A stretch of 64,000 bases of DNA from Schizochytrium sp. TIO01 (taxonomy: Eukaryota > Protista > Bigyra: Labyrinthulomycetes), in the NCBI GenBank assembly GCA_004764695.1, contig SMSO01000007.1:2115270-2179269 (forward strand). Direction: 5' to 3'. Below the pieces are notes generated by a model that had not been told where the DNA came from, searched no databases, and saw nothing but the letters and a program-made list of their open reading frames with translations. Made by a program: the position numbers and the translations under genes. Every line of letters begins with the position of its first letter. Positions within the stretch are counted from its first letter, which is position 1. This document shows positions 1 through 64,000 of the stretch, piece by piece.

Positions 1-634
1 GTATTAAGAGAGAAAGGGTTGGAAATAAAAAGTTATTCCGTGAGGGAGTAAGGTTTGGGAGTTGGGCGAATAGAGATCGCTGAGAGGAGGAAAATTCAAA
101 AGTTCTTACTCACATACACTGGCGTATTACCTCACGAAAAGTATCAGTGGCGGCCGATTCAACCGTGCCGCCCAGTTTTTGCCAAAGCAAGGAAGAGAAA
201 GGCGCTCGCTCTCTCCAGACCCGCAACTGTTCGGTTCCTTAGGCGCTGCTGTCTCGGACCGTGGCACGCTCCTCTCCTGCTGTCTCCGTTTGCAAGACCT
301 TTCATTGACGTTGCTTTCGCTATCGTCACTCTAAAGAGACCTTGATCGTCTTCTTGGCGCCTTCGGAGAGCCCAAATCGTACCACCGCGGGGCAGGATCT
401 TGACAAGCCCTAGCAAGGTTCGCAACGTCATCAAGTTTACGAAGAGAAAACTGTTCTTCTCTTCACATCGAGACCTTCGTGTTGGAGTTATTGCAAAATC
501 TATCTGGCCTCGCAGAAGGGGCATTCTCGTAGAAGCCAGGCGAGTGCTCGCTAGCTTGGTGGAACCATAGAAATAGAAAGAGACTTACTAGCTTCGTTGG
601 CGAATTTAGTCTCGTTTTAAATTTGCGATCAAAG

Positions 635-1808
635 ATGTCCGCTGCACAACTTGCTGCTGAGGAGCAGGAAAACTATGCTGGCAACCAGATGGTATGTTAC
701 CGTAGGACAAAATGTATATATTCGGACGAAGAACAGACAAACTGACAGTTTCTGATGTGTAAATGTGTGAAATTGCTTGTATTGAATGGTACATGTGTAA
801 TATGAATATGCATTCGTTGTGTTATAACAGGATGCCGAAGAAGATGAAAGTGGCCCTCAGCTGATTGAGACCCTCGAGCACCATGGTATCAGCGCCACAG
901 ACGTAAAGAAGCTCAAGGAGGCCGGATTTCACACTGTAGAGGCCGTGGCATGGTCCACGCTGCGTAGCTTGTGTGAAGTCAAGGGCGTTAGTGAGAATAA
1001 AGCCACCAAAATTCAACAGGCCGCACAAAAACTTTTGCCCATGGGCTTTGTTACCGCCACAGAGCATCTCAAGATGCGCCAAGATACAATTATGCTTTCT
1101 ACTGGAAGTAAAGATCTTGATGAGCTCCTTGGTGGTGGTATCGAAACAGGCTCAATTACCGAGCTGTATGGTGAGTTCCGCACTGGTAAGACGCAGCTTT
1201 GCCATACACTTTGTGTAACTTGCCAGCTTCCTACTTCGCAGGGTGGCGGTGAGGGTAAGGCCATCGTTGTAGACACGGAAGGTACTTTTCGCAGTGAGAA
1301 TCTCACGAAAATCGCTGAGCGTTTTGGTCTCAGTGTCGAGGATGTTCTTGACAATGTTGCCGTTGCTCGTGCTCAAAACTCTGAGCATCAAATGCAGCTA
1401 CTAGCTCAGGCATCAGCCATGATGGCTGAGTCCCGTTATGCCCTCATTGTTGTCGATAGTGCTACTGCTCTTTTCCGCACCGACTATCAAGGTCGTGGTG
1501 AGCTCGCCGAGCGTCAGCAGAACCTCGCGCAGTTTATGCGCCAGCTGCAGCGCCTTGCAAATGAGTATGGTGTAGCAGTTGTTATCACCAACCAAGTTGT
1601 TGCCAGCCCAGACTCTGGTGTTTTTGCTGGCGAGGCAATGCGTCCCATTGGAGGAAACATTATTGCACATGCTTCTCAAACCCGTTTGAAGCTTCGTAAG
1701 GGCCGTGGTGAGACCCGTATTTGCAAGGTCATTGATTCCCCAACTTTGCCGGAAGCCGACGCTACATTTGCCATTACTGGCGCCGGTATTGCGGATGCGT
1801 CTGACTAA
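635..1808 (+). CDS. RAD51: RAD51 recombinase; exon 1 635..691, intron 692..830, exon 2 831..1808 (~344 aa)
   Basis: ATG at 635 (aaagATG) gives [19 protein letters not shown], then GTATGT donor at 692 and ...ataacAG acceptor ending at 830. The phase-0 join to [40 protein letters not shown] restores the RAD51 N-terminal domain in frame with ORF 945..1808. Walker A GEFRTGKT, Walker B LIVVDS, plus RAD51-type [48 protein letters not shown]. Confidence 0.95.
692..830 (+). other. Spliceosomal GT-AG intron in RAD51 (139 nt)
   Basis: GTATGT...ACAG ends, AT-rich, removal restores a continuous RAD51 reading frame. Confidence 0.9.
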
Positions 1809-4555
1809 TTTGCTTTTGCACGGAATTTCAATCTCCACGCTTTTTTACATTAAAATCTTTCCTTTAATCTGATTATGTCTGTATTTGTGTCTAACATGAC
1901 ATACTATAAAAACCCCAATCTTAAATTTGATGATACCGACCGTAATTTTATCTCATTAGGTATGTGCTCTTGGTGCTGCTCCTGCATTTTCTACCTGTGG
2001 TGATTGATGACAGTTCAAAACTTACTTGTGAAGAGGTAGGACTTCTTTCTGTGCGAAAGTTAGTTCCTGTTTTGAATTTTAAAACATACACAAAAACACA
2101 TTTATCTTGTCTCGTTGCTCAGAGATAGGTAGAACATGCCATAAGCGGCATTGTGCTTTAGTTCGTCCACTGCTTCCGGAGTTTGGTCTCAGTGTTGCTT
2201 ATATGAAGCGACGCTTTCTGGTAATTAGGTTCCGGGTGATTGCAGTTGATACCTTTGCCTGGGACGTTCTTCAATTTTTTCTGGATTGGCTGTATACTTT
2301 TGCTCGCTTTCCGTGTGGCAAAGCGCGCCCCTCTATCTCCTGTGGTTTCTCATTCGCTTCTCTAGTCTCGTAGACTGATAATGTAAAATACTCTACTTCG
2401 AACTTTATGCAGTAGAAAGCGCAAACGAGAACTTGACGCTTTGACTCAGTGCTGCGTTGAGCACAAATTGCCATAAAACGAAGAAGAATAAGAAGGGGGC
2501 ATGATGTGGGGAAGGCAAGGCAAGAGACTCCTTTCTCTTCATAAGCAAAGGCTTTTATAGTACGTATCTATCTAGTACCTAATTAAGGAGATTAACCATT
2601 GGTTGTCACCAATTACATCCGTTCCAGCTCCAAAAGGAAGCATACCTACAGCAAATAAGAGCGCACAAAACCCGACTTCTGTTGGAAAGTGCAAGTGACT
2701 ACTAATATGAAGATTGCCAAGCCTAATAAATTATACTGGAACATAGGTGTGTATCGCTGAGTCTCAACCAGAGGAAGGGGAGCGCATGCTTTATGTAGGG
2801 TTTGGGAAGTGTTCCGAGACGCTGAAGTGCTTCCCCCAGGATTTAATGCAGTCAAAGATGACCCAGCTTAAGTTCGTTTTAGAAGTTTCAAATGAGGACC
2901 CTGGAATTGCAGATTAGTTGAATGGCAAATACTACCGTATGCAGCTGACAACGAAGGAGTTAGTCAGGCTAGAATGTTGCTTGAAAGAACAGTATTGGCT
3001 TAGGGTAGAAGAAGGAAGAAGTTATACAAGCTTTAAATACCTTTGTTCTTGCAAATTGGGATTGGGAAGCTGAAGTCCTCAGTATTTAGGTTGAAGTTGA
3101 AAGTTTTAAACCAAAGAAAAGATGAGGAAAACATATATTACTTCCGCAACTCAGGACCATGAGTGATATGATAAAATAAAACCATGCTTTACAAAACAAT
3201 TTCGATCATTTAAATCTACAGAGGGGTGATGGAGGTGTTTGTTTGTCCGCCTCTAAGACAAGAAGACGCAACAAAAAACTTTCAATATCTGGCCGTGCTA
3301 TACGTCAAACCAATCTTCTCGCAGATGCTATGCGATCTTGATAATTCATAGCCATGTATGATGTATATACGCCCATTGTTAAGTTTCTCGTATCCTACAC
3401 AGTCCAACAAGATCATCTGTCGTCTGCGCCTATGTTGCAGCACTGACCCTCTAGCTATGGTGGGCTGGCTGCTGCTCAACTTTTCAGTGTGTCTCCCTTT
3501 CCTTGTCAACCACTCTTTATTGTGCACTTATCTCTTCTTTTTGACTTTTTACTTTTACTTTTTCTTTTCTAGAGAAATAAGTGCGGAAACTAAAGAGCCG
3601 AAGCAAAAGAGAAACGAGAAAGAGAGAGGAGCGATGATGCCCAAGTAAACTCAGCGATCTAGAAGTGTAGGTGAAGGTTCGCGGACTCTACGGTAGGGCG
3701 GAAAAGCTCGTCCCTACAAGTCAAGTTAGCAAAGGCGAGAACACTTTGCTATTTGTGCTTCATGAGCCCTCATTCAAAGAAAATGTCACAAGACAATCAG
3801 AACCTCAATTGTTTCTCTCGCCTTGTTGTGTTAAAACTCACTTTCTCTCTCTCCTCTCAATTTTGAATATTTTTTTGTTCGTCTGCAAAGCTTCTCTACA
3901 AATGAGAGAGAGCGACGAGAGAGAATTAATTCTCGACCAGAATCATATAATACTCGTGGTGAAAATAATAAAAAATAGGATGGAGGAATAAATCAACCAA
4001 TTCTATTAAATTCGGCAGCACCATTCAATAAGAAGTGGTAGTAATAGCGGGTACCTGAACCATCTTATCTCTTTGCAGATGGTTCCTCCCTTTCTGTTGA
4101 TGAACGGGTAATAATAGCACCCACTCCTACTTCAGCAGTTATTTGTTTGCAGTAGCAGCAACTGCGCATCACTAGTATTACAAAATTAGTAAAGCCCCAT
4201 GGTCTTGACAGGTGGGACTTGCAAACTACTACTACCACTACTACCTACCGCAAAAAGAAGATGCTAATCATCCTTTCCACGGTCTCCACAGGGTCTTCAA
4301 GCATCTGCAACCCATCCATCTCCAGGCGAGACAGCAGCATGAGCAACCCAAGGCAAGGTTGCTGCTGCAACGCGCGTCGAAAGTTGCGCGGATTGCTTTA
4401 TAACTCCTCTTTTTGTTGCTTGACCAGACACGCCAATTCTTTCGTGTAGAATCCACAGTGAATGAAGTTGCCTGACTCGCAGAGAACTGTAGTAATATTA
4501 ATTTTTGTGGGGAGAAAGATACCAATATCTGACCAATAATCCCCTACAATAACAA

Positions 4556-4605
4556 AGCAGCAGCAGCAGCAGCAGAGCACAGAAGAAGAAGAAGAAGAAG
4601 AAGAA
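4556..4605 (+). repeat. Compound (CAG)n/(GAA)n microsatellite downstream of the 4691..7294 gene
   Basis: agcagcagcagcagcagcag followed by agaagaagaagaagaag. Confidence 0.85.
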
Positions 4606-4690
4606 AGAGCAAAGCGCAAGTTTTGATCCTTTCTTCGCCGGCAACTGGTTAAGCTCTGGTGAACCAAGAGGAAAGGAAATATTCCTCTTG

Positions 4691-7294
4691 TTAGAACATT
4701 GGTGGGAGCGCAACGACATTTGCATAAAGGTCTGTGACATCTTGAAAGGTGAGCTGTATCATGACACCCTTGTTTGTGGACTTTCCAACAATGCGGGCAC
4801 GGTAGCGCAGCACAGCAGAGGTGTTATTGCGGGTGGACACGATTGAGTGGCCCCAGATGGTTTCTCCTTGAGCCAGCTTTACTTCCTGCCTGCACTGCTT
4901 GATAGCATGGACAATCCAGGCATCGTAGAGGGGGGAATTGGAGAGCATGAGTGGCTTGCCCACCGGGTTGACGCCAGTGAGCTTCTCAAACGCCGGGTCA
5001 ATGCTCACGCAAACGAAGGGAGTTCCATCCATAGCATATTCAGCTAACGCCTTGAATTCCTCGCGATCTGGTAGCACGGATGACTTTTGCGGGCAGATGA
5101 AATCGAAGGAAAGCCGTGGGTCATTCTGGGAAAAGAGTTCACCAAGGCGGTTTGACACGGACTTGTTGAAGAGCTGTTGAACTACTTCATACTTCTGAGA
5201 GAAAGCCTCTCTGGGCAAAGTGCACAAAGACTCGAAGACTTCGTATGCCACAACTGAATTGTCTGGAGAAGCACCTGCAGCTTCTACGTGCGACAGAAAG
5301 TCCTGCCTGGAGCGGGGCAGTTTCATCGTGCTTGCTTCGTCAGCAGACCTCGTTCGCAACGGGGGTGCCTTGGAGACTTGTTTAAGGTTCGCCTGTTCTC
5401 TTGCGTATTCATCCTGAGGGAATGCGCGCTTCCTGTTGAGTTCTGCTGCCGAGGCGACAGCTGGGCGGTCAGAGCCGTCTCTATGGTCTTGCTGGCGCTG
5501 CTGGTACTGGAAAGGGCGCTGCTGATGTTGTTGTTGATAGTATTGTGGTTGCTGTTGCTGCTCTTGTTGCCATGCTTGCTGTCTTTGCTGCATGGAGCCT
5601 TGCCCATAGGTTGTTGGAGAGGCCTGATGATGGTCAGGTCCGGCCGGTGATTGTGCGCTACCCGGAGACTCCTCGTTGGTGACAAAGAGGCCGTGCTGGA
5701 AAGCATCGTAATTCGAGTGTGCAGGCTGCCTGGCATCAGGGCCGACAGGTGACTTGGTTTCTGGAGAAAGCCTGGCATCAGGAGCTCCACCTTCCGCAGA
5801 GCTCGTTTCGCTCATAGCTGTTGAGGCAAAGCCAGAGCTCGAAGACCGGTGTAGACGCTTCTCATTAGACGAATTGTTTGCCATGCGTTGTGAGGACGCC
5901 GTCGAGGCACCAGACTTTTGGCGTTGGGAGATATCTTGAGGTGGCGGAGGGGCACCGTCAGAGTCCGTAGTAGCAAAGCTTTCCTTACTACCATTGCCAT
6001 TAACGTTTCCGTCTGGGGAAAAAGGTTCCCCGGAATACATGTACTGCTGTTGCTGAAAGTGCTGCTGATGGGGATTGTGCATGTGCTGATAGGGATGGTG
6101 GTACTGCGGGGTCGGCATAAAATATTGACTGTGTTGTTGCTGGTTTGGTGGTTGCTGGGGATAATAAGGCGATGGGGGTTGTTGCTGTTGCTGTTGATAA
6201 TAGGGTTGCTGATGTTGAGGTGGTGGGTATTGCTGACCGTGAGAGTGGAGGGGAAGGTATTCATGTGAGTGACGTGACTGAAAAGGTGCGTAGGCAGCCG
6301 GAGCTGAGTGGTTTCGCGCATAAGGTTTTATATGGGCATCCTGCATTAAAGGGGGTGGTGGGGGCTGGTACATTGGCTGCATATTTTGATAGTTCACCGA
6401 TGCAGCAGCAGAAGTTCCCGCACTAGACGAGGATGCCGACGAGCGGTGGGAGGGCAACATGTTTGACATGGAAGAGGAAGATGTTGAAGCAATGCTGTTG
6501 TGTCCTTCTTCAGCCTGCCTTTCATGGAAACCTTTAATTTTCCACCCGCGTTTGCCAATTTGCACGGATGAATCGTTTTCGAAGCAGGGCCAGACACGTT
6601 CCGCCCTGAGATGTCTGAGCAGGTCCCTTTCGACGGCATTAGGGAAAGGCTTACACCTGTTGTTTGCCATAACAATCGATTTGAGTGCGTCTTTGAAAGC
6701 TCGAGGGCTATCCTTAGGCAAGGACCTCCGTGTTTTCAGCCATGCCTCGTAGCACTCCCTGCTCAGAATGCCTGACGCATCGACCTCATCATCTGTACTA
6801 TAGTCTGCATTAGCTGGTCGCACGAAGCGCATAAAGACTTCGAATGAGGTTTGCCCGCACACATTTACGCGGTCCACGCCGCTATCCACCTCAACCATGG
6901 CCTGGCTCTTCGTTGTAGAGGGTTTCCTGATGATGTTGGGCTGGAGTTGGTGATAGTGTTGATCCTGTTGCAATTCCTCTTGACCAAGGCTCTCGAAAGT
7001 CTCTTGGATGCCCTGGTCGATGTAGTATTGTTGTTGTGGTTGCTGCTGGTGGTTCCACTCGGGTGTAAGGCCCATGCACCACCGATCCCGCCGAAATCTT
7101 CTCCTCGAAGAGGCCGCGCACGGGCTCCGTCTCGCCCACGCTGTTTGCCTCGGCGGCGCCGTGGTGGCGGCCTCCCACAGTACCTCTCCTTGCGGTGACT
7201 GCGGGATAACTTGGTCTTGCTGCTTCGCGGCGATCGACCACACAGCTGCGCTTTCCACCGCCGCGACGGGGGAACCCGCAAGCACGCCGGGCAT
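4691..7294 (-). CDS. Putative transcription regulator: unrecognised N-terminal globular domain, long Q/P/H/S-rich linker, C-terminal PAS-like domain; start codon uncertain
   Basis: 867-aa intronless ORF with poly-Q/P/H tracts. The C-terminus has FVCVSIDPAFEKLTG...GETIWGHSIVSTRNN...IQLTFQDVTD, resembling the PAS N.AF..LTG start and D(I/V)T end. The coding call is strong; the function is inferred. Confidence 0.8.
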   Translation of the reverse strand: MPGVLAGSPVAAVESAAVWSIAAKQQDQVIPQSPQGEVLWEAATTAPPRQTAWARRSPCAASSRRRFRRDRWCMGLTPEWNHQQQPQQQYYIDQGIQETFESLGQEELQQDQHYHQLQPNIIRKPSTTKSQAMVEVDSGVDRVNVCGQTSFEVFMRFVRPANADYSTDDEVDASGILSRECYEAWLKTRRSLPKDSPRAFKDALKSIVMANNRCKPFPNAVERDLLRHLRAERVWPCFENDSSVQIGKRGWKIKGFHERQAEEGHNSIASTSSSSMSNMLPSHRSSASSSSAGTSAAASVNYQNMQPMYQPPPPPLMQDAHIKPYARNHSAPAAYAPFQSRHSHEYLPLHSHGQQYPPPQHQQPYYQQQQQQPPSPYYPQQPPNQQQHSQYFMPTPQYHHPYQHMHNPHQQHFQQQQYMYSGEPFSPDGNVNGNGSKESFATTDSDGAPPPPQDISQRQKSGASTASSQRMANNSSNEKRLHRSSSSGFASTAMSETSSAEGGAPDARLSPETKSPVGPDARQPAHSNYDAFQHGLFVTNEESPGSAQSPAGPDHHQASPTTYGQGSMQQRQQAWQQEQQQQPQYYQQQHQQRPFQYQQRQQDHRDGSDRPAVASAAELNRKRAFPQDEYAREQANLKQVSKAPPLRTRSADEASTMKLPRSRQDFLSHVEAAGASPDNSVVAYEVFESLCTLPREAFSQKYEVVQQLFNKSVSNRLGELFSQNDPRLSFDFICPQKSSVLPDREEFKALAEYAMDGTPFVCVSIDPAFEKLTGVNPVGKPLMLSNSPLYDAWIVHAIKQCRQEVKLAQGETIWGHSIVSTRNNTSAVLRYRARIVGKSTNKGVMIQLTFQDVTDLYANVVALPPMF

Positions 7295-7599
7295 GCAAGC
7301 CTATCGGCCTGCGAGCACCTGACCTCCTGCTCTGTACCTGTAGCTTGCCGCTCTGAAGCTACCTGCTCCTCTTGTGCGCCACGATATATTTGCTTCCGTC
7401 CGTGCTAATAATATCTGCAGAGCTGCGTCAACTTCCTTCCTACAGCCTCCGCTTCTTCCGTGGCGATATCCTCAACTACTATTAAGGAAAACTCGGCCTG
7501 CCTGTATGCCCGTTGATAGCAGAACCTAATGACTAACCCCTCCGCTAGAGGAGTGCTACGTAGGTAGCTCTTTAGTAGGTAAGTGAGTCAGTAAGTAAG

Positions 7600-7790
7600 C
7601 GAGTGAGTGAGTGAGTGAGTGAGTGAAGTAACTTCTCTACGTAAGAAGAGAAGAGTGAACTACTGATGGACCACTACTACTTTGGAGTCTAGCCGACAGC
7701 TAGTTGGTCGCTATAGTTTGATTCTCTAGCTAGAAACTAATTAACTAACTAACTAACTAACTAACTCCAGCTAGCTAAACTAAACTAACT
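7600..7790 (+). repeat. Short (GAGT)n and (CTAA)n microsatellites upstream of the PAS-domain gene
   Basis: gagtgagtgagt... at ~7600-7625; ctaactaactaa... at ~7737-7766. Confidence 0.8.
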
Positions 7791-8862
7791 CACCAGCTTA
7801 CGAGAAAAACGAGCAAGGATCTCTTTGTTGCTCAGGTTTGGGTGTTGCTTGCTTGCTCCGCTTACTTATTGCCTTGCTGGTCCCTTGAATCTGGGTTCCT
7901 TTCGCTTTGCCCGGTCGGCGATTTGGGATTTGGGCTGTCCTTAGAAGATCCAGGGCCTGAACGAACAGGGCAGAGCGAGATAAAGAGAGAATAGAAATAA
8001 AGAGTGAACGAACGAACGAAAGAAAGAAAGAAAGAGTGAAAGAGAAAAGGAAAAGCTCGAAGAGACTTGAGCCCTCACTGACGAGAGTCGTCGGCTAAAG
8101 GGCGCTCAACACTCCAGGACGCTCGTTGCAGTCCTCGTCGAGGCCAGCTCGGTGCCACCCCGCGTCGCCTTCGCTTTTCCCGTTTCTTGTTTTCCACTCG
8201 TGATAGGACCTCGACTGCTTGTTTGCTATGAGCGAATGTGATCCTGCCTGACCTAAGAAAGAAGGAAACCAAGCGAGCTCTACCCCAAGGCCCCTTGCCA
8301 GCAAACTCAGCGAGGCGTTGGTCGGGTAACAGCTGCGTCTTGCTCGGGAGGCGAGCAGGAGCTTTGTTCGCTCGTCCGGTGGACTCCGGTTGAAGAGTGA
8401 AAAAACAGGAACAGCAGCAGCAGCAGCAGCAGCGACCAAGAGAGACGGAGACTCACAACTTATAGCTCGATTCGACTTGCCTCGTCTAAAGCTGCTCGAG
8501 CTAGACAAGTGAAGCCCGCCTCAGGTTTGAGCTTTGCCGCTGCTTCCGCTCCTGCTGGCTGCTGGACCGGTGCCTCCTCTAGGTCACTGTCCGAGCGAGT
8601 CGCCGCGAAGGTCTTTGCCTCTTCGAAGGCCTGCGAATTAGACGCCGATGCCACTGCCGCTGCTTTGTTAGTTTGCTCGCGCTCCGACGATGCCGATCAA
8701 AACAAAGGACCGTACACGAAAATAATAATAAGTATTTGCCACAGCTCCGAGGTAGATCGTCAGAAGAGAATGCACTCGGAGAGAAGTAGCGCCTAGCAGG
8801 CAAGTCGAGATGCCGACGGGTTGTGAGCTCTCGCTTTGTTGTCACCAATTCGCTCGCCTGCT

Positions 8863-9186
8863 GTTTGTTTGTTTGTTTGTTTGTTTGTTTGTTTGTTTGT
8901 TTGTTTGTTTGTTTGTTTGTTTGTTTGTTTGTTTGTTTGTTTGTTTGTTTGTTTGTTTGTTTGTTTGTTTGTTTGTTTGTTTGTTTGTTTGTTTGTTTGT
9001 TTGTTTGTTTGTTTGTTTGTTTGTTTGTTTGTTTGTTTGTTTGTTTGTTTGTTTGTTTGTTTGTTTGTTTGTTTGTTTGTTTGTTTGTTTGTTTGTTTGT
9101 TTGTTTGTTTGTTTGTTTGTTTGTTTGTTTGTTTGTTTGTTTGTTTGTTTGTTTGTTTGTTTGTTTGTTTGTTTGTTTGTTTGTTT
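8863..9186 (+). repeat. (GTTT)n perfect microsatellite, ~81 units
   Basis: Uninterrupted gttt run. Confidence 0.98.
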
Positions 9187-11157
9187 AAAGATTAAAAAAC
9201 TTAAATACTTAAACAATTGTTTATTGCTATAGAGAAAAAGTTTGAATTAACAGACCACCGAGTACAACCTTTTACTTATTTTCGCTCAGCCTAGGAAACT
9301 AAAAACTGCATCCTTAATTAAAAATATATATATATTATGTTAAATTAAAATATATATAATAAAATAGAAACAAATAATAATAAACGCTTTAATATTTTTT
9401 TAATTTTTATTTTTAAAGTATCGGGTGTTAAAGAGAAGAATCATTATGCTGTCGAGTCGACACGATAGAAGAGCGCATTCATTACTAATGCGAGCGACCA
9501 ATGAACGCAACGATAAATAAAAGAACGAGCAAATAAAATTCCCCCTTTTCATTTTCTTTCTTTATTTGTTTAAAAAGAGTAAAGGGATTACCAAAAAAAA
9601 AGAAAGAAAAAAGGGTGTACGAATTCAATTGATGCGTATGGGAGGAAACGAAAAGAAGGCAATCAGTGCGCAAATACCCACCAGAAGACGGCTTTCTGTA
9701 GCGAGCCAAACGTTGCCTTCTTGTTTGCCCCTCTATCCGCTCCTCGAGTAGCCAGGCACCGGCCTACAGCAAAGAGAGTGTGAACAATGACTTAGTACCT
9801 TCCTTCCACATGAAAGTCACAATTTATCATTATTCCAAACACTTCTTAAGAGTTAGTTGATTTGTCGTCTCTCTCTGAGAAGAAATAGAAAAAGGAAAAG
9901 AGGTGAAAAAAGATAAAGCTTCACCTTATAAAAAATAAACAAAGCCTACTTTTAGGTATGTATCACTTAAAAAAAGAACTTGTTTGAAGTAAATGACACT
10001 ACACTGCCCTGGTAATATATTTTATATTTTATATTTTAACATACTAAACTTAGTATTCGCTCCCTAGTTGAAAGAGAACCTTTGTCCTCTAGAGGGGGGT
10101 GTTCCATAGTGGTTGGATTATTATTAGAGTTTTCACGATTTTAGATACTGTTTCTCATATCATCTTTCATCATACTCTTTCTGGTGTTGAGAAAATAATA
10201 AGGAGGAGGTACCAAGGTACTCTTAACTATATTGAATAAAGATCCTAACATAACTGTTACTTTATGGTGATACAAATAAAAACTTTACTTCATAGCAGCC
10301 TTCCTGCGAATTATGATTTATAGAAAGAACTGTAAAGAGGCCAACAAATTCAGAGGAAATTTTATTCTATATTTGAATATGTAGCCTATATAATATATAA
10401 CACGTTTTACCCCTCCAGAAATCAAGTTGTAAATATTTATATAAAATGTATAAACATATATATAAATAGATTTACCAAAATCAAATTTACAAATGAAATC
10501 GAAAAGAAGAGAACTCACCAATAGGTAGTAGCAGAGCCATAGGCACATAATTACATCAGATATCTAGAAATTGAAGTGATCGCCACTCTCTTACGAAATG
10601 GAACATATCATCATATGAATAACCTAGGACCTAGATACTACGCTGTCCTGTTGTTTCGATGCCATTAGAACGTCAAGGACATCCACCACAAACATAGTGT
10701 ATATACGAATACCATTTGTAGCAATATTAAACCAAACATGCGGAGGAAATCAATCAATCGACCAATCAATCAAAATCTTCTCATTGACAAATTGATAATG
10801 CCAGTCTACAAGAATTGACTACGCTCAATCAGCTATTCTTTGTGTTGTTTTTGCATTGATCAAAGTCACCGGATCTGTTATCTTAGAAATGAATCGAGCA
10901 TAGCACCTGCGCGAAGGACAGCGATAACGATGCTTGCATGAAATCTATTCCAATTCCAGCAGCCGAGACTCTCAAATCTCTGGAAGCACTTAGTAACTAA
11001 GTCCTCTCGAAGAATCATAGCGACTTCTGCTCGCTGAAGCAACCAGCCACCTGGCTCCTTTCGTTTCTGATTGTACAATATAGTAAATGCTCTCAATCAA
11101 CGACTCAGCCAGTTCTTGAACACAAAGGAGATGGCATCCGCTTTCTTTTGGTCGTTC

Positions 11158-11235
11158 CGTTTGTTTGTTTGTTGTTCCGTTTGTTTGTTTGTTTGTTTGT
11201 TTATTTGTTTGTTTTGTTGGTTGGTTGGTTGGTTC
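11158..11235 (+). repeat. Degenerate (GTTT)/(GGTT)n microsatellite
   Basis: Directly visible. Confidence 0.85.
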
Positions 11236-11689
11236 ATTTGCTTTCTAGATTGCCAACAGCTCGTTCTGGGTCCGAAGGAAGCTTCTTTCTCATACACGTA
11301 AGCGAATCAGTGAAGTATGGGCACACTATGAAAGAGCAAGACGTGCTTTTTAAACAGGCGAATATACAGGCCAACTCAAACTAACTCAAAGCAACTCAAA
11401 GCAACTCAAAAAAGCAACTCAAAAAAGCAGCCAACAAAGAGTTCACAGCAAAAGGCCATCTGGACAGAGAGCCAACGAGGCTGCTTTGCGGCAGCACTTT
11501 ACTTAATGCACAAGCTTCCTCGTTCTCGAAGCTTCTTGCTCGCAGTTGAAAGCCTCGGAGAATCTTCTCCTTCTATAGCTAGCAGGTCCTACTCCACTTC
11601 TTCTTCAGCCTCGCCGTCCTCCTTTAAAGAGAGGTGTTGCATGAGTGCCTAATATGAGGCCCAACAGTCCGGTCCAAAGTGCCAGTTTT

Positions 11690-11830
11690 TATATTCATTC
11701 ATTCATACATTCATTCATTTAGTTGTTTGTTTGTTTGTTTGTTTGTTTGTTTGTTTGTTTGTTTGTTTGTTTGTTTGTTTGTTTGTTTATTTGTTTGTTT
11801 GTTTGTTTGTTTGTTTGTTTGTCTGTTTGT
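11690..11830 (+). repeat. (ATTC)n followed by (GTTT)n microsatellite
   Basis: Directly visible. Confidence 0.9.
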
Positions 11831-13181
11831 GCATTGAAGTGCTTCACGACCAAAAGTGCTCTCGGAGAATCCCCCCGCACGCTACGCTTTGCACAGATGC
11901 GAAGAAAGAGTTTGACAAAAAAAGAAATACAAACTTCGACGAGGGAGAGAAACCATCGATGCCTTAAATAAGAGAGCTAGAGATACCAAAGTCGATACCT
12001 ACCCAAATGAATGCTTTTATCTTATCAATACGTTGAGAACTCAGAGTGAGTTCTTTTATCTTTTGGGTGGGGTGTTGAGTTTGTTTTACCAAGAAGTGAG
12101 CAAAAACCAGTTCTTCGATACGCCTACCGCTTCGGACGGCTGAAACAGCTGTTTACGGAGAGCCCTCGTCTCTGAATGGCGGTGCGACACAAAACAACCC
12201 TCTCCGTCTTAGCGATCCAATTCCGCTGATCCACGCTGTGTGAAGAGTTGATTCGCTTTGCCACTTTGTCCATGTGAACATTCATTTCCATTCCACAATC
12301 TGACCAGTTTCTTTCATGAACTTTTTTCTCTCTTCTCTCACCGGACCTAAACCCTCTTTTCTTTTCTCTCTCTCTCACTCTCTCTTTCTCCCTGCCTCTC
12401 TTTTAAAGAGTCGCAAGACCCCAAAAGTCGTCCTTTAACCGGAGGTACCTCCACTGTGTAGGATTGAAAGTCATATTTTTATTGTTTATTTCAATCATTA
12501 TACATGAAAAAGTTCATTTACTCATTTATAAGTTTCACGATAAGAAGAAAGTTTTTCTTGGCTTACGAAGTCCAATCTCTCTCTCTCTCTCTCTCTGACT
12601 GTGGTTTTCTGTCTCCTGCTTTTCATGAAGCGCCGGCTGGAGATGAATATAACCAGGCGCGGAGGAACCCCTCGCGGTCGACAGCGGCCCCAAAGAGCAA
12701 GAGCAAGAGCCAAAGCAAGATCGCGAGCGCTTCTCCGCCTCCGCATCCTCCCAAAGCTGTGGTGAGCGGCTGCTTTGCTTCAAGTTCTGCAGCTGTTTGC
12801 TTGGCTAGGAATCCCATCTTGGTGTCTCCTCATTTCCCCTCAACTACGTACCACTTTATAACTTGAATAAACAAAATTAAAATAAAAGTAGTATTCAAAC
12901 CATACCTCACCAAGCCACCTATAAAAGCGGCGGCCAAAGAAGCGCCTTCCTTGTCGGGTCTCTCTCACTCGAGTCGTTATCAACTACGTTCTGCTAACCC
13001 GAAGACGGCCTGAAGCAGCGCTTTCGTTCTTTATCTTGCCCGCCTCCACGACGAGAGGGAAAACCTGAAGAGCTAAACTATTGTGATACCTTATTTCTGA
13101 CCAAGTCCAAAGATGCGCCTCCTTTCTGCTAATTAATTGCCTGATTGCAAAGAAAGGGCGGACGCCTCTCTCCCTCTCTTT

Positions 13182-13307
13182 CTTGTTCTTGTTGTTCTTG
13201 TTGTTCTTGTTGTTCTTGTTGTTCTTGTTGTTCTTGTTGTTCTTGTTGTTCTTGTTGTTCTTGTTGTTCTTGTTGTTCTTCTTGTTGTTGTTCTTCTTGT
13301 TCTTGTT
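13182..13307 (+). repeat. (CTTGTTGTT)n 9-bp tandem repeat
   Basis: Directly visible. Confidence 0.95.
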
Positions 13308-13579
13308 GGCGCCGCCCTCCGGGACGCTCTGCGCCTTGTGCTTAGTCTCCTCCGTTCTCGATGAGGAAGCACTCGGGAACCGCCTTGGCGGCTCTCGGGA
13401 TGCATCCCGAAGCCTCGGAAAGCGCCCTCTTCTCCAGGTTTTCCATGCGAGCCTCGCTCTACGAGCCTGAAGCTTCATATATACTTTGTATCAGTCTGTG
13501 TCGAGGAGCCACGAACCCAGCAGTCTTTGGGAACACCTATCGGCCTGTGCGAGGATGGAGCACAGAGAGAGCACACCAC

Positions 13580-13720
13580 ATGAATGAAGGAATGAATGAA
13601 TGAAGGAATGAAGACGAATGAATGAATGAATACGAATAAATGAATGAATGAATGAATGAATACGAATGAATGAATGAATCAATGGATGAATGAATGAATC
13701 AATGAACGAAGAATGAATGA
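13580..13720 (+). repeat. Degenerate (GAAT)n microsatellite
   Basis: Directly visible. Confidence 0.9.
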
Positions 13721-14789
13721 AGAGGAGGCAAGCTGATACCTACTCTCTTCGCGAAGGAAGGAACGAAGCGCCCTCTGTTATGCAAAGAAGCAAAGATCGA
13801 AGGCGCTCTTGCCGCCGGAACAACAAACAGCAAAGAAAGAAAGAGAAAGGCTGTGTAGAGAGAGAGAGAGAGAGAGAGAGAACTTTATCGAAGAAGCTGT
13901 CTGTGCAGTGGCCGTCTCATCCGTCAGAGTTGTTGTTGTCGTTGTTGTCGTTGTTGTTGTTGTTGTTGGTGTGTGCGTGGGGGAGGGAGAGGGAAGGGAG
14001 TCGACCGCAGAACGCTTGCTTTGTCAAGCAGCGCAGAGAGGAAGAGCCTCGAAAAGAGGGCCGCGCGACAGATCTCGAGGAAGGCTTTGCTGTCATGCGC
14101 ATCCATCATTTTATGGCAAGCCTTGTGACTGAAGAACGTACGGTCGAAGAAGAGGAACACAGCTCTTCGTGATTTTCTCTTTCCCTTTTGCCTACTGGTC
14201 CACTACACTAAATTCAGGGCGTCTACTATTTGCCTGTCTTTCTTTCTGTTTCTTTCATTTGGGGTTAAGCGCGAAATAGTTTAAGTAATGATGAACAAAA
14301 AGAGCGCCACGCGCGGGACAGGGACAGGTCATGACTGTCCCTACCACCGTCTGTCCTTTCGTGTCATTAATTTTAAAAATTGAATAGATATTGACTTTCA
14401 GTATTATTTTTTTAATTTAAATAATAAATGAATTATTTATTTTAAAAAAAGTTGCTAAGTAATCGCACAGAGGTGTCATAGGTGTCATTCGGTGCTATTA
14501 GATTGGAGAAATGAGAAATGTGTTGCTTAAAGCTAGACCAACAGTCACTTTCTTGAATAAACATCCATCCTGGAAGTAAAATGCAGAGATTGGAGAAAAG
14601 GCATTTCCATTACAACAGTGAACAGACAAACTATTAGAAACAATCAATCAGAAACAAACAAACAATTAGATGGGTGTTCTGCTTTTTTCTACTGCTTGCG
14701 AAGAAAGCGAAGAAAGCGAAGAAAGCGAAGAAGATAAGACAGAGAAGAACACCCAAAGGCCCTCTCTCGTACCTCGTAAGGCGGCCTTC

Positions 14790-14853
14790 ATGTAAAACAT
14801 TGCATATGTAAAACATGGCAAATGTAAAACATGGCAAATGTAAAACATGGAAA
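14790..14853 (+). repeat. 16-bp minisatellite ATGTAAAACATGGCAA x4
   Basis: atgtaaaacattgcat atgtaaaacatggcaa atgtaaaacatggcaa atgtaaaacatggaaa. Confidence 0.9.
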
Positions 14854-15063
14854 CGGTAGTACATAAAACCTAGGCTGTTTAAAGCTCTTGCCTGCGGTCC
14901 GCCTCGCTGGATGCGTGGATGCATGGGTGCATGGATGGGCCTTCTCTCCTCGAGGGCCGCGAGCTGAGGGCGGCTCAACCGCCGATCTTGTTGGCATGGC
15001 AGAATAAATCTTGCCTTTTCTCAGGTCGAACAGCGGCAATCAATCCACAGACTTACCGTCGAG

Positions 15064-15260
15064 AGCGCAAGAGCTCAAGAACGCAAGAATGAATGTAAGA
15101 ACGCAAGGACGCAAGGACGCAAGAGCTCAAGAACGCAAGAACGCAAGAACGCAAGAGTGTAAGAATGTAAGAATGTAAGAATGTAAGAATGTAAGAATGT
15201 AAGAATGTAAGAATGTAAGAATGTAAGAATGTAAGAATGTAAGAATGTAAGAACGCAAGC
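15064..15260 (+). repeat. 8-bp compound tandem repeat (AAGAACGC)n grading into (AAGAATGT)n
   Basis: Directly visible. Confidence 0.9.
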
Positions 15261-16319
15261 ATCGACCTCGCCCTTTTCTGCTTTGCTTTGCTTTGATTTG
15301 CTTGGCTGTAAAACCCGCGATACCTAAAACGACCCCAAAGAGCGAAAATCCGACTGCCCAGAGTGGAAGAAAAGAGAGAAAAGACCCTTTAATTAAAAAC
15401 TTTTTTAAAAATAATAAATAAATAAAAACGCAGCCGTCGTGCAAACCTGTGTTTCCAAAGCTCTCAGAAACAGCTAAAGCAGCGGCCGTCCATCCAGACA
15501 TGAAAGGGCGCCCGAAGAGCAGCAGAAGGTAGGCAGGCAGGTAGGTATCCACTGTCTCCAACACTCACTCACCGACTTACCGACTTACCGACTGACTGAC
15601 TAACTGACTGACTGACTGACTGACTTCTTGCAAAACCAAACCAATCTCTGCTAAGCTGCAAAGCGCTTGGGCTTAGTCCAGCCGGAGGGGACACTGCCGT
15701 TCTGTCAATGTTCCCTCACCTGCCGGCAAATGGCAATGGGAACCCGCGCGGTGCGATCCACTCGTCTCTTGTGCTCTTCTCTTCTCTTTCTTTCTTTGTG
15801 CAGCATATGCATCCATGGATGGTTGACTCTGATTCAGCCGCAATGGTCCGGCCGGATGATCCGACTGTGCGACGCTCCTTTCGCATCTCAGGCTCGCTCC
15901 GGCAGGCGGTCGAATGCGCTCGATCACTTGTTTTATGGCTGCGGCCCTGCGTCAGTCAGTCAGTCACTCACTCACTCACTCACTCACTTGGACTTCGGAT
16001 GTTTGTTCCTGTTATTGCGCTCTGATCTTAGGACTCGCTTTTCTCTCAAAGCCGTAAATTGCTATTTATATATATATATTTTTATTATTTTTTAAAAAAT
16101 TAAAAATGTAATAATAAAGTTTTTGTTGTTTGCTTTTATAATTTTCAATGTAGTTAATGTGATTTCAGAATAAGTAAACTAGATGATCAAAATTTAATTT
16201 GATACGTTTGGCTGTTCGAAAAAGGCGGAACATTGCATTGCAGAGAAGAGGAATGCGCAGCAGACATATACACGTATATATCTAGAGTAGTTAGCGCAGC
16301 GACGGCCGCGCGAAAAGGA

Positions 16320-16607
<288 letters not shown>

Positions 16608-17399
16608 TCCTGGGGAACGAAGAGACAGAAAGCTCAGGCGTACGTCCGTACGCACGAATCAACCACGCTCACTCACCGCAGAGCGACCACCAGTGCAGGG
16701 GCTTGCTTGGCTTCGAGCCCCATGGACGATGAACGGCTGCACTTAGGCAGGAGCAGCGCAGCGATCGATCGATCGACATCGAGCACGCGAATTCAAAGAC
16801 GAAAGATCAGCGCCGCAGAATTAGTCACAAAGAACGGCATCCATCCTAACAACAGAACAGAACAGTGCGGCATCCTCCATTCCATTCCATTCCATTCCAT
16901 TCTGCAGCCAGCACTGTATGTACCTCCTTACGTGCCGACCTGCTGGCTGGGAAACCAAGCGCGCGGGCTGAAGCGTCGACGGCGTGGGCCTCGCTTGGAG
17001 CCTCTCTGGCTGCCCAGCTGCACTGCAAGAGAAAGCAAGGCACCGGCGTTGATTGCTTTCCTCGTTTCCGTCCTCCTGCTCAGTGCAGTGCAGTTCGGTG
17101 GGTACAGCAAAATCTGTCTCTCTCTCTCTGTGCCATATTCTTTCTCTTCTTCACTTCTTGGTTGAAAAAAATAAATAAAAATAGAAACTAGAATCATATC
17201 TTCACTTATATTTTATTTATATTTATAATTAGTCACAGATAAAATAAAATGAACGCATGAATTCATGCAGCAGTCGTTAGCGCCTTTCCTCATCAAAATT
17301 TAGTTTATAAACTAAATAGAGAAGTTCAACCTAAAACTAATACAGTAGGATAAAGGGTTTCCAGCTTTTCCAGTTAGTGCGTTCTTCCCCTTCTTGTCC

Positions 17400-17620
<221 letters not shown>

Positions 17621-17979
17621 CTCTTTCTCTTTGTTTGTTTTCCTTTCCTCCCTTTCCAGGTCGCAGCCTATAGGCGAAAGGCGCGAAGCTGCCTGCTCCG
17701 GTCCCGAAGCTGTAGCTCCTGCTCCGCAGTGGGCAGCTTCGAAGCAGCTTGCTCGATTGCTCCTGGGAAGCACCTTCGGCGCCTTCGTGCTGAGCAGCAG
17801 CTTCTTCGGCAGCCGGCTTTGTGCCGCTCCGACAGCCGGAAGCAGAGCGGCGGGAAGCGGGCGGGACCCGCACCATATCTCCCTCTCTATATACAACATA
17901 TACATCTCCATCTATCTGTATCGATCGATATCTCTCTTTTCGTCCCTTTTGTTCCTTCTTTCTTTGTTTGTTAATTGGT

Positions 17980-18020
17980 CCTTTCTCTTTCTCTTTCTCT
18001 TTCTCTTTCTCTTTCTCTTT
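17980..18020 (+). repeat. (CTTTCT)n hexamer repeat
   Basis: Directly visible. Confidence 0.85.
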
Positions 18021-20635
18021 TGCCCTTTCTTTTGCCGCGTCGCCGTCGGTTGAGCGAATGCGGAGCGATGGCGCTTCGAGCTCGCTCGAGGAAACACGGA
18101 GCGAGGATGGATGGATCGAGGGGCGCCGAAGAACGCAGGTCTGCTCCTGAGGATGCCCAGGAAGCAGGAGCGAGAGGGCCGCGATCAGCGATCGAGGAGC
18201 TAGCTAGCTAGCTAGGTGGTCTGAGCTCAGTTTCGATTCCTCGAGTTCTTATTAGAAGGTGTGCCGCGGACGCTGCGGTGATAATAGAAAGCTGAGCTTT
18301 TCTTACGCCTTTTCATTGATTGCTTCATTGGAGTGGCGCCTTTTAAAGCTGATGAAAAGCTGGATGGATGTATTTCTTAGTTTACTTTTAAAGCTAACAT
18401 TAAATTACAGAAAGAAGACTGAAAAATGTATATCTATTCTCCAATGGAAGAAAAGTTGTAATCAAAATAAAAATATAACAGATTGCCCGTGTTGTATTTC
18501 ATCTTCTGTTGAGTTTGGTTTTTATTTGAGAGGAATAACATTTACTTCAAACAAAATAGATTGAGCGAATGCTTGTAACGAAGAAGCTTTGGTTGCTCGC
18601 TCACCTTCTTTCTTTCAAAAGCTGATTTTTTTTCTTTTGTTTCGAATCTTGCAAAAGCAGAAGCCACAAAGAACGCAGCTAACTATGATGACACAACTTC
18701 TTCTCTTTTTGCAAACTATATATGATTTTATTTTTTTTATTTCAAAATTAAATAAATAGCAGAAACCTCTGTTCCACTTCGAGTCGCGCAGAATAGTTGC
18801 AGCTGAGACACCGCCCCCGAGTCAACAGCCATCTCAGCCATGAACCCATTCACTATTAATTAGTGACCCTCCCGCATTTCTCACAAACTGGCAACGCCTT
18901 TCCTCCCTCTCTATATTCTCGCAGCCCATCGCCCGGATTTCCGCAAACGGGGCGCACTTACCGTCTTCCCTAGCATCGCGTAACAGGTCCAGATCAGGCG
19001 AATTCTCCTCGGGATTCTGAGCTCCTCAAGTCAAACGACTTCAAAAAAGAAGGCCAAATACACTAAATATCCTCAGACATCCATTCTACTTCGCAGTCCA
19101 CGGCATGATACTGTGCAGATACGCAATAATTCGCAATAGTACGCAAGAATACGCAGAACGGCAGCATACCATACATGCATACTCGCCAGGCCACCAGGGA
19201 CACTCGAGGCGCTCTATCCTCGCGAGGGTCTTCTTCTGCTTCTGTTCTTGGAGCTCCTTTCTTTGGACTGCTTTTCTCGAGCGCCGCCTTTGCGCCATCG
19301 ATACCATTGATAGATACATTGATGCACCATTTGATACCATTGATATCATTCATACCATTGATATGACTGACTGTTTGTTTGTTTGTCTGTCTGCAGAGCG
19401 ATGGATGTAAAAGGAATCGTGAAACTTGTGCGCCCCTGCAGAAGTCAGGGCCAAACGGATCCGGACGGGGCCGCCTCGAAACAGATAGCTGCCGTTGGTT
19501 TGGACGCCCAAACCGCGTACGCCGCGAAGAGTAAGTTGCCGCCGCGTTGTCTGCAGTGAGCGATGCTTAGTTTCGTCAAGGCGAGCGAGCTGAGCTTTGC
19601 TTTGCTTTGCTTTGCTCCAGAGCTCATCAGAAGGAGAGCTCAACCGCTTTGGTCATTAGTTGAAAAGAAGTTTGAAAGCAAAAAGAACAACGTGTTGTTT
19701 GTTATAGTATGTTATTTCTCATCTTTTTGTTTGTTTATATGATTAATTGATTAATTGATTGATATAATGGACCTTAGTGGATGATGGTAAAACGAAGGTA
19801 AGTAAGTTATTGCGAATTCGCTGCAGACTGTAAAAATCCGCTGCGAATTCAATTTTCTGTGTCGCGTTTGCACTACTCAGTGTGGATGTGTCCCCTCTGT
19901 TGTATTACAGTTATCGCACTGTCCCTCGCCACTCAGGTGCGGTGCGCTCCCTCTTCTTTGTGACTTATCCTGGTAACAAAAATCACCATCTTCACTCTGA
20001 TTTTGAATTGAAAACGTTTCTTACTTACTTACTTTCTTTCTTACTTTCTTTCGTTTCTTCCTTCTGAAAAGTAGGCAAGTTTATCGCGCTCTTTAGCTCT
20101 AACAGGAGAACCTCGCCATGTGGGGAGATGCCTACGCGTCTCGAAACATGAGACCAGAGAGACAATCGCTCGACTCTCTCATTGAAGCCCCCCTTAGACC
20201 CAGCAAACCCACACCACACGCATAAAAAAGCGCGGCCGGCAAGTTCCTAGACCACTCAACTCAATCAAGTCAACCCAGATCTAGTCTTTTCCACCAAATC
20301 GACTGCCATTAGATCAGATCAAATAAAATCGAAGTTAAAGTAAGAGCTTCGAATGAATGAACAAACGAATGTGTTGTTTTTGATCGATCGATAGATATAT
20401 TGAGATACGTGTTTACATCTATCTATAGCAGTGGTTGAGCGAGAGCAGGAAAGAAAAAGACAAAGAGAGAATGACGGCGTGGAAAGCAGTCAGTGTGAAG
20501 GTGGTGAGAAGTGGAGTTGCGAAAAGGAAGACGCGCACGAGGACGGACGCTCGCTTGGTGCGGGACGCCTCGGAAAAGAGAGCATCTTCGCAGCCGTTCT
20601 CGCAGCCAGTCAGACAAAAGCTCCATGTGAACTTG

Positions 20636-20805
20636 AACAAATAAATCAACAAATAAATAAACAAATAAATCAACAAATAAATCAACAAATAAACAAATAA
20701 ATAAACAAATAAATAAATAAACAAATAAATCAACAGATAAATAAATCAACAAATAAATCAACAAATAAACAAATAAATCAACAAATAAATAAATAAACAA
20801 ATAAA
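20636..20805 (+). repeat. Compound (AAAT)/(AAAC)/(CAAC) microsatellite
   Basis: Directly visible. Confidence 0.9.
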
Positions 20806-23167
20806 GAAAGATAGATAGAAGGACCCTCACTACTAAGATCTCCTGGATACCTCCCTCGTCCTGGCCTCTTAATTTTAAATGTGAGCAAAATATGCGAACG
20901 ATAAACATAATGCAATGCAATGCAATGTAATGCAATGCATCTCCAAGGGCGATCGATGGCAGCTCTGATACCTTTCAACTGTCGGTATGACTAAGCCTTG
21001 AGGAATGAGCCCACGAAGACGCCGCCAAGAGCCATGTCAAGAGGCTCTTGTGTCCCGAATGGCGACGCCATCCTTTTTCTATTTAAAGCAGCGTAGTCTG
21101 TCTGTGCGTTCTCTTGGCGGTGAGTTACATGCACTTGGCAGCAGTGTAGAATGAATGGATAAACTGCGAAATCTATCTCCGCGACGGCAAGTGCCGACGC
21201 TGAGGCAAGAGTTTAGAATTCAAGAACGGTGGAGTAGTCGAAGCGGGAAGGCCCATTGCTTGAAACCGGAACGGAACGCCCTTTCTTCTGCTGCGCCTTG
21301 GGATGCGAGGAGAATGCAGAGGCCGCTCTTCGTTCCTGAGATCGCTGGCCCCGTTTCCCATGTCTTCTTTACTGATGTGGTGCCTCCCTCAGGTGATACA
21401 AGTTTATGTGGGCGCTCGAGTATTGGTCGTAGTCGAAGCTGCCAAGCTGGACTGCTTAACCCTCTTCATTCAATTCCCGAGCAGGGCTATACTATGTATA
21501 TGCGTTTAATGCTATAATTATTAAAGAGGAAAAAGGCACCACATCTTATTTGGTATTAACTTTTCTTTCTTTTTTTTAAACATATATAATAAAACTATAA
21601 ATAATTAACACTTTATAAACTTTTATTTATTTTTTAAATATCAAAAAGTACAACTCTATAAAAGGTATCGAGCTCTTTTTCAATTTAAAAAAGAAAAAAG
21701 AAAAAAGAAAAGAAAAGAAAAAGAGTTGAACGAAAAGAAGAAGAAGAAGAAGATGGTGATGAGCAGAGTAACGAGATTACTTCTCCAAGAGCGACAACAA
21801 ACACAATAAAAACAACGCGTAGTAAAATAATAAGCGGTATGAAGTGATATTTACTCTCCACCGATGATAAAGTGCAATACATGTCGGCAGCTGCAGGTGC
21901 GGAAGGAGGACGCGACAGGAAACGCCTTTCTTCGCTCAACTATATCGTTTGTTCTCTCTCATTTCAAAGGTTTTAATTTTATTTAATTGAAATCCTAAAT
22001 ATATAATAATAATAATAATAAATAAGGAAAGCCACGCGCGAGTGCGGAGAAATTGCAGCTTCTTGCATTTCCCGAAAATGTGACCCAGAAGAAAGAAAAG
22101 CAAGCCTGGAGAGAGGCTCTGGCTTTTCATTGCCTTGATGCTACAGCTTCCGCTAGCTTCAAAGCCCACCCAGTTCAGGAGGAATATAGAAGCAGACAGA
22201 CCAGCAAGCACAGGGGAACCCGTCTGTTGTGTTATTCTAAGAGCAGCAAATGCGCTCGGCTGGTCTTCTCTTTAATTATTATTATTAAAAAACATTCACA
22301 ACTCACATCCGCACACACGTCGAATCAGTTGGCTATTTCTACACTTCTATTTCTAAATAAACTTTTACCATTTGCGTTTGGGGGTGAAGCTCCTCGTTTC
22401 TTAGTGGCTCTGGTCTGTTTCGTTCGCGCTAATAAGTATATAACGGCGGATGAGTTGTTCGTTTAGATGCATTACTATCGAAGGGCACCGCCAGTTGCTC
22501 AATACATAACTTTGGTGATTGATCTTCTGTTGAGTCTTTGTATCGAGCAAGGAGATTAAAAGGTCCCCTCACTGAGAGGGCCAAAGCAGGGACTTGGAAA
22601 ATAATAAAATAAAACTGTAAAAATATACTCTTTCGTTCTTTAGTCAGCTTGGTAGTCGTTAGTTCTACTGTTGTCTCCATCTTTTACATTAAAATGATCA
22701 CAAAAGGCACGAGAAAGAAGAAAGGAGCGTGGACTAACGACCTCAGTAGGGCCCATCTACCCAGATCATTAGCTGTTCTGTTCATCTTCCTTTTAGAACG
22801 AGCTAAGTTCTTCCTGGGAATGCTTTGGAACGTACGTACGACAGTTCCAAGATAGCAGAAAAGAGAGCCGCCCAAGGGCAACAAACAACGAGGCCAGACC
22901 ACCTTCCATTCGGCCCAGCGCTTCATAGCACCCATTTCCTCGAGCAGGCCGTTGCGCGCGCCCCTCCTTCAGCTTCTTCCCCAAACTAAGATCGATCGCA
23001 GAGTGAGCTCGAAGAACTCTTCGTTCGACATTTTGGCGCATCCATGCTCAGGAGGCGAATACTACGAAGATTGAGGCCACTTTTGGTTTTCTTTCTTTTT
23101 TCGTATTAAACGTTGATCAAAAGATTTTCACGAAAAACGAAACGATGAAAAAGCTCCTGAATGCCGC

Positions 23168-23171
<4 letters not shown>

Positions 23172-23213
<42 letters not shown>

Positions 23214-23580
23214 TCGCGCGCCTCCAAGCTTCGATGCGGCCTGGACACGCAGGGGAGTCCAACGCAGCACACGAGTTCACCACAGCGCCGCCCCCGCGAG
23301 AAAGCAGTAGCTCCTCCTCCAAAGCAAAGGCGGAAGCAGGCTGCAGGCCTTTGTTTTTCTCTTCACGGCAGCCGCAGTTGCTTTCGACGGTCCTCCTCTT
23401 CCGTTGCAAACCGAGCTCCAGGAAAAAGAAAAGAAAAGAAAAGAAAAAGAAAAGAAAAAGAAAAGAAAAAAGAAGAAGAAGAAGAAGAAGAAGAAGAAGA
23501 AGAAGAAGAAGAAGAAGAAGAAGAAGAAGAAGAAGAAGAAGAAGAAGAAGAAGAAGAAGAAGAAGAAGAAGAAAAAGAAG
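23172..23580 (+). repeat. (CT)n at 23172-23210, (AAAAG)n at ~23423-23470 and (GAA)n at ~23470-23575
   Basis: Directly visible. Confidence 0.92.
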
Positions 23581-26500
23581 GGCGCTCGCTCTTCTCTTCG
23601 AAGAAGCTTTTGCGGTTTCGTTTATTAGCCGCCCAGAACGAAGAGAGAAAGGAAGCAAGCAAGCCTCCGGAGAAAAGAATGGGAGAGCAATTTTTAATTT
23701 TTAACCTGGTGGAGTACAACCACAGATCTAACAAGGTTAACTACCAACGGTGACGGCAGCGGGGTGTCTTGAGGAGGAGTCTGCTTGTTTGTTTGTTTGT
23801 TTTTTCGTGATTCGATATTCTGTTCTTTCGGCCCTCTTCGAAACAAACAGAGATCGAGAGAGCTCTGGCTGACTTCCCTCCTCGCTACGCGCAAGGTTGC
23901 CTTTTATCGATCCCAGGAACCGAGCGCTCCGGCCGATCGCTGGCTGCGCCGCCAAAAAATATGAAAAAGCAACCGACCGACCGATGAATCTCGAGGAGTT
24001 TAATGACAGCAGAATAGATGGCGAATGGTCGCGTGAAGCACTTGGGATTTTGGTACAAGTATCCTCAGGAATCTAGCGCCTCCTAGATACCTCTAGAGCA
24101 TACTTAGGAGAGCGTAGACTTTTTGCAAAATCTAGCTGGTGAAAGAATAATAAGTATCTAGTCCAGCTAGGCTAGGCTGTCTTCATCTTCGTTTAAATTT
24201 AAACGAAGAGAAAAACTCAGAGGGAGGCGCTTCGCTCGACCTTCGTACGCCTTGGTTCGCTGCGCAGCTGCAGCTGCAGGCACGCGGCCCCGGCGCATCG
24301 TAGCTAGGTAGACCCGTGCCAACCGCAGCGAAGAAAAGATCTCTTGGCCACGCATAAACCCAACAACAACGCGGCTCATTCGCTCCTGTCTTCAAATTAA
24401 CCACCAAAGCTCATCATACTACAAATACTTTTCTTCTTTTTTATTTAACTTAACTTATCTTATATATATATTACAATTAATTACAATTAATTACAATTTT
24501 TAAAAATCAATCAACCCTATATACATTTCATTCATTTCATTCATTCATTCGTTCATTCATTCCTCATAGACCTCCTTTCTCACAAAAAGAAACTCAATCT
24601 GAGTGCGCCGGGTCGACCCCTCGAGGCTGCGGTATCGGGCGCGAGCCGAGCCGCCCCGAGTTCCGACGCCTGGGAGCTACTTAGCTTCTCGCCTGAGTCT
24701 CAGGAGTGGTGCTGTAGCTTAGCATTCTAGCTTGTCGAGCGAAAAGCGCTCAGCTCACTCGGCCTTCCAGATAGAAAGATGCCTTCTTAACACGAAGAAA
24801 GACCTATGAGTGCAATAGTCTTTGCTTCTTTTCTTCTCCTTGTTTTCCCTTTCCTTTCCTTTAATTTTGTCGAAAGCAAACATAGTGCATCACAGTGCGG
24901 TAAAGTGAGAATGAATGAATAATAAATAAAAAAGAGAAAGGGAAAAGAAAGGAGCGCAAGTGACGATCAAGTTCGTACGAATATAATGGCGGTTTTTGGG
25001 GCCAGGATGGATGGCCGGAGGCAGAAAGCCCCGGAAAGGTGGAACGGAGCTGAGACGAGTAGTCGTCGACAGCGACATTGACCCTGAAGGAAGGCTGGAG
25101 AGGAGCACGCCCGCCCTTGCCCAGGTTTTATGCGATACTTCTCTAGCTAGCTAGAGAAAGACAGCATTCGATTTCATGATTTCATGCCCCCACTTTTCTT
25201 AATTTGGTTTTATAGAGGTGCAAAATGTGAAAAGTAATGCTGATAATAATATATATATTTTTTTTAAATTAATTAGGTAAATTGAGATTAAAAGCCTTTG
25301 ATATTTATTTTAAAAAATGCTAAGAGCACCCGGTTATCTAAATCATAACTGACTTTGTTATTATGAGTGGCTCAGTTATTTTACACTCTTTACTGCCTTT
25401 CGCCATCCAATACATAACAACGCCTTCTTCGCATACTTACTTGCTTACTTACTTATCTTGCAAATCACCCTTTTATGGGGATTGAGTGCATGGATGCATG
25501 AAGGATTAATCATTAAAGTCCTGTCTCACGCGGCAGCCTTTGGTCGCCTGCCTCGACATATACCTCAGCCGCCCTTCTACAGATGGAGTTGGGACAAGAT
25601 AAAGGTGGGGAATCATGTGCGAGATCGTGGTACATCAATCCATCCATCCAAAGCTGTTGAGCGTCTGAGAGGTTTGTTTTGTTGTTGTTCTTGTTGTTGT
25701 TGTTGTTGTTGGTCATTGGCTTGGACAAAGCGGTGGTCGGCGATAGCAGTGCTGATGCGTGAAGACTCATTGGTTGGAGGCGGATATTCCAAGCTCCCTG
25801 AAGGAAGAGGGAAACGCGGTTTGCGTCATTTTTCACGATTATTGAGAGATTGGCATTTCCGTAGTCACAGAATGGAAAAGGTCAATCAATCACCTCTTTG
25901 ATATTTTTTTTAAATCCAAAATATACGTTTTCGAAATACATGTAACCTTATTACATATCAAACCAAAAGAAAACAGACTTCCTGTTCTTTTAAAATGCAC
26001 TGGAAAGGGGAAAAGCAGAGTGAAGTCAGAAATGCTGCTTCGTGGACACGGACCGCACTGAGACATGGCCAAATCAGCCTCAGCCATCGCAGAGAGGGCG
26101 GAGAGCCAATAAATGAGGATGCCCACTCATTAACTGACCGACTGACTGGCTGGCTCGCTCATTCTCTGACACACTCATTCTCTCTCACTCACTCACTCAC
26201 CCACTCACCCATGGATAAGGATAGCGAATGGCGCGTTTCTTTCTTCTTTTGAGCGGTTCCAAAGGCCAAAGGTACTAAATGAGGGGACCTCTCGCGGCAT
26301 GTGGGGTTGACGACATAAAGTGTGCAAGATGTCTTCATCTTCTTCATGTGTCACCGCTGTTTCCGTTGTCTACGTCGCATTCCCATCACCATAGACTATC
26401 TCCATGATGAGTATTGAATATGTAGTCGAAGTGAGTAGACAACTCCACTTTCTTTCCCCAACAAAGTTATATTTCATTTATTTCTTTGGTGTTTACTTTT

Positions 26501-27087
26501 ATTTTTAATGTTGCTATTTTTGTTTTAAATTTGAAAATAAAGAAAGAAAGAAAGAAAGAAGTATTTAAATGCGAATTCAATCTGTTGAAATTTTTTAAAA
26601 TAAAATAAAAGGTCTGGAAAGTTTCGGGTCTGGAAATTCGCAATAAAAACACATGCCAATTCAATTCAATTCGTGTGTTTCTTTGCAATGTCGTGACTTC
26701 CCTAGCAAATCCCCACTTCGAGGTCACTCTTATGAGTTCTTTGCACTCCAAATGCGCCCACCACCACAGAGTTACGAATAAACTTAGAAACACTATTTAT
26801 AAAAAAAAAAAATTATAGAGAGGAAGAAGAAGAGGCTCTCTCTCAAGACGACGATCGCCATTCTCGTAGAAGCAAGGAAAGTCCAAGGCGCGTTAAACGT
26901 TTCCAACCGAGCCGACTAAAGGCAATGCAATGCAATGCAACTCAATGCAGTCCATGAACGAGTCAACCATTCGCTCAACTCAGATCAGCCGGACTCCAAC
27001 CAAGGCCATCATGCTGCGGTGCCTGGCGCTGCGGCTTTCACGGCCCTGAATGTTGTTTCCTCCACGCGAGTTCGTTTAATTGTCTGT

Positions 27088-27222
27088 ATGAATGAATGAA
27101 TGAATGAATGAATGAATGAATGAATGAATGAATGAATGAATGAATGAATGGAATCAATCGATGAATCAAATCAATGAATCAATCAATGAATCAATGTATC
27201 AATGAAATCAACCAATTCATGA
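27088..27222 (+). repeat. (GAAT)n microsatellite degenerating into (CAAT/GAAT)
   Basis: Directly visible. Confidence 0.92.
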
Positions 27223-27617
27223 ACGCAGACCGCCTCCGAAGAGAGAGAAGGCTGCACCCAAACGGCCCAGGCCACCGCCCAGACTCGGTCTCGCGCGAGC
27301 CGGGGCCGCCAGGAATCCGCCCCGGGCGCCTGACTCCGCGCGATAGGCTTAAGCTGGCGCATCTGCCCCGACCAGGAGTGTGCCGCGAGTGCTGGCGCCG
27401 CTCTCTCTCTCTCTCTCCCTCTGTCTCTCTGTCTCTGTCTGCCTCACTCACTGTGTGTGACTCTCTCGATATCTCTCTATCTATCTATCTATCTATATGT
27501 ATGTATGTATGTATATATCTCCCAAGTGTCTCGCGGACGCTCGTGCAGAAGGGCCTGAACCATAGTCCACAGAGTGCTCTGGTAGGAGCATTCTAATCTA
27601 TTCCTAATTCACTTTGT

Positions 27618-27845
27618 TCCTTCATTTATTCATTCATTCATTCCTTCATTTATTCATTTATTCATTTATTCATTTATTCATTTATTCATTCATTCATTCC
27701 TTCATTTATTCATTATTCATTTATTCATTTATTCATTTATTCATTTATTCATTTATTCATTTATTCATTTATTCATTATTCATTCATTCATTCATTCATT
27801 ATTTCATTATTTCATTCATTATTTCATTCATTCATTATTTCATTC
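27618..27845 (+). repeat. (ATTC/ATTT)n compound microsatellite
   Basis: Directly visible. Confidence 0.92.
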
Positions 27846-30800
27846 CTTGAAGCTTTCGTTCAATCATTCTCAATCGGGAATTCCTTTCAATTATTCATTC
27901 ATTCCTTGGCATGTAGGACATGAACTCCCTACGTTGAGGTATTTGTTGTTACCTCGTACCTGCGACCATGGGATGTTGTAGGTAGAATGCAGAGCAGTCT
28001 TACGGGTGCTAGGTTAAAACTTCGAACCTGGGTGAAAAACTCAAGTCGAGACAATGGCTCGATGGATGCAGGATCAAGAGCACTCGGGGAAGAAGCGGAT
28101 TACTCTCTACAGCGAAGCGATGCGTAGACTCGGGTTAATTCTTATTCTCGGGAGGGGCTTTCGAAGAACGTGAGGATGCACTGGCGCGAGGAGAGCAGCG
28201 ATCTTGAAATAATCCTGAAACTTCGTTCTCCTCTCCATTTCTTTCATCTGTTTATGATCAAAAAAAGAAATAGTAAATTAATAATTGAAATAAATGAAAC
28301 AACTTTGCATGAGTTAGTTAGTTATGAACGATAAACAATTACTTTCGTGGTTCCCAGCAGGTTCCGAATTAGATCTGAGAGATTCTTAGTATCAATCGCT
28401 CTCTTCTCTTCTCTTCTCTTCTTCTTCAAGCTGCGAGGCAGAGCTCTCCACAGACAATAGGCTCAGTGGTGGGAAAGCGAGGCCCTTTTGGCCTTCCTCT
28501 GGTGCCGCCACTCTTTCAGCTAGTCTAGCCAAGCAACGAATATGCAGAAGGAGTGCCATAGTCGTTGTAGTTTCTGACGAACTGATTCATCCGTCCACTG
28601 GTTTCTTCATAGTTAGTTGTTGGAAATCGGAATTGTTGTTGGAAATTCGAGTGATCGAAACAGAGGGGAATAGGAAATAAATAAGAAAGAAAGAAAGAAA
28701 GAAAGAAGGCACAGTGTTGGTTGTTGTGAGGTGGCTCTGCCCTCTTAGTAAGAACACCCATCCAGTCAAGTTCATGTGGCAAGCAAGGGAGGAATCGCGC
28801 TTCTTGAGGAGCCTTTCCATCGCATCCGTCACGAAAGGTGGGTATGTCACGCGAAGGGGCCAAGTTGTTGTGGCTTTCCATCCATCTGTGTACAGATTTA
28901 AAGTACCAACTGGGTGCCTCTTACCTCCTTAGTGTGCAGTTTTTCTCTCGTGCTCTACCTGTTTGGCTTGACTGACTGCTGCTGTACTTTCTCGCTTTAA
29001 AAGAATCACAGCAGATCTTTTTTCTTGTCTTTTCCTTTTTTGTTTTTCATTTATTTTTCGAATTAAATGTTCTTTCCCTCAGATTTTCAAAATAAAACGA
29101 ACAGGAAGCGGAGAGGAGACTAGCGCAGAAGATTTTTGGTTTAATAATACAAGAGCTGCACAATAGCAAATGGGAGAAAAGGAATAATATACAATAGGTA
29201 TAACACCATTTAGTTCTTCGATTTTGGAAAATTGAAAGAGAACGCGGAGCAATTGATGGACCAGAAGAAAAAGGCGACAAAGTTAGCCAATCGATTGCAC
29301 GTCTCGTTAGTTTCACCCCTTTGAATGGCCACAGCAACGTCACATTAGGTGTTCTTCTCATAAATCCTCCCTTGGAGCCATCGTCATTACATCGAGCGAT
29401 GCGTTGCGCTTCTCATCAAATCGGTAGGTAGGCAGTTTTGTTTCTTTTACTCGTGGCAACAATAAGAACAACATCGCATTTTTTCATACCCACTTTGTTC
29501 CTTTCACAAAGGAGGCACCGATCGATCTCGTCGATAGAGATTACATTATTTACTTACTTTTACTTATTTTATTTATTTGCTTCATATTCTCAGTGCACAA
29601 TAAAGGCAGTCAGCGCGGAGACAGAGGCAGAAAAAAGCGCAGAGGCACCTCTGCATGTGGTGGCTAGCTTCCTAAGGCGAACCTACTGCTTCGCCTGCTC
29701 GTGCTGGTGCTTCTCGAGAGGAACCAGACAGGCCTCCTGACTGTGCATGCGTGCGATATGAAGGCCTGAGTCTGCTGGGAAACAATATTTATTCTTGCTG
29801 TTCGTTCCTACTTGGCACTGCTAAATATTGCTTATTTTTTAATAACAAATGTTTTTTAGCTTTTTAGGCTGGTTTTTTAGGTTTTTTCCCTTCAAGTTCT
29901 TTTCCCTCAAGCTCGTCTTCAATATTAAAGAAGCTTAAGAAAGTAAAGTATAGTGAAGATAGAAAGGATGTGCCAGAAAGACGGAGACAGACAGACAGAC
30001 AGACAGACTGCAAAAGCGAGCGAAGAGGACGCAGGCCAAGCGAGAGGGGCGCGAAAAAAGGCCCTCGCCGCGGCCTGGCGGGGAAGGGAGGACGTGATCG
30101 AGTGCGACTACGCAGGGACCTTTTCTTCGCTGGCTGCTCACGAGCCGAGGCTTGAAGACGGGCGATCCGCCTGTTGTGCGTTTGGACGAGCACTCTTTGC
30201 ATACATCCCACTTCCAATATGTCGTTTGCCCTCTCCTCGTGATCGTCACTTTCCTCTTTCTCTTTCTTTCATTCACTGTTGAAAGAAAGCTGCGACGAGA
30301 GAATCTCTTCTTCTTCTTCTTCTTTTTTTTGCAATTTCGTTTGGTGGTTTTTTAAATAAATGGTTGCTCCTTTTCATTTTTCATTTCATTCTTCTCTTCA
30401 TTTCGAGATGTGAAAGAAAGACTGACTGACTTGAGTGATTTTATGGAACGATTAGGTGCAATGAACTCGGGGAAGAAAGATGGCAAAGGACAGCAGACTC
30501 TACCAGCTTCAAAATGCCCGCGCAGAACAAATATCGGCGGCGCGGCTCCAAATGTATTTGGGCGGGTAGAAACAAGCAAGTGGACTCGCAGATGGACCGC
30601 GTGTAACTTCTGCGAAATATGGAAATACCGCATGTACTCTAACTAGCTATATACGCAGGCTCTCGAGGAAATGAAGGAATGCATGGGACCGTTGTATTAT
30701 TCTGTTTTATGAAATTACAACAGACACAGATAAAAGCTTTTCTTTTCTTTTTCCTTTTCAACTAAATGATGTCTCTTATTGTGCCTTTCTGTTTTTTTTT

Positions 30801-33800
30801 TTGTTTTTTTTTAATATATAGATAATAATTAAATCCTAAATAACTTCTTCGTTTTAGAAACTCACTGTGTGCTTATCTGATGCAAGCAAAAAGGTCTTTC
30901 ATCGCTTCTAAAAGTGTTTTTCCTCTCTTTTCTTGTCGAGAAACTAAAAACATTTTTTAGAGTCTATCTTTGGAAAGAAAAAAAAAAAGACTTTTAAAAA
31001 ACCTTATTTAAAAAACAAAAACTTTAAATTTGTTATTAATTTATTTCGTGTAAGATAAATGACGGTATGCAACAAACAAGCACTAAGTGTTTTCGTTTTG
31101 GCTTTCTCCGGAGATATTCTGCGGCAATTTGAGCACATGCCTGAGCCTGATCCTGCTAAGCCTCCCGTTAGGACTTCCCAACAGTCGCCTGGTCTCCTCT
31201 TTCGCGTGCTTGGCTTCGCTTGGCTTGGCTTGGCTTGGTCCTTCGCTGATTCCTTGAAGGCCTCGCTCCAATGCGTTGCTGCTGCTGTTTATCGCTCGAA
31301 AGAAAGAGATTGTTGCACGCAGCTCGAGTCGACGGCAGCTTTTGCATGGCAGGCATGCTGCATAGTCTGCGACGTTTTATAGAGAAGCTCCGTAGTTTGT
31401 TTGTTGCCCATCGCCGCTATTATAGGGGTTAACGTCGATGCGCAATGAACATCTTCAACCAAAATAACGAGGAGCTGCTTTCCGAAGAATACGCAGCTTC
31501 GGCTTATCTTGCTTGCGGCGCCTTACTCGCTGACCCACACACACACACAGACAGGCAGACAGACGGACGTACGTACCGGCGTATGGAAGCGTCACTCGAG
31601 ACGTGGAGAAGAAGTTAGTTCTTGGGGAAATCTTGCCCGGCTTCACGCACCGCTCTCAGTGATTTCCGAAGTTTGTTTGCGGTGTTGGACTTTCTGGAGT
31701 TACTAATCCGTACAGCGAACAAAAGAAGACCAAACCAAAGAGAGAACTCGCGCGCGTGCGTGCAAGAATAGAAATCTTTACACACAGAACAGAGCAAACA
31801 GCAAAATGGCAGCGCCCTCGCTCGTCACTACGCCGTACTGCTCCTGTTCGTGCAGTCAGTCAGTTCTTGAAATAGGAAGCAGCGACGAAGAATGCTGCCT
31901 GCGGAATGATGAATGCCCGGCGACCATGAAATCAACGAATGGAGCAAAGGCATGCATGCACGTATGTCTGTAAGTCTTAATTAACTCGAGCAAATGGTTC
32001 TTAGAGTTCCCGACCTCCAAAGTGCCCCGAGTCGGTCAGGATGTCTGAAATCACAGGTGTGGTCAGGTAATTTACTATTTGCTCTACGGAATACGCGCCG
32101 TCCCCGACTCTCTCTCTCTCTCTCTCTCTCTCATTCTCTCTCTCTCTGGGCCAAGTTTATAAAGCCTTTGCTTTCCTTACAGAATGCCGCAGCGAGTTTT
32201 TCAACGAATATCTCGGCACGGATCAATCTGCAACAAAATCAATCTGCAACAAACAGACTGCGCTGTCGAGTTCTTTCTTGAGGCGGGCTCATCTCACACC
32301 CAGCGCATGACCCTGGGGACGCACGAAAGACTTACTTCCCTGCGATTCCGTCGTCAAGTTCAAGCAACAGCAGATTTAGTTAGGGCCCCGTCTTGAAGGG
32401 AGTTGAGTCGTCGCCGCCGGGAGACGCATAGAACTCACTCCAAATCTGGGAGGCTCAGAGGGACTTGGGCAGTTTCTGCGTCAAGTTGCCTTCATGCAAA
32501 TGCGTTCTACGCAGTAGCACTGATTTCCTACGGCCAGGAAGAAGAGTCGCCAAAACTGCCTTGCAGCGTTGGGATGTAGGCTGGTAGCACCTTTTATTTT
32601 TGTAGAAAGAACATTTGGGGAGGGCCAGCCAAGTAAAGAAAGACAAGGTGAAGGTTCCTCTTCTATTGTTCGATTATCTCGATTGCTTGCGCTGTTTACG
32701 TATAATGGATCCATCTGATATATCTTAGGTGCTACCTAGTAATAATAAAGTGTCCGAGCATGTCAGTTTACCAGTTTACAATACGTAGAAGGCTCAAGAA
32801 GCCACCAGTCAAGTGAAAGCTTCGTTGAATGGTTGGCCGTAGAGAGGCAGATAGATATGTATCGGCCTACGTACCCGTTCTTCAGAATGCTACAAGCAGG
32901 AGGCTGGTATTATGAGGCAGCGCCTCTTCTGGGCGAGCCTGTGCTTGTAAAGTCGCGATTTGTGAGGGACCTACTCAGCCAGGCGCTCGCTCACTCTCTA
33001 CGCAACGGCCGCATTGTTGCCAACAAGCGCACCCAAATTGAGCGCTGGAGAACTAGTAGATAATAAATTAATTGAGTAATTAATTCTCGAAATGTTAATT
33101 AATGTAAGTATTTGAAGCATTGTACAGAGAATTACAGGCAGGTTCATTTCGAGGCCTCGGGACTGGGTGTGATGAAGACTAACGCTGGAGAAAACGCAAA
33201 GGGTTCTGAATCAAAATCTCAGACTCGAAGCTTTGGAAAAGGATCCCTTTGAATGAGAGGGGATTCTTTGGCTGATACAACTGTAATTTAATAAAGTAAC
33301 ACTCATGATTGGCAGGTACGCAAGGCCAAGTAACGCTCAGTTAGCAAGACCACTTTCACAACTGCCATGTAATACATATGAACAACACTAGAACACAGAA
33401 GAATACACTAGGCTCGCGTCAAGCTCTTTGGGGCATCAGTTACACATCATTCTAAACGCTAGGTACCTCTACTTAGTGTCCTTCCTTCTACTGCGCTGTT
33501 TCTTTTCTGAAGTGCCTTCCGCTTAAAGAATGGGTATGGAGAGTAAAAAACTCATATAGATGCCATGGCTCCTGCAATCGGAATGCAACCTTAAAGTTGA
33601 CTCAGGTACCTTTCGAGCCGCATAAAGGAAACTGCCTTTGTGCATGGTTTGATTGATTTCTCAACATTAGTTTTGAGTAATATACCTTTAATTAAGATTT
33701 CGTTCGAGTTTCTTTTAAGATGTAATTTTTGAAGGGTGAAAAACAGCACAAACTAATGACATGACCAACTTTAATAATGGTTTTTGTGACTAGAAGGTAA

Positions 33801-34251
33801 AGCAAAGTAAGAATGTTTTGTAGCCTGGTGAAAACTTTAAAAAGAAAATATCTCAGCCTCTAGAATTCAGAATTCCTATATCCAATTCAGGTGCTTGTTC
33901 ATGTAAAAAGAGGACTGTCGAAAAAAATTTGCAGATACAGGAACAGCCCGCTGAATAGCAAACTTGACGATAAACTTCATCAGGGAAAACCTCAATGTGA
34001 CTTTCATCTGTGTTTATCATCGACGAGACTCCTCGATCAATCAGCTGGTTTATTTAATTTACAACAAGACAACCACCTAAATGTGCTTTCCTGCTTATTT
34101 GCTTGATTGCTTGCCTAACGACAACGAAGGTAAAGAAAGCTTAGTTCGTGGACACCTAAATCTCTAACTACCCGAATGAGTCCTCTATTTTTTTTAATGA
34201 AAAACCGCGCGGTACGTTGACGTACTGGTTTTGTTTGGTTAACATTTCGAG

Positions 34252-34569
34252 ATGATGCGTGAATGGAATCATCCTACAAAATTAAAAACTGTAAGAAAGA
34301 CTCCCGATGGCAATTGTTCATATTGCTCTTCTGCACTTGGTTTAGTTTCCAACAGCGATAGAGCTCAAATTTCACGGCACATCTGTCTACAGAAGAAAAC
34401 AGCAAACAGCAGCAAACTGGGTACCAGCTGTCATATTCCTCAGCAACTGCATGTATCGTTATGCCATAAAACTCCGCTGCTGCTGTTGGATCCTGCCTAC
34501 GATCTAGCTGCAGAGCTCTTTTATAGAATGGCCTTTTCAATTATAGTGCAAATGCAAGCCTGCTTTTGA
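34252..34569 (+). pseudogene. Possible decayed OTU-like cysteine protease fragment
   Basis: VRKTPDGNCSYCSSALGL resembles the OTU catalytic motif (x-P-x-DGNC-L-F/Y-x-A/S); the rest is not recognisable. Confidence 0.25.
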
Positions 34570-37236
34570 CATGTCGCTCAGCATCTTGGACATGCGATAG
34601 GCAAAATGTGCATCTTGGATTTCGCTACGAGAGCGTTATTGCCATGGCTTACCACTATATCTGCGGCAGCGGCAGTGCCTCTCTCATCGCTTCTTCATGA
34701 TCGATTTGCAATAGCTTCAAAGCTGCCTGCGGCTACGAGGCCATCAGCGCGTCAGGCCGCCAGTCATACTTAGGTACTATGATGCTTCAAACGGAGATGA
34801 CGGAGTTCTGGGGGGAGCACCCCTCTTCCTAGTGTCTGTAATCCTTCCATCTCTATCTTTTCTCTTTTCTTTTTTCTTTTCTAAAAAATAACCGTAAGAT
34901 TCGTTTTATCACTATTATTCTTTGGAAAGTTTCTCTCCCCCTCTTTGACTATAAAAGAGAATACATTTTAACAACGCTGTTCTAAGCTGCTTATTTATCA
35001 TTTGCTACAGCCAATCATAGCACCTGCTAATACTCAACTAATTCTTGGAGTCAGCATCAAAACTTGACCAAAGAAAAACTCGTCCCTTTCTTTTAGTTAA
35101 AAGGTTTTATCATTATTATCCAAACATGTTTGTTTAAGTTTATTTACATTGCGAGCGAGTTCTTAAAAATAGTTCAAATAATAATATTTTGATTTTAAAA
35201 TAAACAAATTTAAACAAATCAGACCTACATTTTATTTTAGCTATTTTAAAAAATAAATAATAATCTCTATCATTCTTTCCGATGCTGGAAGACAAAAGCA
35301 CGTGTCATCTGCACTTTAAAGAACTTTTATATGCTAATTACATTAAAGTGTTCCGAAAATAGAACGGGTTCCCTTACATAAGCTTTTTTGCATCGTTTTG
35401 TGTTTAGCAGATGTGGTACACAGTAAAGTTTTTGTGTGGAAGACCTAAATCAAGATGGCAATTCCAGGAAGTACTCGAACGGAACACAGCAGTCTGGAGC
35501 TAGCTAGCTCTTCTGGTAATCTCTGCATCAGAGCAGGCCCGAAGCTAGGGGTTCACCAGATAAAGGGAGAATGTTTGACCACTTTTTAATCGTGATTCCT
35601 GGAAACCCTTGGAAGCGGACACAAAGAACAAGGATGCTTTGGTGTAATATCAAGAACCTTCTTTCTTTCTTTTTTTTCTTTCTTTTTTTAAAAATATATA
35701 GAATAAAGATAGAAAGGACAAATAGCTATACGTGTACCTGTCTTTAATGTTTCAATTAAAAATTCATCATAAATATTTATGACCCTGGTACTTAAAGTTA
35801 CGACGATAGGCGCTACTGCCGTTCGCATTATAGCTTAAGACATGGAAGATTATGTGAATGACAGAGTTGTCGTTCTCTCCATGCTTGCTAGTCAGTTCCA
35901 TGCCACATCAGCCATGCTCACTCTCAGTTGGAGCGGCCCGCTCGCGCGTGCCTTCTCCGACGGAGTTATCAAACAGACTTTCTTGCAGCCTACTAACTTT
36001 CTGATGAGCCGCTAGAAAGAGAAATCAAACTTCTTCACAGACAAGCATCCGCAAAGGAGATCATCTTCTTTCCTTTCATTTCCTCCAAGTTTTCTTTTTT
36101 ATAGCAGTTGGTATAATCGCGTTCTAATAAAGCGAAGCGGCGCTTTCTTGAAGCTAATATCATCTTTCCTCAAATCCCCACCTCCGCATCGCCAAACAGC
36201 CAAACAAAGGCTTCACGCTGGTGTCCGCACGTTCAAATAAGTGCTTCCTTCCTCTCTTTTCTCAGTGGCTCTTCCTGGAGTTGCTACCATAGTGCGAAAA
36301 GGGTCTGAGGTATTTTTCCTTTTACTCTTTTTAATAAAAGTTGAAGTCTTTTAGCTCAAGCGAAAACAATCGAGCTCTCATAGCGTTGAAGTGATTGCCG
36401 TGGCGCAGGAAAGATCCATCCGAAGAGCACTGGCGAATCGTATTCAGTGAGCGACGGCAGTCGATTACAGATATCATGTCACCGCGGACGCAGCCTATCA
36501 CACGATGTTCGCCTTCGTCGGTGGCGAGAACGAGCTCCAAGAGCTCTTTCTCTCTGTGTGTCCCAGTGTGAAATAAAAACATCAATAATTATGATTGGTG
36601 GTTTACTTTTAATTGAATTAGAAGAAGAATAAGAAGAAGAAGAAGAAGAAGAAAGAGAAGAAAACAACTTATAGTGTATGTTTTGTTTAAGATCAAGTTT
36701 TTAAAGTAAACTTAAACTAGCTTTACCCATATTGTAGTGCATCGTAGGAACCACCGCTGTTTGTTTTCAAGTTTCCTCGAACTGTAGGTACCTAATAAGC
36801 ATTGCAGTTGTTGGAAAGCCTCTTTGCGGAGGCAGCTTTGGGGGGGGGCTTGTGAGGGCAGATGTCTGAGCATCTCAAGCTCAAAGTCAGGCCGCGCGGA
36901 GACACCTCGGCACGCGGCGAGGCAAAGAGGCGGAGGGCGAGGAGGCAAAGAGTCGGGCGGGTTTCCCGACAGGCTCCAACCAGTCTGTCAGTCTGTCAGT
37001 CTGTCAGTCCGAGTGCCAGGGAGGGATTCGCAGCCCGCCCGACCAGGTCTCAAGGCACAGCCGCCAGGTCTCGCGCACTTACGACTACTTGGAAGCACAG
37101 CAGGAGACCTGGGAAGAGAACGCAGAACGGAACGCTCCGCAGCTGCTAGCTAGGGTCAGCTAGCTAGCTAGCCAGGCGTAGCTGCTGCTTAGCGAATCAA
37201 AGCAGACGCTGTCGATCTTTCTTTGAAGCGACGCGG

Positions 37237-37276
<40 letters not shown>

Positions 37277-37821
37277 GCTAGGTAGTCAGAGGGATGAGAG
37301 TTAAATCTTCCTCTTTTGGGTTGTGAAAAACGCAGGCCAAGAGGATTGATTCATTACTGGTACTGCATGAGTAGTTAAAAGAGGGCCTGTTCCTTTTCTT
37401 CTTTGAATTAAAGTTGACTCAAGAAAGAATGAAAGAATGAAAGAAAGAATGAATGAAAGAATGAATGATAGAAAGAAGCGGACTATGGAGGGCTCTCAGG
37501 TTGGCTGATTGATCGATTGCGCCATTGTAATGGCTTTGGCGGTGGTTTGTTGTTGCGCAGTGGGAGCGCGATGGGGGCAAACAGGACGTAGTAGGGTTGT
37601 TGGGGCGGCTGTTGGGGTTTCATTCATTGCTCGCCTGTTTTGATTCTTTAGTGCTGAGACTACGACTTGCCAAATTGCTTGCGGTTGTTGAGAAAAGGAG
37701 AGGGTTTGTTGGGAATGGTGTACTCGTCGAAGGAATAAAATTTGGCGAGTGAAACTAAATCATCTCGGATTACTCAGATTGGCTTGCCATGTGTGTTTGT
37801 TTATAGACCGAAGCCTTCCTT

Positions 37822-37880
37822 GATTCCTTGCCACGAGGGTTTCAGAGATCCCTTGCCACGAGGGTTTCAGAGATTCCTTG
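37822..37880 (+). repeat. 25-bp tandem duplication GAT(T/C)CCTTGCCACGAGGGTTTCAGA x2.4
   Basis: 37822-37846, 37847-37871, partial 37872-37880. Confidence 0.9.
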
Positions 37881-40800
37881 TTATATGTATATGTATATAT
37901 GTATAAGACTATATCGCAGGTGTTTGTGTTCTTCTTGAAGAGCTTAATCGGTGGCCGTTTGTGTCTTCGTAACTTGTGCGATTGGAGGGCATTCAGAGAG
38001 GTATGCTATTTTATTGATTTATGAAAGGAAACTTGAACCAAAGTGCAACTCAGTAGGTACCTAATTCTATGAAATTTAGCTTGAAGTTCAACTTCAAAAC
38101 AATTACTATGAAGCATGTGTAAGGCCCATCTTTACACAATGTGGAATTGGGATAAATAGAATAAAATGGGGGCAGCTTGCCAAACTTTCTTTACGCTTCC
38201 GCTCAAGCACGACCCCTTCTCTTTAGAGATTGCTCTACATTTAGAAACCCTATGTTGACAAGAGACCAACGCCAAATCTAGGAGGTTCTGTGGCGGTTCT
38301 CAAGTGGTTCTTTTAGCTTCTTGGGAGAGCTGCGGTACGCTCTTTTATTTTATTTTATTTTTTCAATTTCATTTTTAAAATGAAATTGATTGTAGAAATT
38401 TTTTAATAGTTAAAACTAGATATATGTGTTTAATTAAAAATAAAATTAAAAAATATGAAGGTAAAGAGCAATGTTTCGAATATCTTTCTTCTTACTGTAT
38501 ATTTATTTATTTATTTTAAAGCTATCTGTACCATAATGAAATGAATGTCTTGCGAATGTCATGCGAACCTAACAATGAGAAGGCCTGGCGGGTCCGTAGC
38601 TTACCCCCCCCCCTCCCACCCACCCCAATAAACTAAAAGCAAATATCTTGCGATTGCAATGCCGATTCTTCAGCTCTCGGCTCTTATTAGTCCTCAGTGC
38701 GATGCTATTGTCAAACAAGCTTTTTGTGAGGACGCTGTAGCAGTGTTTCACAACTCATCACATGTCCCTTTCTTTCCCAAGACTAGTACTCCCACGTTTT
38801 CACTGTTCTTCTGCATCAACTATTTTGTATGTTCCCAGGATGTAATATTATTTGTACAAAGAGTGTCATCCAAAATGAAGATTACAGTCCTGTTAGTTCT
38901 CACTATGAAAGTCTTCGATATATGCCAGCCAAAAAGCCCAAAAGAATGCATCCCTTTCAATTCTGGAAACCTCGAAAGCTGGCGTTGAAACGTTCAATTT
39001 TTAGGTATAGCGCCCTGCAAATGAACAGTTTCTTCAAGATACCTAATTCGCATTTCTGCATTAAGATACACTTTCGTTCATAATCGGTAATTGCGGAGCA
39101 AATGGTATATAACAATTGACGGGAAAAACTCTCAAGACTCGAGACTCCATTGCTAAAAGCTAAAGACCTTGTATTGGTTACGCAACTAAAAAGCAATTAT
39201 GTTATACCTGATCGCCACCAACTTGTGCACGTTCAATTTTATGAATCCAAGTTCCTCCTAGCTGCTTCTCCTAGCTGCTTCTCCTAGACATTTTTTTCTT
39301 CCTGTGCCACAGTGTCAGGTAATGACAGAAGGTACATATTATGCCCTCTATTTCTACTTCTTCGCAAACCTGGAATATCTGAAACAAATCATAGTTATGG
39401 GAGTAGATCTTACTAGTTTGTGCTGAAGAGACCTTAAGCAATTTAGTTCTTGTGCTGAGTAAGTATTTACTCTTTTCTAAATGCCTGGTGGGCTGAGACA
39501 TGTCTATCCTTTTTCTCTAGGGACGGTTTTCACATTTAGATTATTTGAGCTAAAGTATCTGTACAGTTTAACGTCATTCTGAAGACTGACTATCTACGAT
39601 CTGCACTCAGCTTAATTTGAGAAAGACGCATTTGCAAGAATTTCCAAGAGATAGATTTTATAGCCTCGTGTCACATCAGGTTTGGGGGTTTAAAGAAAAA
39701 GATGTTATTTCTTATTTTGTCAATTCTTTAACACTTGCAAACGTAACTTCTGTGAGCTTGTTTCGATAGATTTAAAAAAATGCGATCAACGTTTGCAGCG
39801 AATGAACATATTATCATCTGTCTTTCAGGCTATTTGTCCTTTTAATTTATTTCTTTTTAAATTGGAATTTCCTCAAGGCTGCAGCCATCGGCAATACAAT
39901 CTCGTTTGCACGCGAATATACGTACCCATTTTTAACTTTACGCAGTAAATCGATTTGAAACCTAGTTTTCGTATGTGGCTTCCGATGTTTTGCAAAAACT
40001 ATAATCATTGACGTGAACACATGGAAAGAAGCTACCTTCTTGAGGCTTCTACTCCACATGTCATGCAGTTTATTATTGAATTTTCTGTTTCTTTTAAAAT
40101 GAAAATTTGGCTTTGCAAAGTATTCTAACTGCTTTGAATTTTAAGGCTTTCTAATGTTCAGTGCCTATACTTGAACCAAGCATAACTATTTAGGTCGCCA
40201 AAGTTTTATCATTTTTTAGATTGTTCCTCCACGAAACCCTTTACTTTAATTTCAAGAGAGTGAGATGGTCCCGCGTTGATAACCATCACGTTGGTGACAG
40301 GCTTTGCTTCTAGTTATAACCAAAGTCTCTACTATAAATGACAGTTACATATCACAAGAAGAACTTCGTACGCAGTTAATGATCTCTATTTACCTTTTAC
40401 TCGCTTCTACAAATTTAAATGCATCACGTAGCATTACAAAAACAAAAGAAATATTGGACACTTGATTTAATACGCTCTAAACTATGCTGTTAGATTTCCA
40501 AAAAGCCACAGCTTTCTAACAGAAAGTATTTGAGAGGAATCAAAATGAGTTTCTTTCAAAATGAGGGGAAAAGAACAAGCGAATACTGGCCAGTGGCGTC
40601 AATCAGCCTGGTGCTGCTGCTTAGGAGTTTCGCTTCTCTATGAGTCAGACTTCCAGCAAGCGTTTCCATGCGCTTTATTGATCAACGGCAAGGTGCCGAT
40701 ATAAGATTTGCTCAAAAACCCTTTGTAGTAACAGAAACGGGATTACACCAGCCACGACAACAGAACAGGGCTCGTTCAAAATGGTGCATCAGGCCCTGCA

Positions 40801-42953
40801 GCTCCTACGCCAAGGCTCTTAGGCGTCGTTTGAGGCTGATGGTCGCCACTTGCGCACGCGCACTTACCAGCGAATTTCAACCTGAGAGAGAGAGAGGGAG
40901 AAGAAGAGAAAAGAAAAATCTCAAACTTGTTCTGTGCCCGGGTGTCCATGGGGAAGGCGCTTTAAAAGCTTATACCACCAGTACTCCAAAGCAAAACCTC
41001 GAGCATACCGAGAGAAAGCGCACGCATAGCCCCGGGTCAATTTGGCGCTAGATTGCTTGGCTCACAAAGTGAGCTCAGCAAATCAAGCAAGTCTGCATAA
41101 TCCTCAAAGCAATAGCCTTTGGTCAAAACACCGGCAACCTCTTCCATCAACATGGCAGATAGATAAAACATTAAGAGATTGCGTCGGCAGCTACGTTCGT
41201 TCGGTGCAATAGCTGGCGTGACAGAATGTATAATAGAAATTTTCAGTCCATCATTAGCTTACTTTCTAACGAGCAGAAAGGCGTCTTTCTTTTATTCGAA
41301 TCGTGCTGAAGATCGAGTATTGCAATCAAATTAAACTGCACTACCTGTGCACCAGCATCCGAAGAACTAGTTTGAAACTTGAGGGGGTGGAGAGTAACAA
41401 TGTAGAGCTCACGATGGTATTTACATTCTATGGTACAATGGAACAAGAATGTAGAATGCGTAGTGCCTGGGCCAATGTTGGCATGCGCTCAAAAGTTTCT
41501 TCCGAGCCATTCAACCACCCAATCCCACGAAAGCTTACGCTAGTAATCGATTGAATCGAATACCATTACTAGCGTTTGCGGCAGTAAATAAAAGTAGGTA
41601 CCAGGGTACCCTACTATTTACAAGGCAGAGTAAGAAAGCATTTATTATTGATGAAATAGTAGCATAGTCTTATTGTAACCGATTAGAAAATCTTCTTTTA
41701 GGCATCACGAGTAGCAAAAAGATCAGGATACGAGGTCAACATATAAATCAATCGCTTGAGACCCGTTCTGACTCTCTTGGATTGAACCATTTGACTTCTT
41801 GGTGACTGTCACAGAGATTTAGAATCATGTCCGAAGAGAAGATCTATTTATTGTTGACTTATTAATCGTGGTGCTCGAAAACTTAGCCTTCCTATTTGAA
41901 TTAATCATTTAAAAAACAGCATTTCCTTTGAGCGGTATGGCGCGTGAGGAATTAATGTAGAGTTGGTTGATATTGTCAGTTACCCACATTCCACGTCGAA
42001 AATCAACGTAAACTGCTGACAGCTTAGGATATAAACTAAAAACATTTCGACTGCACATTAGAGCTGTCTTTTCATCTTCGTGGACCATAATACGTTCTTG
42101 GCTTCAGAATTCCTTGCATAACCATCTTGCACATGAAGGTTAAGTAAGCCAGCCAGCCAGCTAGCTTAGATATAGAGGTATAAAACTACATCTGTCTTCG
42201 GCATTTTAGCACAATTACCAATATTTATTTAGGGTTGCGCATCTTCTTTTTTTTTGTGTGCTGTGGGTAGAAATGGTAGTAGAATGTGTAATCCAACTAG
42301 ACGTCTACGTACCTCCTACTTAGGTATCCACTTACTTCTCTAGTAGTCAGCCCTCCTGATGATCTTGCTAAGTCCATACATTATTATTATTATTCAATCT
42401 TAAAATGTTTTAAAATTTAAAAAGAAAACGAAGGGAGACCACGCAGGATTTCCAAAGTAAGGGTAATCGTTGGTCACTTTGCCAGGGAAACATCGCTTAG
42501 GGGGCAAAGCACCGACGATTCGACGATCAAAGAGGAGTATAGATAACGACGGCGCTTCGACAACCGAGTGCTCGTCGGCTAGGCTCTGTGAGGCCAAGGA
42601 ATCGTTGGCGACTACCAATAAAGGGCCAGTGACTCTGGCAATTACGCTATATACTAAAAGTTGGGACTTATGAAGGTACACTGAGAAACTTGGTTGAAGT
42701 TGAATTGTAGCTGCGGAGGTTAAAAAGGTAGTGTAGTTGCGCAGCTGGAAAGGGAGATAGAAGGCAAAACAAGTCCATGGAGCTGTAGCTGACAAGACTT
42801 TAAATGATGATCATAAAGTTGGTGTCGCCCAACATGAGAATATAATACCATGGTACAAATTTTACATTTGCGTACATCATTATTACTATAATACATGTTA
42901 CGAAATTCGACTCTTCTTTCCAGGCATGTTCAGAGAGTCTGCGTTTTGTTTCT

Positions 42954-45900
42954 TCAAGAATGCTGTCGAAGATACCCTGTGATGACTTCTTTTGTCATAC
43001 CATTCTGAGTGCACTTGTTTGCAATGCTCAAATTGCTCATTGTTATTATAATCGGACAGATCAGTATTATTAAAAGGGTGTTCTTCCCAACTTGCAGGGG
43101 CAGAGGTTCTATGAAAATCACATGTTGAGTTTCACAATGTAGATAATAGGTATCTCCGCACGAAATGTTCGAAAGATTTGGCACAACTATGTCGTGCGCC
43201 GGATTAAGATTCTGCACAGCCCCAAGATCAACAATGCAAAATCCTGTGAGAGGCTTTCTTAGATACGTGTATTCTGTAGCATGAGCTTGAGCATCCTGAT
43301 GAAACGCATAGCAACACAGAATGTTTCAAGGGCTCCATCTATTCTTTCATCGGAGGTGTTGCTTGAAATTGGGAGAAAAGTAAGGGGCATGAACAAATCG
43401 TCCCTTGCTACAGGAATGCTCGGTACTACAGGATTCCCGTTCTCTTGGAAAACACCAAAAATATTTGATCTCTTATCGTACATATCTGTTTGCCTGAAGA
43501 TATTGATAGTCTCTCCTTGAGTGAAGTTTGTCTAAAGTTTTTCCTGAATATAGTCTTCCGTAGATTGGCCTGGGCGAAGTGTACAACCTGCATCACTCGT
43601 AATCTTAGAAATTCTCTCAGCGCAAATCGACTTTGGCGGACCTTCTTTCAACTGGTCTATGTCTCTTTAACGATTTAGGAGCAGCTGGAGGAGATAGAGT
43701 CTCTGTCATGTCAAGTTCCTCCGTCCGCTTGTACACGATTCGCCATGATTAATCAGCTTTGCAAATGTTGCAATTTGACGATAGTACTGCTCCAAATCAG
43801 GTGTTTCAATAGAAGACAAGCTTTCAAAAAACTTTATCTAGAGGGGAATATGTTGTAAAAGATGGAGTTTCAGAGTACGCGTGTTGGCAGTCAAAAACAA
43901 AATTCGGTAGCGTCCAACAAAGCGCACGAACTCTCGTATTTCCTCTTCCAGAGCCTGATTTGCTTGGGCGTTCATTGCGCGTCTAGACAGCTCGTGTCTT
44001 ACTCGCGCTGCAGAACTCAGAGCCCAGTTAATAGGGCCTAAAGGCATCACATAAATTCAAGATCTTTGACGCTTGGCTAGGAGACAGTATATTCCATATT
44101 ATGCGGACAGAAGACCCTGGGAAAGGAACGCGTAGTCCTTTCCGTCAACAAGGGCAGCCTGGAAAGCAGAATCGTGAAATCCGCCTGTCCTTATTAGAAA
44201 CGTGTCTAAGAAAGCACGAACTGCCAAAGTTGGAGTTGTTAAAATATTTGGCTGACGTTTCCAGACTGCCTCAAAACCTTCGACACTTCGACCCGTGCAG
44301 ATTGACAAGTTCAATATCGTATCTCTCAGTGGACCTAAGTAATGGGTAGGACGTACATCACAAGGTAGAGTAAATATCGATTTGTGTCTTTTACAAAGTT
44401 ATCAGCTTTACTACTTAGAACTGCATGCACTTCACGAAAATCACCAGCATGAATTCCAAAAGTGGATCCAATATTCTTCTGCTTCTCTCCTCCTTCCTAG
44501 TAACCAAAACCCATGATCTGGATATGGTAATTCATTATACTATTATACTATTATACAGATCCCGTATTGCGTTCACATCACGTAAGTTCGACCATGGCAT
44601 TGACTTGCCATCTTAAAGATGCTGGTGTCCGCTGAGCAAAATCTGCATCGTGTATTCACCTTTATGCCTGCAGCCAAATCGAGCTCCTTATAATCACCAA
44701 GAAATGCGCTCAATATAGGTATAGCACGGATTTACTGTTCGCCGACAAATCTGAAATGTAAACCTCCGCGATTGAAGGCAACTACTGGCCAAGCTCGAAA
44801 AAGCTCGTCAATTGGAAGCTGGACATACTGACAATCTGTCCATTTGTGACACCCCCCGCTGACTCCATTGGGACACCCTTAGGTGTAGGTGGAACGTCAA
44901 CATATCCCAGAACTCAATTTGAAGCTACCCTTTTGCTAGATGACTCACGGAACCAGTTCATAATCTGAACAATGGGGCAGCGAGTAGCCGCACCGGCTTC
45001 GACTACATGTGCATCATTTATGTAGATCACTAACAGGGAATACTCTTAGGGAATTGTCAATATTGACTCCGGACCAACCACGCTTCAAACTTTCATAGGG
45101 AGTTTTCGCGAGGAGGTCTTTTGCACGGGAACGAACTCCAGCTTACACATCCGAGAATCGCTGCCCATCTTGAAAACTTACATACATATGAGTTGAGAAG
45201 TGATTGTTCGGTGATGCTCTTGTAGCAATAATTTCGTCCTTTGCTAGAACGTCAGGAGCATTCAGTACATCATGAACAAGAATGATAGAGTCGCACAGAG
45301 AAACTGTGTAGATCTTTTCGCTAGAATGGGTCAAATTCTGTCCATTTAACTTTGCATATCATATTTAGAATCCCATTTCAGGCCAGTGTAGCCAGCTGCT
45401 GCTAAAAGAAGTTTTTTTTCTTGTGCGCTGATTACGAGGTTACTTAATACCCTTCCCAAGATGAAATCTATATTCTCTTGAGTTAAGAGGCCTTCTCTTT
45501 TCCCTGTACAAAGGTGATCTGTTATACTGTTTGCGACGGATTGGACCAAACTATTTGCTGCAATCATTGTGCTAGCACGTTTGGCACAGGATTAACACAA
45601 TCCAGTGCAAGAGCTCCAATATGTTCACCTCGCTTGATAGCGTTGGCACGGCATTTGTCTAGATCACAAAGATGCGTGCGGATGAAATTACGAAGTTCAC
45701 AGGTACCCTTAAGATGCACGTTGACCTTGACCAGTCCGTCTATTGAGATGCGAATCGGTAGTCCCACAACCAAGCAATTTTCAGCATATGTGTTGAACGA
45801 AGTATCTTGAAGTTCTGAACTCTCATCATCGTCATCATCATCATATGATACTGGGTTCCGGCTTCCCTCCGTGTATAAATCCTGGACACCTAGTTGATCG

Positions 45901-46659
45901 TGAAAAGGAATTCATTGTGAAGCTTGCGTTAAGGGGGGCGGAGGAGCTGCCTGTGATGACGGTCGTGCTCCAGATTGCAGCAAACCTTGGCTTGAATCTG
46001 AAGAGGTTGCAACACTTTCAGTTCCCTCGTGGCCTGGGCGATCAAATGCTCGACCAGGTTTGTGTTTTTATTTAGTGTTTTGTTGAGACAGCATTGTCTC
46101 AACAAGCTCTCGAGCTTGCCTTGTATACATACCTATGTCCCGAGGAGGTCTCCATGTTCCTGGGTCAAAAGGGCACTGATGTTAGTACTTGATGACATCG
46201 CTCAGGAGTACGCTCGTATCTAGGACGATGCGGTTGTAGAATATAGAGGATCTGGATTTGCACGAATCGTCACAACGAACATGACCAACAAAGAGAGACT
46301 CACAAGGAGCAACGAAAAAGGCAAAACCTGCACGCATACACTCTTCTACTAGATAATTGTAGTTGAGTACTTCTTCAACTCATGTGCTCATGAAAGTTGC
46401 GTTCATCTTTGGGCTGTTCGCACCAGTGACACCTATCTCCAACGTCGAGCTTGCACGGAGTCACAAGAGAAAAACTTGAAGGGACGCCCGACTCGGCGCA
46501 TGTTTGACGAGCAATCAATGCTTTGGTTGACTCGATTCTACAACCCTGTGGATGTTCTATTTTTTCGCCCAGCCAGATTGAGTTTGCTCTTGGTGTCCGA
46601 TCAACTCTTTGTCTTTCATTAGCCCAAAAAAACTCTGCGTTTTTTGTTCGATTTTCCAT
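42954..46659 (-). mobile_element. Decayed Plavaka/CACTA-superfamily DDE transposase (relic element; ends not found)
   Basis: Minus-strand fragments read through stops/frameshifts give, in the expected order: GQRFSDV*AG; RVFP/LVIYINDAHVVEAGAATRCPIVQIMNW...VLGYVDVP; IRAIPILSAFLGDYKELDLAAGIKVNTRCRFC (~44730-44637); KLHLLQHIPL*IKFFESLSSIETPDLEQYYRQIATFAKLIN (~43870-43745). These match the Plavaka pattern Pil..y.aDy.E..l.a....CxxC and K.H...H....I..FG.....T...E..H. Confidence 0.75.
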
Positions 46660-47656
46660 AGACCATAGACTGATTATGAGAGTAGGTAGTTCGTTAGAGA
46701 GGCTGGGTTCCGCGATATATTAACGTTTATATTAGGTATAGCACTAGTCAATCATTAGGGTTCCTTCAACTCGAGAGTGTTAAACATAACTTCATAAAAG
46801 AACCAAGCTTCAAAAATGGGTATTTTCTGTTGAAATCTCTAAGTCGTGAATAATCTCTGCTATAAGTACTACGTTTGCATGCTGCCTGCCGTCCTTCGAG
46901 AGCTTGGTAAATGTCGCGTATTTTCACTCCGTCGTTTCTTGATTCGCTGTTTCGTCATCACACTAAGCTTGCTTATTCTCACATTAACACGCAGCAGCAG
47001 CAGCAACAACAACAATGGGTGTCAACAGCCTCTGATCACTCCATTCCCCTCAACCTGCTGACCTTCACAACAGTGCTCTAATAAACAAATCAGCAAGCTG
47101 GTCTCTGGCTAACATCATGCTCGAGGCAGATGATCTTCAAGTTGAGAATCTACAACTCACAAAGAACTCCCACCCCTATAATAACCTAATTTTTCAGTCC
47201 AACTAAGTTGCCAACAGAAAGGCAGCTCCTGCAAGAAAATAAATAGATATTTTATCTATTTGCAAATGAGTGAATGAATGAATGAATGAAAAGTGTATAG
47301 GTGCGGAGCATTACAAATAGCGCCTAGTATTATAAAAAAGGCATATCAGGTGAGTGAAACTCGAGTGATCGCGTAAGAGGTTAATTTCTATACGATCCAC
47401 TCTTTGTTGTACCAGCATAAGTGCCTTTATAGATGTGCGTGTGTATGTGTAAGCGCTAAGGACGGATGGGTCGAACGAGTTCAGGATAAATGAATGCCTG
47501 AGTACTTGGTTGAATGAATCAATGAATTGCACATACAAATATGGGCATGCAACAAAAGTTTTTGAGACACAAAGAGTAGGGCGTCTTATATGCGTGATGG
47601 TGATAACGTTGGCAAGAGTGGAATGAAGGGCAGCTGTGACGGCTTGCGGGAATGAT

Positions 47657-49147
47657 CTACAGGGGGTCCATCATTGAAGATGGTTGCCCCAACATGGGCA
47701 TATTCAAATTGGTCGATGTAGGTTCCTTCGCACCGGAAGCAGGGATAGGCACGCCCACAGGCTTCAAAGGATCCTCAGCGTCAAGTGCCCCTGAGTCAGA
47801 CTGCGCCTGGATCTCCTCTTTCGTCCGTAAGTGCACCCTGCGCAGATGAGACTTCAGATTTGATTTGTGGCTGGAACGTTTGCCGCACTCAGGGCATTTG
47901 TAAGGCGCAAGACGCTGATGTACTGTCCGAAAGTGGTTGCGAAGGTTGCTTCTTTGCGTGAAGCGCTTATCACACACATTGCACGTGAACGGACGGCGGC
48001 CATCATGGACTGTTGCAATGTGTACTGTGAGGGATTTTTTCTCTGAGAAGCTTCTGTCGCAGCGAGGACATGTAAAGTCACGTTGCTTGTTGTGCACGTT
48101 GCGAATGTGGACCTGTAGTGTCTCAGGCAGACCAAAAGACTTATTACAGTGCTCGCAGACTTGGTCCCGGCGTTTCTGGTGAATCGTACGGATGTGGCGG
48201 TTTAGGTGCGACTGATTCGAGAAAAGTTTTCCACACTGAGAACAAACGTGCTGGGTGAGTCGCTTAGAAGGATGATCAAGATGCATATGCCTCAAAACGT
48301 CTTTGGTGGACGAGAATTGCTTCTTGCAAACCTCGCACGATACGTTGTGTTCCAAGTTTACATGTGTCATCAGCACCGTTCGATTTGGCGCAATCGACGC
48401 ACACACTGGGCACTTAACCGGCCCATCGATGTCCGCTTCCTGCAGCTGTTCCTCAATCTCTCCCGGAGTCGGCCCCCTTGACTCTGCTAACATAGCCTGA
48501 TACGGTCCTTGCGCTAGCGGCGTGCGAATGATATCATGTGGCTCCAAACCTGGATGTTGCTGCTGCTGTTGCTGTTGCTGCTGATCTCCACCCATCACCT
48601 GTTCCTGCAAAGCCTGCCCTTCGTGGCCTCCAACCTCGTCTGCCTCTTGAGGAATCATGCCCCCAGCATGCCTAGATAGCCTTCCTTGCATTGGATTCTC
48701 CTCTCCATTCCCATTCTGCAACTCCATCTGCATTTGGGTCTGCATTCCGAGGTGGTTTAGCTGAAGCTGTTGCGGATGCATGTGACGACTATCGAGGATG
48801 GGTACGTGTCCAGACTGACCGTTCGCTGCATCGATGTTGGTGACGTTCATGGCATCGTTGTGCGCGTCAACATTGGCGCTATTGGAGGCATCTAGGTCGA
48901 GGTGGTCATGCCCCATAAAATAGTCGGGCGCAACAGCGTCAAAGGTAGGCTGCATAGGCGGTTGGGGCGCGCGCATGTGATCGTCAGGGACTCGCACAGC
49001 GCCGTGGGATCGGAGAGGGGGCGGAGGGCGGTTTGTTAACATAGCCATGGCGAGATCTGCCTGAGGAGGTGAGGTTGAGGAGGAAGAGGAGCTGGACGAA
49101 AGAATTTCAGGAACATCGCGAGGACCAGAACGCTTTCGTTTGGACAT
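47657..49147 (-). CDS. C2H2 zinc-finger transcription factor (7 fingers, Q/M/H-rich N-terminus)
   Basis: 496-aa ORF, aaaATG context, N-terminal KRKR NLS-like motif. Fingers: CPVC..HVNLEH, CEVC..HMHLDH, CSQC..HIRTIH, CEHC..HIRNVH, CPRC..HIATVH, CNVC..HFRTVH, CPEC..HLRRVH. Confidence 0.95.
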   Translation of the reverse strand: MSKRKRSGPRDVPEILSSSSSSSSTSPPQADLAMAMLTNRPPPPLRSHGAVRVPDDHMRAPQPPMQPTFDAVAPDYFMGHDHLDLDASNSANVDAHNDAMNVTNIDAANGQSGHVPILDSRHMHPQQLQLNHLGMQTQMQMELQNGNGEENPMQGRLSRHAGGMIPQEADEVGGHEGQALQEQVMGGDQQQQQQQQQHPGLEPHDIIRTPLAQGPYQAMLAESRGPTPGEIEEQLQEADIDGPVKCPVCASIAPNRTVLMTHVNLEHNVSCEVCKKQFSSTKDVLRHMHLDHPSKRLTQHVCSQCGKLFSNQSHLNRHIRTIHQKRRDQVCEHCNKSFGLPETLQVHIRNVHNKQRDFTCPRCDRSFSEKKSLTVHIATVHDGRRPFTCNVCDKRFTQRSNLRNHFRTVHQRLAPYKCPECGKRSSHKSNLKSHLRRVHLRTKEEIQAQSDSGALDAEDPLKPVGVPIPASGAKEPTSTNLNMPMLGQPSSMMDPL

Positions 49148-50087
49148 TTTCCAGGCAAAGACAGTGCAGCGCCAAGAAGGCGCAAACCAGAGGAACTACT
49201 GGCTTATGATAGCTCTTTGGCGCTCGATGTGCTTTCTTTCTTTCTTCTTTCTTTCTTCATGGTGTTCTTCGATTTTTCCTTCGGTCCATTAGTTCCATTT
49301 AAAAAAATTTAAGGTATTGTGTAAATTAGCCTCTGTAAGTGGAAAGTTTACTTTAACTCACTTCTAGCAATGGGCGCGTTAAAGCATAGACAGGCTTAGG
49401 GTACTCTTAATAGGTGGTTAGGAGGGAGGACCTGCTATAGTTAGAGGTAGGGAGGGCTCTAGGTGCGGGCTAGTTCCGATGCTAACCCTTAGGAGGTTGA
49501 ATTAGCAACTCGAGGGTGTGGAAAATATCTTCCTTGTAGTAGGCATTTTCTTCAAAGAAAGGAATTGAAGAAGTAGCGTAGCTGAGGGTAAAGATCTACC
49601 TATTGGCAGTATTCGACGAAATATGAACCACTGTCACAAGTCAGAGGCTACTTGTATTCATCATTTTACTTGGGTTAAAAGTTAAGTCCATGCATATCGC
49701 TTCTACTTCGATTTGAGCCTCTCTAACGCAACAGAGTCTCCTTCTATCAATACTTCTAATTGAGCAAATACCCAACTCAAAACATACCCTTCTATAGCTG
49801 GAATTGGTCTTGCGAAGAGGATCTTCTTGTCTCCAGTATTTATGATAAGGGCTATATAAATTTGGAGATTGCGATAAGAAGCAGGAGGAAGACAAAAGGC
49901 AGCCTGCTACAAAAGTTAGCAAGAATAAAACTACTGCCCAGAGGAAACAAAGGTGAGAAGAAAATAACATAACAAGAATTGTTTAATGGCCGAGCTATGA
50001 CTTCAAAAGAATGTGTGATATGATACCTGGAGTGGGACTGGGATTTGTAGAAGAATACGTTTGTTGTTAGGTGCATGCTTGCCTTCT

Positions 50088-51140
50088 TCAGGTAGCACCG
50101 TACAGACGCTGGCGAACTCGGGCCTCAAAGGTAGCAAGGTGTATACCAAAATTCATAATGTTGCGGTCACCAGTGCGCCATTGCCGTGAAAAGAACTCCC
50201 GTAAATAATGACCAAACTGCTCAGCGAAGATTGCTACAGCCCGGTCGTGGAGATCATGGCGCACTGTGGAAGGATCGTCCGAGAGTAGCTTTGAATTTTC
50301 TGTGGTCGACGAGTCTCCAAAGTCAGCTTCATCGCCATTTATTTCCAGCTCAGTATCGTCACCGGCTGCACCTGGAGCCGCAAAGAAAATATGATCGAGT
50401 TGACGAGTCTCGAACATGCGCAAAGTGAAGCCTGCAAGGTTGATACCAGTAATGGCAAAACCCAGTTCCTCATAGAGGTTCATAATGAGACGAGCAGCGT
50501 CCTGATTGCGCTCCACAAAGTGAACCAACGCCTCGAGGCTCAAAAGTCCCATTCCACGAAAGTCTGTGCCGGGATCAGGGCCCTGAAATCCAACGCGCTT
50601 CCAGTCCTTTCCGACCGGAGCCGCTTCTCCCGGGAGCAAACCCTTCCAGAGCCTTTGCAGAAGTTCCGTATGAAAAGGTTCTTGAGAATCAAACTTCACC
50701 TTGCGTGAGCGATCAAGCTCCACCAGAAAACTATTGGCCTTGCGAAGATCTCCGAGACAACGTCGTAAGTGTCGCAACCGGGCGTTCTCCACCCCAACAA
50801 CCTTGAGATCCATGATATTTGTAGCAACACTATTCACGTTGAAGCCCTCGCTGACGTCGATAAAAATAAGCTCGCGTACATTGGGTAGCTGGCGCGTTAA
50901 TTGCAAGCTTTTGCTCAAAGATCGTGACATGCGGACCGAATGCCACGCCTCGCCATCAAGAATTCTTTGGATTTCGCATTTGCCCGTGACCTGATGCAAC
51001 ATCCACTTCACAAGACGACGTTCCATGGACCATCGGGGATCTTGCTTGTCCAAAGTCTCAGCGCCAACACTCCGAACGAGACTTTGAACAGGCCTTAAGG
51101 CTCCTCGAGAACCTGAGGTGGAGCTTGCCTTGGATGACAT
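50088..51140 (-). CDS. ELMO/CED-12 domain protein (ELMOD-like, putative ARF/ARL GAP)
   Basis: 350-aa ORF with the ELMOD signature WKRVGFQGPDPGTDFRGMGLLSL, FAITGIN and C-terminal NIMNF. Confidence 0.9.
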   Translation of the reverse strand: MSSKASSTSGSRGALRPVQSLVRSVGAETLDKQDPRWSMERRLVKWMLHQVTGKCEIQRILDGEAWHSVRMSRSLSKSLQLTRQLPNVRELIFIDVSEGFNVNSVATNIMDLKVVGVENARLRHLRRCLGDLRKANSFLVELDRSRKVKFDSQEPFHTELLQRLWKGLLPGEAAPVGKDWKRVGFQGPDPGTDFRGMGLLSLEALVHFVERNQDAARLIMNLYEELGFAITGINLAGFTLRMFETRQLDHIFFAAPGAAGDDTELEINGDEADFGDSSTTENSKLLSDDPSTVRHDLHDRAVAIFAEQFGHYLREFFSRQWRTGDRNIMNFGIHLATFEARVRQRLYGAT

Positions 51141-53306
51141 TTTGGCTGATCAAAATGGGTTCTCTTCAAGAAACTTGGTTCTCGTGAAACCGCTCCGAAG
51201 CCACTCCAACGTCGATAGGGGCAGCTACCCTGTTCAAGCCACGCCAAGACTTGCTCAAGAGCGACACCAAGTGCCGCGAGGCACTGGAGCGAGGATCTGC
51301 TGTCAGGTCCCACGTGGGATATCGTATTACTTCTTCGAATTACGTGGTCAATAAGACTTCTTTTCTCCCTCCTGTTATACCTGTTATACACTTTAGCTAC
51401 TGGGCCTAGTTACGTAGTGAACGAGTTCGCTGATAACGACAGCTTCTTCTTCCTTGAGGCACTCGAAGTTTGATATGTCAACTACAAAGTAGTCGCAGCA
51501 CTGCCTTCGTGTTGTTTACGGCTGACCACTCACTACAGATAGATCCCGAATCACAAGAATTCTTCTCGTAAACGTGGATTCTTGAAATAATCTTCAATCG
51601 AAGATCTGGCGTTGCCCACCTACCAATACGTACCTACCGATACGTACTGGAAAAGAGTCAACTGCTGGATTGGCGATTTATTACCTACGTCGTCGTCAGT
51701 TCGTGGGGGGGAGTGGAAAGCGAGTTCCTACCATTCGTGGCTAACATATCGTAGCCGTGTCTGGCTGCTTTCAAGCTGGTTGGATAGAGCTACGAGATAG
51801 TAGTGGACTTAATATGATGCGTTGTAATTAAGCTTGCTGGATAAGGACAACAACAAAGTGTGTCATTCATTGAACTTCAAGCTCAAGTTGGAGCTTCCCG
51901 CTCGGAATGGACTCCAGCACTGACGTGAGCCTTCAAGGCGTACCAAGGCCGACTCTGCAAAAGGTGGATGGCCCTGCTGCGAGCCTGCGAGTAAGGCTGC
52001 GAGTAAGGCTGGAGCAAGACTAATCTGTGTGGGTCGGCTACTTGAAAAAGCCTCATGTCATATTTTCTTGACCCTCAAGTTGTAGTGCGCAATGACTGAC
52101 CACGTGGCCTCCCGAACCAGAAAGGGAAGGAAAACAAAACTCGAGTTCCTCTGCACTACGAGATGTCAACTTATCCGATTCTCCCTTTCGGATCTTTTAG
52201 AACAGCGAGAAAGGACGTGACTATATTTTTCAATGGCTCTTTGACAGATAGCGTCGAAACTTGGTGATAGAAAGATCCGCTCAGTATGGTGGTTCTCCTT
52301 GTATGACACAAGTGCAGCAAGCGTTATGAGCTGGTACTGTTGCTAGTTCTGACGTGGGACTTGTTGCGTCAGGCAGTATCTGCAAGTAATATTCTGCCGT
52401 GGTAGTAGTGATGGTGATAAAGTTTGGGGTCGAAAGTAACATTGACTTGCAGCTATTGCAAGTCTTCAAATTCAATCAGTATCAGATCAAGTTTGCCTCC
52501 TTTCTCAAATACACTAATCTGGGCTGGTCATTTCATCATGATGAATAACAGTCACTATTCATATTTCGTGAGCAAGGTCGATTTTTTTTACATGCATTTT
52601 GTAATTACTACTTTCAGGGTATAAAGAAATCATTACCAACTATTTGCATCTACTTGTGCGCAGCATAAATATCGAATAGGCGCCAATCAGTTATGTCCTA
52701 ATTGGCCCATACCTCGTGCCTATACACATGAAGTCCAAAAAAGCCAGGAGATTCTGACTCGATTACCTTTCCTTTCTTTTCAACAGCGGCGCCTCAGCGC
52801 CTCTTCAAACTCCATTTCTGTGTTATCGAAAAATTAATTTGATACCAATTTGCAAATATCATGCTTATTCCAATTTGTTATCACTTTTTTAGATAAAGCA
52901 TACGCCACAACCTTGCTCAATTCAACCTGGATAGAAGATATGCCCAAATTTATCAAAGATGAAGATATATTGAAGAATTTCTAAATAGCAACAGCATTTT
53001 AAATTATTGTGTGGGCACTAACATTGTGTGTCAGCAGTCATGGGTACGTTTGACTGTATCCAGGTCGCTTGCGGACGAGCCTTTCTTTGCTCAAGTTGAT
53101 GTTATATATATATATATATATATATACATCTTCTTTCCCCATTTTCTCATTTCTTTTCGCTAAGTAATAGGTACATCCCGAAAGCCCTTCGGGAGATCTA
53201 AACTATCATGAGCATGTAACGATCCCTTGGATAACAAATATAAGGACACTTCATTTGCCGCGTGTCACAGATCGGGACAGAGAGCGCCTCTCAAGGCACT
53301 GAACGT

Positions 53307-54148
53307 CTACAAAAGAATCCTAGCATCTCGATCACTGGAAGCGTCGCTGGCCAATCTGATTATGCAGAAAGCTCTTGGTAGAAAAAAATGTACCTTAGGA
53401 TTCGGAGTGGATCCATTATGGCCCACAACTAGCATGGTTGTGCACGCACGCTGATTACCTTGTGATCTGGCCACAGATACCAGAGGCCGGTTACCTGCGC
53501 CAACGAGACGCTCATGCGCAATGATCATGCAATAGTGCCAAGCTTCTAGCGTCCCGAATCAAAGCAATGAGAGGCCTTAAGTTGAAGTCTCTCCTACATG
53601 CTTACTTCTTTTTCTCACCGAATTCCAAAGTATCCACGAAGCTAGCTAGCTAGCTAGCAATTGTTTGTGGCTATTATCATCAAGTGCAAATGCCTCCACT
53701 GCCGTAACTGCGATGCTCGGTCCCTCGCCCCACCTCGCCCGACCTCTGCCACCGGTACACCGTTGAACCGAATAACAAAGTCTCCTTCGATAATGTAGGT
53801 AAAATGTGCTTCAAGTTGGTAAATCAGGAAACTCCAGTCAACAATAAAACTCCAATCTAATCTAATCCTGGCCTCCTCCTCGTGCCAAAACCACACAGCT
53901 GAAGCCTCCTTCGGTCCTCGCAACCAGGTGCTGCGAAATATCTCCAGCTCAGAGAAATGCTATAGGCGTCCTACGACACGTGAAGATCGTGAGCATCCCA
54001 ATCTTAAGTCCACGCTCAGGCTCTTCAAGTTCTCTTCGAAAGTCGATTTGGCTCCGCACACCTCTGTACTTGTAGATAGAGAGCACGGTAAGACCCAGGG
54101 CCAAAAGCAGTGCCGGTGCTACCAGACCTAGAGTAGTGCGTAGACCAT
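53307..54148 (-). pseudogene. Possible frameshifted type II membrane glycosyltransferase relic
   Basis: aaaaagATG at 54148; one base later the frame GLRTTLGLVAPALLLALGLTVLSIYKYRG...GLKIGMLTIFTCRR (signal anchor, stem, beta-strand), then in other frames HFTYIIEGDFVI and TMLVVGHNGST. Confidence 0.35.
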
Positions 54149-54829
54149 CTTTTTTAAAAAAGTCTTTTAGCTTTTAGCCTATACACCATGGGGTTACCGG
54201 GTACGTAGTCACGCTAAGAGTGGTGCTAGTCCCTTGGGCAGGTAACAGTGGCTAGAGGAAAAGTAACGCCCACACTTCTTTTTCCAGCATCTGAGTAAAA
54301 AAGAGCGAAGAGGAGGTGGAAACCAAACCCCGGCTGGCCTGGCTTTGGACGGACAGGAGCGGGCGGTGTCTTGGTCAGCGGCTGCAGTGGGCGACGAGGA
54401 GCAGTGGGCTTTCCCCGTATGCGCTCACTGCCTTGGAGACAGCCGCGAAGGAGTGCAATGGAGAGGGACGACGCGGGTCCCAAAACGAAAAGGAAATGAG
54501 AAAAAGGGGGAAAAGAAAGGAGGAAAAGGGAAAGAAAAAGGGAAAAAAGGGAAAAAGGCACAACTGTGGCGGGTCATTTCGGCACCTTAAACTTTGGCCA
54601 AAAGGTAGTAAGGACATCAGGGCTATGGAGGGATATTAAGGGGCATTTTGTGCAGACGGGCGAGCTCGCTCCAGTCGCTCCAGCTCGATGAATGGCGGCC
54701 CTCGGCGCAGACGCGCGGAGGCCTTGCGGCAGCTCCCTTGAACCGCCTAGGTGCAATTCGCCTCGCAGGGCAGCCGTGACAGCCATCTCCTCAACCACCA
54801 GCCCTGCGAGCTGGGCGGCAGCAGAGGCG

Positions 54830-55150
54830 CGGTTTGGTGATAGACGCGCTCTTTTCCATGGAGTACGAGCTTTATCAGGTGTGCACGTGCCAGATCAAAA
54901 TTATACAGTACACCCCATGGCACGCCGCGGCACGGTATTTGGATAGTATGAAGCGGCATCGAGAGGGGGCACGAGCCTACTAAAGGGTCAATGTGGGAGA
55001 CTAATACCGCGGCGCGGTGCACGCTCCGAACACAGCAGAATAGAAGAATCGGAAGTGGAGAATAGGATAGCGCATGGTAACTGGCGCTGTGCACAATAGA
55101 GCAAAGGAAGCGTAACTGAAGTATTCCGTCAGGCAAGTAGGGCCATCGTT
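54830..55150 (+). pseudogene. Possible decayed Gig2/PARP-like ADP-ribosyltransferase fragment
   Basis: RRALFHG...DQNY...RRGTVFG*, then in shifted frames ARAY*RVNVG, KW and DSAW, in the order of Gig2-type motifs. Confidence 0.3.
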
Positions 55151-56903
55151 CCATCCTGCTTCCGTGCTGTCTGTCTCGAGGAAAGTAGGTACAGCGCTTT
55201 CAGGCTGTGTGTGAGGGAGACATTGTAGTCGTTGTTATGTTGTTGTAAAGAGTTTTTGGAGTCAGCTGTCTATGTACCGCATAGTCTACGGGTTGTGTAT
55301 GTAAGTGAGTTATAGAGCACTATAAACAATTTGTGGCCGAATGATCTACTTGTAAGCGTGATATATCGCACTTTAATTAACTGAATAAACTGAAAAAATA
55401 GAATTGAAAAAATAGGGCCTAATTGAGTTAGTTATCAATGTTCCTTTCGATTTCTTTTTCATTTTCCTTTTAATTAAAACAAACTAATCAATAATAATAG
55501 GAATAACAATAGACTAATAATGATCGATTGATTGATTGATTAATTGATTGATTGAGAAGCGAGTGAGCGAGCAGTCACCACCGAGCAGGAGCCGCGGCCA
55601 GCGGTCTGCAGCGCACGCGGGAGTCGCGAGCGCCGCAGAGAACCCTGCGCGCACTCCACAATTGCCTCATCAAGGTCCTTGTGACCAGCAGTGTTAGCAA
55701 ACACTCGCTCGCCTCTTCGATCGGTGCATCGAGAAGGGATTCGATTATTGAATCAATTCTAAACGAAGAGAAGTCCTGCCCAGGCCTCGAAGGAGATTGG
55801 CCTGCGCAGCGACAGTGGCGGGGAACTACCCAGAGCTGTAAACAATTCCGGCATAGACTTGGCTGAGGGTATCAGAAAATCTGCAGGCAAAAAGCCCTGA
55901 CTTGCGAGAGGCCCAAAGCAGCGCGATCGCCGGCGTGAGCGAGGGATCTTAAGCCTCGACAAAAGAGAGAATTTTTCTTTTTTTGTTATTTTTTTGTTTC
56001 ACCAAGAAAAAAGAAAGCACAGAACACAATTTATTATATTGGTGCATCCTGAACACTCATCCGTTCTAGAGCTCATCCCTGCGTTTATTCACACGAACTC
56101 GTGCCTTCTTCGGAATCAAGAAGATCGACCGCACGCTGGTTGGTTAGTCTAGATCTCCTTGATTTACTGTAATTTGCTTCCTGGGCCCCCGGTTCGTCGG
56201 TCGTTCGTTCGTGTAGAGAACAAAGTCTCCTTTACCAAACTGTGCGCGCGCCTCGAAGAGAAAAGTCGTGAACGCAGTGGGAACACATTACATATATTGA
56301 ATAAACGGGTTAGGCAAGGAAAAGCGCAAATCCGAGAGGAGCTCGGCTCCTGCTAGAAGCGGAGTGGCGAAGACCTAATTAATTTCACTCTCAAGTTTAA
56401 CAACCCCAGTTTCCCTTCAGATTTGCGGTCTAATTAGAAATTAGAAGTAGTAGTGGTAGAAGCGCAACAAGACTGGTTGAAGAGCCTACATTTACTCCGT
56501 GTTGAAATTTGAAAAGATTCAAATTGATTGCATCACGCGTTCAAGTACCTTCCCGAGTTATACGTACTTTCCTGGCCCTCTTTCTTTACCTTCTTTTTAC
56601 TGCAAATATCAATAGTGTAGTGGTAGTAGTGGTATTTAGCTGTGCTCTTTTGGGGTTGGCAGATTTTTAGAACAGGCTAAACCTCTTGCCTTCTTTCGTT
56701 TGTTTGTGGACTCAATAGTATAAAGTGGGGCTGTGGGGGGTGGTAAATCGATATTATCTGGCCTTCGTCCAAGAGTCGTAATTCCTTTATTTTGCTGGAT
56801 TATTAATTAGGTCACTTCCCTTTTTGCATCAAAAAAATTGATACTTTGGCGCCCCCTCGCTCAGGATAGGACCCCGAGTGAACGAGAAAATAAACCCAAC
56901 ACG

Positions 56904-59900
56904 ATGAAGGAGCTCGAGGCCCTGCAGTTTTACCTGCCGGCCGTAGTGGCACAACACATTTCCGAATCAGAGCGCGACGCGAATGGTTTGTTCAGACCTT
57001 CCACACAGCACTTTGATGAGATTGTCTGCTTGTTTGCAGACATGAGCGGCTTCACATCACTCACAGAACGACTATGCAGTATGGGTCCTGACGGTCTCGA
57101 AGATCTTTCGGCAAATCTTAACAAATTTGTAACGCAGCTAGTCAAGACTGTGAGCAAAAGTGGAGGCGATGTGCTAAAATTTGCTGGAGACGCTGTCATG
57201 GCCCTCTGGCCTGAGATTGATCCAAATGATTACCAACTTCGCGTGCAACGTGCCGTTCAGTGTGCAATGGATATCCAGCTTCGTCTGGACAAGTTTGTAT
57301 TCAATGTTTACGAGAAAGACTTTGAATTTAGAGATATTGAGGCTCCCGCGGACAGTAAAGGCTCGAAAAAGGACGAATTTATTCTTCGTGCTAAGCTTGG
57401 GTTGGGCTCCGGAAAATTGAATATTATGCATCTAGGTGGACACGGAGACCTAATTCAGCGCGAGCGCCTAGAATATGTAGCCCTTGGCCCTGCTCTTATG
57501 GAGGCAATTGAGAGCGAAAACAATGCCAAACCAGGCGAAGTAGTCGTCAGTTCAGAAATCTGGAAAATGGTTGGCGACTATTTTATAATGGGGAAGAAGC
57601 TACCTACCAACCGGATCGTGGTCAAGGAATGGCGCCCAGAAAGCCGTGTCACATGGAAAACCTACGACCGGAGTATCCGTGGTGGGTCCGAAACGGAGCG
57701 TAAACTATGGAAGTATGTCCCTAATGCTGTAATGCCGTACCTACTCGAGACCAACGATGAGTTCTGGGCTCCTGAACTCCGCACAGTGACCACCCTTTTT
57801 TTCAACCTAGGCTTAGACATCCCAGAGCTCAGCAATGGCAAGAAGACAGACAAACTTGCTGATGTATTTTATGAAATTCAAGGTGTCGTTCTCTCCTACG
57901 AAGGTACGATTAACAAATTTCTTGTTGATGACAAAGGTGCCACTCTCATTGCTGTATTTGGCCTTCCTCCTTTCAGTCATGAAAATGATCCGCTGCGGGG
58001 GGTGTTGAGCGGCCTGAAGGTCCTTTATAGCCTTTACAAACATGATCTCCAAGGCGCAGTTGGCATCTCTACTGGACTTGCATTTTGCGGTATCATTGGA
58101 CATGCCACAGGTAACCGTCGAGAATACTCTGTCATTGGCGATTCTGTCAACTTAGCAGCACGCCTGATGCAAAAGGCTCGTGAGAAAAAGTGCAGTATTC
58201 TCATCGACCGCACTACCAAACAGCGTCTGCAGACTACTTCTCTTGATTTCATCTCAGGAACAATATCTGTGAAAGGCAAGCGTGACCCTGTGCAGTGCTA
58301 TCAGATCAGTTCTAAATCAGATCATAGCTACCGCTCTGTGCAGCTGGCACGTCTTGGTGAACTTGGGCAGTACAATGTCGTGATGCTCGGTAAAAACAAA
58401 CCCAAGAGCCGCCGCCGGGCTACGCGCACCGCCGTTTCAAACCCGAACGAAATGAAGGCTCTTGAGTTGGAGCAAGTGAAGGCCATGAACGACACAAGTC
58501 GCTTTTTCCAGCGCAAGCGTGCGGCCAAGGCTCGTCTGCAGGCTATCACAACTGCACATGACGCTGCTCTCATTACCGCAAATCAACACTTCCAAAGTGG
58601 TCACTCTAGATCCTCCTCTGACGCCATTTCAGATTTTGTTGATGTCGCGCCTGACGATGAAAGCAATGATGCAGAAGACGATGTTGCACTTGCACGCATC
58701 AAGTATCGACACAAGACCGATGAAGTTGAGACAACAATTGCTGTCTCAGAAAGCCGAATGAACACTATCCAGGACCTCACGAGTGCCGCAATAGCCAGTC
58801 TGATCAACAAAGGTTTTATTGAGTCCTCCGCAGATGATTCCGCTTACTATGATCTCCTGTGGGTTCGTGATGCAGAACGTGTGACACTCAAGCCAGATCG
58901 TTTACTTTCATCTCTTCCGTTTTCTAACATGGATGTCTTGACTATGATTTTGGTCCGCTTCGACACCCGCCGAGATATGCCGTCATTCAACACTCCTGAC
59001 CCGCATGGGGTTGAACACATTCGAGAACGTCTTGCTGCATTTCAGGAAGAGGTATTTGCTGGTAATGGTTCGCGTCTTGTGATTTTGGAGGGCGAACATG
59101 GTGTCGGTAAAACCTATCTTGTAGAGAACTTTTTTCTCAGTCGTGAGGGCTCCGCATATGACGAAGGCGAAGCAATCTTTGCCTACGCACGAGGTAACCC
59201 ATTCGAAGTAGGACGTCAAGCAAGGCCTTTTGCAATCTGGACACAACTGATGGAGGAACTTCTTGAACCTCCGAATGCAGTAGAGGCATCTAACACCACC
59301 CGGGAAATGTACATCACTGATGCGATCAAAACCGCCAGACGGATCTATGGCACGGAGGTTGTCCCCGAGGCCATGGATGGGCGTCTTCACCTGCTTAATC
59401 GCATTTTGAATACACGATTTCCTCGTCCCGGCGACGAAAGCCCTGTTACAGCAAACCCTGCACGACCTGATCCTCTACCCGTTACCCCCAAACAGACAAA
59501 GAAAAACCGCGGCATGACTAAGACAAAGAACATCCTTGGGGCTGATGGTAAAGTGACCCGCGTTAAAGCCTTGTCAGTATTATGGGGCTCTACTGACGAA
59601 AACTCTGGATCAACTCGCTCACACTCGGAGTCAGTCACCAGCCCTACACTTACTAGCAGTGCACCTGGTATTCTCAGTCGCCTCTCAAAACGCGCCTCAA
59701 TGTTGCAACGCCTCTCTCGTAGATCTGGAAGTGCAAGCAGCAGCATTGAAGCCTTTGTTGCAGATCCGGATGTTCGCTCTATTATCCGCATTCTTGCTGC
59801 AGTGTTGGGCGGTGTGGCTACACGCACGCCACTGACTATTGTAGTGGACGAAAGCCAGTACCTTGATACCTTTTCGCTTCTCGTCTTCCAAGAGCTTACC

Positions 59901-62081
59901 GAAAGCTGGAGTCGCTCAAACATGTTCATGATTCTGTTGCGCAGGCTTACTCGCATAGAGCGTTCTGTGCTTCTTCAAACTGACAATGCAACCTTGTATA
60001 ATGCTCACCAACGTGTGTCGATGTTCCGCCCGCCTCCCGTGAAAATGCATTCTACCCTCAAATCCCATTTACAGGCGCGCACCTCTCAGACAGATGAATT
60101 AGAGAGTTCATCCATGCTGCATGAACGCCTCAAGATGCTCGACGGAGTTATTCAACTCGAGCTCATATCTCGCCCTCGTAATACCTACGATATTGTTCGG
60201 AATTTCTCCAATGTCGAACGTGTTCCGACTGAACTGATTGAGTTTCTGGCCCAGAAAACAAAGGGAAACCCTCTCTACATTGTGGATGCCATTTCTCACT
60301 ATACTGACATTGGGCTGATCGTCAGGTCTTCTACACCCGAACCGAGTCTGGCATTTGCTGGCGATGAGTTTGATCGTTTGCTCAATATCCATCAAGTACC
60401 CATTCCCCTTTCAGTTGATGCAATAGTTGGTTCTCTCGTAGATAAAATGACACTTATTCAACAACTCATCATTAAGGTTGCAGTGATCATAGGTGATGTT
60501 TTCACACGTCAAATAATTAGAGAGATCTTTCCTGTAGCAACTATGGGCAAGGAGATGGTCAGTCATAACTTTGACGAGCTAGTTGCATCCGGTGTCATAG
60601 TATTTGAAAAGAGTGACCAGGGCCTCTTCGGTCAAACCCAAGACCCGGACACAATCCGTTATACCTTTGAGTCTGGCTGGATGGTCGAAATCATGCGTCA
60701 CCGCATGCTCAACAAACAAAAACTCAAGCTCAACACAAAGAAGAAGCGTTGGCAAAAACAGATTGACGAACAGCAAAAGCTTGATCACCTCCGGAAAGCT
60801 AAGGGTAAGCTTGAAATTGACCATAGTGGGTTTTTGCAAGTTCGCAAAGAGAACGCACGCAATATTATGAATCCTTGGAAACCCCGGTGGTGTCGTCTTC
60901 GTGGCCACGAGCTTATCCAGTTTCATGATCGCGATGAAACCAAGCGGCTTGAAGTAATTATTCTTGACCAGACTTCCGAAGTCTCCATAGACCCAATAGG
61001 ATTTTTTGGCATAGAATCCAAGTTATCTCCTGGAGCTGGTCCGCCCGCTTTGCACTGCTTTACGATCCGCACTAACCGTTGGGAGAAAAAGGGTAAGATT
61101 CGTGTCAATGCCCGTTCCTTTACACTGGGATGTGAGGATCCAGAAGATCGTGTACAGTGGGTTTTCAAGGTGCAATATCAGATTGATTTGCTAAAGATTC
61201 AAGCTCAGGACGATGATGTAGACAAGAAAGACCCTGCTGGTTCCATGCGTGATATTTATGGTCAGCCGTCAATTGTTAAATCGCATCGATTCTCCATGTC
61301 TTCCACCCCCGACGCAATCCATAGTCATGGATTAGACGAGGACGCTCCTCACCCACTTATTGCTCCAGAGCCTCCTGGTCGCTCAAGGGGGACCAAAGGA
61401 AGCATGTTGAAAACCGTTTTCGGATCTCGTAGCTCTGACACAAACAAAGGATTTCTCAAGCCTAAAAAGAAATCCGGTACCGAACTGAAGTCTAGTGTCC
61501 AATATGGATGTGACATTTGTCTCATGACCCCTGAAGCATTTGCAGAAATCTCAAAACCTGAAAACCTCATGCTCTTTTGGTCAGAGACTGACGGGCCTGG
61601 AAATTCTCGTCAGAGTGTGAAGCAAATTCCAATGCATTCTAGCGAAATGTACTATGAGTGCGCTGAAATGTCTCTGGTCTCATACAATTCCAACGGGGAG
61701 ATCGATGGCTACCTCATGGGTAAGCTTCGCACATACCGTCGGAATCAAGTCATTGGACTTGTCACTGCATGTGGGGTATTGCCTTGGGCTCGTCGGCTTG
61801 GCATCGGCCATAAGCTGTATGCTAAATTCTTTGCCTTGTGCCGTGGCAAAGGCTGTCGCTTTGTTCGCTGCAATGTTGAACGGGCGCAGCCTATTGCCAT
61901 ATCTTTCCACAGATCTTTGATGTTTGATGAAGATGAAGATCAGACCAATTTTCTTGCCCGTGCAGGTGACGATGGTAAGATTTGCTTTATTAAAGACCTC
62001 GATACATCTTCCAAAGATGAAGAGTTGGTTGAGTATGTCAACCCTCTACATGTGAAACGTACTTCGTCAACGTCATCGTGA
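56904..62081 (+). CDS. Soluble adenylyl cyclase (ADCY10/sAC)-like STAND protein with tandem class III cyclase domains, P-loop NTPase, PH and GNAT domains (~1725 aa)
   Basis: C1: CLFADMSGFT and DVLKFAGDA. C2: INKFLVDDKGAT and RREYSVIGDSVNLAARLM. Walker A GEHGVGKT (59091), Walker B IVVDESQYLD, STAND KGNPLY. PH: SGFLQVRKE..PWKPRWCRL...EDRVQWV. GNAT: GVLPWARRLGIGHKLY...AISFHRSL. The first ATG is at 56904 (the ORF-track start at 56838 is TTG). Confidence 0.93.
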   Translation: MKELEALQFYLPAVVAQHISESERDANGLFRPSTQHFDEIVCLFADMSGFTSLTERLCSMGPDGLEDLSANLNKFVTQLVKTVSKSGGDVLKFAGDAVMALWPEIDPNDYQLRVQRAVQCAMDIQLRLDKFVFNVYEKDFEFRDIEAPADSKGSKKDEFILRAKLGLGSGKLNIMHLGGHGDLIQRERLEYVALGPALMEAIESENNAKPGEVVVSSEIWKMVGDYFIMGKKLPTNRIVVKEWRPESRVTWKTYDRSIRGGSETERKLWKYVPNAVMPYLLETNDEFWAPELRTVTTLFFNLGLDIPELSNGKKTDKLADVFYEIQGVVLSYEGTINKFLVDDKGATLIAVFGLPPFSHENDPLRGVLSGLKVLYSLYKHDLQGAVGISTGLAFCGIIGHATGNRREYSVIGDSVNLAARLMQKAREKKCSILIDRTTKQRLQTTSLDFISGTISVKGKRDPVQCYQISSKSDHSYRSVQLARLGELGQYNVVMLGKNKPKSRRRATRTAVSNPNEMKALELEQVKAMNDTSRFFQRKRAAKARLQAITTAHDAALITANQHFQSGHSRSSSDAISDFVDVAPDDESNDAEDDVALARIKYRHKTDEVETTIAVSESRMNTIQDLTSAAIASLINKGFIESSADDSAYYDLLWVRDAERVTLKPDRLLSSLPFSNMDVLTMILVRFDTRRDMPSFNTPDPHGVEHIRERLAAFQEEVFAGNGSRLVILEGEHGVGKTYLVENFFLSREGSAYDEGEAIFAYARGNPFEVGRQARPFAIWTQLMEELLEPPNAVEASNTTREMYITDAIKTARRIYGTEVVPEAMDGRLHLLNRILNTRFPRPGDESPVTANPARPDPLPVTPKQTKKNRGMTKTKNILGADGKVTRVKALSVLWGSTDENSGSTRSHSESVTSPTLTSSAPGILSRLSKRASMLQRLSRRSGSASSSIEAFVADPDVRSIIRILAAVLGGVATRTPLTIVVDESQYLDTFSLLVFQELTESWSRSNMFMILLRRLTRIERSVLLQTDNATLYNAHQRVSMFRPPPVKMHSTLKSHLQARTSQTDELESSSMLHERLKMLDGVIQLELISRPRNTYDIVRNFSNVERVPTELIEFLAQKTKGNPLYIVDAISHYTDIGLIVRSSTPEPSLAFAGDEFDRLLNIHQVPIPLSVDAIVGSLVDKMTLIQQLIIKVAVIIGDVFTRQIIREIFPVATMGKEMVSHNFDELVASGVIVFEKSDQGLFGQTQDPDTIRYTFESGWMVEIMRHRMLNKQKLKLNTKKKRWQKQIDEQQKLDHLRKAKGKLEIDHSGFLQVRKENARNIMNPWKPRWCRLRGHELIQFHDRDETKRLEVIILDQTSEVSIDPIGFFGIESKLSPGAGPPALHCFTIRTNRWEKKGKIRVNARSFTLGCEDPEDRVQWVFKVQYQIDLLKIQAQDDDVDKKDPAGSMRDIYGQPSIVKSHRFSMSSTPDAIHSHGLDEDAPHPLIAPEPPGRSRGTKGSMLKTVFGSRSSDTNKGFLKPKKKSGTELKSSVQYGCDICLMTPEAFAEISKPENLMLFWSETDGPGNSRQSVKQIPMHSSEMYYECAEMSLVSYNSNGEIDGYLMGKLRTYRRNQVIGLVTACGVLPWARRLGIGHKLYAKFFALCRGKGCRFVRCNVERAQPIAISFHRSLMFDEDEDQTNFLARAGDDGKICFIKDLDTSSKDEELVEYVNPLHVKRTSSTSS

Positions 62082-62552
62082 CTACCAGATCGGCATCATC
62101 GCGAACAAGCGCGAGCCTGTTACATTTCTTAACTCTGAGCAGCATAACCTCTTACGTGCTCGCTCTTTCTTCTTTTCTTTTTTGAACCCTATGAACCTTT
62201 TATCTGGTACAATCTCGCACTTTATTCCGCCTCATTCATGATAAAACGTAGTCGTTAGACCTACTGTAAGTATGCGACTACAATCAAAAGACGTTTTTGG
62301 CATCTATGATGTGTGCTACTGAAAGCGTTAGGATTTTCTTTCTTTGTTGCTTTCTCCAGATTTCACTCGTTTTGTTCTACTTGTTGTTATTTCTGATCAA
62401 TGATGAAGAGATTTTATTGTTACATTTTACTAATTCCTCAACTTTTTTGGTATCAAAATTCGCTTATTGTATAAGTGTGGGAGCCTTCCTTCAGGTGCTA
62501 CTTGTTGACAAAAGAACATAGTTTCAGAATTCATTGGTTGTGTATGTCTAGT

Positions 62553-64000
62553 TTACTTTGGGCGTTCCCATACAGATGCTCCTGTGTGGTGGTTGTAATA
62601 GTACGAGATCTGATTAGCATCATCCCAGAACTCTTCCCAACCCTCTGGTAATGCTTGATGAAAATCTTGAGCTTCGGCTTGAGCTTTGCCACTTTGAAAA
62701 TTCTGTCGCCCAGTGGTTTGGCCTGCAACCTCCGTCCGCGCTGCTTCGGACGTGAACTCCTTAGGTGTTTCTAATATACTGGGAGATTCGAGCCCTTCTG
62801 CAGCAGATTCAACCGAGCTACGCCTTCTACCACCTACTAAACGTGAGACTCCATTCCAGCGGCTTTGTAGACGAGCCTGAGTTTCTGGGTCGATATACTC
62901 ATCTCTCTTCTCTGCAATAAAATCTTTGGTTGTCTCTAAAGCCCCCGCAAGTCGTCCACCAATTTTCTCAGCAAGCACATTTCCTTCTCCACGTTTCGCT
63001 TTAACAAGGCCTTCTTGAGCCATATTAAGCTTACCAATGAGGAATGAGTTAATCTCAAATGGAATCTCACCCTTGAAAGGTACATCAATGTGAAGCTTCA
63101 GAGTACAAGACTGAAAGCCTTTGGGTTTCTTGCTTGCAAGTGTTGCAGCACGGATTTTCTTTGTCATGTCTCTTTTGAGCTGCTTTTTAGTAGGTGTTGA
63201 AGCATCAGACTCGGCAATCTCTGTATCATTTATTCCTGCATCTTCACCTGCCTCTTCATCATCCCCGGGCAAATCGTTCTTCTTTTTCTTCTTCTTTTTC
63301 TTCTTCTTTTTCTTCTTTGCGTTCTCATCTGGAACGTCCCAATAATTCTCCGTGGCTTGACGCTTGCGACGTCGCTCTTCTTGTATGCGACTCACGGCAT
63401 CTTCAGGCTTATCTGGATCATTTTCAGCCTTATCTCCAACACTTGTGATTAAAAAGTACTGATCATTCAACCGAATGTAGTCATCTTGTTCGACAAAAGT
63501 CTTCCACTCCTCCGTTACATGAATATACAAACATTCATTATCATGAATTTTTATAGGGCCTGGAAGGCGTTCTCCATAAGGTAAAGCAGCACCCGCAGCA
63601 ACTGCTACGCGGCCCCATGCGGTACCCTTCCAGCCCATACGCTTCTTTTCTTTGGTTTTTTCATCGTCAGTCTCAAAAATTGGCGCAATACCTACAACAG
63701 CCTTCAGACGGTTTGTCAACTTCTTACGCTCTGCCATATCATGCTTCATAAGACGCCAATGATCACGTTCTTTTAACCTTTGAGCTCGTAGCATTGTTTT
63801 GCCTACTTTGCGATCTCGTCGGCCGCGATATAAGGCTTGAAGCTTGAGAGCTACCTTCTCCATACCCTCTTGCTCAGCCTGTTTTCTCAATACTTTGTTC
63901 CGCTCAGCATCTACCGCAGCCTTCTTCTTTGCGCGAATAGCATTATCATGAGCCGCGAGTTCCATAGAATAATATGGCAGCGGGTAGAAATTGTGTAAGC
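62553..64000 (-). CDS. IQ-motif and C-terminal WW-domain protein, 5' end probably outside the window
   Basis: IQ-like LQALYRGRRDRK; WW domain LPEGWEEFWDDANQISYYYNHHTGASVWERPK; poly-K tract. The frame stays open upstream of 63965 (LHNFYPLPYYS-M) to the window edge. Confidence 0.88.
   Translation of the reverse strand, partial: LHNFYPLPYYSMELAAHDNAIRAKKKAAVDAERNKVLRKQAEQEGMEKVALKLQALYRGRRDRKVGKTMLRAQRLKERDHWRLMKHDMAERKKLTNRLKAVVGIAPIFETDDEKTKEKKRMGWKGTAWGRVAVAAGAALPYGERLPGPIKIHDNECLYIHVTEEWKTFVEQDDYIRLNDQYFLITSVGDKAENDPDKPEDAVSRIQEERRRKRQATENYWDVPDENAKKKKKKKKKKKKKNDLPGDDEEAGEDAGINDTEIAESDASTPTKKQLKRDMTKKIRAATLASKKPKGFQSCTLKLHIDVPFKGEIPFEINSFLIGKLNMAQEGLVKAKRGEGNVLAEKIGGRLAGALETTKDFIAEKRDEYIDPETQARLQSRWNGVSRLVGGRRRSSVESAAEGLESPSILETPKEFTSEAARTEVAGQTTGRQNFQSGKAQAEAQDFHQALPEGWEEFWDDANQISYYYNHHTGASVWERPK

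Follow-up and report, generated by a model that had tools for sequence, protein, structure and literature searches.

Soluble adenylyl cyclase (sAC)-like proteins pair two cyclase domains with a STAND NTPase, and a locus in the thraustochytrid Schizochytrium sp. TIO01 raises the question of what else such a core can be joined to. The window analyzed here, a stretch of 64,000 nucleotides, carries at 56904..62081 (+) an open reading frame in which a first-pass annotation saw PH and GNAT domains following the cyclase and NTPase on one polypeptide, and which it put forward as a candidate for an undescribed signaling system. We asked whether this is one protein, how far its architecture is distributed and what a GNAT domain might do when attached to a cyclase.

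A single intronless gene encodes cyclase, STAND, PH and GNAT modules

The coding sequence comprises 1725 codons plus a stop and has no introns. In the ORF list of the window, the frame is open without interruption across 56838..62081 (+), and its first Met, at 56904, coincides with the conserved N-terminus of the orthologs (MKELEAL...). A per-frame count over these 5.2 kb found the terminal stop alone in the coding frame, compared with 48-132 stops in the other five. Together with the translation and the colinear orthologs, these data define 56904-62081 as one real thraustochytrid (Labyrinthulomycetes) gene. The proposal of a single polypeptide is thus borne out by one ORF with only a terminal stop, colinear in six full-length proteins.

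Read from the N-terminus, the modules are almost certainly a C1-C2 cyclase of the sAC type (class IIIb-like), a beta-grasp domain, STAND (NBD-HD-WHD), a coiled coil, PH, a disordered linker and GNAT. Matches to Guanylate_cyc, AAA_16, PH and Acetyltransf_1 all exceed the curated Pfam cut-offs, and Pfam and the structure models agree with the first-pass annotation on each of its four domain calls (sAC-like C1-C2 cyclase, STAND NTPase, PH and GNAT). Signature residues of every module are kept across orthologs whose folded domains have diverged to 22-45% identity, while the linkers vary freely. Relative to the Hondaea protein, C1, C2, PH and GNAT are 60-76% identical and the linkers and inserts 33-48%. 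The inter-domain geometry predicted by AlphaFold2 is of low confidence (pTM 0.48). In ortholog alignments, the cyclase tree and conservation counts, the window protein is represented by P0001, a nearly identical protein from an independent Logan assembly.

The tandem cyclase retains the catalytic residues of human sAC

Cyclase domains C1 (residues 35-235; 57006..57608, +) and C2 (residues 286-470; 57759..58313, +) were delimited by Pfam PF00211, by alignment to ADCY10 structures and by ortholog alignments. Guanylate_cyc (PF00211) matches in two stretches (E 1.2e-13), and both domains align to the human ADCY10 structures 4CLF/4OYA (E 1e-35), their best PDB matches. The two class III domains lie in tandem on one chain, the arrangement expected of a pseudo-heterodimer. 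All four cyclase motifs quoted earlier are present: FADMSGF (residues 44-50), KFAGDA (92-97), INKFLVDDKG (336-345) and GDSVNLAAR (412-420). Within C1, the metal-binding residues D46 and D96 align with D47 and D99 of human sAC, and the conserved K92 corresponds to K95; within C2, K338, S409, N416 and R420 correspond to K334, T405, N412 and R416. Each of these seven residues is kept in all orthologs, the S409 position being Thr in P0128.

The bicarbonate site of human sAC comprises Lys95 and Arg176. K92, the counterpart of the former, is conserved, but the column of human R176 is occupied by I202 in an alignment of 13 related sequences, in a region aligned with moderate confidence. This column holds Ile in GNAT-type proteins and Phe in the related PDE-type proteins described below; gecko ADCY10, like two of the three bacterial relatives, has Arg there. 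We rejected mammalian-type bicarbonate regulation on this basis; because Ile202 stands in the Arg176 column, bicarbonate activation as in mammals is unlikely.

A beta-grasp domain and a STAND module precede a lysine-rich helix

Between the cyclase and the NTPase, residues 597-686 (58692..58961, +) form a ubiquitin-like or Ras-association-like beta-grasp domain that the first-pass annotation had not mentioned. AlphaFold2 models it as strand-strand-helix-strand-strand-strand (pLDDT 65-80), and VIA-align matches it to the plexin RBD, FAT10, the RalGDS RA domain, the PI3K-gamma and SIN1 RBDs and PB1 domains (Z 8-9.3; rmsd 2.1-3.0; 73-91 residues); its Foldseek matches are weak.

The STAND NBD spans residues 700-1015 (59001..59948, +), as judged from Pfam AAA_16, motif conservation and VIA-align. 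AAA_16 matches residues 706-788 (E 1.9e-10), with weak NACHT and AAA_22 matches. The reported GEHGVGKT (730-737) and VVDESQYLD (980-988) are where expected; the former is Walker A, and residues VVDESQ of the latter (980-985) are Walker B. Both are kept in orthologs, but Walker B has D-N in P0128. A low-complexity insert lies within the NBD (approximately residues 851-955). The NBD resembles plant NLR resistosomes, ORC/Cdc6 and archaeal AAA+ proteins (VIA Z 8.5-10.6).

It is followed by a helical domain with a GxP motif, containing the reported GNPLY (1121-1125), and by a winged helix, modeled as helices and a beta-hairpin wing (residues 1076-1257; 60129..60674, +; assigned from model secondary structure and VIA-align). 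TIGR03903 matches part of this region. The model of this middle, STAND-containing part is modest (mean pLDDT 57); Foldseek returned nothing for it at E<=1e-3, and the folds were identified by VIA-align. Z scores are 10.0-10.6 for plant NLRs, including 10.0 for the WRR4A NLR over model residues 472-708, then 8.4-9.5 for ORC/Cdc6 and 8-9 for MarR-type winged helices. A long, lysine-rich, coiled-coil-like helix (residues 1258-1300; 60675..60803, +; model residues 693-728) then leads from the winged helix into the PH domain. Defined from the model and from conservation, it is 58-69% identical in close orthologs and is also present in the PDE-type paralog.

In ADCY10-type proteins, the STAND NTPase lies C-terminal to the cyclase and continues into TPR-like repeats; in STAND proteins generally, what follows the winged helix usually serves as a sensor and not as an effector. 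The first-pass annotation had accordingly described a TPR sensor replaced by PH and GNAT domains. Pfam gives no TPR match at E<=0.1, and in the model NBD-HD-WHD is succeeded by one helix before the PH domain, so "in place of repeats" is fair wording for the present layout, as distinct from its ancestry. Hidden TPR repeats were rejected, the sequence leaving no room for them and Pfam giving no match.

PH and GNAT domains occupy the C-terminus

The PH domain (residues 1301-1432; 60804..61199, +) was assigned from Pfam, AlphaFold2 (pLDDT ~87), Foldseek and motif conservation. Pfam PH matches residues 1306-1424 (E 8.8e-10; 39.5 bits against a cut-off of 25.1), the seven-stranded sandwich with its C-terminal helix cap is found by Pfam, AlphaFold2 and Foldseek, and the Foldseek matches include the Akt1 and Grp1 PH domains. 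A K-Xn-(K/R)-X-R motif in beta1-beta2 plays a known role in the Akt/Grp1 PH domains, which are of the phosphoinositide-binding type; here this basic motif, K1315 ... K1326-P-R1328, is kept in six of six orthologs. A disordered linker (residues 1433-1534; 61200..61505, +; pLDDT below 50; 12-34% identity) connects PH to GNAT, and is absent from P0128 (102 gaps).

The GNAT domain (residues 1535-1702; 61506..62009, +) is defined by Pfam, phmmer against the PDB, AlphaFold2, Foldseek, VIA and conservation. The Pfam and AlphaFold2 limits of both C-terminal domains agree with the earlier estimates of ~60820-61195 for PH and ~61510-62000 for GNAT. Acetyltransf_1 matches residues 1584-1670 (E 1.7e-7), and GNAT matches in NCBIfam are all below threshold. 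The GNAT fold, canonically beta1-alpha1-alpha2-beta2-4-alpha3-beta5-alpha4-beta6/7, is complete, with an AlphaFold2 pLDDT of ~90 over residues 1537-1698. Foldseek and VIA match it to Naa10, Ard1, RimI, Naa50 and YqjY, with VIA covering whole GNAT chains (Z 15-17; 140-158 residues aligned); the beta6 segment is modeled as a helix.

The acyl-CoA P-loop, R1630-R-L-G1633-I-G1635, is intact, and orthologs have RRQGIG (two), RRQSVG, RRHGVG and RGQGIA. The GNAT pyrophosphate-binding consensus, Gln/Arg-x-x-Gly-x-Gly/Ala (PMC4964394), is matched in five of six orthologs, P0003 having Ser at the first Gly. In human NAA20, H73, N116 and Y123 are important for catalysis and substrate recognition (PMC7494357); the corresponding positions are L1619, Q1662 and H1669, the last being Gln in one ortholog. 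With these residues replaced by Leu, Gln and His, NatB/NAA20 membership was rejected. No conserved acidic general base is evident in the GNAT ortholog alignment.

The architecture is rare and has a PDE-bearing sister

Among 1.84 billion representative proteins searched, PH and GNAT were combined only in this AC-STAND-PH-GNAT family, of which we found six full-length members, several fragments and a metagenome contig. Across STAND-PH-GNAT, the fragments and the contig stay in one open frame, and in seven independent sequences the PH-GNAT part is in frame with the rest. The sole named member is the Hondaea fermentalgiana protein, automatically named "Adenylate cyclase type 10". A word search with the STAND-PH region alone returned nothing beyond four close orthologs. 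A scan of JGI metagenomes yielded a single true family member, L023; its other 79 matches were ordinary GNAT genes resembling the GNAT core only. The window's own genome holds neither a second PH+GNAT copy nor a close stand-alone GNAT. In the literature that we searched, no paper describes an AC-STAND-PH-GNAT protein. The architecture is therefore rare, not unique: "undescribed" stands, though such proteins are already in public databases.

The same genome encodes a member of a sister subfamily (L011:1876-9789:-; 2638 aa) that has PDEase_I (E 1.7e-80) where the GNAT sits. Its orthologs are P0160 from Hondaea, P0161 and P0162, with C2/GYF-domain variants P0164-P0166. The C-terminal position in the PH-bearing sAC-like subfamily is thus taken by either a GNAT or a cyclic-nucleotide phosphodiesterase, and the PDE of the sister subfamily is evidently catalytic. 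In the cyclase-domain tree, gecko ADCY10 adjoins the PH-bearing subfamily weakly (SH-aLRT 83, on a long branch).

Possible roles of the GNAT domain

Assigning all functions by inference from motifs, we tentatively propose, giving the idea something approaching an even chance, that the protein is a membrane-targeted, NTP-switched signaling enzyme with two catalytic arms, one for cAMP synthesis and one for acyl transfer. The PH domain, with its Akt/Grp1-like basic motif, would bring the protein to phosphoinositide-containing membranes, where the STAND module may read out a ligand or nucleotide state as a switch in conformation or oligomerization. At the N-terminus, the pseudo-heterodimeric cyclase would convert ATP to cAMP, as its Lys338/Ser409 specificity pair suggests, and the C-terminal GNAT would use its intact P-loop to bind acetyl- or acyl-CoA and would acylate a nearby protein amine, most likely via a non-canonical proton relay with His1669 in place of the usual Tyr. 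From two arms on one membrane-targeted protein it would follow that cAMP production and acylation are delivered together in place and time. A GNAT with an intact P-loop that is fused to regulatory domains is usually the catalytic part, MtPatA/Rv0998 being an example, and the sister subfamily bears PDEase_I in the GNAT's position. Counting against two arms are the absence of the NAA20 catalytic residues, the lack of an evident acidic general base, the helical beta6 of the model, the usual sensor role of the region past a STAND winged helix, and the low pTM.

In the main rival, which we consider somewhat unlikely, the GNAT senses a ligand and is no enzyme, and the protein is an acyl-CoA-gated adenylyl cyclase in which acetyl-CoA, CoA or acyl-CoA, together with phosphoinositide, would lift autoinhibition of the NTPase and so gate cAMP synthesis. 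PH-GNAT sits just where a STAND sensor usually does, the NAA20 H73, N116 and Y123 have other residues in their place, the alignment shows no conserved general base, and the intact P-loop makes binding of a CoA nucleotide plausible. Moreover, sAC is viewed as a sensor of metabolism whose STAND part still awaits its regulator (PMC12802110). Set against this, a real enzyme, the PDE, occupies the same position in the sister subfamily, and known fusions containing an intact-P-loop GNAT use it catalytically. In addition, a conserved Tyr general acid is found in 62% of characterized GNAT enzymes (PMC4964394), so ~38% work without it.

It is improbable that the GNAT is a pseudo-enzyme or scaffold that serves protein-protein contact or dimerization only and neither binds acyl-CoA productively nor transfers the acyl group. 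Replacement of the canonical catalytic residues and a non-canonical beta6-beta7 region in the model would fit such a role, but the inactive GNAT domain of Eis is without the conserved Gln/Arg of the P-loop (PMC4964394). Here, by comparison, the P-loop is kept across orthologs with only 22-39% identity in the GNAT domain.

Independently of the GNAT, and concerning the cyclase product alone, the protein might make cGMP in place of cAMP, for which we see little probability. At least one sAC homolog, Dictyostelium sGC, is a guanylyl cyclase, and the sister paralog's PDE is "cAMP-specific" by automatic annotation alone. By the residue roles established for class III cyclases, however, Lys338 with Ser409 (Thr in P0128) corresponds to the adenine-type pair seen in human sAC (K334/T405) and differs from the Glu/Cys-type pair of guanylyl cyclases.

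Finally, that adjacent cyclase-STAND and PH-GNAT genes, or a mis-assembly, were read as a single ORF might be imagined from the disordered, poorly conserved PH-GNAT linker, but this is nearly refuted by the stop counts, by the same colinear layout in six full-length proteins from different assemblies, by an environmental fragment that bridges PH to GNAT, by the metagenome contig carrying STAND through GNAT in one frame, by P0128, in which GNAT directly follows PH, and by P0001, which is 99.7% identical to the window protein (5 of 1725 residues differ, none affecting a motif).

A possible circuit and its significance

A wider setting, though a rather unlikely one, can also be sketched: a hard-wired cAMP-phosphoinositide-acyl-CoA circuit, peculiar to labyrinthulomycetes, of which the window protein would be a node. 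The same genome encodes two PI3-kinases with cNMP-binding domains, and these could make 3-phosphoinositides in response to cAMP, to which PH-bearing sAC-like cyclases would then be drawn. Of the latter, the GNAT-type would add further cAMP and tie the signal to acetyl-/acyl-CoA, the key metabolite of these oil-accumulating cells, and the PDE-type would supply delayed negative feedback. The whole would amount to an excitable membrane signaling system made up of fusion proteins that have not been found outside this group. Our search of the literature found no paper on an AC-PDE fusion in labyrinthulomycetes or on cNMP-binding PI3-kinases.

DHA and squalene are produced industrially with thraustochytrids, so a coupling of acyl-CoA to cAMP signaling, if true, could matter for the regulation of their lipid metabolism. 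The role of the STAND half of sAC is unsolved even in mammals, and work from 2025 on the purified full-length protein turned up no isoform-specific regulator (PMC12802110). Here the cyclase-STAND core is joined to domains with guessable and testable candidate ligands, phosphoinositides and acetyl-/acyl-CoA, and a sister protein carries an enzyme that would destroy the cyclase's product. This family may therefore offer a tractable system for how a STAND switch controls a cyclase.

Comparison with known systems

Mammalian ADCY10/sACfl has tandem N-terminal C1-C2 class III domains followed by a STAND P-loop NTPase, as does the window protein, and its catalytic set is conserved here (the metal Asp pair, K95, K334, the Thr/Ser position, N412 and R416). 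Unlike ADCY10, the window protein has a beta-grasp domain between cyclase and NTPase, Ile in the bicarbonate Arg176 column, an intronless gene and, past the winged helix, a coiled coil, PH and GNAT with no repeats. Because the STAND module is present but the repeats are absent, it is sAC-like and not an architectural ortholog of ADCY10. Bacterial adenylate cyclase-STAND-TPR proteins (~1350 aa; PF00211 + PF13191 + TPR) have a homologous cyclase and AAA_16, with 30-35% cyclase identity, but run on into TPR repeats without PH or GNAT; among the best 120 of 352 matches, only four thraustochytrid-type proteins carry PH or GNAT.

The PDE-type paralog is closer. Its cyclase is 35% identical to the GNAT-type and forms the sister clade in the cyclase tree, and its winged helix, coiled coil and PH region are colinear (22% over 305 aa; E 4e-19); it differs in having PDEase_I as its C-terminal enzyme in place of the GNAT and in being ~900 aa longer. 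For the GNAT itself, the closest solved relatives by sequence and fold are NAA20, NAA10/Ard1, NAA50 and RimI. NAA20 is matched by phmmer against the PDB with E 1.7e-6 and ~29% identity over 90-97 aa, and N-terminal acetyltransferases share the "G-E-x-x-G-Y-[IL]-M-G-K" strand and the P-loop with the window GNAT. The subfamily assignment is insecure because the unrelated bacterial GNATs PA2271 and YqjY score within 1 Z unit of these enzymes.

The mycobacterial cAMP-regulated protein acetyltransferase MtPatA/Rv0998 consists of a cNMP-binding domain and a GNAT (PMC4964394). We rejected MtPatA-type regulation for the window protein, in which PF00027, the cNMP-binding domain, was not found and whose architecture is otherwise unrelated. 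What the two have in common is the physical fusion of cAMP signaling to a GNAT, and MtPatA shows a working logic by which cAMP is coupled to acetylation. This bacterial, receptor-type protein is the only described cAMP-GNAT fusion; the window protein would be, as far as our searches found, the first eukaryotic cAMP-producing enzyme fused to an acetyltransferase-type domain.

Cyclase, STAND, PH and GNAT domains lie in one open reading frame

The study protein (1725 aa) is encoded by a single open reading frame (ORF) at window positions 56838..62081 on the forward strand, with its first Met at 56904; the N-terminus read from there (MKELEAL...) agrees with its orthologues. Across 5.2 kb this frame holds no internal stops, versus 48–132 in each of the other five. 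The window is eukaryotic DNA in which long ORFs are few, and no tRNA genes were found in its 64 kb. Also present are a Rad51 exon (945-1808, forward strand; E 1e-121) and, on the reverse strand, ORFs for a C2H2 zinc-finger protein (47657-49147), an ELMO/CED-12 domain protein (50088-51140) and a WW-domain protein (62553-63965), the last of which converges on the cyclase gene; none of these four shows an apparent functional tie to the study protein.

Four Pfam families exceed their curated cut-offs in the protein: Guanylate_cyc (two stretches), AAA_16 (aa 706-788), PH (aa 1306-1424) and Acetyltransf_1 (aa 1584-1670). These matches bear out the two cyclase domains, STAND NTPase, PH domain and GNAT domain reported by the first-pass annotation, and the motifs it quoted all occur in the translation where it placed them.

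For the N-terminal 532 aa, the top PDB matches are the human ADCY10 catalytic-domain structures 4CLF and 4OYA (E ~1e-35), with C1 and C2 both aligned. By this alignment, D47, K95, D99, K334, T405, N412 and R416 of human soluble adenylyl cyclase (sAC) correspond to D46, K92, D96, K338, S409, N416 and R420, respectively, all of which are retained in every orthologue. Among class III cyclases, the Lys plus Ser/Thr combination is the adenine-type pair of sAC. At the column of human R176, which binds bicarbonate, an alignment of moderate confidence in this part has Arg for gecko ADCY10 and for two of the three bacterial relatives, Phe for paralogues bearing a C-terminal PDEase_I (PDE-type) and Ile throughout the subfamily with a C-terminal GNAT (GNAT-type); given this Ile, bicarbonate activation of the mammalian type is not to be assumed.

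A beta-grasp domain and a STAND module without a repeat solenoid

An AlphaFold2 model of aa 566-1294, of modest quality (mean pLDDT 57), places in order a beta-grasp domain, a P-loop nucleotide-binding domain with low-complexity inserts, a helical domain (GNPLY), a winged helix and a single long helix (aa 1258-1293). Foldseek alone gave no more than weak matches to this model. With VIA-align, the STAND part reached Z 10.0-10.6 against plant NLR resistosomes and 8.4-9.5 against ORC/Cdc6 and archaeal AAA+ proteins, and the winged helix Z 8-9 against MarR-type winged helices.

The beta-grasp domain (Ras-association/ubiquitin-like; window 58692-58961, forward strand; aa 597-686; pLDDT 65-80) separates the cyclase from the NTPase. 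It aligns with RA, RBD, ubiquitin-like, PB1 and FERM-F1 domains (VIA-align Z 8-9.3, rmsd 2.1-3.0, 73-91 residues), is 70% identical to its Hondaea counterpart and 16-37% identical to those of remoter orthologues, and its modeled fold hints at small-GTPase input.

No TPR family matched the protein in Pfam at E<=0.1, and the model contains nothing similar to a repeat solenoid between winged helix and PH. The proposal that PH and GNAT stand in place of a TPR sensor is thus a fair description, although it does not demonstrate ancestral TPRs.

A PH domain and a GNAT that may form a second catalytic arm

Modelled with AlphaFold2, aa 1295-1725 (mean pLDDT 72) form a PH domain (~87) and a GNAT (~90) on either side of a disordered linker (below 50). 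Foldseek matched the PH model to the PH domains of Akt1 and Grp1, and its beta1-beta2 basic motif, K1315 ... K1326-P-R1328, is retained in six of six orthologues. The PH domain would take the protein to phosphoinositide membranes; the STAND NTPase may serve as a switch, and the cyclase is predicted to produce cAMP.

The best PDB sequence match of the GNAT is human NAA20 (E 1.7e-6), and its top fold matches are Naa10, Ard1, RimI, Naa30, Naa50 and YqjY (Z 15-17, whole chains covered; Foldseek, VIA-align); its subfamily is unsettled because the scores of unrelated bacterial GNATs come within 1 Z unit of these. The acyl-CoA P-loop, R1630-R-L-G-I-G1635, fits the GNAT consensus Gln/Arg-x-x-Gly-x-Gly/Ala (PMC4964394) and is conserved across the GNAT-type family. 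H73, N116 and Y123, which matter for NAA20 catalysis (PMC7494357), are replaced by L1619, Q1662 and H1669.

We lean, tentatively and at somewhat under even odds, toward an active acyltransferase acting as a second catalytic arm, because the P-loop is intact across deep divergence, because the sister family carries a working enzyme type at the equivalent position and because described fusions of a GNAT to a regulatory domain, such as MtPatA, use the GNAT catalytically (PMC4964394). The main alternative treats PH-GNAT as a sensor, placed where STAND proteins usually carry one, with bound acyl-CoA gating the cyclase. The NAA20 catalytic triad has been lost and no general base is obvious, both of which speak for a sensor; we consider it possible but less probable than an active enzyme. 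That the GNAT, its P-loop notwithstanding, is a pseudo-enzyme appears unlikely.

C1, C2, PH and GNAT share 60-76% identity with the Hondaea protein, linkers and inserts 33-48%. In P0128, the most distant family member, the PH-GNAT linker is wholly deleted and both domains are still in frame. Conserved domains, variable linkers and this in-frame deletion form the pattern expected of one polypeptide with all folded domains under selection; that the ORF is an artefact of assembly or annotation is extremely improbable.

GNAT-type proteins are few

A word-based search recovered four proteins that share all four of these Pfam families: P0001, from a Logan assembly (99.7% identical, five differences); P0002, annotated 'Adenylate cyclase type 10' in the thraustochytrid Hondaea fermentalgiana (59% identity, also 1725 aa); and the unnamed JGI proteins P0003 and P0004. 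The other matches listed (best 120 of 352) aligned in the cyclase quarter alone and are cyclase-STAND(-TPR) proteins, bacterial or otherwise. Since a claim of rarity depends on relatives being absent, we chose an exhaustive HMMER search of the 431-aa PH+GNAT part against 1.84 billion representative proteins (E<=1e-3). It gave 37 matches, only three of which combine PH with GNAT: P0001, the 671-aa fragment P0121 and P0128 (1593 aa). Once their clusters were looked up, several short 'stand-alone' matches proved to be pieces of the GNAT-type family: the P0122 cluster includes P0170 (1680 aa, full architecture), that of P0004 includes full-length P0157, and P0123 spans the PH end, linker and GNAT start. 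A JGI metagenome scan added one member, contig L023, which runs from STAND Walker B to GNAT in one open frame; the other 79 loci matched in the GNAT core only and resemble ordinary stand-alone GNAT genes.

The searches, look-ups and scan therefore yield a known set of six full-length proteins plus fragments, and PH+GNAT, far from common, occurs among those representatives only in this family. The sole name on any member is the automatic 'ADCY10'. The ENA contig recorded for P0131, a 178-aa stand-alone GNAT 30% identical to the study GNAT, has the same length (315,039 bp) as the contig with P0128; P0131 may be a nearby origin of the family's GNAT domain or a copy of it.

A sister family carries a phosphodiesterase in the GNAT position

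We searched the window's own genome, G000 (64 Mb, 37 contigs; window at G000:C6:2115270-2179269), in which the PH+GNAT module is single-copy. It encodes at least 10 sAC-like genes, the majority as intronless ORFs of 1200-2900 codons (loci L012-L020 on contigs C3, C4, C24, C30, C31 and C35); AAA_16 is present in most, and no Pfam TPR match reached E<=0.001 in any. An intronless PDE-type paralogue of 2638 aa (L011:1876-9789 = G000:C30:3209875-3217788, reverse strand) combines cyclase, AAA_16, PH and PDEase_I (E 1.7e-80), predicting synthesis and breakdown of the messenger on one chain. Its winged helix-coiled coil-PH region is colinear with the study protein (22% over 305 aa, E 4e-19). Its orthologues are P0160 (Hondaea, named phosphodiesterase only), P0161 (JGI, unnamed) and P0162 (labelled Durusdinium trenchii), and P0164-P0166 are variants with additional C2 and GYF domains. 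We found no papers on a cyclase-STAND-PH-PDE fusion.

A quick-search maximum likelihood tree of the cyclase region from all 30 collected sequences, with SH-aLRT support only, recovered GNAT-type (99) and PDE-type (91) proteins as one clade each, grouped with a third G000 paralogue (93); deeper placements are unsafe because several branches, gecko ADCY10 among them, are long. The simplest reading is a common cyclase-STAND-PH core to which different C-terminal enzymes were added. The dinoflagellate-labelled P0162 (2642 aa) falls within the thraustochytrid PDE-type clade and is 40% identical to the L011 PH-PDE part, which could reflect assembly contamination, gene transfer or broader distribution. 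At L012, two adjacent reverse-strand ORFs in different frames (283-2331 and 2231-5791, ~100 nt overlap) carry cyclase domains and a weak match to the PDEase_I start (E 0.0025), respectively; an intron or a frameshift may explain the pair, as may decay of a PDE-type paralogue.

With at least 94 cNMP-binding-domain matches beside its sAC-like genes, G000 has an unusually large cyclic-nucleotide toolkit. Of the three loci with PI3K accessory domains in G000, two have ORFs that also contain cNMP-binding domains: WW-cNMP-GAF-C2-PI3Ka-kinase (1365 aa; L021:1371-5465 = G000:C24:3490870-3494964, forward strand) and SH3x3-cNMPx4-RBD-C2-PI3Ka-kinase (2231 aa; L022:2757-9449 = G000:C30:1920256-1926948, reverse strand). 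Such kinases and PH-bearing cyclases suggest a direct cAMP-to-phosphoinositide loop.

Comparison with known systems

Our literature search found no paper describing an AC-STAND-PH-GNAT protein, and the first-pass annotation knew of none; the architecture was already present, unrecognised, in sequence databases. We rejected assignment of the GNAT as a NatB subunit, the NAA20 H73, N116 and Y123 being replaced, and of the protein as an MtPatA-type enzyme, since Pfam found no cNMP-binding domain in it. Its cyclase-STAND core is homologous to sAC and, judged by sequence, would work like it. We term the protein sAC-like, not an ADCY10 orthologue, because the bicarbonate Arg and C-terminal repeats of sAC are missing. 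No regulator has yet been identified for the STAND region of mammalian sAC (PMC12802110), which lends the protein some value as a model.
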